Assembly: GCA_002633005.1 (NCBI GenBank)
Contig: NMRA01000422.1
Coordinates: 62,001-126,000, forward strand
DNA from: Phoronis australis
Lineage: Eukaryota > Animalia > Phoronida
Length of the DNA stretch: 64,000 nucleotides
Direction: 5' to 3'
The notes below the pieces were generated by a model that was not told where the DNA came from, ran no database searches, and saw only the letters and a list, made by a program, of their open reading frames with translations. This document shows positions 1 to 64,000 of this stretch, one piece after another. Numbering within the stretch: the stretch's first letter is position 1; each line of letters opens with the position of its first letter. The position numbers and the translations under genes were made by a program.

Positions 1-1418
1 TTTTACTCATTAATACTTAAATACCATTTGGCACCATGGCAAGTTTTCTCTCTGAAGTTATTTTGGCACCAAATGGTATTCTGTCGTTCACTTTTGGCCG
101 TCTGGCCGTAACGGAAGTCGCGGAAGACCACCGGTACCTTAGTTTCCCTGTCCAAATTTAAGTTCAATTGTCAGGATATTCTAACTATATAGCAATTTTA
201 CTCATTTAGTTTTGATGTTGCATTTGTTGTTTTGTTTTTACTCCTTTTACTAGAGTTAATTACCGTAACCTAGTAAAACATACACTTAGCCCAGTCGCTA
301 TAGTCGGCCTTGTTATTCAATCATTGGCAAAATTTATTTGCCACATTTTGTTAGCAATTTCTATACAAATTGTCACTATTTTGGTTTTATGTTAAGGCCC
401 GTGTCGATTATTTCATACCAGTTTGCAGGCTGGTAACAGACATTGCTCCAGTCGCACAGCCTGCGTTCTTAAGCCTGGGTTCCTGAATGAATTTTACTTC
501 CAGTTTCGCGGTTAGTTCAAAATGGCGATTTGTTCTTCATGTCAGAATCATAGGTGGCACGTTTTTTTAAACTTTCGTCCACTACAAATTGTGTATTAGT
601 TACCGGATAGGTACTGCTTGGTGCCTTATAACTTCTTCTAACCATTCGATAAGGTTTAAAAACGTGTGCAACTGGAGTTTTAAGCAGGATAAAACAAACG
701 ACCACATGGAGTTAATTGAATGTTTCAGCACAATTATGCACTGTGCGCTGCTAACTCCATCTATTCCAGTTTGAAGCTTGTGATTTCGATTTTACCCGTA
801 ATTAGTGCTACATGGGTAGTATAATGGGGAGATAATTCTTATGTTGAGGATCAAGGAATTGACATTTTGACGGGGGGGGGGTGGTGTTACTGTAATACAT
901 TATTCGNTGCGTTGTGCGGTTATCCTCTTACGGTTATCTGCTGCTCTGTATTTCCCAAACCGCTGGATGGGTGTTCGTGAAATTTTGCAGACGTATTTTT
1001 CTCGTGGATATGACAGCATCAGCGGATTTTTGGATGGGCCCGACAACAGATGTGTCCCCTAGTGTCAATTCTAATTTTTTACGTTTGCCTCTTTATCTTT
1101 GGTTTTCCTTGACAAATTTTTATGAAATTTAGCCAATAATTATCCACTAATCAGATGTTGCCTTTTTCTTTTTGGATGGATTCGAAGTTTTCTGTGCTGC
1201 CTATTTTTACTGTTTTGGTGTCTGGTGTTTGGTGTCCTTGTCTCTGTCTGACTGACCTCTCTAAGGATCATTTTGAAAAGCGACGTGTTCTTTCTTGGAA
1301 TAGCAGTTAACAATGAATTTTGTACAGTTGGACTACTATGACACACCTGTGGCAGTTTTGTTGCTTTTCTCGTCCACGGCTGTATCAGATCTTTGCTAAA
1401 TTTTACTGGTGGACTGGT

Positions 1419-1563
1419 CAGTGGCGGATTTATAGGGGGGTCAAGCCCTAAAATTCTCCCAGATTCCATTTGGCAGTACGGGGGTACGAATGTCTGACTG
1501 GCAAAGTCCTGGCTAGTACTCTGCCCTGGCCCACTCTAACTCAAAATCCTGGATCCGCTCCTG
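1419..1563 (+). mobile_element. Short MITE (CAGTGGCGGAT...ATCCGCTCCTG), hAT-like
   Basis: Imperfect TIRs, apparent 5-bp TSD CTGGT; inverted homologous copy at about 6093-6259. Confidence 0.55.
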
Positions 1564-1639
1564 CTGGTGACTAGGAACGTGATAATGACTGGCGAATTTT
1601 GGATGGATCTGATTACCGTAATGCCCCTTGGTAATTTTA

Positions 1640-4480
1640 AAAAAACAATTTTATACATTTATTGCCCAGACAATATCACAAAGCCAGTCTGAGGTTGGGT
1701 GCCTCAGATCCAGCTTTAACAAAAGTACACACTAAACAATAAATATATGTAAAGGCAACGAAATGTGTAACTGAAGAGAAGGACTTTCACACGCCATTCA
1801 TACATACACTCATGCCCTACTTATACGGTGAAGTTATACACAATGAAAAGAAAAGAAAAGAAAAGAAAAAAATTATATATAATAATGTAGGTATGTAATT
1901 CACAAATGTATCTAATCGATATATATAATATAAAAATAAACATTATGGAAATTAAAGTATAATATATAACATCATGTAACATTGCTTGATACCTAAATGA
2001 CAATGTAAAAATAGTAATAACAGTGGAGCTCTGATTATTTGTAAAATACTAATTAAAAAGATGCGTGTGGTTCTCTTCATTTATCCACATTTTGTGTTGG
2101 AGGTGTTTCTGTTAAAATTGTGTTTATAAACGTTAACTTTGTAACTTCAGTTTAAAATCATTAAAAATGAGAGGCTTTTCTGCCTTTGTTGTCTGATAAA
2201 TGAAGTAAAGTGCAAGTGTATCAATGGTATTGCAAATTAATTTGTGATTTGGATTAGGGTATTGAACAAAATCTATAATGTCCCAAATTGTAAACATGTA
2301 CTGAGCATTGAGGGATTTATTGAAGAGTGCTTGCACTGATTCCCAGAAAGTCCTGACACAGGTGCAACAATAAAACATGAAGCAAAGTCTGCAATTCCTC
2401 ACAATAGGGGCGCTTATTGGTTTGGACTATCCCTATTTTGTATTAAGTCATATTTTGTAAATATTTGTCTGTGGGTAAGCAGGTGCTTGAAGTTCTTTAA
2501 TTCAGGATTTATAGGAAGGCTAAAGGGTAAAAAATAAATTTGTCTGATTTCTTTTTCATTACTATAATTACTTAAAGGAGCATGCCACCCAAAAAACAAC
2601 CTAATTTGTATCAATTTAGATCGAGTAGTTCTCCTCGATAGCGGCACGTACGGTTGCGTTACCTGACACCTGACGGCAGACGGAGGTGATGAAATTTTCC
2701 ACTGACGTCATCGGTTTCACACGCAGTCTGTTCAGCAGTTCACAACACGGGTAACTGGTGTCAGCTTATCGCTTGAATTCATCGTTTAACACCAATAAAT
2801 GATCAAACTTCNNNNNNNNNNNNNNNNNNNNNNNNNNNNNNNNNNNNNNNNNNNNNNNNNNNNNNNNNNNNNNNNNNNNNNNNNNNNNNNNNNNNNNNNN
2901 NNNNNNNNNNNNNNNNNNNNNNNNNNNNNNNNNNNNNNNNNNNNNNNNNNNNNNNNNNNNNNNNNNNNNNNNNNNNNNNNNNNNNNNNNNNNNNNNNNNN
3001 NNNNNNNNNNNNNNNNNNNNNNNNNNNNNNNNNNNNNNNNNNNNNNNNNNNNNNNNNNNNNNNNNNNNNNNNNNNNNNNNNNNNNNNNNNNNNNNNNNNN
3101 NNNNNNNNNNNNNNNNNNNNNNNNNNNNNNNNNNNNNNNNNNNNNNNNNNNNNNNNNNNNNNNNNNNNNNNNNNNNNNNNNNNNNNNNNNNNNNNNNNNN
3201 NNNNNNNNNNNNNNNNNNNNNNNNNNNNNNNNNNNNNNNNNNNNNNNNNNNNNNNNNNNNNNNNNNNNNNNNNNNNNNNNNNNNNNNNNNNNNNNNNNNN
3301 NNNNNNNNNNNNNNNNNNNNNNNNNNNNNNNNNNNNNNNNNNNNNNNNNNNNNNNNNNNNNNNNNNNNNNNNNNNNNNNNNNNNNNNNNNNNNNNNNNNN
3401 NNNNNNNNNNNNNNNNNNNNNNNNNNNNNNNNNNNNNNNNNNNNNNNNNNNNNNNNNNNNNNNNNNNNNNNNNNNNNNNNNNNNNNNNNNNNNNNNNNNN
3501 NNNNNNNNNNNNNNNNNNNNNNNNNNNNNNNNNNNNNNNNNNNNNNNNNNNNNNNNNNNNNNNNNNNNNNNNNNNNNNNNNNNNNNNNNNNNNNNNNNNN
3601 NNNNNNNNNNNNNNNNNNNNNNNNNNNNNNNNNNNNNNNNNNNGAAGCATTTCGGGCTCTCGAGGAAATCGAAAAACCGATGTACCCGCTTTCCTCGCCG
3701 CTTCATAGTTCGAACAGGCAGGAACGACACACCACACCATGGCGGAATTCACTCTGCATACGAACCACTGACGTCGCTGCGGACTTTCTCACCTTCCTCA
3801 CAGGCTAACGCGACACCTCTCGGCAAGGTAGGGTCGACCGTGTACGAGCCGATGTGGCCCCAGACCGATTAAGACGGTAAAAAAGACTAATTAAATCGGG
3901 TGGCATTAGCCTTTAACTATACGTAATTGTCGGGTTTCTGTGTGAAAGTATGTATAGTACAATTTTTAACCCAATTCTTGAGATTGTAGAAAATCTTTGC
4001 AAAAATAACAGTCCCGCTTCAAACATTTTCCGGGAAATTACTGATTCATTGGTAAATAAAATGTTTTGATTATTCCACAAGACCTGTTTGTTACGGTAAT
4101 AGGAATATTCATAAAAACTTCTATATTCAAAGGCTCTAAGCTTTTAAACACATCAGTATAAAAGGAATTGTTAATTGATATTTTCAAATTTCTTAAACGG
4201 AACTTTGAAAAGAAAATAAGGACACCACCCAATTTAGTGAAAAGAGACTTAGGATAAAATTTACAACTACCATTTCCTCCTGAATTTTGACGTTTTACAC
4301 TACTGAATATGAGACTATTTTTAATTACTTCCTCATTATAATATTTTAACCCTCCTTCTTCATACAAAAGTACAGTGACGGATTTCTTTATTTTTGGTGG
4401 TTTTCCACACCAAATAAAATCTCTAATTATTTCATTAATTTCTATAATCCTACTTTTTGTAGCTTCAGTACTGGCTTGGT
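1640..4480 (-). mobile_element. Degenerate 5'-truncated L1/Tx1-like LINE (ORF2 C-terminus and 3' UTR)
   Basis: ORF pieces 4038-4367 (EEGGLKYYN), 2414-2570 (IYFLPF...LKNFKHLLTHR) and 2133-2402 (frameshifted zf-RVT-like ...PYCEELQTLLH / CVRTFWESV); minus-strand AATAAA near 1660; boundaries approximate. Confidence 0.7.
2576..3912 (-). mobile_element. Kolobok-like DNA transposon with THAP-domain ORF, mostly inside an assembly gap
   Basis: TTAA duplications at 2572-2575 and 3913-3916; TIRs AGG(AGC/CTA)ATGCCACCC; ORF begins MVWCVVPACSN...SVFRFP, a THAP N-terminal signature. Confidence 0.75.
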
Positions 4481-5029
4481 GTTAGTTTCACTTTTTTAGG
4501 TTTTCCTTTGTATCTTGTGAGTTCCTTGACTAATTTTTCCTTGAATATTAGAGAATGCTTTGAGGTCACTAGGCTCTAGACCCTTTTTGGTGCCTGTCCT
4601 TGTAATAAAAATGTGTTTTTGATTGACATTAAGTTACCAGTGGTTTATTGTTCTAAATATAGCTTATCCCTCTTCTGTTGTCTCCCTTGACAAATCGTTT
4701 GTCATGTTCACTTGTTCCAACTGAAATTTGGAAATGGACAATCATTTTGGCTGCTGTCCAACATTGAAATAGGTTAGGTTTGCTAATGATTGTCTTCATG
4801 CAATTTGACTTGGTGCCAAGTCTTGTGACAAATGTAAATTTGTGACAAATATAAACAGTGTCAGTGTCTAGTCTCTTATATATAGGTGTAATACAATAAT
4901 CTGTTCACCTGACAGTAAAGTTATGTCTACAATCTGCATTGGTGATTCAATTAACATTTTAAATGTGAGTTAGTATTGTGTTTGCTTGAAGTATCAAGAT
5001 TTTTAAATCTCGTTTGTGGGTGTTTTTCT

Positions 5030-5980
5030 GTATTTCTGTTCAGGTATCTTCCAGTTTATTTGTTGAATCAATTGTGTCCAAAATAGTAGGTAAATTTCAT
5101 TCAAGTTTTCTACACAATTTTCTTTTTGCCTTGGATGGATGATCATGAAAGTCTGTATCATGTGGCGACACGACGGAATTTTTGGAAGGATCCGACTACC
5201 GCCATGTCGTTTCGTGACAGTTTTAGTTTTTTACATTTTTCTCTGTAGCTTCGAAGTTTTGTGATGATTTTTTGATGGAAGTTGGTAAATAGGCCCTGTT
5301 AAAGAGACGACACCTATCCCTTTTTTGGATGGATTTCTTGTAGGGTACATCACTTAATGGCCATTTTTATTACTTTTTAGGAAAATTTGGGTTACATGTG
5401 TACCTATTGGGAAGAGTACGGCTAATGAGGCTTTTCTGACAACTTCAATGACTGGCACCCCCCAGTGTTTTCCACTTTAAGCAGCTGTTTCCCCTAAACG
5501 TCAGTTGAGGGATCTTTGTGATGTATATTAAACCATTCTAAGAATTATTTTGAAAAATGAATCTTCTGAGAAGTACATGACTGGCGATTTATTGGACACG
5601 TCTGGTTGTTGTGGTGTCCTCTTGTGCCAACTTTGTTCTTTTGCCTGTGGGCTGTGGCTCAATATCTACCAAGTGCCTTGATGGATTTTTATGAAATTTG
5701 TATTTTTAGGTGTATACAACTTTAACTGGATTTAAGACCATTAGTAGCAATTTTGTTTGTCTGTGTGACTGTTTGCTTTGATATATTCCATGTTTGTTGA
5801 TGGATGCTCATGAAATCTGGCAAGCACCTGCCCTGTTTCAGATGGATTTGACCGAGACGTTGCACCCCATTGTGGCCTTTTTATTGTTCTTCTATCTGTT
5901 GTTGTTTACCCTGGCGTATCCTCCAAACTGCTTGAATAATCGGGATGAAAGGTTGGAGGTATGCTCCTATTGAGGAGTCA
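5030..5980 (+). mobile_element. Degenerate HINE (Helentron-derived) fragment; related fragment at about 910-1200
   Basis: Reverse-complement similarity to the internal units of the 35732-44308 copies (gatggatttt..atgaaatttg, gtggccatttt). Confidence 0.5.
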
Positions 5981-6092
5981 GCATTGCGGGCTTGATTTTC
6001 TCCCCAAGAGGCTATTTTCAGATTATTTCCCCAGCAGTGCTCCTTTTAGTGTAAATATTTAAAATAATGATCATCCCTTGTATGTGCCATGT

Positions 6093-6259
6093 GCAGGGAC
6101 GGATCTGAGTTAGGGGGAGGGGCAAGGCAGAGTATTTGTCAGGATTTTGCCCCTCGGACATTCGCACCCCTAAACTGCCAAATGGAATGTGGGAGAATTT
6201 TAGGGAGGGGGTCATAGCCCCCTTGCCTGTCCCTCCTCCCCCCTTAAAGCCCCCACTGA
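6093..6259 (-). mobile_element. Second, inverted copy of the short MITE
   Basis: Reverse-complement similarity to 1419-1563 (gccaaatggaatgtgggagaattttaggg). Confidence 0.55.
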
Positions 6260-9155
6260 TATATGCATATGGTGCACACAGTGGGCATAATTCAACACTT
6301 TGCTCTAGACTTGTTGAATTGCCCACCCTGCAAGTGTAGTGCATGTCCTTTTTGGATTAAATTCTTGTCAATAATTCTCATATTGGTATAAATGACATGT
6401 GTCAAATGATGATTTCTGGTGTTGATACTTGTGGACCATTCTCAGTCCACATTGGGTGTATTTTACACATTACTAGTTGACTATCAGGTCATATAAAATA
6501 TGTATGTATGCCATTATGTTTTGTGGTGTGTGCCTCTTAGTTTAACTTGGTCAGGTTTGAGATTTCAACACCTCGGTTTCAGTTTCAGTTTCAGTTTCAT
6601 TTGCAAAGGCCAGTGATGCACAATGGCCTATTGGCCATGTGGTACTTTCCATACACAACTCCATAAATTATTTGCAGAATACACAGCTCCATATTTTATT
6701 TGAAAAGGTCAGCATGAAGAATGGCTTGGTGGTCACAGGATACAAGTTCTTAGATTATTTTACTACTGTTTAAGAATATACATTTAAACTTACTGCTGCC
6801 ATATTTAAAGTTTGGGTTTTCCACATGCTCACGGGCTTCATAAACTTCAGGTTTCTGATTGGTCAAACTCCTATCACGTGATCAAAAGCTAGGTGGTGTG
6901 ACTATTTTAGAATTCAGTCTGGTGTTTTGATATTGTCGACTGGATTGTACTCTTCCATTGTTGATGAGGTTTTTCTGGTCAGGATTGTACGTTATTATTC
7001 TTAATTTATTTCGCTCAAAGTTGTCAAAATTATCATTTTTTCTGGTTTTCAAAAGTTGGTTATATTGTTGCAATTCATCAAAGTTTGAACCTCATGACAT
7101 CAACACAATACAAAAGATGCTAGTGATAGACTAAAATTTTATTTTTCTTTATTTTTCTTTATTTTTTGTTGATACATTTGACAAAATAATTTGTACTTGT
7201 CTGCCATGTTGTGTGCTACATTGGTGAAGACTCAGCCTTGTCCGTCAGTGCCCCAGTTTTTGTACTGGTGTTTGAATAGTTGTGTTCGAAAGAGAACAAC
7301 TTCTGTCATCCGCCATGTTTGTTCATCGCCAACGCTTTTGTAAGGCAACTACTGAAAGAATGTAATCATGAACCGTGGCTTAGCAAATTTTAGAAATGAC
7401 GCTTGTTAGGTTTAGGTGGAATATTACATCAAATTGTACTTGTGGAAACTAACAGTTCTGTGATTTCAGAAGATTTGACACGGTAAATTATGGTACAGTC
7501 TCTCCAATATAGCCCTAGAGTGAGATTTTATTTTTTCGCTTTTTCATAAAATATAATTTCCACAAAATAAATGCTTTTACATTCATAGATTTATACCATA
7601 GTTGGTTCTGAGAAATTGGTGAAATGTTGCTGTGAGTATTGAATGAATTTCTGCCTGTTTGAAATACAGTCAGAAATAACTGAATGGGTTGTGCTGCTAG
7701 TCGTGTGCACACTTGTGTAGTTGCTGCACATTTATTTCTTGACCGACATTTGATACTTGTAAAACATGACAGTAAAACAACAATTGACTGTACAAGTTAG
7801 TTCATAATTGTAAGTTAAGTAATTGAAAACTGCTTTCATTTCTCCATGGCAACATTTTTGCAGGGGTTTCATCTAGAAGCTAATGTTTCCTACAGCTCTT
7901 GAGAACTCCTCGGTATTCACGTTTTTCCCCAGAACGGATAAATTTTCAATCTTGCTGTTGGTACAGTTTTAAGCTGGCTTTTCGAAGGTTGCGTTTGGTG
8001 TTTTATTTAGTGTAATTCGCTTAAGTATTAAGAAGATAAAAAGATTAAGCATACTGATTCAAGATACAGCCAAAAGTGAGATCCCATAAAATAACCATGA
8101 CTTCCAAATTTCCTATGTTGTCCTAAGGCCAAACAAAAGTGCAAAACATGGCCGCTGTTCAAATGGGAATTTTTTTAATTGAAAACAAAGGTCCATGATG
8201 TATTGTAAGCACTTAGTTGGGATTTGTTGTAAGGTATGCTCTTGGTGACTTCTGTCTTCCCTAGACATAAGTGCTAACGTGGCTCTAATTGCTTTTCCCT
8301 TGTTGCTGAAATGGTATTCAGAAACATGAAGGCTTTGGATTTAAGCACTTGTATGTTTTCTTTTTGCATAACGCTAGGACCTCATTAAAAGCAAGACTTC
8401 GCGAGTTTACATGAGATATTGTCGTGTATTTTACCTGAGAACACGTGATTTTGGCTAGATTTCTCTCTAGTTGCGAGGCAGCTACTGAACTCTAACTCTA
8501 TCCATGTTTGCGTGTGTGTTACAGCTTGCCTTGGTGATTATTGGGTTGTCATATTCCCTATTTGGAAATAACTGTGATTAACACCTTGTTTGTCTAGCTG
8601 GCTACTTTCCAACTCATTGGGTCAACTTAAGAATCTGACCTGGTTGTGTGACAATTTAGGGTTAGTGCACTGACAGCAGACAGCATTGTTTGGCTAAGAC
8701 TGTGCCAGATAATTTGTCTGGCTGGCCATGTTCCAGTGTTTACTCCTGACCACCAGGAAGTGAGTCTGAAAAAGAATATGGGTGTAACATCTGGGTCGTT
8801 GCCCTTGGCCACCAGGTTTGGGCAAAATTGTCTTACATTGGCTGTCTTCCAATTTTAAGTCATGATAATATACAAATAAGCATGTGTTAGTACCGTCACA
8901 TTGCGTGATTGTGTTTGTTTGTTGTGATTATGATTGCCTGTCAGACTTGACTTTCCACCATTGTTGAAATAGTTTGAATTGCCAGAGAGAGCTCTGTCTC
9001 TGTTTTATTCAACGAGTGAACCAACCACGGAATGTGTTTGGGCTATTTCCAAATCGAGAAAAAATTCAAGCCTCCTTCATCGGAGCCTAAGTCCCATCCA
9101 TGCACAACCTACCCAGCTAAAACAACTTGCACTAGCGCAACTTACCCAACTCTTA

Positions 9156-9482
9156 AGTGGAGTGTCCACACACACATATCCGATAACTAGGGTAACACAC
9201 ATGTCAATAAACACCTAATGTGAATACGGTGCTCAAAAGACCCGTCTGGGTTTTAAAGGCAGCTTATAATTACTTCCACCCTACCCCACTTTTCGTCGTG
9301 ACCACACAGCGATTACAAGTTATCCTAGAACAAGTTACCCCACCTCTGTAAGGTAGAGTAAGTTGTCACAAGTGGGGTAAGTTTCGGTAGTTTAAATAGC
9401 ATTCAGACAGCAGTCAAACCTAGCGACGTCTCGTTCTAGGGGTTAAGTGTTCTAGTGTAAATCTGTGTGTGGACAGCACTTT
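9156..9482. mobile_element. Degenerate MITE with gtccacac...gtgtggac ends
   Basis: Imperfect terminal inverted repeats only. Confidence 0.35.
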
Positions 9483-11279
9483 AGTTTGAGCTTGGCTAGA
9501 GCTTTGCAGTCCGGGTGGGGGAGCAACATGACAGGAGGCCACAGTGGCTTAGGTGTGTCATGGACAGAGCGTCATTAAAGCTACGCTATCTGTTTTGATT
9601 TACGTCACTTAGGAATTGCACGCCTTGTACCTTACTTGGTATAGAATGATCCCTGGGCTTGTTACACCAAACTCACCAGAAATCTGGTCTGAAGAAACGA
9701 TGAACTGTTGCTTCTTTTTAAGTCCATAAATCACCGTTATTGTTATTTATTAACTATTTGAGACCAATTAATGTCTAAGGCAAAGAAAATACAGCTTAAA
9801 GCTGCACCTTGGGATGACCTGAGCGCTGTGTAACCTCAGTGCATAAAATAGATTTAATTGATTTATTTATAGTTTTTTCATGACAGATCTTAAAAGCTGC
9901 TTGGTCAGCTAACCCTGGGCTGTTAAATGTTAAGTTTAAATACGTTTGTAAACTTATTTCAAAAAGAAACTAAAAAGTTATATTTGTGAATGAACGTGTA
10001 TATAATGTTCCAAATTGTCAACTAAGTCTAAATGAATACCAATCAATGGAAAATTTTGAGGTCACTGTTTGGAGAGCTGGAAAACTAAAAATTGAAATTC
10101 TGTTTGGTGAACGAATCTCCAGCTAAAGACACAGCCTGTCAAAACTAAAGCCACATTTTGTCTTCCAACTGGACCCTGTACTGATGTGAACACTACGAAA
10201 AAAGTTCTAAAGTTGCATCAAGCTTTTGAGATTTTATCTTGAACATGATTTATAGCAAAAGAGGTGTTGTTTAATTGGTACCATTATTTTGCTGTGAATG
10301 TTCTTTTGTTTATGTTCTATTTTACTGACAGGATGTTGTCACCTGATTCAGTTAATTGCGGATTGGTATAAAGTCAAAAATCCACAAGCTTCACTCTTTC
10401 AGAAGATATCCATTTTTACTGTTTCGACTGGTACATTTTTTAGAGGTTTTGCTTTTAATGGCGTAGTCCTGCCGGTGAGGTCTCACATAACCCTTAAGTA
10501 ACTGGGCCTAAACTTTTCCATAATCCGCATTTCTGATATCATTCAACAATGTGCTCTGATTTTTGCTAAGGGTACATTGTTGGCACCTTGCCTTTTTGTA
10601 CACATGCCCTTCTTAACTGAAGTCACATGTTCATCTAGTACAACATCATTTGCTCGATCAATGAGACCTGGAATTCCATTCATGGATTTATTTGTTGGCA
10701 GCTTGCCATGAACATTCAATATGTCTCGTGATTATTGTCTGGCCTATGTGCAGTTATAAGTTATTGTATTCGCTTCCTGTCTTTAGTCTGAGATTGGTTA
10801 CAGAGCTAAACGCTCCGCTCCTCGTGTACCTTAGCCTGTAAGTTATTTTTATGTCTTCAATTTCATTTACAATGATTACGCTTGTAAGTGGTGATTTTGG
10901 ATCCATTTTCTGTTGGTATTGTTTCATTTATTAGTTGGATTTTTCATTGTTTGAAATTTATCAGCTCGTTCTCAAAAAAAACCTAAGGAACCAATGTGAT
11001 ATGCTTCCTAGTCAAAACCCAAAGTATTTTGTTCAGATTTGGCATTGCCCAAATCAAAATCTTCAATTCCCATGTATGTTTTTTTTATTAATTGTGAATT
11101 ATAATTATTTAGTAATAAAATTTAGTTGTGTGCATCCAACATGTTGATTTACAGTGAATTCATGAACATTTTGTGAAAGACTGTCAAGTTTTGTCATGCC
11201 TGTCTGATCAATTTCCTGACTTGATTGTACTGGAACAGGTGTGTAATTTAAAGTGTCGAAGCTTGAACAAATGGACACT

Positions 11280-11855
11280 TGAAGAACGTTCATCGTCTGG
11301 TGTTTCATAGCAAAATTTAGCAAAAAAAGTAAGGTCCGTCATTGGCAAAATCACAGTAGTAACAACATGAACAAATTAGGATAAAAGTATCAATTAAGAT
11401 AAAATTTATTAATACTGTTACAGTTTTCTAAATTATCATTTCGTTTTCATTTTATGCAACTTCTGTATTTTTTGATGAAAATTGTAAAAATCGACTTTTG
11501 ATTGACTCTCATACAAAAAAGGAACATTTTCAAAACAATCTCCTTAGTGTTTTGTAGACTAGTGTATGTAACGGGATAGTATCTGAAAGTTTCTTATGAA
11601 TCTGATCACCCATCTCTGAGATACGTACAATGTTTCCTTTGAATCTGATCACCCATCTCTGAGATACGCACAATGTTTCCTTTGAATCTGATCACCCATT
11701 TCTGAGATACGCACAATGTTTCCTTTGAATCTGATCACCCATCTCTGAGATACGTACAATGTTTCCTATGAATCTGATCACCCGTCTCTGAGATACGTAC
11801 AATGTTTTGCAGTTGGCCAAGTTTGGACATTTTTCGGTCCTACATGTGGTAATTT
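11280..11855. repeat. Dispersed repeat; inverted homolog at about 50610-51050
   Basis: Shared reverse-complement blocks (ttggccaa, tctgagata, tgaaagttt, ttatgcaact). Confidence 0.6.
11597..11808. repeat. 43-bp minisatellite, about 5 copies
   Basis: Unit tgaatctgatcacccatctctgagatacgtacaatgtttcctt starting at 11597, 11640, 11683, 11726, 11769. Confidence 0.95.
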
Positions 11856-13932
11856 TCCACTTTATTTCCTTACAGAATAATTTTGAAAATTCTCCTTTTT
11901 CCATTTTTCAAGGGCTGATTATTCCACTGCAATTAATGCTAGTAATAATTAAACTAAATTTTTTTAATTTTTATTTTTGTGAAGAGGTTTGACAAAATAC
12001 AATCACGTGTGCTAATTAAGTGAGGATTACCTTACCGATAATACGTTGTCTTATCAGAATATGCCATGTTATTATTTGAAAGCTAATGATAACCAATTTG
12101 GTTCAGGTTTCGTATTTAGTTTCGATCGTGATGTTGGTTGTGTACATATGTTTTTTCATATGAAAGTTCGTCATGAATTGTATGATCTTGAATTCGATAT
12201 TTTCTTGTTTAAAACAGTATCACCATGGTTGCACCTTGGGGATGTTAAGGTCAAAATACATAGATGTGACTACTGCATAAACTTTCCTGATAACTTCTTC
12301 ACATTGAGCTATAGTTCTCACCTTAAATCAGGATATCACGTGTTTTGGCTAATGCTTCCTGATTGGTCAATTGTGATGTCATCAGGACGTCGTATACTCT
12401 GATTTTCGTCTTGTATTTCGTTCAAGTGAAACAGTCGACATTTTCTTTCTATAGCGTGTGATTGTAACTCTCCTTGTGTGTTATTGTAAAGTCCGAGGTC
12501 ACTGGATCATTTTTGTTTGCTCACTGCACAAAGGTTTTTTATCAATAGTTCAAGGATATTCACGGTGTGCAAGAAGGAATTTTGGTGTCCGCCATTTTGT
12601 TTTATTGATGGTTGTGACGCAGTGGCTGTTAATGGTCAGATCTGTCAAGAAAAGTAGTTTGGAGTTCTTGAAAGCTGATTGTAAGTTGCCTGAAAGTTGT
12701 GTGCACTCATTTTTTACTTAGTGGTCATTGATAAATGTGATTTGTGTGTCACATAGGTTGCATTTCATGAGAAATGTTTTGATAAGCTATCTTTTGTGAG
12801 AAGGTAAGGTGCTCAAAATGGCTGGAGTGTTCACTCAGGCAGATTTGTTGTTGCGGTACCCTTTGCAGTGTTGTGAGGAAGTAAAAACAAGAGAATGAAA
12901 GTTAGGAATGAGTTTTAATGCCTCAAGGCAACACAAAATGTTGAATCAAGTTTATATTTATAATGGCCATTGTATACCAGTGGTAAGAATTTGTAAATTG
13001 TTTACAAAGTTAAAGTGGACATTGCAAATAAAACTCAGGTTACAAGTTTAACCAAAGGCACGTTGACTTTTCTAAGTTTAAGTGGCCTTGTGTTCTTGTG
13101 TGAAAATTTGTCAATATTCAAATTGAGCACAGTGCTGTTGACCAATGACAATGTGCTTCATTCCCAAGACTGGTTTATACATCCTCACTTATTCAAGGAC
13201 CGTTGTGATGTATTGAGGCTGCCATGTGGATTCAAAAGAGACAAAAAGTCTCCACCCGCAATTGAACAATAGAATCAGCCCTGTTTATACTCATTTTTGA
13301 ACAGAAATTGTACTGAAAGTATGTTTTAGTTTGTGTTCAAAAGCCTGTTACGGAGTCCTTATTTTCCCTAGGTTGCTATGGGAGTTGTTTTTTTGGAGTC
13401 TGCACGTTTCGACCATAAAACTCCAGTACGATCAGTGTTTCGTAAACACTGTGAGTGCCGTGCACCTTTTACAGGTACTGATTATCTGTTATCCATTTGT
13501 TTTGCAATTTGATTGACATACCTTAAAGTAGTTACTGAAGCATTATTGTTGTTTTTTAAGTATTATTGTATGTTTACTTAGAAAATTGATTGTTTGTGTG
13601 CAGGCCACATAGATGGATTCTGTTGGTCTAAACAGGAGAACCCTAATATATAGTCATGAGGCTCTTCCTGAAAATGATTACAGAAGTCTGTAGGCATGTA
13701 AGCCACATTCTTCCATCATATGAGCTTGGCATTTGATCCTCCAAGTTACCGTCCACAGATAGCGCCCACAGATAGCGCCCACCATTAGTTCTGCTTGTCC
13801 GGTCATCTCGCATAACGTTCTACCAAGAAGGATCAGTGATTCTCCAGACACTGTATTGTCATCTCACTTTCAATTTGACAATCTGTATGGTGCTCATGTG
13901 TACAACTCATTTCAGAATGCTGTGTGCCTAGA

Positions 13933-14028
13933 ATGGCCGTAATGGAAGAACATGGCCACTCAAGCGATATAAACCTGGACTCCACCAGTTCGTCTATCTC
14001 AGACACCAATGTACACGTGAACAGAAAG
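13933..14028 (+). CDS. MAP3K14: NIK-like coding exon 1 (MAVMEEHGHSSD...VNRK)
   Basis: ATG in strong context (agaATGG), in-frame TGA upstream at 13876-13878, donor AAG|gtgagt. Confidence 0.75.
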
Positions 14029-17000
14029 GTGAGTACTGGCGAATACTTGACATTCAACTCTTTAGTGTTGTATGAGCACTAACTTAGGCTTGTTTCGCTT
14101 GACCTTGTTTTTAATTCTGTTGTGCAAGAGAGGCACATTTGTCAAGGATGAAATGCCGCTTGCTTCAATTACAGACATTTTGAAATATTGGAAGTGTTTG
14201 TGACTCATTTCCCACAGCACAGCAGTGACGATTGGATAGCATCGTGGTGGTAGATAATTTATATAAAATACAATAAGAAATCTCATTGAATATTTTTGAA
14301 AAAATGTATGGCGCTGTTCACCAATTACCCTATTGTCACCTTGTGGCAAGCCGTGTTTCATTACGGTGCCGCTGTATCAGAATATTGCTATTCTCTGGTG
14401 CTTATGCGGGGGGAGAGGGTTTTGGGGTGGGTTACCATGGATGACATGCAATATTCAACATGCAGTGTCCAGACAAGCAATTGTTCCTGTGAAAATTGCC
14501 ACAAGAATAAGATGATGTAAGCGAATGTTTACGGAGATTAAATCGTCATCACTCGACATTGCTGTGACTTTGCTCGATGCTTTGGCGGTAGTTCAGTTTG
14601 CATTGGTAATTTTTGCAAGCTGGCTCATCTCATGAGTTGGTGCAAAACATAAAAATGTCCAATCCTGTGCATACCGGAGCTCCTTTGCAGATGACAAAGT
14701 TCTTGTCACGTGCTTTATTTCATGTTTTAGTTCCTATCTGATTGCGACGGTCTCTCTGGTTGCTACGTGAAATACAAGGAGGTTATCAAAGATCGACCAA
14801 TGCCAACCAAAGGTAAATAATTCTTTTTGTTTGGCATGATTAAAATGTGAATAGAAATGAACAGTATCTGTTACTACGGTGTTCAACTTGATGCTTGCAT
14901 CTTCGACATCTGTGCATCATCAAAACTATTGTGTTGGAACTAGTGCGTAAATTTTGAAACTCAATGTATGAAAGGAGTGTGGTCTAGGGTGCGCGAGATT
15001 TCACCCTCTTGTGTAATAGAATCTCCTGTCCTGCTATCATTTGAGCCAAATTTTTCTTTGAAACTACAATTTTGATGACTTTTAGAAGCTATGCTTGTGT
15101 GTTCTTGGTGAATTTCCTCTTGACCAATAGAAATTCAGAAAATTAAAATCGACTATAGATTATTCATTAACTTTTTGTGTCACAGTTTAATTTATGTGCT
15201 TTTAATTGAAAATATAATGAAAGGAGTCTGAGAATTGTTTCGGTTTTGTAGAGTCGGCATCTTCAAAGACATTTGTCAGCTTGTCTGACTCAAAGACAGA
15301 AGAAAAGAAGTTTGAGCTGCCATCAGATGGCAACGATAAGCCAGCACAGGTGAGAGACAGAGAGTTACTATGTCACTGAGTGCCAGATTGTCTGTTACTT
15401 TGAAAGTTACGAATAAAGGAATCTCTGCATTGAAAAATTATGACTTAGGGACATTTTGCAAGTTTGGACGGTTGGCTTGCATTGAAATTGTCTTCTCTCA
15501 AAGTAAAAGCAAACCAAATATAGGCGAAGTGACCTGTCGCTCTCTTGACTCTAGCTACTTACAAAGTGACGAAATTATGTTCCTGTTGACAGTTTTAGGT
15601 AGTGACATAACTGGCAATCTTTCATATTAGTGTTTATAAGCTATTCTTCTCAGTTTCCAGCAGTCCTATATCATTGAAAGTAAGGAATCAAGTGTACTGT
15701 AGTTTAAGACTTAAATTACAGGATTACATGTACAAGAAATTTTCTTTAACTCATATGGTGGTCAAGTGCAAGCAGAGTTCATCGTCAGAGTACCCATAAC
15801 TGCCTGTCATGATCGGTCATTACCTGGTGAAGCGTTATTTCGTCCGTATGCTTTTGATCTATGTTACATCTAACAATTAATCACATTTTCATTTGAACTT
15901 AAAAAGCGTAACTATCCAAGTCACCATCAGATGGCAGGAACCTGTTAACAAATCTGTTCCAGGGCAAATGCAACACCGCCAGTGACAGAGACGGTAATCC
16001 CAAACACAGTTCCTATGCCAGGAATGGGAAAAGTCCCTGTGGAGCTGGACCAGCTGGTGGTGGGGGTGATGGTGGTGCTGGTGGTGATGGTGACGGAAAT
16101 GGTGAGGAACAATGGCAGAAGGAAGTGCCTGCTGATGGTGTCGTTAAACCAAAGGTTAGAAAGAAGACTGAAAAAGTTGGAGGTGTAAGTATCTCAATCT
16201 GCGTTTTGTTATGGAAAATTATTGATATCTTGTGTTTTTTTTTGGACAGTTTCTACATAGTCGTTGTGTCACTTAATACATTTAATTACAATCGATTGAT
16301 AATAAAGTGTTGTGAGTGCACACAACTTAATGTCGAAACTCAGTTAGTTTGGTTCAGTGCCTGGTTATGTGGTAAACCCAAATAGGGAATCGGCTAAGTT
16401 CCCTAAACATATTTGTTTTATTCTTCAAACTCAGATACAGTTTTAATAATTACATCTTTTCATAATGCAACTAAAAACTGAACTCTTAATTCAGTCCAAA
16501 TTATTAGGGGCGTTGCATGAAAAGATCTGTACTTATTTTCAATAATATTGAGAATTCAGTGTAGAGTTCGCTCTCGATTTGTATCAAAGCCAAAAATTGA
16601 CTTAGTAAGACAGTCAGCGTCTTCACGAGCTCGCTAATGCACAGTAGATTTAGAAAACTTTATTAAATCCCTATTTGGGACTGTTTCATGCAACTGGGCA
16701 CAGTAGTCCATAATGACAGACCATTGCAAAGACAAAGAAAAACTGTTGAAGTGATGTTGCGTTAGTGCACTGTTTTCCCAGCTTCCCTCGTTGCAGCATG
16801 CTTTTCGTCGTTGAAATTGTACCATGATACCATTCCACTGTGGCTGGTTTACAAGGAATGGCCGAGTTGTTGAACAGAAATGAATCCAATGCTGTGCACG
16901 AGTGTTCTTGTTTATTTTTAGGATGTTTCTGAGGATCATGAAGATGTTGACGTCGACACAGCTGCTGACTTTTTGGGCCGGGTGAGTGTGTAGTCTGTTT

Positions 17001-20000
17001 GAAGTCCCCATTTTGGGTCACTTTTGCTATTATTTTTATTATTTAAACTAGGCAAAGTTGTGAATGTGATAATGGAATGAAAAGAGTAATTGGTGATGAA
17101 AGATTGCTGCCTTGCTTGTACTTTTGTACATTAATTTTGTTGATATGGTTTCGTAAAAGATTTCATTCTATCTTAAGTTAGTTGTTGGTATTGCTATAAA
17201 GATGTGTCCTGTTGGTTGTCACAGGGAGGTTATCAAGTCAGTCCATTTCTTTCAACAATAGTGAGCTGGGTTTCATACTTATGTCGGGTTGAGATGTAGG
17301 ATTTTTGAATAATGTTAGGTAGGGCTTCTGGTGGAAAGTAAGGTCAGCCGTGAGCATTCACTAACACATCCCTCCTGCCATCTTATGAATAATTAAAGTA
17401 TCATCTCTGTGCTAAATGCTAAATAGTCAGGCGCGATTACCATGGGCAAACTTGGTAGGTGTGAAAGTTTTGTCTGACAGTGGAGCAGATACGCAATCTG
17501 CTTTCTCATCAGGCAGCATGAAGTTTCATGGTTTACCAAACTTTCGTGTTCTAAATGAGCTTGTTTTTTTAATGTTTGTTGTGAATCGTTTATTTCAGTT
17601 GACGGAGAATGACCGCGACATCAGCTGCCTGAAAAAGCTCGAGTTATGCGTGCGTAATATCATCCAGGACAAACAGTCAGCACTTTCCTGTTTCCTTTGT
17701 ATGCTCTTACTCAACCTACTGGAGCACTGGTGTAAATGCCAGGGTTGTGGGGAGTGTTCCAAAATTTCCATCGTCATCAGTTACCATGTCCAGAACTGCG
17801 TGTTAGCCAATGGATTCACATGTGTCTTTTGTCAACGGTTGAATATGCGCTGGGTGTCTACACCTGGGACCGAGTTTATGACTGCGCTAGCCAAGTTTCT
17901 CGGGTTAGCCTTGCCAGACCAGTACATGGAACTGGTACAAGAGTTCAGTCAACTATCCTTGACGGAGAGCACGGAATCAAGAAGGCTGTCCAGTGACAGG
18001 CCAAGGTCACTTGCTTCAATACCAGAAGGGGACAGGGCTTCGTTTACCCAAGAGCCTACGCTACAGCAGGCCGTGTCCGAATCCATGAGTAGTAGGCGGA
18101 GGCGCTCCACCGCACAACGCCCTCAATCCTTGACCACCACTGAAAGAGTATGGAGGGGCGCAATATGTGTTGACTATGGCAATGTTGCACACTTGAATAG
18201 AGTGGCTTGTCATTGGGCCTGTCTTAGGACTATGGCGATGAATGGGACACGATTGGAAGAGTGCCACAATGGAATCGTACTGATGTCACACAAAGAGGTC
18301 AGTTCCATTTTGTGCACCTGATGCTCTTTATTTGTAGGCTCTGTTGATCTTCTGCTTAGCCTCGGGGAGAAATTCTTGCTGGTGGCTCTGGGACTTTTTC
18401 ATGAAAAGAGATATTTTTAAGACTTTGGGCCAAAAATTTTTCTAAGTTAAGATGGAATATCGGGCTAGGTTAGGCCTGAAGACAAAACAAAAAACGTTCC
18501 ACAAACACGAAGTCTGTTTTTTTTTGCCTTTGATTTTGAAGTTGACAGAAATCATGTCAGGTTTTGACAAAGGCGATCCTGCCACCTCCTTGTCTGTTAA
18601 AGGATGGGTTAAAAGACTTGTTGTCCATCACTTAACAGACATTGAGGTGGTAGGTTCACTTTGTCCACCGCATGAAAACGTGCTGTGCATCGTATCTCGC
18701 CTAGAACACAGCCAGAAGCTTCACCTGTCCTGCCAGTAGAACCATTCAACCATTTTTAAAAGGGAGCGTGACACTCCAGAGAGTTTTAGGATGTTTTTTT
18801 TTTTTGGTACGACACAGTCCAACTGAACTGGTTCAGTTGGTTCGACTATGATCTTTCCTGGATGGGTGAAGAGTTATGTTTCAAGAAGTGGGTCTTGTAT
18901 TCTTCCTTGCCATGAATGGATGCCATTTCTGTTACCAACTGATTCAGAATTTTTGAGAGTCACCGTTGGTTTAAATGTTTCAGTCGGTAACGAAAATGGA
19001 GACCAGTTATAGTATTTTAGAGTAAATGGTCTGACTCAGTTTTTGTTTTTAGTCATCTTTATGGTGTAAAATACGACAGTTCAACATTTTATTAATAATT
19101 TATAAACTTTCCATTTTGCAGCAGACGTATGTTAGTTTTGTATTTATTGAGTTAATTCAAGAGGAAAATTTAGAAGTTTCTTCTCTCAGCTATTCATTTG
19201 AAACTGCTGCTTTCCTGTTGATTTTATCACCATTCAGATATTGGCTGTTTTTTCCATTTGCATTTATTACTAATTGTGGAATGCTGTTTTAGAACATCAT
19301 TCTGGGTGAATCAGCTGGTGGTCTGTCAGCACAGTACCAGTGTGGCACCAACTACAGGAAGCTGCGCGTACTTGGCAATGGTACCTCTGGAGTCTGTTAT
19401 CTCTGCAAGGACTTGTCGTCAGGGTTCTCGTTCTGCCTGAAAGAGGTAATACGACTTTTTATGCTAAAGGTTTCCGACTTCCTGTTCTCAGCTTAAAGGG
19501 TGAGCCCTGGGCCCGGTCTCCAATCTCCGTACTCAGACTCGAATCATGCTCAAACTCACACTTCATACTCAACTCGAGTACAGACTCAGCTTTGGTGTAT
19601 TCAATGTCATACTCGAAAAATCTGTACTCGAAATTTCGAGCACGTACTCAGTTTTCGAGTGTACTCGAACTGAAGTGTATCTCATCTATATTTCGAGTAC
19701 GATTTTGAGTAAAAATTNTACCTCTACAATTCCTGGCAACAGGCGCATTGTAATCCCTTGTCGGCGAGTCATAACAAGCGTCGAAAGCAGTTGTGGGAAA
19801 AGTCGTGTGAGAAGTTTGTGTTGCCCTTATTTCGGTATGTGTGCCTACGTTTTGTAGGGTTTCCAAAAGACGAGGTACATTTATCATCATAACTTAGTCA
19901 TCTATAATTCCTCAATACACAAACGGAATTCCAGATTTTGTTTGCCGATTTCTAAGTAGACGTCTCGTCCCGTTCACTGCCACTGGTGAACTCTGAATGC

Positions 20001-23000
20001 CTGCACAAGTATTGTTTTTTAACTCACGTGCCAAATGTCAACTCACTTGATACATCCCAGTAAAATACAAAGATACAGTATCAAAGTTTGACATCAGCTT
20101 AGGCCTACACAGCAATGGGTTTTATGTCAAGACTAAATTAGCAACAGAGATGTGATGTGATAAGCTGTTACATATTTCTTAAGACATTTTCGGGACTGGG
20201 TGAGGAACTCAAGAAGTAAAGCTTGATAATTGCCAAGTGTATCAAAGAAATGGCATAAGAATATTTATTGAAACTAAAAAATCAATAACAGTTACAGAAC
20301 ACTCCAAATTCCACGTTATAGACATACTCTTGTAGTTGTAGCGACAGCAGACGATAATGTAGGCCTAGTTCTTGGGGTGGTCTATTCCAATAGGGAGCGA
20401 TGAATCAGCGCGGCTTTGCGTGATTTTGCATTTCACATCATAAAGAGTTCCATAGCAACTCGGAGTATGAGTGTCAGATTTGAGTACGTTTGGAGTCTAC
20501 TCGAAATCCGACATTAGATACGCTTTTTTGAGTACGACTCCAGTGAGCACGATTTTGAGTATGAAATCTCGAGTATGAGTATGAGTCTGAGTACGGAGAT
20601 TGGAGACCGGGCCCTGAATTTGTTCAAGTTTTTCTGGTAGTTTTAATGTCCATATCTTGTAAATAAGTATGCTACTGCCAGACAAGACTTTGCGTTATTT
20701 TGTTTTGACAAGTGATGATATGTGCTGTTCATTGCTGTTGATTGTAACAAGGGCAAAAAGGATGGTTTATGCCCAAACCATGACTCGTGAGATCTTGGGC
20801 CTGTTTCATCGAAAGTGACTTTTAAGTCTTAAAAGACTTATAACATAAAAATTTGGTGTTATGCTCCCAAGAAATTATGAGCAAACAAAACTTTAGAAAT
20901 AATTAACATAATTTCTGTATTTTTAACTAGCAGTTTTGTGTGTACATTCTCAGAGTCTTTACCCTTTTGTTCAAGAGAGATTTAAATATTTTTCTAAGCA
21001 GTTGTGTCGAGCTTATGACCTAATTTTTTACTTAAGTCCATTTTCATGCAACAAACCCCCTGCTCATCATTGCTTAGTAAAATTGCATCCACCTACACCA
21101 ATCTCGGCCTATGTCTAGAATGTTTTTTCAAAAAATTCAAACGCATACCAGCAAGGTTTTTAAGGCCGTGGTATGCCAAGTCAGCCACGCACCACCAGGT
21201 GTCTCTCACGCGTTTGTGACACCTGCTTAGCTAGCTTTAATGAACATTACTCTCTCTAGGTGCCTCTCTCCAAGTTCAAGAAGGACGAGTTGATGGTATG
21301 GAGCCGCTTGACTCATGAGGGTGTTGTAAAGTTATTTGGTGCCGTGATGCACAACGACTCCATCCACATCATTATGGAGTACGTGGACGGGGGTACCCTG
21401 TTCCAACATGTGCAAGGTCAGCGGAAACTGAACGTCCGACAGAGCCTCATCTACCTAAAGAAGATTCTGGAGGTGTTGGACTATCTTATGGAAATGAATG
21501 TGGTGCACAGAGACCTGAAAGGTAACCACACACTCTGATAAAAGTTATAATTAGTAGTAACAATAGGTAGTAATGGAAGTGTTACAGGGATTCAACCACT
21601 ATTTCTTGACATGGAATCAGACTGGATTCCTAGGACAGTGATCCTATTAGATGATGACTGATGTAGTACAGGTGATAATTCAAGCCAAAGCCCACATTAA
21701 ATTTGTTACACGAAGGGCAAGGTTCGGTTACCCCATTCCCTGTCAACACAATATCCAGCTGGCTGGGCTGCCGACAGACCCATAGTTTTATGACATAACG
21801 AGGTGTAATTAAGTATTGCGTTAGGTGACCCAGCATCCCAAGCAGCAGGACTTAATTCAGCGGGCTATTGTGATCACATCTACAATAAACTCCAATGGTT
21901 GGACAATCACCATCTGACATTCAATCTTTACAAGTTCCTCATATGTGTGCAAATCTCAGTCTGGTACTGCTAAAAAAGTTTTTAGAAGTCAAGTGAGCGG
22001 GACAAAGTTTTCTCAGTGGTAGGCAAATCTTCCTGTCACGAGTCCCCAGTCGCACCTGCCAATCGCGGCAGAGATTTACCAGTCATCAGTGGCATCTTTG
22101 CTAACCGTGTCGGAATTGAACCCTGATTCTGAAAAATAATCCAATCCCAAGGAAACCAAAACTGCAATGTTGGAGATATATTTGAACTTAGACACTTTCA
22201 AAAATATTTCAAAATAATGCTTGTTGGTTACGATGCCTTTCCTGTTGACCAAGGGTTTTAAGTAAACCTAACCGTTTGGAGTTATGATAGCAAGACAGAC
22301 AGACAGAGTGTAGTTCACTGGATTTACTTGAAATTTTCAATGACTGTCACTAATAATGTATGCTCAAACCAAAATTATGAACTGTTGCTTCTAAGGGGAA
22401 CAACACAAGACGATGTATTCACTAAAATGTGGGCGTCATTTTTTTGTTATTGCAGCCGAGAATATAATGTTGTCTGGTGGCAACCTGCGACTAGCAGTAA
22501 CGGACTTTGGCACTGCGTCTTTTCTACAAGATGACCAACTGCTTAAAAAGCGAGTTGGCACGCCAACGCACCATCCTCCGGAGGTCTATAAGTCCGATGG
22601 TCATGGTTTTCCTGTGGACATTTGGGCGGCCACTTGCATCTTTGTGCACATGCTGACTGGCTCCCCACCATGGCTATGGCGTTATGAAGGCATTGTCGGC
22701 ACATTGGCATTTAAGGTATGAAGACTTAGTATTAATGAACAGCAAATTTTATAACCTGCAAAGCATTTTTTAAATTTGTGATGATCTTAAATGTGTTGTA
22801 TGTGCTTGAAAGCAATGTATACCGTATTGCCACGCCATTAAGCCCATGTGCGCATGTGAAAAAACTGCCCGAAGAAGGCATTATTTCGGATATAGGCTTA
22901 AAGGCCCAGCAATAAGGCATTCTTTGGGAAGAGTTAATGTTTATTTAGGATCAATGTTTTGTAAACATTATGGTGACAGTTAGAAAGTGGCTTTCTAGGC

Positions 23001-26000
23001 GTATAGTTGCTTAGGAGTGTTTGGACTGCAAACTGTTGTCAAAAAATAGGAATCTAATAGCGTGTTACTAAATCAATGTTGCAGTCTGCTTAGCTTTATT
23101 TTGATAGTGTACACATACATCTTGGTGAAGAGATCAGCTTCAGAGGTAGACCCGAAATTCTTTTCTAAACTATTATAATAATACTACTAATATTTCAAGA
23201 AAATGATGACTAAAACAGTTTTGGGATTGCGTTGTTGAAAATAGAGGGTTATTTAAGATTAGTCTCTTTGAGTGTAGTAGTGAACGCATTGATCTCACGG
23301 CAATGTAATTTCAGATATGCACGGAGTCGCCACCATTGGAGGATGTACCAAATGGCCTTCCCGACCATGTGTACGACCTTATCCTGAAGGGTTGGACCGT
23401 CGAAAGCTCATGCAGGCCTCTTGCATCGACACTGCTTCAACATCCTGCTTTCTCACTTCTTCATGGTGAGTTCTTTGATCGTAACTTTGAAGTTGTTACA
23501 CATATTACTGCCGCTACGGGATAAATGTTGGCTTAAACCTGTTGACTGTGAATGCATTTTGTGCAGTAAATTCTTCCTTGATTATAATCACTACGCATTT
23601 GCATTGCTGGTTTGCGTAAGTTCATACGGCAAATTTGTCTTCTTGTGCTGTTACAGATGCTGGTTTCCCATCTATGAGAGCAGAGAGCATCCTGTATTCC
23701 GGTTTGACCGGGATGGGAAACGTATCGTCAGAGGAGGAGACGGATGAAGAGGATGATGATGATGATGAAATTCATGACCGAGCATTACCTCCCCTTGACC
23801 TCTTGCAGATGGTCACCAGTCATACAGTTTCACAACAGTCTGGGAGTGGTGTTCATGGTCACTTCTTGCCGACAATGGTAGAGAACATGACGGATAACGT
23901 TGACAGCACTGATGATGGCCCTACTGATATGCATCATGTTGGCAGAATTTACAGACCAGTGGAGCGCTACACATGCTCCAGTCGAGGGTTCACATATCCG
24001 CCCGTTCTGCCGTCGGCTATGAATGGCGTAGAGAAATGTCCACCCATGGCACCTGCGGTGACTGAGAGTAAATCACTCCCTGCTGTCACTACAAAATTCA
24101 ACTTGGCGCCAAAGTGTTTCTCTGAGCCCGCGCGTCTGCCTGATTCAGGCATTGGCAGTGGAGCACCAGCCAGTTCCACGTTACTACAGCATAACAGGAA
24201 GTCTTCTGGGTCTATCGAGGCTTTGCCATCATCTAGACTGAATTCCATTGAAGTGAATGCAGACGGCTTCAAGGATCTCAATTTAGAGCATAGGTCTACT
24301 CCTGTGTCTACTACTCCTATTCACACTCCGTTTTCCACTCCTACAAGTGTGAAATATGGAAGCATGCCACCATCGCAGCAGCCGCAGTCAATGAGGCGAG
24401 ACAAGTCCATGTCAGAAAAAGCTGAAGATGATCTTCAACAATATCAAAACGGTGAGTAGCCTAGACAATGTTCAGGATTTAGTGATAAAGGTTAATTTGG
24501 CTGTGCTGCGTTTTATATTCACTATGTTTTGCTGTGTTTTATGGTGTCATCATAATTGGATGAACGAGCAGCCACAATTTTACTCTGAAGTATTTCTTGA
24601 GTCTGGGTAAAAGGACATTATTGTCTTTTGTCTGAAAAGCACAATTTTGGAATTATTTTTTAACGATAAAGTTCCTGCAAAATTCTATTATTGTGTGATT
24701 CGAGTCTGCTCCCTTTGGATTGAAGGTGTATGTGTGTGTGTGGAAAAAATAAGTCAACCACGAAATGTCTCGTGTTAAGTGCTTGTCAATATGGCCTTGG
24801 CTGTGAGTATGTTTGGTATTTGGATCTTAAAAATGTGAGGCAAGATTTTTTTTTTTGAAAAATAAATTAGCTGAAATTGACACTTACATAGATTATTGTC
24901 AGCCTCAATCTCCTAGAAATGTGACTGTTATAATGCTCTGCTGACCGGTACCAAGAGAATGCAATATCCCTACTGGCAACAATGGTAACTTTGGTTACTC
25001 AAAATTGAGTCATTTCTGCATAGGAAAACATGCATTGGGTTATTGTTTTGTAAATCAACTACGTGAGGCAGTTGACGGGTGGGTGCCATTCCGACCATAA
25101 TTTAAAATTTCCAAAAGTAGGGGACGTGCATTTTCGGCGCATTGTTGGTGTTTGCATTTGTCTGACATGCTAAAATTTTTAGTTGTAAAGAACACTGTTG
25201 TATGTAAAGCAGTTATAGGTAACTCTGTTCATTATCACGCGTATTTCTTTTTGTTGTCACTGTGAGGCAGCAGTGTAGTAAATGCTCAGCCATTTTGCAC
25301 ATAATGTAACAGCTAATGGAAATTTTGTTTTGGGATTTTTTCTGAAAAAAAAACATTTCAAGGTTTACGTAAACTTAATTTCACCAAGGGAGCATGGTTT
25401 GTGTTGTACATCTTTCATCAAATAAAGAAACTTTGCGATCCTCTTAATATTAAGAAACAAATGGCCCTTGAAAATAGGAAAAATTGCAACTCTCTGCAGT
25501 TATTTTTGTTTGATATTAAAGAGAGATTACAATACCATCTTTTTCAGTCAGGTGTCAATAGGGGTCAATAGTGCCATTTACCTACTCGCCTTTACTCTAC
25601 GTTGATTTCGACACTAACAGTTTCCTTGTGTCCAAAATATTTGCTGTGCTTGACTCACTGTTGAAGCTGTAGCTTACTTTAAGAATTACGTTTCAACCTG
25701 TATCAGTAGTTCCTGGTGGTTGCACTGAATCTTCCCCTCAATTTCATTCTTGCAGAGTTATTCCATGATCACCTGTCGAATGCCGACTTTGAGATACAAC
25801 AGTTCGAACAATCGATTGAGGATTTGCCTGTGGACGCTTCTTCATTTGGTCCCCCCTCCATGACAACACTGTACCTCCCCGCAGACAAGTCACCCAATCA
25901 GGTATGGGTTGTTAATTGATTATTTCCTTACTTTGTCGTTTTGTACATAATTAATATGTGGATGTACTGTCAGTAAGTCTGTTGTTTTTGTTGAATGCTA

Positions 26001-28138
26001 TATTCACTTAGTTGTCATGTAAAGATGACTTGTTTGGAAGCGCAATATAACCGCGACCCTTGGTCCACTTAGATATACCAAAACAAAAATCGATCCAGAT
26101 GGTCAACAATTACAATTTATTTTGGTTCAACTAAAAGAGTCTGTTTTACTTTAAAGATAACGAATAATACTGGATAGAGTATATCAACTTACTATTCATC
26201 CTTCATTCTCACATCGTCACTAACGTCTGATTACTGTTCTATCATAGGCTCAGTGTGAAGTTGATGGCTTGACTGATGAGGTTCTGTCACAGTTCAGGGA
26301 ATGGGTGTCTAATCCATCTGCAGGTAGGGATCATAATCTATGAAACAACAGTCTTGTCTTTAAAGTATGTTAGTTAGTCTCTTGGGCAAGTTCTCAACAA
26401 AGCATCTTAAACACCTCCTGGTGACGTTTCTGAGAATTAAATGGTAATTGAATCATAATTAATTGAAGTTCTTGTGTCGTTACCTCAGGTTACTGTTAGT
26501 TTTCTTTCAAAAGCATTGGAAATGACCGATTCAACTGAATCATTAAACTAGATCCAGCAAATATTTTCCAACAGTTACTACAGATTGTTTCAAGCACCCT
26601 TTGGTGGGAAGTTGGTTTAGTATGTAACTCTGTTCTATGGAACTAATGATCTCTCCCAGTGTCAACACAGTGTGTCGTAAACCAACATGGGTGCATATGA
26701 ATGCTCTGCTCATATTTAAGATAAAAGCCCTATTTGTGCCCTTGGCTGCCTCTCTATCTATTGCCTATAAAACAAGTTTATTTCTTTTTCCAGGTAATGG
26801 CTCGGTCAGTTTGCCGAAGGTGAAATTCAAGACGACCAATGGTAAAACCCTTGCTAAGGCAGGTATTTCAAGAATCAGCACAACATGGAAAGAGATCATT
26901 GAACTCGCTAGTGTAGCGGTAAGTCATATAGCCTGCTAGTGGCGTTTGAGACAATACCAAATAGTAATAACCTAGCAGAGACAATAACACTTTCACCTTC
27001 ACCTACACGCAAACACAACATTGAAAATCATCAGCCCTGTCAAATTATTGTAAGTGTTGTAGACATGTTGATAACAATTTGTTGTGTGTTTTTATCGTCT
27101 TGTATTCATTGTTAGTAATATGAGCCTTGCTGGTAGTGTTAAATAAACTGATTGATTGATTGAAAGTCTATGACAATTCCTAAACTGAAAACTCTTTTGA
27201 CTTAATAGCGATTGGAGCTAATCCACTCGGCAACGCTCGAGTCATCACCAGACAGGTCGTGTAAGGTCTTCCCCTAATGTTTCCACACAAGCCATATTGA
27301 TTGCACTGGTGGCAAATTCATATTGTTTATGGGCCATGTCTTCTGAGATTTTGCTGGAGAATTCAAATTTAAATCTAGCAGAAGTTGCAACTTATCATTT
27401 CTGTACAAATTTCAATGCTTCAGAAATGAATTTTTTACAATAAAGTCTAGGCACATGGCTATAGAAACTCAAGAGTAGGTAGAAGCAGTGTTTCAGTAGT
27501 TGGGGAAAGGTGTGTTTGGGAGTCGACATTCGGCATGATGCTGTCTTCACCTTCACAACACAAGACTGGGAAAAGCTGAAATGCGAGCAAAATTAAATAA
27601 ACCGATGCGGCTACGTGCATTGGGGTGGTTTTCAAATTTGCCATATGCTTGGCGAATCAAGTATATCACGAGGGCTTAGGCTTAACCACAACATGCAAAG
27701 GACAGATGCGGTAGCCCTAAATGGTTTGCCACAGTGACTGCCTTTTTGTTCAGAGTGGATGATTCCCCCCAAAAACCTGCCTAATGTACTAATGATCAAC
27801 TTAAGACAGTCTGAGATAGAGTGTAAGGTGAAAGTAATTCAGATAGGAATCAAGAATGGGATGGTGTAAGTTTTAATACTAACTATTGAAATGTAATTGT
27901 TTAATTTCAGATTCACAACGTAATAGGCGACTTTGTGTGCACTCTAGATGGAGTTAAGGTCATTCTTGGTGACTGTGTTGGCATGCAATCGGTGACGGTT
28001 ATCTGCACACCAAAGCCACCTGACAACAACAGTTGGTATGGGACATCAGGCAGAGTCCGCGATGAGAATGAGCCTGGACATTTTGAGCCTAATTGGGATA
28101 TTTTACTGAGCCCGTCATTGGCACACGAAGGGCAATAA
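13933..28138 (+). CDS. MAP3K14: NF-kB-inducing kinase (NIK/MAP3K14)-like Ser/Thr kinase, 14 coding exons, ~1130 aa
   Basis: Manual join with GT-AG sites and matching phases: 13933-14028, 14731-14812, 15252-15349, 15963-16184, 17599-18297, 19293-19445, 21260-21521, 22456-22715, 23315-23465, 23657-24451, 25756-25901, 26248-26323, 26794-26918, 27911-28138 (3393 nt). Kinase motifs GNGTSG, FCLK, DELM, HRDLKAEN, DFG, GTPTHHPPE, DIW. NIK-like features recalled from human NIK: N-terminal MAVME, DDLQQYQNELFHDHLS (cf. QELQQLEIELFLNSLS) and C-terminal KVKFKTTNG...TLDG...ICT...W..RV. Some segments (TGSPPW, PPLED) also resemble MAP3K8/COT. Confidence 0.85.
14731..14812 (+). CDS. MAP3K14: NIK-like exon 2 (FLSDCDG...PTK)
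   Basis: ttttag acceptor, open frame, G|gtaaat donor, phase 0 to 1. Confidence 0.65.
15252..15349 (+). CDS. MAP3K14: NIK-like exon 3 (ESASSKTF...KPAQ)
   Basis: ttgtag acceptor, CAG|gtgaga donor, phase 1 to 0. Confidence 0.65.
15963..16184 (+). CDS. MAP3K14: NIK-like exon 4, Gly-rich plus basic stretch (KPKVRKKTEK)
   Basis: ttccag acceptor, 74 open codons, GGT|gtaagt donor. Confidence 0.7.
16358..16700. mobile_element. Harbinger-like MITE; related copy at 58094-58486
   Basis: TSD CAG; ends tgcctggtt..cccaaataggga / tccctatttgggactgtttcatgcaactgggca. Confidence 0.6.
17599..18297 (+). CDS. MAP3K14: NIK-like exon 5, Cys/His (TAZ-like) cluster and pre-kinase segment
   Basis: Inside ORF 17416-18321; tttcag acceptor, GAG|gtcagt donor. 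Confidence 0.8.
19293..19445 (+). CDS. MAP3K14: NIK-like exon 6, kinase subdomains I-II (LGNGTSGVCYLCKD...FCLKE)
   Basis: Gly-rich loop and catalytic Lys in a frame not shown in the ORF track; ttttag acceptor, gtaata donor. Confidence 0.85.
19510..20613. mobile_element. Non-autonomous PIF/Harbinger-like DNA transposon, ~1.1 kb
   Basis: TIR GGCCCGGTCTCCAATCTCCGTACTCAGACTC at both ends, TSD CTG, many subterminal TACTC/GAGTA motifs. Confidence 0.85.
21260..21521 (+). CDS. MAP3K14: NIK-like exon 7, kinase subdomains III-VIb (HRDLK)
   Basis: ORF 21260-21538; ctctag acceptor, G|gtaacc donor. Confidence 0.95.
22456..22715 (+). CDS. MAP3K14: NIK-like exon 8, kinase subdomains VIb-X (DFG, PPE, DIW)
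   Basis: ORF 22413-22721; ttgcag acceptor, AAG|gtatga donor. Confidence 0.95.
23315..23465 (+). CDS. MAP3K14: NIK-like exon 9, kinase subdomains X-XI (ICTESPPLEDVP...RPLASTLLQHPAF)
   Basis: tttcag acceptor, G|gtgagt donor. Confidence 0.92.
23657..24451 (+). CDS. MAP3K14: NIK-like exon 10, acidic and Ser/Pro-rich low-complexity region
   Basis: ORF 23635-24459; ttacag acceptor, G|gtgagt donor. Confidence 0.88.
25756..25901 (+). CDS. MAP3K14: NIK-like exon 11 (ELFHDHLS...)
   Basis: ttgcag acceptor, CAG|gtatgg donor; resembles the ELFLNSLS segment of NIK. Confidence 0.85.
26248..26323 (+). CDS. MAP3K14: NIK-like exon 12 (AQCEVDG...NPSA)
   Basis: catag acceptor, G|gtaggg donor; bridges phase 0 to 1. 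Confidence 0.75.
26794..26918 (+). CDS. MAP3K14: NIK-like exon 13, C-terminal domain part 1
   Basis: ttccag acceptor, GCG|gtaagt donor; KVKFKTTNGKTL resembles NIK KVQIQSLNGEHL. Confidence 0.82.
27911..28138 (+). CDS. MAP3K14: NIK-like exon 14, C-terminal domain part 2 to stop
   Basis: tttcag acceptor, open to TAA at 28136-28138. Confidence 0.82.
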   Translation: MHNVIGDFVCTLDGVKVILGDCVGMQSVTVICTPKPPDNNSWYGTSGRVRDENEPGHFEPNWDILLSPSLAHEGQ

Positions 28139-28279
28139 TTGTATCATGGTTATTTGTTTATCTGAAGACATAATAACAAGTGACCATATGGGCAGTTGTA
28201 GCTGAGAGCTGTATGTTGGCACATAGCTCTTCAAGGGGTGTGTGAAGATTAGTGTTCACTGCAGTTGAGTTATATTGAG

Positions 28280-28410
28280 GAGGCAGTGTGGCCTAGTGGC
28301 ATAAATATGCGCTTTCGTTACTCAATGTCGTGGATGAGAGTCTAACTGTATCACACTGCTACACCCTTGAGTCGGGTCTCTAGCTCCTCAACTCGGTTTT
28401 AACTGATTGT
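28280..28410 (+). mobile_element. Degenerate tRNA-headed SINE in the kinase 3' UTR region
   Basis: A-box-like GGCAGTGTGGCCTAGTGG; B box decayed. Confidence 0.35.
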
Positions 28411-29365
28411 TAATAAACCATAAAAATGTTTCCAGGTGATCGGTGTAGTGTAGCTACTTGAGTGGGGCTGCAAACGTCTGGTACTTGTATCAGACTGTCT
28501 GGAATTGTTAAAAAACTAAAAAGATATTAAATATTTAGTTATGTCCATGTTAGGTCTCTATTAATTTTTATTGATCTGCAGGATATCATAATGGAATGTA
28601 CATTTTTTAAACAGGAGGATTATATTGCGATTGTTTTAAATTTGGCTGTGTGTGCCATTGTGCGAAGGGCAGTGCTACATGTACCTTGTTTTCTGGGTCT
28701 GACCAGAACATCTGTTATTGCTAAAGGGAATGTCTGTAGTGTGGATGTGAACTGTTGTGCAACTAAAAAAAGAAGTCCCATACAGGGCTAATTAGGCCTA
28801 ACCAAAAATCACAGTATTTAAATAAGTAGTGGTGAATTTTGCTATTGAAGCAATCAATGAATTAACTCTCGTCTCCTACTCCGCCGAACTCGGTCTTACT
28901 AGCGAATGTATGTACAGGAGTGCATGAGGACTGGATATGATGCACTCCGAAATGTGGACAAATTACAATTTATTATGATTTATGTTTTTTTAAGATGTTG
29001 GGGCTTTGATGTTGCTTTTATTTTAATTGTACAAAAGCTAATCTTGTGTGGTTGCTTGTTGAAGGATTTATTTGTTCGATTACTATGCAATGGTAATATT
29101 TTAATGTGTGACTTTAGTGTGATATTTTTTGTTTATTATAGCTACAGAAGCAAATTATTAATATGTGCTTATAAAATAAGAATAATATTATTATTATATC
29201 CCTGCTTTGTGAAAGCCTGTAACATCATGATTGCAGCGATGTCTTGCAGTAAGTGGAGGACACGTGTGTGTATGATATAGTGTTAACAATTTGTACATTT
29301 GTTGATGGTGTTAATGAAACTTGCGACTGGGAAATACATGGCTTTCACATTATAATTTGCATTTT

Positions 29366-29543
29366 GAAACCTGTATTACAGTACCTTTGAAACACCCTGT
29401 ATTACAGTACCTTTGAAACACCCTGTATTACAGTACCTTTGAAACACCCTGTATTACAGTACCTTTGAAACACCCTGTATTACAGTACCTTTGGAACACC
29501 CTGTATTACAGTACCTTTGAAACACCCTGTATTACAATACCTT
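29366..29543. repeat. 26-bp minisatellite, about 7 copies
   Basis: Unit gaaacaccctgtattacagtaccttt. Confidence 0.95.
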
Positions 29544-29726
29544 GTGGTAAATGCAGCAGTACTTATTTACAGGTAGTAACTTCTGCTGGATTTCTAAATC
29601 TTTGTAACAGTTAGTAATCCGCTATAGTCTTTGAAAACCTTTAAACGTTAGGTGTGTGTTAGATACCTTTTTACCCACTATTCTAAATCGGCACATATGA
29701 TTGAGAGGCAAATTTATCCAGTTGTG

Positions 29727-29732
29727 AATAAA
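29727..29732 (+). terminator. Candidate poly(A) signal of the kinase gene
   Basis: AATAAA closing a GT/T-rich 3'-UTR-like tract; other AATAAA sites exist upstream. Confidence 0.35.
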
Positions 29733-30627
29733 GACTGCCAATTTCAAACCACATTACCCTCTGACACAATAAACGAGTACTATTTTCGCAAAGTAGAAGT
29801 TTAATGCTTTAATACAACCAGTTTTGCAGGAAATCACGATTACAGGGTTTATAAGCAGTAGCATTCCTTTCATTCTGTTGCAGTTAAAAAGTTTCATCGA
29901 ATCAGTCATAGTGGGCACTGCGTGAATTTTTTGCTCAATTGAAGCCAACACTGTCGCGGTCAGTCATCTGATGTTCTCTCATACCAAACAAAAGAATCTG
30001 ACATGAAAGTACATCAGCTGTGGCAAGCTGCTTATTCAACTCTCAACTGTTACTTATTCTGCGTTGACAGTTGAGAAACTAGATGTAGTGTCATATGATG
30101 GTAACAGTTTTCCTTAATAGATACATTTGGTTGAGCTGCCTCCATTGCCTGCCCTAGATACCCCAGTTAGATTTTTCAATATTTTTTGCTGTGACCAGTG
30201 ACAATGAAAAATTCATTGTGCATGCTGTGATCTTCCAATACAGTGTGTGTTGTCTTCCAAAAATATTTATGTTAATGGGTGGAAAAGGCCTCTGTGGTAG
30301 CTTTGTGGCCGTTGCCGATCTTTGTGCAGTAAACATTGAGCAATTATCGGTATTTTTATTTATTTAGCAAATACACAAATGCTGACCTGCAATATGTAGT
30401 GCTAGTCATATTGAATGCACCCCATGGACCCATTTCATCAAAGGTCGCAAGCTGGTCTTTGGTAAAATGGTAATGGCTTTGATTTTAGTTAGGATTCCTG
30501 AAGGCAATCACGGAGTTTGAATATGAATAATTATCAACTTAAAGTCAGTTGTGATGTTTCGCACTTACAAAAAAGCGCACTGTCATGTTTTCAATATCAT
30601 GCTTACAACCATCTTGGTGAAGACCAG

Positions 30628-30870
30628 GGGCCCGTTCCAAGAAACTGACTTAAGTTAATTTTTGACTTAAGTCTCAGATTTCTTTTCCCACCTTTGAAAC
30701 TTCCACATCTGGTAAATTCATCAAAATTACGACAAAACTTACCTCAAACACTTAAATCAAGCTTAAAATCTCTTTCTTGAAAGGATTTTGAGACAAATTG
30801 AACCGTTATTTTAAAACTTAGTAAAATTTAAGAATTGTCTTAGGTAAGTCAGTTTTGTTGGAACGGGCCC
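30628..30870. mobile_element. Harbinger-like MITE, 243 bp; decayed relative at about 20797-21060
   Basis: TIR GGGCCCGTTCCAA..AAACTGACTTA, TSD CAG. Confidence 0.8.
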
Positions 30871-31196
30871 CAGACTGATGACCTTTAGATAAAAGAGGCA
30901 CGAGGTTTTTTCCGTCCATGAAATGATGGTATGCCGACACTACTCAACTGACCCAGTGCTCATGATCAACTAATTTTATCAGAAGTAAGGTTTGCAAGCA
31001 CCTGACATAATGTGAAGCCCATACAGTAGGGATCGGAACTAACCTGAGAACGCTACAGTTAGCAGCTGGAATTCATCTCGATTCTTTAAATGTTTTCCTG
31101 CCTAAACGTTTAATGTGATGGTTCTGCGACTACAAAATCTCATACAGGTATTAGTTCGCAACTGATCCATGCCCTTCAAGTTTTGATTAGGTTATA

Positions 31197-32214
31197 AAGT
31201 AAACCTCTGTTAAGTCGGATCCAAAGGGAACGAGAGATTTCCTCCGAGATAAGCAAGCTCCGATTTATTTGAAGATTGACCCAACAATGAGTTTGACCCC
31301 TGAGGTTATGCCTACTGCAGTGATCAGTAGTTGTGCCTTAATCATTTTCAGGTCACGGGCACTTAAAATTAAAAAATGTTTGCTTTACTGTAGTATTTGT
31401 CATTGTTTTTTTCCAACCAAGCATTTTCCCTAAGCAACGATTAGCATGTGGCTGACTTTGTTAGCTGCTACGCTCGCACAACGAAGGCTTCCCTGATAAC
31501 GATAACGTGGTTTGCACAATACAAATCTGAAAAACTACCATAGAGTCTGCAAATTTGTATCACTCATAAAACTTATCGACTTAGTTTTCAGTGCACAACT
31601 GAACAATGATGTGGTTTGCCTACAACTGCGGGATATGAGCAAGGCTTTAGGCCTTCGATCAGTGAAGGTTCCTACGAATTGGAATGCAGGGTTTTTACTA
31701 GCAAAATTTAAAAAAATCTTGTAAGCCTGTAGAGCACCGCAGTGAGATCCCCTGCAAAACACTGTAGGCCGAACTAAAATGGATTTTTTTGCAACAAAAC
31801 AGCACGTGCATGACAGAAGGCGCACTTTTACGTACTAGGTTAAAAGTTCATCAGCCCATCTGGGCCATCGTCCAGGGCATCATAAATATCAGCCAAGACT
31901 CCACGTGCAGTTACGGTTTGGGCAATCTGTCAGTAAATCAAAAGTCTAAATATGTACATAATAGTCATGCATGTTTGGCGATTTTTTAAGAGAAAAAATT
32001 TTTTGAAGGACTTCGACTTAAGGGAGGTAAAAAGGGGGATTTTGGTCTGACAATTGTTCTTCGAATTTTCTCTATGTTGAGCAAAGATCCGATTTAAGAA
32101 ACCAGGCTTAAAGGTAGGGCAGCAAAGGAATATATGCAAGGTCAACCGTTCCACGGAACTTTGTGCGAATTGAGTGAAGATCCGACTTAAGTGCAACTTA
32201 ACCGAGGTTTACTG
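31197..32214. mobile_element. Tc1/mariner (pogo/Tigger-like) non-autonomous element, ~1 kb
   Basis: TIRs (c)AGTAAACCTCtGTTAAGT / ACTTAACcGAGGTTTACTG with repeated tccgacttaa-like motifs. Confidence 0.65.
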
Positions 32215-32404
32215 TTCCTACTGCAATTTGAACACATCTTCAACCAGACGCTGCCTGCAATATTCTTCATTTCCATTTGATCTCTGAGTGCCATCAATTT
32301 GATGACTTCAGCCGTAAGTCCTCATTATTTTAAACATCAACATTTTAACACATCTTGACAACTTTTAAACAACTACTCCAACAATCCGTTATGCCTATGA
32401 TCTT

Positions 32405-32557
32405 CTACACCATAATTGTTCCACCCTTGGCAGCCCTTTTTGCAAAACTTAGGGAGTCCCATCGCTGTTGATCTTTTCTCGCTATGCAAAGATTGGTCTC
32501 AGAGTCGCAGATGTAGCCTTTCGCGCAACAATGAAGTCCATCGGTACAACACGTACC
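32405..32557 (-). CDS. GRN: Progranulin last exon: C-half of granulin 15 and tail
   Basis: GTCCTDGLHCCAKGYICDSETNLC...RWDSLSFAKRAAKGGTIMV*. Confidence 0.9.
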   Translation of the reverse strand, partial: GTCCTDGLHCCAKGYICDSETNLCIARKDQQRWDSLSFAKRAAKGGTIMV

Positions 32558-35500
32558 CTAAAAAGATGAAACAGAATATGACTTCGCCGTGCAATAACTG
32601 TTACAAACAATTTGGCGATTACAAAACTTGGGACTTTTTAACTACCTGAACTGCCTGGAATTTATAACTGATAAAACTTCCGTGTTTTAATTACAGAGGT
32701 GGTATTTCGCAGAGCAGAAGGCTGAAACCAAAAAGTGATGTTTTCACCAAGAATTGGACAGAGATTTCACTCTGGTTAATAAAACAAGGAATGAATTAAT
32801 CAAAGCATCCCATGCCCACATCAAAAACCACTTGATTTTCACTCAACTACAAACTACTGGGTTCCTTTTGTGATGCCTTGCATGAAGAGGAGAATTGATC
32901 ATTTTTTCTGCTAAAATCTGAAATTTTCATACACACCATTATCAATGCGTCTATCACTCTTTCGAACAAATTCGAGCATGCAAGCAAAAAGTCCTATATC
33001 CAGTCTCCAAAGTTGAATTATACTCATTAAAGTGAACTTAAAATCAAAGACACTATCTCCATGCAGCCCCAATGGTTCAGGTTACCATTCCATGTGATGC
33101 CATCGTGGATCAAATACACGTAGAGGTTATTAATGGCTTCAATAGAATAATTCACTATCTCAAAGCTTACTTATATCAGTTTGAATTTGTCCATTTTGAT
33201 TTGATCACAGAAGTGGTTTTTAACATTGTTTTCTTATTTGGTAAAACCAAAACCAAAAATGTTTTCCCTTTTAAAATATTATCCTGCAACAATCAAACTT
33301 TTGACAGTGTTGTGTGAATATGTTCAGGACCTTATGCATCAAAATGCCGGCCTGACAGAAGTGATTGACCGTCATGGATGGAATGCTAAATAAAGTGACA
33401 GAATTCACCGTTACCGTTCCGTAAGCAAAGATTTGTCGCCACATTTAATAACCGCACGGATGTCTTGCGTCTATTAACGCAACCCAGTCCTGAGGCATCA
33501 CTGCTATATGAACAAATGACAGTCCAGCAGTAGTAGCAAAAATGTGAGTAAGTCATATCATTCAGTTCTCAACCACAAGAGAACATTTATCACAGACACT
33601 GTTATTATGGTCACACCCACCATGTGTTCCCTATACATTACTGTTGTCTCACTTACCCCCTGCAGAGGGCAGCATGCTGGCTTCCCTCCAACACCACTAC
33701 AGCACACATTATTTTTAGGACATACATGATCGCTGTCACTACATTTGTTGGTTGCTGTATCTGTCTGCTTCAGACGTCTGGCTGGATCTGCATAGAAAAT
33801 AGTCAAATGGCATTTCATGGTGTCAATAAGGTAGAAAATGAAATCTTACGTTTACTAGCAATGGCCAAGCACACACAGTCACTGAAATATGAAGTCTAAT
33901 ACACAATTGTACAACTTTTACCACCTTTTTTAACCATAATAAACATATCCTGAACTAACAGTGGGCTGAAATGGTTAAAAGGTCATTCACTTCTTCCGCG
34001 TCAATATAAAGACTGCAAGGCAAGAGGTCCCAATTCTTATGTGACATTTATCTTGTTTCAATTGCATAAAACAGAAACCAAAACGAGCACAGTGGCATTC
34101 ATCTTGGCACAAAGTAAACAGATCGTCAACTTTGTATACTATGGAGTTGGTGATAATCAACTCAAGACAGCTTTCTCTCATTCAGTGTCACTTGCCGGCA
34201 AAACAGTACCAGACTCCTTTAACTTTGTTATATTATTTACCACTCCAAACTCGAACTTTGGTTGATAATTGCCCATTAAAAATCCGTGATAAGTTCTTAC
34301 CCACTCTGGCTACATTTTCATTTGCAAACAATAATATAGACAATTGTCTTGCACGCTACCCAAACCACTTAACAATAGAGAAAGATCTTTTCTAGAGTTA
34401 AATTATTATATGATGGTAGTCCTAACCTTGACCTTGTTCTCAACATATTCCTCCTAAGTAACGTTAAATTTTTATGTACCGTCTATCAATATTGTTGCAT
34501 CTGATTTCCATACATGAATCTGTACATATTTTTGTTCTTATACATTTATAGCATATCTAAGTATTGGAATACTTATATTAGATACTACTCAATTGTCCTC
34601 TATGTGTATTAGTTTCATTTATTACTTGTTTACAACCCAGATATAATGCTTCGCGGTTTCTGGGTTTGTTATTATTTCTTTGTATGTTCTGTGACTGTAA
34701 TCTTCAATAAATATATATCACTTTTAAAATATAGACAATTGTCTTGCATGCTACCCAAACCACTTAACAATAGAGAAAGATCTTCTCTGATTTTCAGCAC
34801 TGCTGTCTTGCCTGGAAGGCCGCTAAACGACCGACAGTTGAAAAGTTGTTTCCAATTAATGGCTTAAAAAAATGCTAAATCTTGCTAACTTACTCTTGGC
34901 TAACAAAGGAGTGTCCAGCGCTCCCTTTCTGCATTTATAAGTAGACACGTCACACACATAACCACCGGGACAACAGTGCACACCATCACTGCAACACACA
35001 GCCTGAAAGATAGACAGACCTCAATATGAGCAGCAGTTTCACTTCATAAACTTTAGACAACAGAATCCATGGGCATCTCTAAAAACATTGACTATGTTAC
35101 ATAATGCAGCATTTACTTACAACAATTTAATCTCATAATTATGGTAATCCCACATAATCCGCTGGTAAAGTGTTAATCACAGAAACCTGTAGCAGTGATA
35201 GCAATAGCAATTTCAGTTTTGTCTGCTATGTTATGAAAATGATATGACTTTATCATACATGCATCAATGGTGCATCAGTTATGATTGTATGGTACACAAA
35301 TAGAATCTCATTAGGTCACATTTTTTCCAAACATAATATCATAATTCAGTGTCAACCATACACATGTAATAAAAACAACAATTTTGTCTTTAGTTATTAA
35401 CATAAAATATTTTGCTTGTTGGTACTAAGGTCAATTCTCAGTTACACCTTCTGCACGCATTTCTATAGAAATCGGTGCATTCTGTACCTCCAGAACTCAC

Positions 35501-38500
35501 GAAAGCAGTTTATTGAAAGTTTTAACTAGGCTCTAATCTGTCAAATGCATGCCCAAGGCTGACCTGTGTATAGAGTTGGCGAGGACCTTGTCAAGTCATA
35601 AACAGTTCTGCAGTAAACAACTCAAGCCTAATTTCCAATAATAGCTTTAAACCTAAGAGCTTAATGAGAAAACAACCTTCACAATGTTTTTCAGCTGGAA
35701 AAAAAATAACACAACTGCGTTTTCAATTTTTAACAAGAGCAACGCAGAGCGTTGAAATGCGCCCACAATTGCACCGCATACGGTATCCCTCTAGGGTTGT
35801 TTAGTGGTACCATAAAGTGGCCAGTACAGGGCATATATGTAGTATGTTGCACTTAGCAAAATGGAAAGGCATGGTCATTCTCTCCTCAATAGGCTAGGGG
35901 CAAAATGTGAGTAATCTTCATAATACAAGCACATCCTATACACCAGTTGCGTAAAGCACCACAGAAACAGAATTAAAAACAAATTTACCAACATACGAGA
36001 TTAGAGCAGCATTAGAATGCCAGAAACAAATTTCTACTTGGAACTTTTCCTTCATAGTCACGAAGTAACACAAAGTATACACCTGAAGACCTATGAAAAT
36101 ACAGAGGTCAATGTAAAATACTAAAATTGCCACTAGAGGCAAATACTAAAATTGCCACTAGAGGCATACCGGTAGTCAGAATCATCCTAAAGTCGTCATC
36201 GTCCATTGTCAACATCACATAAATACACTTGCTAAATTTAGTAAAGATCCTGCAAACGGTTTGGGAGATACAGCNNNNNNNNNNNNNNNNNNNNNNNNNN
36301 NNNNNNNNNNNNNNNNNNNNNNNNNNNNNNNNNNNNNNNNNNNNNNNNNNNNNNNNNNNNNNNNNNNNNNNNNNNNNNNNNNNNNNNNNNNNNNNNNNNN
36401 NNNNNNNNNNNNNNNNNNNNNNNNNNNNNNNNNNNNNNNNNNNNNNNNNNNNNNNNNNNNNNNNNNNNNNNNNNNNNNNNNNATAAATATACTTACACAA
36501 TTTCGTAAAGATCCCACGAAAGGTTTAGGAGATACAGCCATAGGCGCAAAAAAAACAAAACTGCCACTAGGAGGCGCCACAGTAGTTGAAATCATCGGAA
36601 AATCATCGTCGACCGTCCTCTACATAGTAAGCATATACATGCCAATTTTCACAATCATCCTTCGAGCGGTTTGGTTGATAGAGGGGTGGACGCACAAAAA
36701 CAGACTCGAAAACACTAAAAATGGCCACTAGGTGGCGCAAACTATGTCGAATCCATCTGAAAACGGCAGGATAGCGTCATCTCACTAATAGGTGCCTATA
36801 TACCAAATTTCATGAAAATCCGTTCAGGACTTTTGAAGATACAAAGGTAAGCGTAAAAAACTAAAATTGCCACTAGGGGGCACACCGGTAGTCAAATCTG
36901 TCCGAAAGTTCGCACATGCCGTCCCATTCATGAATGGAACATATGTGCCAAATTTCATGAACGTATGTCAAAGGGTTTTGGAGATAGAGCAGCAGACGCC
37001 GCCCGGACGGACGGACGGACGGACGGACAGAGATGACGGCATAATGCGTCCACATATAAATATGTGGGCGCATAAAAAGTGGTGAACTATTAACTGAAAT
37101 TACAACAGCTTTTAAATGGTATATGAGAAACGTCGACTTGCTGACTGCTGATTATACTCAAACTTCAATAGGATAGTCTGCATACAATAGACGATATCAT
37201 GAGCCAGACTGGAAAGTGTTGGGAGTGACAGGTTGTAACTACAGAAACTATTGACTTCGGAGATGGCAATTTGGAATATAACAAGAGCAACGCGGAGCAT
37301 TGAAATGCGCCCATGAATGCACCGCAAATGGTGTGCTTCTAGGCTTGTTTATTTATTTCATAAAAATGGCCACTAGATGGCGCAAAAATATCCAATCCAT
37401 CTGAAAAAGGGAACATGCCAACGATTCTTTAATAGATAACTATTTTCTAATTGAAATTTCATAAAAATCTATCAAGGAACTTCAGAGAAACGACGGAAGA
37501 CAGAAAAAATGAAATTGCAGCCACTACGGGGCACAGCGTTCGTTGGATCCGCCTGAAAGACGTCGTCGTCTGTTGTTGGCTTCATATAAATACAATTATT
37601 AAATTTGATAAAGATTCTGCAGTGGGTTTAGGAGATGCAGCAATGGGTGCAAACCAAAACAAAATTACCACTAGGAAGCACCACACTAGTCGAAGTCGTT
37701 ATCGTCAACTGTCCTCTTCACACTGAGAACATATACGCCAATTTTCAAAATCATGCTTAGAATGGTTTGGTTGACTGAGGAGTGGACGCCAAAAAACAGG
37801 CTCAAAAACAGTAAAAATGGCCACTGGGTGGCACAAAGTACCTCGATTCCATCTGAAAACAGGAAGATAGCATCATCTTATCAATAGATGCATATTTTTT
37901 TCAAATTTTCTGAAAATATGTTGAGGACCTTTGAAGATACAGACTGAGGTAAACCTAAAAAAGTAGTGGGGTAACCATTCGAAAGTTATCGTCATTTCTT
38001 GTCAACACAATACACTTGCTAAATTTAGTAAAGATCCTGTACAGTTTAGGAGATACAGCCATGGAAGCAAAAAAAAACTGCCACTAGGAGGCGCAACAGT
38101 AGTCGAAGTCATCAGAAAATCGTTGTCAGCCGTCTTCTTCGTAGTAAAAACATACATGCCACTAGGTTGCGCAAACTAGGCCGAATCCATCCGAAAACGG
38201 GAGGATAGCTTCATCTCACTAATAGATGCCTATATGCCAACTTGAGGACCTTTGAAGATACAGAGGTAAATGTAAAAAACTAGAATTGCCACTAGGGGGC
38301 ATACCGGCAGTCAGATCCGTCCGAAAGTCATCGTCCATTGTCAACATCATATCAAATTACATGCTAAATTTTGCAAAGATCCTGAAAATGATGGCCGCAA
38401 AAAAATTGCCACTATGGGGTACACCGGTACTCGGATCCTTCCGAAAGTTCGCTCATGCCATCCCATGCATGAAAGGAACATATGTGAAAATTTTCATGAG

Positions 38501-41500
38501 CATACGTTGAACGGTTTTGGGGATAGAGCAGCTGGATGGACGGCTGCACAGGGATGACGGCATAATGCATCCACATGTGGGTGCATAATAAAAAAGAGAA
38601 TCATGAACAATTATTTAATAGTATTTCAGGAATTTATTTCACAGTTATCATCGCCATACCTGTGGTAGAGGACAACACCCCCAGTCACCCGAAGCCAGTT
38701 TACAACAGGTGTTACCATCCGGGCATGCATGCTCTCCGTCGGGGCAAATCACGTCTTGAACAGCTTCAGACTTGAGTGACCACTTGATGGTCTTCTCACT
38801 GGACTTACATTGACCGCTATCCGCATCACACACCGTCTCTTGTGGACAGCAGTGCAGACCATCTGCACAACAAACAGCCTGCAATTGATGTCGAAGGTCA
38901 GTCTACATGCCTCCATTATAAGAGTCATGTGTCACTGTAGAGGTTTGCTTTCCGAGTCGAAATCTGTGTGATGGTTCAGACTATCTGAATGGAGGAAATG
39001 TCCCAGTGACTAACAACAAAATTACTACAAACATGATACACCATAACACGTACTGAGTAAAATCTCACAAACTTCAGACAAAAAATTGCAAAAATGGCAA
39101 TTTATTTATTTCTCAAGGGATTCTAATATTGCTGTGAGTGATCACAATTTTCCAAAATATAGTTTAACACGGCAAAATAGTGACCATCATGCAGGCATAT
39201 ACCGGAGTCCATACATGAGAACTGCCATTAAATCTGGAGGTGAAAGAATTGGAGAAAAATGTATCTCACATTTTCTCATATCCTATTGAATTAATACACG
39301 AGAACACCTAACATAGTGGAGAAATTGGGGGCTTACAGAATCTTTACTGTGAACCACAGAATACTTGTCATGGAGTCGAACCCTTAATTACCAGCCTCCA
39401 CAAATACCCCACACTGCCCGATCTTTTATCATGAAATTTGAACTTTTACCACACACACACACGCACAAACACACGCACGCAAACACATACGCACAAACAC
39501 ACACACCCTGCATAATTATGCACTAAGCGTTCACGCGGAAAAACTCTGCACGGTAAGGGTTCTTGCAGTGTGCGATATTTTGTAAAGACAAATAAGAATT
39601 CCTTTGGGGTGTTAAGAGCTTTTGCAGTGTGGGTGGGTTTAAATGTTCTGTGGTCCATGGTAACAATTCAGTTACCGCCCCTGGACAGCAATGTAGCTTA
39701 AACACCTTCTCTCCATGGCAACAGCCCCACTGACCAGTCTTCATCATACAACAGGTCATTCCAGCAGAGCACATGGACTTGTTGTTAGGGCACAGTACGC
39801 TGGGTACTTTCACGGAGAGAACTTTGCCAGCAACAGGTGGTTGGGAGTCTGTTAACTCTGCACGGATAGTTGTTGCCTGAAATAAATTGCATCAATCCAT
39901 CAGCTAATGTGGGACGCACTGTAACGGCAAACCATCCACTAGGTTTTTTTTGGTTATTTGTAAAACAAAGGCATAAACATTGGCTTTAATACGCCACCCA
40001 CAAGTTGATTATTTGAGGAAATACAAAATGCATGGAGTCTTGTTTTTATCATAACTTGTGCACGTGAGTTGATTGACAGCAATAAATAACTAAGTGCTTG
40101 CAACAATGAAATCATAATTACTGGCTTGTTATGGCTGCTATTTTGATGAAGGGAACGATTTATGAAGTCCATTAAAGCCTCACATATCCAGCAACAGGAT
40201 ACATGACGTCCTCAAAACAACAGACAGAGTGTAAATCCTGTTCGCTTCATTTTGCGATTACTGGCCATTCATTGAACATTACATTTTTCAAAAGAAAAAC
40301 AATTAACACACCCGAGTCTTGGTCACCATGGGAATGCGTAATTGTTCTCTGTTACATGTGCCTGACGCGGGGTCACACGAATACCCCTCAGGACAACAGT
40401 GAACACCATCTGAGCAACAAACTGCCTACAAAAAGAATGTCAGTTACAGTGACTCAGACATGTAATTCAATGTTGCAAAACAAGGACAATAAGAACAACA
40501 AATATATGAAGGTGAAACTACTGTTATCCTGTAATAATAACATGCATTTTGAGCTTGGAGGGGAGAACTAGCTTGCACAGTGCCTTAGAATTTTGGTGAT
40601 GGTCATAAATCATGGGTGTCTTCCACACACAGTACGCCTTTTGAAATTGACATGCAAGGTCAGCAAAAGCAGATCTTTATGAACCTTGCTCTTAGGCATA
40701 CAACTGTTTAAGAATATGCAGCTAAACAGAGTTTGAGGTCCTGGCTAAGAAAATAACTGTTTTATTATCCATCATTAATTCTAAATAGGTGAGCCCCAGA
40801 TGTAGAAACAGATAATGTAATGGAAACAATTACTTCAACACACCGTAACTGATTAAAATTAATAAACCTGAAACTAGGTTGATGTGATAATTTTGTGTTA
40901 CTTGAATGAAAAATTTGACCTGCAGGGCGCTAACATAAAAACGAACAAGCAAAGATGATGTTCGAGTAATTTACAAACTACAGGCAAAACTGTAATTAGA
41001 CACGTTTCATGTCTCTGAATAGTCTTACAATGTCAGTTGACTGATCATTATTAATAGAGCTCTCAGAATGTTATGATACTCTAACCATGGTTGGCTTGTA
41101 ATACAGTAGGTCACAGGATAATAAACACACAGGATAATAAACACACAGGATAATAAACCAGGGCTTGGAATGACCAATGACAAAAAACGCGGAAACTTTG
41201 AAACTTTTACAGCCCAAATCATGCCCGATAACCAGTCTTGAAATGGTCAATGTTAACCTTTCCCCGACAAAAATCAGGAGGACTAAAAAAAAAAAAATGT
41301 TACCACCATCAGTAGCATGCGTCTGCGTCCTTTTAGCTTGCCCGTCCACTCCCAACCCACACATTTTTGGCTGCAGAGCGGTAGTATTTGTCGCCGCGCT
41401 TAACAATAACACGAGACGCCATTGAAAATCCCACCACGCTGTTCCAGATGCCCCGGCAATGTTGACAATTTACGTTCCTCCGAGGTGAACGTCGTCTGCA

Positions 41501-44500
41501 ACACCGCGGTAAGAAAGGAATTTGCCGCGGAAATTTTATATCAAATCCGATTTTTTTACGCGGAAATATTATAAAAAAGCGGAAAGCACATTTGAAAAAA
41601 GCGGAAATCCGCGTTTCCGCGGAAAATTCCAAGCCCTGATAAACACACAGGATAATAAACACACAGGATAATAAACACACAGGATAATAAACACACAGGA
41701 TAATAAACACACAGGGTAACAAGAGCAACATGGATCTTTGATATGCACCCAACGTGTTGACTGCATAAACAATGTGGGCATACAAACATTTTTCAGTTTG
41801 GGACACAACATGGCGGACAGGTGAAATTTCACTTTGTCGAATTTTGCAACAAAACGAACCTGTTGGGAACAGTAACTTTGCTTACAGCATGGTTTGTATG
41901 GCGTAGCTATTACCAACAATCACATGAAAAAATTGAGCATTGGCTCCAATGTAATAAGCCTCTCAAAATAGAGCTACAGCAATTTTTATTAGCAACTATT
42001 TTTGTCCCAAATAGAAGAATTGTTAGCAGACCAAAATATTCCTTCACCTTTGGAAATGACTGATTTCCATTGAAAAACCAACTTCAATCAACTCCCTGAG
42101 TCTACTTAATGTACAGTGTAACAACCATCAAGAACATGTTGCTGCAAAATGACACAAATTAAAGTGATATGTCTGACGTGCGTACTTTGAGTATAGGGCA
42201 ACAGCCCCAATTTCCAGTGATCAGTTTGCAGCATGTACTTCCACTGGGGCATTCCTGCTTGCCACCCGGACACCGAACAGTTCCCACAATTCTTGGCGTT
42301 GCCAATATCTTTGTAAAAGCATCGATGACTTCCGTTCCTTTGACACACTTTTGACTGGCACTGCACTGGTAACCATTAGGGCAGCAGTGAACACCATCAT
42401 TACAGCAAATGGCCTGTGGAACAGCATGACCTTGGAAAAAATGGGCTACTGGGTGTTGAAGTTAACTGTGGCAAGGCAATGAAACCTTGACATTTTTACG
42501 TTTTTGAGAAATAGATGGACTGTTCATGGTGAAATTGGAAAGCAAGGACTTCAGAGGTGCTCTAAGTCCTATCACATGAAAATGTATGGTGCACGGTGGG
42601 CACACTTATTAGGGTATGGTGCGGGGTGGGCGCACTTATAAGGGTATGGTGCAGGGTCGGTGCCCTTATTAGGGTTTATGCAGAAATGGGTCACTTACAA
42701 GACAGCATAGTAGCACACTCAGTTTTCAAGACAATGTTCAAAACATCTGCCAGTAGTCAACTTACTTTGTGCAAGGTTGGATGACCACAACGCTGAGAGC
42801 GAGTGCAAAACAGTGAAAGGGAATGCTTCATTTTTTAAAGTCATGGCAAACATTGCAAAAAAAATCAGAGAAAATGACTCTTTTTGAAACTCATCACGGA
42901 AACTTAAAAAACAGAAAAAATTCACTTCCAAATAACCGCACTTACAATCCTAGAGTATACTTTCTGCAACTAAGGCAACGCGGAGCGTTGAAGTTCGCCC
43001 ACGAATGTATTGCAAATGGTGTGGTTTTGTAAGGGTTATTTATTTGTATCATAAAAATGGCCACTAGATGGCGCAAAAACGTACAATCCATCCAAAATGG
43101 GAACATGCCATATTTCATAAAAATCTGCCAAGGAACTTCAGAGAAACAAAAGAAAACAGAACAAAATGAAATTGCCACTTGTGGGCACAGCCGTCCAATC
43201 CATCTGCCTGAAAGTCGTGTTATCTTCATATAAATTCACTTACTAAATTAAGTAAAGATCCTCCAAATGGTTTAATAGATACAGCCATGAGCGCAAAAAA
43301 AAACAAAACTGCTACTAGGAGGCGCCACAGTACTTGAACTTGTCGGAAAATCGTCGTCAGCTGTCTACTTCATAGTAAAAACATACATTCAATTTTTCAC
43401 AATTATCCTGAAAGCCGTTTGGTTGATAGATGAGTGGACGCCAAAAAACAGACTCGAAAGCAGTAAAAATGGCCACTAGGTGGCGCAAACTAGGTCAAAT
43501 CCATCTGAAAACAGAGATATAGTGTCACCTCATTAACAGAGGCCTATATGCCTAATTTTATGAAAATATGTTGAGGACCTTCGAACATACAGACTGAGGT
43601 AAACGTAAAAAAAAATAAAATTGCCACTAGGTGGCACACTGGTACTCAGATCCATCTGAAAGTCATCGTCCTTCGTTGTTAACATCAAATAAATACACTT
43701 TAGTAAAGATCCTGCGAACGGTTTAGGGGATACAGCCATAGGCGCTAACAAAACAAAACTGCCACTAGGAGGCGCCACAGTATTTGAAGTCGTCGGAAAA
43801 TCATCGTTAGCCGTCCACTTTATAGTAAGAACATACGTGCCAATTTTCACAATTATCCTTTGAGCGGTTTGGTTGATAGAGGGGTAGACGCAAAAACAGT
43901 AAAAATGGCCACTAGGTGGTGCAAACCACATCAAATCCATCTGAAAACGGGAGGATAGCGTCATCTCACTAATAGGTGCCTTTATACCAAATTTTATGAA
44001 AATCTGTTCAGGACTTTTGAAGATACAGCGGTAAACGTAAAAAACTAAAATTGCCACTAGGGGGCACAACGGTAGTTGGACCAGTCCGAAAGTTCGCTCA
44101 CGCTGTCCCATCTACGGAAGGAACACATGTGCAAAATTTCATGAAGATACGTCAAGGCGTTTTGGAGATAGAGCAGTGGACGCCGGACGAACGCCGGACG
44201 GACGCCGGACGGACGCCGAACGGACGCCGGACAGACGCCGGACGGACGCCGGAGGGACAGAGATGACGGCATAATGCGTCCACATACAAATATGTGGGCA
44301 TATAAAAATCATGACTGGGTACTTAAAAGGAAACAAAATGAAGCTGCAAAAGTCCACCACATAATGAAAAAATCTAGAACCACAGCCCAAATGTTAAGAA
44401 TAGCTTGACAATCAGAATACTCCAAGATAATATTCAAGAAAGAAGTATACAAGCCAAAGGAATGATCTTCTTTAGTTTAAAACTTCACCAGTGGTAAGGG

Positions 44501-47500
44501 TGAAAATACCTTTTACTTGACCAGTACATAACCTTACCTTGGGAATAGGGCAACAGCCCCACTGTCCTGAAGACAATTTACAGCACGTATTTCCAGAGGG
44601 GCACTCATGCTCACCATCAGGACACATGACAGCCTGTAATGCATCTCCAATATCAACACCAGGGGTCACCAGCTGCAAGGCCTGAATGGATGAAGACTTA
44701 CGACAGGTACCAGTGGCACCGCACTCGTAACCGTGTGGACAGCAATGGAGACCATCGGAACAACATACAGCCTGTAAAGGAACGAACAACTTGGACATTT
44801 TCTAAGTAAGGCTTTGAAACGACAATCTTACATGTAGTATTCTCAAGTCTCATGGAGATCTTGTCCCAGGGCCGATGGCCTCACTGCTGGTGAACAGTTT
44901 TCTGTTCAGATGCTAAAACAGGAGCCTTTCTGCATTAGCATCGACCTGATAAGTATTGTATTCATGACCACCAAGATGGGAAAGACAATCACTGTAACCA
45001 TTTATTGTTTGCTGTACAAAAGAATTGATAATTTGTGTGTGCAAGGGTGTCGGAGCAAGGAAAGTGGACAAATATAGCAAATTTTAGTATTCAGTTGAAA
45101 TATTTCAGAGACTAAATCCATTTCAAAAATGATCTGAAAAGAGATTATTACACACTGACGAGAAACCTAAGAAACAATCTTATAAATAGCGCCAATATTT
45201 TGTAGAATTTGAGCACAAGTTAGCCATCAAAGTGTGTCCAGTATAATTCTACACAATGCTTGAAAGACAATCAACTTACTTTTGGTAAGGGACAACAGAG
45301 GTACTGGCCGCCATGTGTCTTGCAACAAGTGTTTCCACTAGGGCATCTGTACCGACCACCAGGACAGAGGATACTGTCTTGGCTGAGCATTCTGGCCAGT
45401 GTTTTCGTGAACCATTCCACTACATGATTTTCCCTCACACACTGTCCTGAATTACACGTGTAGCCCGAGGGACAACAATGGACACCATCAGAACAACAGA
45501 CAGCCTACAACAGAGAACAACAATCTCCAAAGCACTTAGAAAAACACTACAAATGAACTCATACATGTAAACCCATGTTTAAAAATAAAAACGAAGCAGG
45601 TGCCTGAACATTAAGTAAATGTTTTCTTTTGCACACATTTGGTATAGTAACCCCTCCGTAACACGATTTCTGTTGAAAACACGACTGGACTTTTTGTTTA
45701 ACAGCTTAATGCAGAGCGAGCGAGTCTGTATTAAGCTGTCAAATGAAATATCCAGTCGTGTTTTCAACAAAATTTTGCATACATTTCTATAGAATCAGTG
45801 CATTTTTATCTCAGAGCCCCACATCAGTATCCTTAAATTGCTTTCACACTGAACCTTTACTCCCCCGGCGTAACATTCTTTAACTGAAGGGACAGTCATT
45901 TTAACAGGACTAGCGGTAATTGTACTCCTCTTCAGAACTTGGGATTACAGAGACCCGAAAAATTTAGTCCACTGGCCTAACTCTATAGGACAGTTTTAAC
46001 TACAGCAGTAATTAGGGCTACCACAGTACAGTTTTATTATTAGTTTGATGAAATAGTGTAATGAGTTCCCAGAAAATCAAGGTAATAATTGGTCTCCAGC
46101 GGAAAATACAATCCTAATAACACAATGCAGCATGACTGGTAATCTCTCTAGACTCTATTTTGGCTTCACCTTGATCATAATCTTGCTTCAAATGGTCAAC
46201 ACATGCGCCACCTGTGGTCTTAATCAGTTTGACCCCAGACATAATGTAATAGCAGCCAATGTAGTTCAGAGGGAAAGCAGATTGCTTAAATATCTAAGGA
46301 TAGTTAAAGCATTCTTTCCACCGATTTAGCCAATGAGAAACCATCTTTGGGATTCAATCACTCATATGCCCAAAACTGATTTTAAGTTAGAGATGTCACA
46401 GCTTGATTACCTTATCTGGTCATAAACGCAGTGGTAAACAACCCATGCAAAACTTACAAAAACTAAATAACCTAAAATTTTGCGAAAATACCCTTTGCAA
46501 TGTTTTTCTGTAGGAAAAATTACACCATTGCCAATTGGATTTTCAAAAGAACCGTCAATATAAGCTGGGTCAGGGCCCATGTGGGAATTGATGGCAATGA
46601 GAATGCAGACAGACTCGCAAAGATAGGAGCAAGCGTTCTGCATTTTGTGCCTGAACCAGCTATCCCGGTATCTTACGGATGTTGCAGGATGAGTACACGC
46701 AACTGGGTACATATCCAGTCAGCAGCCCAGTGGGCATCACTTAACTCCTGCAGAGAAGGAGAATTTTCCCAACGTGATCGAACCAAAAGGTTCACAAAGC
46801 CTTCTGAGTCTAGATAGATTGGGTATAAGACACGTCATTCAAATTTTGACATGCCACTCCAACCTAGCCCGACACAGACACATTACTGGGCATATGGGGA
46901 GCATGGTACTGACGTAGAATATCATAAACACCTGGTAGAGTCTTGCCCAGCTTTTTATAGGCTAAGGAGCAACCTACTGGATGGCACTGTTACATGCCTA
47001 CAACATATAGTGCATGGCAACAAATGGAAACGTCTGTCCGTTTTCCTAAAGGAGACTGGCAGACTTGAAAACTTCCTTCACGAGGAGCCATAATTGGGGT
47101 CTCGTGCCTTTGCTCAGGTGTTTTGTGCAATGAGCCCAACCATGAGGCCTGCGCATGTCTGATGCACTGCAAATGATATCAGACCACCTGCACTGTTTCT
47201 TTTTTTATTTTTTAATTGGATTTTCAAAAATTGGTGAACAATTAATTGAAATCACATCAACTTTAAATGGAGCATCCGAATGAAATGACAGGTGATTGAT
47301 TACGTTAACAATTCATTAGTTTAGTATTCTCCACACACAACAGACAATTTCAATAGGCAGTGCAAATGTGTCTGGATTTTCCAATGGTTTGGGGGTAACG
47401 GACTATAACACAGCAAAAATTGTATCACGATTTAAGCTCAATTGCACTCCATAGTCAGAAAACTGTTCCAAGTCTTATCAAGCTACAAATGCCAAAGATC

Positions 47501-50500
47501 AGATCATTTAACTGAGGTTAAAGGAAGGCAGCCAAGTAAAACAGGAAGATTCATCAAGAAACTGTGGGAGATATTGAGGCAGATAAGAAGGCACGTATAG
47601 GCATGTAAAAACCGTTGTGACAAAGCGAATGAAACAGGAAATTAAAAAAACACAAGCTCACGTTTGGTACTGGACAGCAGCCATACTGTCCAGTTGTGAG
47701 ACGACAACACGTGTTCCCTGAAGGACAAGAACTACCATCGGGGCATGTTACCACTTGGACAGCAGACGGATGAGTAGGTTTCTTCAGGAACCAATCAGTG
47801 ATGAGGTCAGCCTTTACAGTGTCAGTTTCTCTTGTACATTTCCCTGCATTACACGTGTAGCCCGAGGGACAACAATGAACACCATCAGAGCAACAGACAG
47901 CCTACAACAGAGAACAACACTGTCTCCAAAAAGCATGCAGAAAGACAATGCAAGTGACCTCCTACAACACAGCACTTATTAACTTTAAAGATTCATGTAT
48001 GGAGCTGAATTCATGTTCAGCTGAACTCATTGTCAGAGACCTTTTTCTACTAATTTTACCTCTGACACAATGCCTGACTGAAATGACCACCAAATTAAAA
48101 GATCACATCTAGGGGATAAAGTAGTTACCTATCGGCGACCTGGACCCTTCATCGGGGTAATGTAATCTTCGTGACACATGGGTGGTCCTTGGTGGTTGTC
48201 CAGCACCACCTGGTGGTTGTTACTACCAAGGAGTTGCTGGTAAATAGCTGGCAAGTTGTATCCACTGTCTCTGTTCAATTTTGATTTTGCTCATATTTTT
48301 ACTGTCAGTATCAATATCTGATTTTAAGATCATTCCAATATTTATTTCCTCTAGATGGTATTTTGACTGTAGGTTTGCAAATGTTGTGCGATGTGTCCTT
48401 ACGATGTTCTCCTACGGCTCTGGGTTTCCAAATGATATCTTGAAGTGTTCTTTTAGGCTCATGGTACCTAGATTCCGAGCGGCCTCACCATAATATTTGG
48501 CAGGACAATCAGGGTATTCAATCAAGAAATGTATACCATCCCACATTCTTGTTGTCGTTTGACTTGTCTTTCAGGTGGACCAAGGTATTCCGTAAAAGAA
48601 CACCGTATGGACACATCACACAACATTTGCAAACCTACAGTCAAACTACTATCTAAAAAAACAAATATTGGAATCATAAAATCAGAGCAGTTGAAATCAT
48701 GAGAAATCAACCACAATTGAACAGAGACAGTGGACACGAATTAACAGCTCCTCCTCGCAAATAACAGTCACCAGGTGGAGTTGGACAACCACCAAGGACC
48801 ACCCAGTAGCGACCACGTGACACGAAGTTTCCCTACAGTACCCCTGACGAACGGCCCAGAATGGGCTCAAACGCTAGGTCCGCAAACACAAACAGGTCAC
48901 CGATAGGTAACTGCTCTATCCCCTATACTATGTAACAGTGCCAGCTATGAACATTGATTCATTCTGTCAAAGATCAGATCGATAACTGAGGTTATATACA
49001 GGGCAACATGATGTGAAAACTGCCGTGACACACCAAGCAGGACAATAGCACAGAGAACAAAAAACTTACATTTGGCACAGGACAGCAGCCATATTGTCCA
49101 GTGGTGAGACGACAACATGTGTTCCCTGAAGGACAATAACTACCATCAGGGCATGTTACCACTTGGACGGCAGACGGATGAGCAGGTTTCTTCAGGAACC
49201 AACCAGTGATGAGGTCAGCCTTTACAGTTTCTGTTTCTCTCGCACATTTCCCTGAATCACACGTGTAGCCCGAGGGACAGCAATGGACACCATCAGAGCA
49301 ACAGACAGCCTACAATAGAGAACAACATAGTTATTCATGGTGCAGACTGAGTAGAAAGATACATTGCGGTTTTACTATGACAACTAATTCAAGGGAATTC
49401 ATCTACAGCACTGCTGTCAATTTCCAAATGGATTATGGAAATGTTTAGTCGTAAACATGTGGCAATATTACATATAACCTGTGGACATGTAGTGCGACTC
49501 TATCCGTGTTTTGGGTGGTAAGATTAATTTACTTCAGCGTGATCTAATGGCACGTGACTTGGGAATCTTTTGCGAAAAAGATTTGCTATGCAGATTTGAG
49601 GCTCATCTACACTTTATTCTGTGGGATGGTTGGTTATAAATCAGACATTGCAAGCAATTTCATTCAATATAATACACTCAAGTTTAAAGATGCATGCCTG
49701 GAGCTGGATTTGTGAGAGAACAGCTCCTACAAAACAGAGCCCACCGTTTATGATCACAAAAATGAAGCGTCACACACCACAGATCAGACTGTTTAAGTGA
49801 CAGAGGTGATATATAGTTAAACGTAACGTAACAAGTCTACTGCAAAGCGTTGATACATGTCCACCATGTATACAGCAAGGATACATGAAATGATTATTCA
49901 GACATTCACAGTAGAGTGAGCAACACCAGCCACCTTCTTCTTAATAGGAATGGAAATCACGAACATCATTTAGTCTTCAAGAAATTTAATAGATGTTGAG
50001 GCAGATGCGGAGGCAGACGTGTGTGGACACGTAAAAAACTTTTTGACAAAGCGGACACAAAAAGAGACTAAAAAACAAGAGCTCACGTTTGGTACTGGAC
50101 AGCAGCCACATTGTCCAGTTGTGAGACGACAACACGTGTTCCCTGAAGGACAAGAACTACCATCAGGGCATGTTACCACTTGGACAGCAGACGGATGAGC
50201 AGGTTTCTTCAGGAACCAATCAGTGATGAGGTCAGCCTTTACAGTGTCTGTTTCTCTTGTACATTTCCCTGAATTACACATGTAGCCCGAGGGACAACAA
50301 TGAACACCATCAGAGCAACAGACAGCCTACAACAGAGAACAACATAGTTATTCATGGTGCAGACTGAGTAGAAAAAACATTGTAGTTCTCCTAAGGAATC
50401 TGTCATCTATGGCACTGTTCACAATTTCCAAATGCGTTGTGGGACTGTTTGCCAGTTCGTACACATGCGGCAGCATTACAGATAACTTGTGTACATGCAA

Positions 50501-53500
50501 CGCGACTCTAGATGCGTGTTTTGGGTGGTAAGATCATTTAATTTCAGTGTGACCTGATGGCACGTAACTTGAGAATCTCTTGCGAAAAAGATTAATAACT
50601 CAAGGTAATGTAGAACACTAGAAAAACGTCCCAATTTGGCCAACTTCAGAACATTATATCTCAGAAACAGCTACTTGGATTCAAATGAAACTTTCAGGTA
50701 CTATGCTTGATGTACAATTGTCCAAAACCCTCTAGGGATTGCTTTTAAAAAGTTCCACTTTTGCATGTGGAGCTATAAACAAAAAGTAGGACTTTAACGA
50801 TTTTCATGAAGAAACTCTTGAGTTGCATAAATGAAACAAAAACTGATATTTTAGTAAAGCGTAACAACATTACTTCTCTAAGACGTCACCTTGCACATTT
50901 ATGTCAAATGAAATTTGATCAATGTTATTGATACTGTTGTTTTACTATCAACTAAATTAATGTAGAATACCTTCTTTTTTGGCAAAATTTCAATGAAAAA
51001 GCACGGTCACACGATCCAGTTTCATTTGGTAAAATGTCACAAATCAAATTCTACAGGTTTTTTACATTCAGAAAATAAATACTTTTAATGAAGCCCACCT
51101 TCCCTGTCTTAATTTTGTGCAATGGTTGCTTACAAATCTTTCAGAAAGACACCGTAAGCAACCTCATTCATCATTATGCACTGATATCTGGACCTGAAGT
51201 CATGATATAACAGTTTCTACAAATAAGCCGAACTGAAATGATCATCAGAATGAAGCTACACATACCAAAAAATCAGACAGTTTAAATGAGGTTATATATA
51301 TAGTGAAACATAATATAACAAGAGCATTGCAGAGAGTTGATACCTGCCCAAAATGTATACATTACAGACACAAGAAATAATCACGATTCGGACTGCAGAG
51401 TGAGCAACACCAGCCACCCTCTCCTTTAATAATAGGAATGGAAATTACAAACATCATTTAGAGTCTTCAAGAAATTTGGTAGATGCAGATATGGAGGCAG
51501 GCATGTGTGGACACGTGAAAATTTTTTGACAAAGTGGACACGTGAAAACTGTTATGATAACTAGAAGCAGACACAACAGGAGAGAAAAACACAAGCTCAC
51601 ATTTGGTACTGGACAGCAGCCATATTGTCCAGTTGTGAGCCGACAACACGTGTTCCCTGAAGGACAATAACTGCCATCGGGACATGTTACCACTTGGACG
51701 GCAGATGGATGAGCAGGTTTCTTCAGGAGCCAATTCGTGGTGAGATCACCCCTGACACAGCGACCCAGATCCATGCGGCAAGTGAAATTGGCTGGGCAGC
51801 AGTGAAGTCCGTCAGAACAGCAGGTCGCCTGGGAATGAACAAAACTTTTTAGAAGAATGTACTTACATAATAAACAATTAAGGCATCAACTTGTCTCTGC
51901 CTTTATTAATACAGGAGCAACAGCGGTCATAGCCATGACATCTATAGGCAAAATAGAAAATATGATGTCACAACTGTGCTCGTAAAAGAACGAAGCATTC
52001 CAAAGACATTTCATTATGGCTTGAGATAAGGATATGCATTCCGTAAACTGAGTTTCTTGTGACAAAATCAAGATCTTGTACAATCTCACAAAATAATGTG
52101 AAAGTAATAAGAGTGCAAAGCAAGATGCTCAGGAGGTTACAAGCCTAGCCTTGCAAAATGATGGCTGCTGAAGCAATTGGTTGGTGACACTGGAATGTTG
52201 AATCATAGGATAAGTTCAATGTTTCCGTTCCATAAACAAACATTATTTACCGCAAATGCAAATTAATTTCTTGCAGTCTAAGATAGGCAGCAACGTCTCC
52301 ACAAGCTGACATGTCACTGGGTGCCATTTTGTGAGTCAAACATGATCTTTAAAAATACCTAACCGTCAGTTATTTGGAAACCCAGACCAAAAATTCACTT
52401 CTAATCTAAGTGAGCAACAATTTGAGACCAATTTCATAGTTGGTAATCGGTCTAAATCAAAAAAAAAATATGCTTCTTTCGACAAAACAAGGGTTGGTAG
52501 CCACTTTAAAGCTATCACTGATTCAAAACAATAAAACAATCATATTGAGATATCCAACCTTTCTTCATTGGTCACTCCCCATCTAAAACCAACAGAGGGA
52601 TTAAGGTCAGTTGCATAATTAAGCTCTATTGTGGGGTTCATGCCATAAGAATCGTGTTAACAGACCTTGCTACACTGACCAAGACTAATCTAGGCAAGGT
52701 GCCTTATCCCAGCCAAGCAGCAAGTCAAAACTGTTCATAAAGACATGTCTATGTTAACACTGACCAAGACTAATCTAGACAAGGAGCCTTATGCCAGCCA
52801 AGCAGCAAGTCAAAACTGTTCATGAAGACATGTCTATGTTAACACTAACCAAGACTAATCTAGACAAGGAGCCTTATGCCAGCCAAGCAGCAATCAAAAC
52901 TTTTCATGAAGACATGTCTATGTTAATTGATGATGAGCGTGTGAATCCATGTTAGACATTAGAGTGCCTGTAATTATTTCCCACAGATTAGGTTGAACAC
53001 TTTCCATTTTAAAAAGGGAATTTCCACTCATTCCCTTTTTGTGCCTGAAAAGTTGCCGATTTTTTGTGCGCCTGGATTTCCATCATTTTGGCTTAAAGAT
53101 TGATATATTCCATTGCATTTCAGCCCTGACTGTTGTATCATGTGCAGAAATTTCTGCGCAGCAAAAGTCCAGCACAGAAATTTCTGCGTTGCACTTTTGC
53201 TGGAATTTTACTGCGCAGAAATTTCTGCGGTGCAATTCTACACAGAAATGTCTGCGCATGATACAACATAGGGCTGAAAAGCAATAGAATATATCAATTT
53301 TTAAGCCAAAATGATGGAAATCCAGGCGCAGAAAAATTCTGCAACTTTCAGGCACAAAAAGAGAATGAGTGGAAATTCCCTTTTTTAAATGGAAAGTGTT
53401 GTTTATTTCATTGGAAACACAAAGTGTATGGTAATGCGCTGTCTGCGGGTGATCAGGGTAAATGGAGTGTAATGGTAAAGGCAACCTATAAGTCATGTAC

Positions 53501-56500
53501 TAGGTACACAAACCTAGACAGCTTACTACTATGACTCAGCAATCCTGAAGTGGGAAGACTGGAACTACTCATCAAAGTAGTGTCACTTATACTGCCTCTG
53601 TTGTAAAAACGGATTTCTGTTAATTCAAAAACTTTTTACGACGGATTAAGTTTTTATAGACTACAGTGTGTACTCTAATCTGAAAACAAAAGAAGCCAGT
53701 CATTAAAGTTCAGGGCCTGAGGTACAGTAGAAGCCAATTGAAAAGTATTCACACTAAATGACCCAGAATTCTCCGTTATGACGACTGGGTGGAAGCCGAA
53801 TTCAACATCAGAGAATGCACAACGCAGTGCTAATGCTTCATTCCAAACGACAAGCTATGGCTAAGACTCTTACTGCTGATCACCTTGGATTGTGATGACA
53901 GATGTCTGCTACTCTGTACGCACGCATAAAATATTTAGAAATTTATTAGAATTAGTTAGGACTGAGCAACAAGCTTTTTGTGCAATTATTTAAAAACACA
54001 CAGCTACTCCTACCAGCTAACATTCAGTCCATAGGTGTGAGTGTTACCTAGCCACTAGTCAATGACAAAAACTGAACCAGAATTTATTTAAATTAGTAGA
54101 TGGCAACTTGTTTGAACTTGTGAAATTAAGCGAACTTACATTTTGCAAAGGACAACAACCCCATTGGTTGTTTTTGCCCTTGCAACAACTGTGATTGGCT
54201 GCACATTGGACAGTGGTACTGCACTTTATAGGCGGCGCTACAACTGCTGGGACTCGTTCCATCCATGACACTACTGAGCTGTTGGCATGGTTACACCCTC
54301 CCCCTTTGCTGTCACAGGTATAACCAGAGGGGCAGCAGTGCAAGTGGTCATCACAACATTCAGCCTGAAGATGAAAATAATATTTACAGGTGTGCAGACT
54401 GCAGACTCTGAGTGCTGCTAAATCAGATACACCTGGCTATTTCAACTACGTGAAAGTTCTGTAACACAGACTGGGTATAGGGTTTCAATAGTCTTTCAAA
54501 ACACAGACTAGTGCAATACCCAGAGCTCACAATGAAATATGTTCTAGAGACATTGTGTAATAACGTACAACAATAATACCTGGGACTAAGGCAATATCAG
54601 AATCCAAGATAGACACCAGAGAGGGCAAAAAATACCGGAGTTAAACAGAGTCGAAGCCAAGCTGTAGTCCATGAGACGTGAATGTAGCGATGCTAATGAA
54701 AGTTTAATTCCGGCAGATGTCACTATGTTTATTACGTAAGGATGACTTTGAGATAAAAAACTTATACTAGGTTTTGGAGACAGCCTCTTGCTAATCTGTG
54801 GGAAGTTAAGAATTTTCATTGAATCTAGGTGAATTTTAGGTAAACTCCCCTTACATCCCCACACCATGAGGCACAGCATATTCAGACGGGCTTATTCACA
54901 GAAGTCTCCAGTAGCTTGACGCAATAAAAACACAGCAAGAACATGTCACTCACATTGGCCAGAGGGCAGCAACCCCAATCTCCATCAGATGTCTTGCAGC
55001 ACGTCTGGCCATTGAGACAATACTTGGTAGCTGAGCATTGGACAAGAATACGTGAGACGATCAACGGTTCACCTTTGACCTTTTTTGATGCTGCAATTGT
55101 GCTGCCGTCGTCCACCTTAAGAAATATTTGAAAAATTGCCTAAAAACAGCAGTGGTAGGAGAAGAAAGGAACACAGGATTTATCAACACGTTTTGTACAA
55201 TTATTACACTACACTTGACTCAAGGGTAAATGTCAAAGTATCAGGGCCAGCGACTTCCAAATTTTACTCGGCAAGACTTGATTTGAAAATTGGCCAATCA
55301 CACCACGCGAAATTGGAAAATTCTGAAAACATGGTACATGAATTGCTAATTCTTTAGTTAAGCTTCCTGAAAAATTTGGTAATATCAAGCTCAATTTATG
55401 ATAGTGGAATTTTAGTCACATTTAGTAATCATACTTCCTGATCCCAGAGTGTAATCAACTAGGCAGTTGAAGATATCCACCAACGGGCTTGTTTTGAACA
55501 CTTAGGAGAAGCTGCAAAGGGCACTTTTGATCTAAAGAGTTAATTTTATGGCAAACTGCGTTTCTAATTTTTCGGGTTCAACATCAACAAAACCATGAAG
55601 TGGCGATTTGGGATAAACGCTGGCTCAAAAATGTCTTCAAAAAAGCAAACATCCAGCTGATGATACGCTACATTTACTGTAATATAAATATAAACATGCA
55701 CTAAAAGTAGTTCCAAGTCGACCTTCGGAAACACTGTGCAATCACCTGTCGGCAAATTCCCGGCTGATCATCACAGATGTAACCATGGGGACAACAGTGT
55801 TCTTTGTCTTTGCAACAGACCGCCTTTGGTAGGGGGCAGCACTGGTATCCATTCTCTGACGCGCAACACGTTTGCATGCTGTTACACTGAACCTAGAGTA
55901 AACAAACAACTATATAGCTCAGCATTAAGCCTAGTATACGTATCACACAAAGTATACAGACATGGAGCCTTGTTTGGACCTTGAGAGGTGTAAGTACTCC
56001 GTAAATGCCTTTCAATCTGGTGGACAGTTGTAAATTCATTGACTGTCCATTGACAATCAACGTTTTGAATTTGACTAGTTTAAATGTTGGGCATTACCAA
56101 GATCACAGTCAGTTTGTCTGACCCGTTTACAGCAACAAACACTTCATGGTCCTGGCTAATAAGAAACATGTTTTATTACCCTTGTTGGTTTTGAATAGCT
56201 GTGCCCAAAATGTGATTCGAAAAATGCCTCACTTAAGGAGTTGCATACAGTTATGGGTCTAAAGTTATGATGTTTAATCATCAAGCATTTAGTTGATGCT
56301 TGAAAACCATTAGGCACTAATGACTTAACATGTCGCTTTGGGGTAAATGTTTTCCTACAGAAGAGCTATACCAGACGTACTGCTCAAATAAGTGAATATT
56401 TCCCATCCAGTTTGCCTATGAAGGTGTCTTTACCTATTTTTGAACTAAAAGTCCACATAAAGGGATCAATTTCGGGGTCGCAAGGATATGCCCGTTTTAG

Positions 56501-59500
56501 CGACAAAGTAACTCTTCTTGTACAGTTTCAAGATTACTGGATAAAAAGGCTGTCCAAAAATCCCTACAGAAGGGTCCACTTGAGGAAATCAACCCCTACA
56601 AAAGGGTAGCATTTAAGAAACTAACCCCTAAAGTGACTTTCATGGAAGCTGCCTATAAATGGGCCGAGTGCACTCTCTCAATGGGTGGGCACCCCCATAT
56701 TTCCTGCTGCACACTCCCAGTAAAAAATGATTATCAAGGACCGCCCGAGCATTTCCATATCCAACTCATCTATGACAAAAACTAACATAGTATTAAGACT
56801 AGTGTTTCTGATACACCAAGTGAGGCAAAAGGTAAGAAACAGAAATGAGTGCTAATCCTTTATCATTTCCTTATTATTTTACTGTCTGGTTTCCTTGTAA
56901 TTTCATGAACTAATTTTCAATTGGTAAATGTAACTTGGTAAACAGTTCCATGCTTTTAAATGTTATCCAGGTCATCATTTTTCTCATATATTTTTACTAT
57001 TTGTCTAATTTGTAATATGAATTTGGGCTTGGAGTGGAGGTAATAACTAGTCCACATTGTGGCTTAGAATTTTGGGATGGCAGTCGTAAATCATGGGTGT
57101 TATTCACAGGTAATAAGCTTTGTGAAATTGACATTTAAGGTCAGTGAAAGTGTTTATTTGTGAACTCTGTTCTCATACAACTCTCCAAGTTAGACTGTGT
57201 AACTAAACACAGCGTACAAAAGGTTTGTAGTCCTGGCCGTTTTGTTACCCCCTATAGATTAGTGAATAGCCCAGAGAGCCCCAATGCATTTGTATTGTGA
57301 TAGTTGAATAAACAGACATACATTTGTCATCACTGTCATAACTAATTGAATTATTATTTACATAACACAATAATTATCATTTACACCATAATTTTATTCA
57401 ACTACTGTCATTACCTTGCCACCAGGACACTCCACCATTTCCTGAAGCCTCTTTTCGGCTGGGACTTTCTGCACCGCCTTGACTGTCAGGAATCCTTTTC
57501 TACACAAGCCTCCTTTTGCACAAGTGTATGCCTCAGGACAGCAATGCACATAGTCGTCACAGCATACAGCCTTAAATGCACGCCACAGACATTTGTTAGA
57601 TTTGAGAAAGGGAGAGGGAGAGAGTGAGGGAGAGGGAGAGAGGGGGAGTGAGGGGGGGGGAGGGTGAGAGGGAGAGTGGGAGAGAGAGAGAGTCAGAAAG
57701 CAATTTCATCACAGGACCATCAATGGACCAAAGGACAGATCAGACAAGGACAGAAAGACAACCACTGGTTACTAACTTCCTACATGAGATGTTGTTTGAT
57801 GAATCACAGTAAACCTCCTTTGTGCATATCATAACTTGCACAAATAAAACGGCATGTGTGCAGAATCACAGTTTAAGGCCATGAAGCGAATGAGAATTTA
57901 AAGCTAAATAAATCACTTTTTTGTCAGATTTAATGATTCACTGAACTTCCTTCGTAAATGCTGCAGATTGCTGATCCAGCAAAATCTCACCATTCTGAGT
58001 CTGACCTTCTTGAAACTTCCATCACATGCAGCTTACAACACTTTTTAATGTAGCCAATAAACAGACACTGAAATGATCACCCCCGAGAGACTGTGCCCGG
58101 TTGCATTCCCAAATAGGGACTCAACTAGTGAGTTCGCTAAATCATTTGTGTATTATGTCTTTTTTTACTCAATCATGTAATTTTTTTCTACCGTTTATTT
58201 CATCTTTATTTAGAGCTACTTTTTGACTAATGACATTTTCTAATGATATAATTACAAACCCAACCTTGAGTTCAATGGGAATAAATAGGGACTTAGTCCT
58301 TAATGTAGGGACGTTACAAGAAAAGATCCCAATCAATATTTGATAATATTGAAAATTCAACGTAGAGTTCACTCTCACCTTACATCAAAGCCACCCATTG
58401 ACTCAGTAAACATGCTAAAGCATCAGAGAGGATCTGTTTTCACAAGTCCACAAACATGCAGTGTGACTGTTTCATGCAACTGGGCACGATTGCAGTAACG
58501 GAATATAAGGTCACCACTACGTCTGTCCATTGTCTGACCACACCTTGCATCTGCAACTCCATAAACCAACGCTAGCCAAAACAAAACCCGAGAGACGGAC
58601 TTGGAAGAATTACCTTTATCTGAGGGCAGCACCCCCAGCTACCATCTTTCATTCGACAGCAGGTGCTGGTATCTGGACATAAAGACGCACCATCTGGACA
58701 AACATTCTGAAACGAGAAATTATTCACTTAATTTTTTTTCATTGAATCCTTAGTAGTTTCTTGCAGCTCAAGTTTTTCCAAACCATGACTGTATTAGTGC
58801 TTGTTTCAGCTTCCAAATGCATTGCCCATCATTATTGAAACTCAGCATTTTTCCAAGGCATTGTCTCTATACCTATTAAACAAATTAAAGATTTTTTGCC
58901 TTTTGCCTTTGGAATTGAGTATGCTCCCAATTCAACTCTCCAACCTTGCCGATCAAGCAATATATAAAGCTCCAGAGAATACTCGTGAAACACTCACTTT
59001 TAAGTAGTGTGGTTTTGCAAGGTCTTGTGAGATCTTGTTTTTCTCTCAAGAAACTAGGTTTATGCAAACCTCTCCAGGTTGCTACGACACTGTCATTGTG
59101 TTACAAACATGGGGACTATGGACTTCTACACAACCCAGGAAACATGCAAATCCAAAGCACTTGATTCCTATATTTTGACAAAAACCGTAAGCCTTTTACC
59201 CTAAATGTCTCCCAATAATCCTTACCCCTACCAGGTAACAAGAACATCAAAACCATCAGTGACTCAAAAAATGCTTGACTGTTTATAGGGATAGGCCAGC
59301 CTTAAAACTGTGAATTCAAAAGTGGCACATGTATGCAATGTTTGTGAATTAAGAACTCTGGAACAGAAACAGAAACCCATCATGGTAGGGAATATTATGA
59401 CATCACATTAAGTGAAAGACCCAATTTGATTTTAACTTAGCCAGCCAAACAGGGAACATAGGTTCACCAAATATGCAAGAAAACCACAGAATGGAGCTCC

Positions 59501-60326
59501 AACTATGGAACAGTAATGACTAAATGTTGAAAAATGGACTAAAACAGAGCATATAAGAAACAGATGAAAGTTAATACAACTTCATGCATAAATCATTTAC
59601 CTTTTGTACAAGAACATGATTCTTAGTAACTTTATTCATAAAATCAGGCAAGATATCATCTTTGCTATCATGAACAGGCAGCGCAGAAGTCTTCTCGAAC
59701 CAGTCTATCTCGAAGTTACCCACAATGCACTTCTGTGTGGATGGGGAGCACTTGGAGTCATGTGGACAACAATGTAGTTTATCAGAACAGCATTTTGCCT
59801 GGAGACAAAGGGAGATTTTACATTCACTCGTTGTATGGTATCAGTTTTTGGCAATTGCACAAGGAAGCCATAAATTTTGATGATTGGATTACTTCTAGGT
59901 TTGAACAACATATAAAATGTAGCACATCCTGGTATCAAGCACAACAGGATTGTCAGTGCTTACCTACCCAAGAAATCCACATCCGAGTAAAAATTGAAAA
60001 AGTTATATCCAATTCTGCAACAGCAAGTGGTCTAAATCAAAAGTATAACTTTCTTTGACAGACAAAAGTAGTTTATAGACATATTTGAGGAGTATTTTCT
60101 CAATTTAAAACAGCACAAAATACCCGTTCCTAGGAAATCTACTTACATTTGGGAGTGGACAACAGCCCCACAGTCCACTGATCATCATACAGCATGTCTG
60201 ACCAGACGGACACTGCGACTGACCATCTGGGCAAGTGACAGGGTCTTTAACAATAGGACTGAATCGTAGTGGGTCGGCCGTGACCATGACAACCAAAACT
60301 AGGCAGCTGAGCAACCGAAGCGCCAT
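32405..60326 (-). CDS. GRN: Progranulin (granulin precursor): signal peptide plus 15 granulin domains, 20 coding exons, ~1230 aa
   Basis: Exons (minus strand): 60326-60147, 59798-59601, 58706-58614, 57570-57415, 55892-55746, 55115-54954, 54364-54140, 51828-51601, 50326-50087, 49309-49070, 47901-47662, 45504-45280, 44771-44538, 42413-42186, 40425-40312, 39876-39706, 38878-38660, 35002-34894, 33787-33657, 32557-32405. Repeated C-C-CC-CC-CC-HCC-C-C granulin pattern, hydrophobic N-terminus MALRLLSCLVLVVMVTA, C-terminal RWD motif as in vertebrate PGRN. Confidence 0.93.
33657..33787 (-). CDS. GRN: Progranulin exon: linker and N-half of granulin 15
   Basis: ...KCSDSDHVCPKNNVCCSGVGGKPACCPLQG|gtaagt. 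Confidence 0.88.
34390..34727 (+). mobile_element. Probable LINE 3'-end fragment flanked by a 57-bp direct repeat
   Basis: Direct repeats 34333-34389 and 34728-34784; internal stem-loop aacccaga...tctgggtt and AATAAA near the 3' end. Confidence 0.5.
34894..35002 (-). CDS. GRN: Progranulin exon: C-half of granulin 14
   Basis: [24 protein letters not shown]...LAK, phase-1 donor gtaagt. Confidence 0.88.
35732..37078 (-). mobile_element. HINE / DINE-1-like non-autonomous Helentron, copy 1
   Basis: aacaagag end with palindrome caacgcagagcgttg and subTIR atgcgcccaca; internal tandem units (gccactagg core); (GGAC)n; terminal hairpin atgcgtccacata-taaa-tatgtgggcgcat plus A-run. Confidence 0.85.
37280..38590 (-). 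mobile_element. HINE copy 2
   Basis: Same termini (aacaagagcaacgcggagcattgaaatgcgccca ... atgcatccacatgtgggtgcat) and internal units. Confidence 0.85.
38660..38878 (-). CDS. GRN: Progranulin exon: C-half of granulin 13, N-half of 14
   Basis: ORF 38648-38884; donor gtatgg. Confidence 0.92.
39448..39505. repeat. Imperfect (AC)n microsatellite
   Basis: Direct reading. Confidence 0.8.
39706..39876 (-). CDS. GRN: Progranulin exon: linker and N-half of granulin 13
   Basis: ...LCPNNKSMCSAGMTCCMMKTGQWGCCHGEK; donor ambiguous (39706 gtgttt or 39676 gtaact). Confidence 0.85.
40312..40425 (-). CDS. GRN: Progranulin exon: C-half of granulin 12
   Basis: [24 protein letters not shown]...KTR|gtgtgt. Confidence 0.85.
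41112..41715. repeat. 16-bp tandem array (cacaggataataaaca), about 8 copies, split by a MITE
   Basis: 3 units at 41112-41158 and about 5 units at 41639-41715. Confidence 0.9.
41159..41638. mobile_element. hAT-like MITE, 480 bp
   Basis: TIR CAGGGCTTGGAA, apparent 6-bp TSD ATAAAC, clustered subterminal GCGGAAA motifs. Confidence 0.85.
42186..42413 (-). CDS. GRN: Progranulin exon: C-half of granulin 11, N-half of 12
   Basis: AICCNDGVHCC...WGCCPILK|gtacgc. Confidence 0.9.
42584..42680. repeat. 30-bp tandem repeat, about 3 copies
   Basis: gtatggtgcRgggtgggcRcacttatWagg. Confidence 0.75.
42968..44308 (-). mobile_element. HINE copy 3
   Basis: Same termini and units; microsatellite expanded into a ggacgccggac array at about 44178-44257. 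Confidence 0.85.
44538..44771 (-). CDS. GRN: Progranulin exon: C-half of granulin 10, N-half of 11
   Basis: ORF 44472-44798; donor gtaagg. Confidence 0.92.
45280..45504 (-). CDS. GRN: Progranulin exon: C-half of granulin 9, N-half of 10
   Basis: [11 protein letters not shown]...CPGGRYRCPSGNTCCKTHGGQYLCCPLPK|gtaagt. Confidence 0.9.
46549..47213 (+). mobile_element. 5'-truncated RNase H-encoding LINE fragment (I-group-like), degenerate
   Basis: ISWVRAHVGIDGNENADRLAKIG (RNase H C-terminus), downstream HLVESCPA..R, 16-bp TSD aattggattttcaaaa (46533-46548, 47214-47229). Confidence 0.85.
47662..47901 (-). CDS. GRN: Progranulin exon: C-half of granulin 8, N-half of 9 (duplicated unit)
   Basis: [11 protein letters not shown]...YGCCPVPN|gtgagc. 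Confidence 0.9.
48112..48923. mobile_element. Foldback element with long imperfect inverted arms
   Basis: Ends GGGGATAaAGtAGTTACCTATCGG / CCGATAGGTAACTgCTcTATCCCC flanked by TA; arms stay complementary for about 300 bp. Confidence 0.8.
49070..49309 (-). CDS. GRN: Progranulin exon: C-half of granulin 7, N-half of 8 (duplicated unit)
   Basis: [11 protein letters not shown]...YGCCPVPN|gtaagt. Confidence 0.9.
50087..50326 (-). CDS. GRN: Progranulin exon: C-half of granulin 6, N-half of 7 (duplicated unit)
   Basis: [11 protein letters not shown]...GQCGCCPVPN|gtgagc. Confidence 0.9.
51601..51828 (-). CDS. GRN: Progranulin exon: C-half of granulin 5, N-half of 6
   Basis: ATCCSDGLHCC...YGCCPVPN|gtgagc. 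Confidence 0.92.
52672..52925. repeat. 85-bp tandem repeat, 3 copies
   Basis: Units start at 52672, 52757, 52842 (acactgaccaagactaatctag...). Confidence 0.92.
52996..53400. mobile_element. Nearly fully palindromic foldback MITE, ~405 bp
   Basis: Arms of about 165 bp are reverse complements; the centre repeats the palindrome cagaaatttctg. Confidence 0.88.
54140..54364 (-). CDS. GRN: Progranulin exon: C-half of granulin 4, N-half of 5
   Basis: AECCDDHLHCC...WGCCPLQN|gtaagt. Confidence 0.92.
54954..55115 (-). CDS. GRN: Progranulin exon: linker and N-half of granulin 4
   Basis: ORF 54882-55115; ...CSATKYCLNGQTCCKTSDGDWGCCPLAN|gtgagt. Confidence 0.9.
55746..55892 (-). CDS. GRN: Progranulin exon: remainder of granulin 3
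   Basis: VQCNSMQTCCASENGYQCCPLPKAVCCKDKEHCCPHGYICDDQPGICRQ. Confidence 0.9.
57415..57570 (-). CDS. GRN: Progranulin exon: C-half of granulin 2 and start of granulin 3
   Basis: AVCCDDYVHCCPEAYTCAKGGLC...ECPGGK|gtaatg. Confidence 0.9.
57603..57692. repeat. (GA)/(GGGAGA) purine-rich microsatellite
   Basis: Direct reading. Confidence 0.8.
58614..58706 (-). CDS. GRN: Progranulin exon: N-half of granulin 2
   Basis: [31 protein letters not shown]|gtaatt. Confidence 0.9.
59601..59798 (-). CDS. GRN: Progranulin exon: C-half of granulin 1 and linker
   Basis: AKCCSDKLHCCPHDSKCSPSTQKC...VQK|gtaaat. Confidence 0.9.
60147..60326 (-). CDS. GRN: Progranulin first coding exon: signal peptide and N-half of granulin 1
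   Basis: cag|ATG, MALRLL...CPDGQSQCPSGQTCC...WGCCPLPN|gtaagt. Confidence 0.92.
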
Positions 60327-61685
60327 CTGTGAAATATAGATGATGCAGTTAAGCACAATAACGGTATCATAGTGATGTTCTTCAGTCTGTAAGCAAGAAA
60401 GCAGCGATCCCTAAACATAAGGTAAAATCTCACCAATTTGGGACAAAAATAACTACCAAAGTTGTTTTTTTTTTACTTTTCAAAGGCTTCTAATATAGCA
60501 GTGAATGCCCACTATAACCTGGTGGTACCTATGATACAGATCTTTAATATGTTATACCATTTATTTTGTGCTGCTTACCTTTTAAATGAAAAAATGAAAT
60601 TTCACTCGTCAGCCATACTGTGTCCTAACTTGATGAGATTTTTAAGTTTTCAATTGGAGGAGACTACGCCAATTACAAGTCATTCTAACCCAAACAAATA
60701 CTCAAGCAATGAGATTTCATTTCGACACAATCTTTCAATCATCAAAGGAATTGTCAAAGAAGTATAAACACATTTTGTCCAAGAGACAAACTTTTGATTT
60801 AGATCTCCCTTACCGCTGTGAAATTGGTCTCAATTTATTTGAATTCTTTCATCTGATGAGAGATGTTTGCAAGGAACTGATAGCTTGTTATTCCTTAAGA
60901 CCATACTCAGGGCAAAAATTCCGGTTGGACAAACTGTCACTTGCACTTTCAAAGTCCGAAAATCACCTGTGGCTGTTGTGACCTTAGCCTTGGCGCAAAG
61001 CTGTATATATACAGCTTTGCACCTATGTGGGTAAATTGGTAAGATAAAAATCTGACACAAAATTAGTGTCTTTAAAAACTACAGTCTTCCTTGAGAAAAC
61101 TGAATTATTTAACGGTGTTGGAAAAATGGCGTTCTACCGTTATTCTGCTTCTAAAGTTGTGGAGCGATCTTTAGCGACGGCTTTTGGCGCCATGAAATAT
61201 TGCATCACCTATTGGCCAGTTTCTTTTTTTGCCGATTCTTCAATCAACTGCACTTCTTCCACAAGGTTGCGTAGATGTCACAACAAATTATCATTACTGG
61301 TTTCATTTAGTTACAAGTGTCTAGAATTTTGATACCAAAAAACGAATTTTGGAAGAAATTTTGCTGCTGAAAAGCTACATATCTCCCGAAAGATGTCGGA
61401 AAAACTTCAATGGCGCGTGCGCGTGTCACAAGCGTACTCAGTTTTCGGAGGATTAAGCAAGAAAATAAAGTTTATTAGATTGTTTTCCACTAAAAAGGCT
61501 GTAACGGGCAAAGTGAGTGTCCTTTGATTCCCAGATTTTGCATGCACCACGTCCGGCCTTTAGCTTTATACATGTTGATACAAGTTTCATGACGAGGTGA
61601 CGAGCAGAACTACTCTGGATTTGTGCAATTTAGGGGTCTATGGAAGAAAAACACACAGTGGTACCTAGCTGTATTTTGACGACAG

Positions 61686-62231
61686 TGTAGTAATAGCCGA
61701 GATTACCCGACCCGGGGATCGAACCCGCGACCCCCATAAAACCGGCAAGCGTGCTAACCATTCAGCTAATAGGCAATTGCCCGTTAGCAAGTAGCTAACA
61801 GAGGCTCATATAATTCACCGGAAGCACATCTACAACATTCCCCCCTTTCCTACGGAACGGGCACGCGACAGGAAGGTGAACACCAGGATGTCTCGCATAC
61901 AGGTCATCAACGTCCCTTGGTACCTTTACCACCACAACACAGGTGAACACAAGGTCGTCTCTCATACAGGTCCTTGACTCCTGGAACCTTCCACGCGCGC
62001 TGTCCCGAGGTCCGTGGGTACTAGTTGGCAGTGCTTCATCGGTAGATCATCCGTTTGCCAACTACGCCATTTGTAGATTTGTAGTAATAGCCGAGATTAC
62101 CCGACCCGGGGATCGAACCCGCGACCCCCATAAAACCGGCAAGCGTGCTAACCATTCAGCTAATAGGCAATTGCCCGTTAGCGAGTAGCTAACAGAGGCT
62201 CATATAATTCACTGGAAGCACATCTACAACA
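61686..62231 (-). mobile_element. TRIM (non-autonomous LTR retrotransposon) with tRNA-like Pol III boxes in the LTRs, Helenus-like
   Basis: 152-bp LTRs 61686-61837 and 62080-62231 (TG...CA, 2 mismatches); 4-bp TSD ACAG; PBS TGGCGTAGTTGGCA (62069-62056); PPT AAAGGGGGAA adjacent to the 3' LTR; A box TAGCTGAATGG and B box GGTTCGATCCC in each LTR. Confidence 0.92.
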
Positions 62232-62359
62232 ACAGTCTTCATTACAGCTGGCTGGCTGGCTACGCCATGAAGACCGGCGGTGGTCACTGAGTCTGACACT
62301 CAGTGACACTGCCAGTGACACTGTCTAAGCTGCCAGTGGCTGGCTAACGCGTGAGTTAC

Positions 62360-62500
62360 CTTCAGACTTCTTTAGCCTCTTCTTTTAGCAGAATGCAGGG
62401 ACAGAGGTTCAGCGTCAAAGGCACTAAATCAATTGTACGCAGCTCCCAACCCGACACGTTGACTTTCGTGATAACTTCAGCACACTGAACTCCGGCTGTT
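62360..62500 (-). other. GRN: Probable non-coding first exon (5' UTR) of progranulin
   Basis: The ATG exon begins right after an acceptor, so an upstream exon is required; donor GAAG|gtaact at 62360 lies just downstream of promoter-like motifs; 5' end is approximate. Confidence 0.5.
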
Positions 62501-62504
62501 CCGC

Positions 62505-62570
62505 ACGGCGGAAGTGAAACCAAAATTTAGGAACTCTCCTTCCTGATCACATGACAAGTCATGTGATTTA
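62505..62570 (-). promoter_or_regulatory. Putative progranulin promoter: ETS-type site CGGAAGTG (62509-62516) and inverted pair of M-box/CLEAR-like E-boxes (62546-62567)
   Basis: atcacatgac-aa-gtcatgtgat read directly; position upstream of the candidate first exon. Confidence 0.55.
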
Positions 62571-63229
62571 CTGAACACCACAAAACTGACTTTGTGAGCC
62601 ATATCAGTTATGTTCTTGAGCTAGACTAAAGGTTACAATTGCGGAATCAAAGTAACAAAACATGACAAGACTTTTTTAACCACTTTAGTACATCCACACA
62701 ATATTTATGCCAAATGAAAAGTTTCGCTGACATGACCTATTTTCAACCATCGAACTGACAGTCAGATAGATGACCCACTTTCAACAACATGGTGGCCGAG
62801 TGATGTTCTAATCTGTGAGCACTCAGCTAGCTCTGATTTGTAAAATTCTTCAGTGTGCTTTGTGCTTTACTAAAACATGCTATAGTCGCTGCTAACATGT
62901 GTGCCTATCTGTATACGAGATAGTGTGGAACTTGGTTTTCTGTGTATGCTCACTCAAAATTATACCGTCGGAGACGGGAGTTTCACTCACTGACTCATAC
63001 TTAACATTACTTAGACATACTCAGACAGTGACCACAGTGACATTGACAAGTACTAGTAGACAGCTGAGCACCTGATCAACACAAGTGAAGTTTGGTGTAG
63101 GTACCTCCGAGGTAGGGTCTGGCTACCGCGGACAGATTTGGACTTCAGTCAGTGGCAGGTAGTGGTGACCGCGTCTCCTTATTGAATTCTGCCGCAGTGT
63201 GCCAGGCAATGCAATGAGCCCTGATACGC

Positions 63230-63356
63230 TGTAAAATGTAACAATTTCGTAAAATGTAACAACTGTTACATTTTACTTCATTGTTACATTTTACGTAGTT
63301 GTTACATTTCACATTGAACGCACATGCGAGAAATGTACCATTGTTACATTTTACGA
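63230..63356. repeat. Cluster of direct and inverted TGTTACATTTTAC motifs
   Basis: About 7 copies in both orientations. Confidence 0.65.
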
Positions 63357-64000
63357 AACCCACGTCATATTGCAAAGAAAATGACCAAAATCACGAACAA
63401 GTGGTATCTGACACGGCCGGGAGGTACTGGAGTATTTTTAGACGAGGAGTGGCGCCCGAAAAATTTGAATACCTACTCATTTAGAGAGTGGGCTCGTACA
63501 AAAAGTGACCCATTGAGTAATTTGAGTAAAACCTCACATTTTCGCACACTTCAGTTCCTAAAATTCAGGAAAGTGTCTTTTAGATGTAGTTTTGTTGAAA
63601 ATGTCAGCATTTTGGAGAGTATTTTTTCTGTGAAAAAACACTTCTTTGGCGTCACTTTTCGCATACATGTTATATAGGAATGTCCTCCGGGCGGGCTGTC
63701 ACGACATGAGTTTGGATACATATTATCATTTTTATTAGTATTACATTACTATAACTACTGTCACTACTATTACTCGTTATCGTTTTCGTTATCCTTCTTC
63801 TTATTATTACTATTTTTAATTTTTTTTATCGAGAGCACAATACATGTTTAGCAAAGTGCTAATACATCGTAGACCTCAAAGATTTTAAAATCATCTCATT
63901 TATTGTTCAATGTTGTCATCGGGCTTTCCATAGTGGACAGCGAGTGCTGTTCCAAAAGGATTTTAAAGGGGCTCCTAAGATCAGCTTTAACGAAATTGTG

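Follow-up and report, generated by a model that had tools for sequence, protein, structure and literature searches.

A candidate IAP-binding motif at the start of a NIK-like kinase gene of Phoronis australis

Introduction

Human NIK begins with the residues MAVME. A kinase gene on the plus strand of the window, which is the whole 64,000-nucleotide stretch of Phoronis australis DNA analysed here, encodes the same five residues in a short first coding exon that is spliced to the exons of the kinase. The kinase itself appears NIK-like, and its MAVME is probably an inherited degron for IAP binding, homologous to the one in human NIK, making it likely that a NIK degradation tag for IAPs is older than the vertebrates. 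The original prediction had proposed that IAP-controlled NIK turnover may predate the split between vertebrates and invertebrates, and it has gained ground on several counts: the kinase is NIK-like, the exon is spliced, one transcript form (form A) is predicted to start at MAVME, AVME fits the loose consensus of IAP-binding motifs (IBMs), and the match to human NIK appears to be beyond chance. Ahead of the kinase domain, likeness to NIK is undetectable apart from the opening five residues, and this indicates which control element of the kinase is old.

Gene model and transcript support

The model of the kinase gene has 15 exons from 13933 to 28138 on the plus strand, with GT-AG introns and an open frame of 1150 aa. 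Its exons and the support for each are as follows.

13916..14028, plus strand: first coding exon, with 17 bases ahead of the ATG and 32 codons from it; acceptor and donor in RNA reads
14731..14812, plus strand: coding exon 2; RNA junctions
15252..15349, plus strand: coding exon 3; RNA junctions
15963..16184, plus strand: coding exon 4, glycine-rich; RNA junctions
16922..16981, plus strand: coding exon 5; RNA junctions
17599..18297, plus strand: coding exon 6, a helical Cys/His-rich domain and then a highly polymorphic linker; RNA junctions
19293..19445, plus strand: coding exon 7, from the glycine loop to the catalytic Lys469; RNA junctions and sequence
21260..21521, plus strand: coding exon 8, from helix C to the catalytic loop, with a gapless NIK match; Pfam and alignment
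22456..22715, plus strand: coding exon 9, DFG and activation segment; Pfam and alignment
23315..23465, plus strand: coding exon 10, predicted end of the kinase domain; model
23657..24451, plus strand: coding exon 11, predicted acidic, Ser/Pro-rich linker; model
25756-25901, 26248-26323, 26794-26918 and 27911-28138, plus strand: four predicted C-terminal exons to the stop; GT-AG ends and open frame

RNA evidence comes from three raw-read runs sharing one species label, of each of which about 18-19% was mapped. The junction from 14028 to 14731, which had been put forward for an RNA check, is carried by 14, 5 and 25 reads in these runs, so that the first exon is seen spliced into the kinase transcript in 3/3 of them; it was not seen in the single contig run. 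The RNA mapping covered 3720-19700. Within it, reads span all 6 model junctions, of which one appeared in just two of the three raw-read runs; the 8 later junctions rest on GT-AG ends and the open frame. At the model junctions seen, every first mate maps to the minus strand, as expected of plus-strand RNA in the usual stranded library. One RNA run shows the letters of the window plus alternative letters at many sites, suggesting that it comes from the same, highly polymorphic species.

The kinase domain is central, with about 440 aa before it and 460 aa after it (the C-terminal exons being predicted); the stretch ahead of the kinase is thus longer than the ~380 aa first estimated. The four C-terminal exons (25756..28138) are the least certain part of the predicted model, and a small candidate exon near 27209-27260 was omitted since it disrupted the frame. 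At 19333 of the window, just before the kinase domain, exon 7 of one contig has an insertion of 15 bases that keeps the frame. The intron between exons 7 and 8 contains an inverted-repeat element (19500-19720 and 20460-20620), with abundant reads from both strands at its left arm.

Elsewhere in the window, a multi-exon progranulin-like gene, recognised from translations, occupies about 39500-60400 on the minus strand, with many granulin repeats, several of them near-identical, and its 3' end faces that of the kinase gene. An open reading frame at 3644-3788 on the minus strand, which we take to be the start of a THAP-like zinc-finger protein, runs into the assembly gap at 2812-3643. Short tandem repeats are visible by eye at 11595-11810 and 29365-29540, with repeat lengths close to 47 and 25 bases, respectively.

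Kinase family

Pfam Pkinase scored above its cut-off in two of the six exons scanned, and the kinase hallmarks are present, namely the glycine loop, K469, E480, HRDLK..N and DFG. Excerpts of PMC3431628 describe human NIK as a central kinase flanked by long regions and give its catalytic residues as K429, E440, D515, N520 and D534. The corresponding residues here are K469, E480, D555, N560 and D574, and all five are offset by 40 from those of human NIK, including the short distance from Lys to Glu. In comparisons with solved structures, exon 8 is identical to human NIK at 33 of 85 residues with no gap, and exon 9 to mouse NIK at 33 of 78 residues with one gap of six residues. Summed over exons 8 and 9, human NIK scores 83.8 bits, mouse NIK 79.4 and TPL2 76.0. 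NIK ranks near the top for each of these exons, below JAK1 and Hsl1 for exon 8 and level with PLKs for exon 9, where the NIK match begins at residue 1 and the TPL2 match at residue 11. The lengths of the two exons, 262 and 260 bases, presumably fit the TPL2 gene equally well as the NIK gene. As queries, exon 7, exon 10 and those at the C-terminus were too short to allow a family to be named. On exon scores, catalytic spacing and layout rather than a tree, the kinase is classed as NIK-like, and it could possibly be a NIK/TPL2 pro-orthologue. Its modest identity to mammalian NIK, the compact introns and the high polymorphism all fit an invertebrate source.

NIK has an N-terminal extension that holds helix C active, and this extension was sought with the 66 aa preceding exon 7, a short query that gave no match in solved structures. 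The original prediction had recognised no likeness to vertebrate NIK in the residues that follow MAVME; this holds for these last 66 aa of the exon at 17599-18297, the sole part that could be compared with solved NIK constructs (0 matches).

A helical domain is predicted at positions 17599-17940 of the window, and it contains two clusters of His and Cys (His229-Cys239 and His249-Cys264). We take the His/Cys spacing of this domain (aa 187-300) to resemble that of TAZ zinc fingers; for exon 6, Pfam returned 0 families, no TAZ was among 10 weak sequence matches, and a fold search with a model of pLDDT 49 gave generic helical matches only and no TAZ. Exon 6 has at least 23 polymorphic sites in raw reads, counting the best-supported ones listed. 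Among the sites listed, 7 in the Cys/His domain are silent and 3 change an amino acid, whereas in the pre-kinase linker none is silent and 13 change an amino acid (Fisher P 0.0005, with the boundary chosen post hoc), a pattern that may mark diversifying selection on the regulatory region of an immune kinase.

Start of the reading frame and upstream exons

The features around the start of the reading frame are the following.

13933..13947, plus strand: M-A-V-M-E codons, with the candidate IAP-binding motif AVME once Met is removed; sequence
13917..13931, plus strand: out-of-frame upstream ORF of four codons; sequence
12415..12680, plus strand: upstream exon A, whose start is an estimate based on read depth; 5 X4 junction reads, in-frame TAA at the junction
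13372..13474, plus strand: upstream exon B, whose start is a tentative call from depth plus an acceptor-like site; 1, 3 and 2 junction reads

The start ATG at 13933 has A at -3 and G at +4, so the strong Kozak context claimed for MAVME is confirmed by the sequence of 13933-13947. The degenerate 15-base pattern for MAVME has a single match in the window and had none in 100 shuffles. Met4 is the second in-frame ATG (13942) and also lies in a good start context, with G at -3 and G at +4. The four-codon upstream ORF begins at ATG 13917 and ends one base 5' of ATG 13933.

MAVME had further been described as the earliest in-frame start to follow a stop. For the genomic sequence this is literally correct, the nearest in-frame stop on the 5' side being TGA 13876, but that stop lies inside the intron preceding the acceptor at 13916 used in the RNA, and therefore TGA 13876 alone does not prove the start. 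RNA reads show three alternative upstream exons (A, B and C) spliced to acceptor 13916. Form A joins donor 12680 to 13916 in 5 junction reads of run X4. Splicing here produces a TAA in frame, which leaves ATG 13933 as the earliest start codon downstream in that frame. Form A is therefore predicted to have MAVME as its N-terminus, and the description is correct for this transcript form. Exon A also carries an in-frame upstream ORF from 12608, which ends at the junction stop. Form B joins donor 13474 to 13916, with 1, 3 and 2 junction reads in the runs, and the in-frame ATG 13378 of exon B would place 44 aa before MAVME if the exon starts at about 13372. The original claim that MAVME is the N-terminus thus stands for form A and would fail for form B, where an in-frame ATG 44 codons upstream would bury the motif; accordingly, Ala directly follows the initiator Met in form A and not in form B. 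Translation of form B and initiation at Met4 are both predicted to yield a kinase without the exposed motif, which would be more stable.

Form C appears as a loose read end with 10 X4 reads, among the loose ends listed, and is the commonest form among the 17 X4 reads entering the exon at 13916 (A 5, B 2, C 10). Ten visible codons of exon C are open in frame, for which the chance is 0.51 if the exon is non-coding, and the 5 codons from acceptor 13916 to ATG 13933 are also open in frame. Exon C is absent from the window at up to 3 mismatches, the best match having 10 of 30 bases mismatched, and no copy was found in the metagenome contigs searched. It may lie upstream of the window or inside the gap at 2812-3643. 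Plus-strand RNA coverage is also present at 5100-5850 and 8517-9049, together with a raw-read junction from 5246 to 5672, and may stem from additional exons at the 5' end, from an insertion polymorphism or from reads derived from repeats.

The match to human NIK and to IAP-binding motifs

AVME is expected after a given Met by chance at 6e-6 (from protein composition) to 3e-5 (with Ala at position 2 set at 0.25) and over all 11 pre-kinase Met at 3e-4, where all three figures assume that human NIK starts with MAVME; on these figures, the exact match to the four residues of human NIK would be far beyond chance. The loose IBM pattern given in the available part of PMC7810383 fits 4285 of 64,103 human entries there, or about 5-7% of human proteins. 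AVME fits this pattern, which is matched at 2 of the 29 Met residues within the first 960 aa. There is no NIK entry in 10 supplementary files of PMC7810383. According to excerpts of PMC3760131 on the P3/P4 preferences of XIAP BIR2 and BIR3, Met and Glu are not preferred at positions 3 and 4. AVME is thus not a preferred BIR peptide and is the same as the unusual version in NIK, which favours descent over convergence, and from this we infer that shared descent is the better account of MAVME.

The 113-base exon has 0 differing sites listed at a depth of 10-30, whereas exon 6 has at least 23 among its 699 bases (P about 0.02). For the five MAVME codons taken by themselves, the absence of differences is unremarkable (P 0.6 for 15 bases). 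The comparison shows that constraint acts on the 113-base exon, and does not show it for the five codons specifically.

The case for an inherited degron comes from one species. The orthologue searches used single-exon queries, so that their blanks are weak evidence: exon 6 gave 2 matches against 1.84 billion representatives, both to repeat proteins judged spurious; word-based searches found an orthologue in 0/2071 with exon 6 and in 0/260 with exon 9 at an over-strict cut-off of 1e-8, and with exon 8 gave 4/55 matches, none of them named or built like NIK; and the metagenome contigs yielded no relative. In the available parts of the literature, a NIK-like protein was not identifiable in any basal organism (PMC5700166), neither NIK nor TPL2 was identified in Aplysia by domain annotation (PMC9334734), and basal NF-kB proteins are p100-like (PMC9621439, 10.1101/691097). 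Our literature search found no report of an IBM in an invertebrate NIK.

Alternative explanations

The position of MAVME in the protein depends on where translation begins. If translation of form C began further upstream, MAVME would be internal and the motif would be exposed in a minor form or never. The share of form C (10 of 17 X4 junction reads), its 10 visible open codons, the 5 open codons between acceptor and ATG and the in-frame ATG of form B all fit such a start. However, ten open codons are expected by chance about half the time, and three exons entering one acceptor, one of them making a stop, would be typical of variable 5' leaders. An exact match to a motif that functions only at an N-terminus is also hard to account for at an internal position, and a start further upstream appears rather improbable. 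Even when MAVME is the N-terminus, it may have been inherited and yet kept for tandem starts, for acetylation or for a non-IAP partner, with IAP binding gained or strengthened later in vertebrates. We consider this unlikely, since cIAP1 binding is the sole function reported for the NIK N-terminus in the available parts of two reviews (PMC7290580, PMC8869227), and a constraint from start codons or acetylation would probably not require Val3 and Glu5 to be kept. Such an origin would nevertheless agree with the good start context of Met4 itself, with the expectation that NatA acetylates most IBM-like ends, with a fourth-position Glu that XIAP BIR2 and BIR3 do not prefer, and with the lack, in the first 440 aa, of a recognisable TRAF-type motif to hold the ligase complex.

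Coincidence or convergence would mean that an IBM-like start arose independently, or that the start of a NIK/TPL2 pro-orthologue or paralogue resembles that of NIK by chance. This seems very improbable: all four residues match, at about 3e-5 per start, on the sole kinase family known for the motif, and convergence would more likely have produced a preferred BIR peptide. Its plausibility comes from the frequency of IBM-like starts (4285/64,103 human entries), from the rest of the N-terminal region, which is without a detectable homologue in the searches, and from the choice of NIK over TPL2, which rests on exon scores and not on a tree.

A possible mechanism

The available parts of PMC7290580 and PMC8869227 place the IBM of mammalian NIK directly behind the initiator Met, where it binds cIAP1 BIR2, and together with PMC6027159 describe the motif as stabilising a complex for which TRAF2 and TRAF3 are required. 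If MAVME is an inherited IAP-binding degron, Met1 would be removed from the form A product, and the free Ala-Val-Met-Glu end would dock into the BIR groove of an IAP of this animal. The IAP would then ubiquitylate the kinase, and the resulting turnover would keep the kinase scarce. When the IAP is lost or blocked, the kinase would accumulate and signal, probably to IKK. Excerpts of PMC7810383 describe proteins starting with Ala as NatA substrates and acetylation as blocking IAP binding. NatA acetylation is expected to mask such ends, which counts against the degron reading.

The TRAF3-binding site of human NIK is N-terminal, at about residues 30-120. The first 440 aa here contain no fitting match to a TRAF-type motif, judged by TRAF-binding patterns from which an invertebrate site may differ. 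Without a TRAF-type site, the motif may be an older degron. A more tentative proposal, on which we place limited confidence, is that the IBM is the ancestral NIK degron and older than the TRAF3-TRAF2 route, with exon A exposing it, exon B burying it, and the upstream ORF and Met4 tuning the supply of degron-free kinase. If the motif binds an IAP, direct capture by IAPs would be the ancient means of keeping NIK levels down, and in evolutionary terms the picture drawn from mammals, in which the motif is an accessory, would be turned around. A practical handle also follows: short first coding exons, which gene models may miss, can be checked for a MAV start.

Comparison with known systems

TPL2/COT (MAP3K8) is the second-best family across the two kinase exons, with 76.0 bits. 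To our knowledge, TPL2 is far shorter and is without a long C-terminal region, and we know of no N-terminal IBM in it. Human and mouse NIK are, like the kinase described here, central Ser/Thr kinases with long flanks; the spacing of the five catalytic residues is identical, identity across the two kinase exons is 39-42%, and the N-terminal MAVME is shared with human NIK. Unlike NIK, which has 947 aa, the product here has 1150 aa, is without a recognisable TRAF3 site (by TRAF-type patterns, in the first 440 aa) and has a Cys/His-rich helical domain preceding the kinase. Its activation segment is 6 residues shorter than that of mouse NIK, and its gene has three alternative upstream exons, one of which (B) would bury the motif.

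Among IAP-binding motifs, which include Smac AVPI, those of Chk1 and NIK and the cryptic IBMs masked by NatA, AVME differs in carrying, at positions 3 and 4, a Met and a Glu where XIAP BIR2 and BIR3 prefer other residues, and in that its exposure here depends on the transcript form. It agrees with these motifs in fitting the loose four-residue pattern, and with the IBM proteins NIK and Chk1 in having Ala at position 2, right after the initiator Met.
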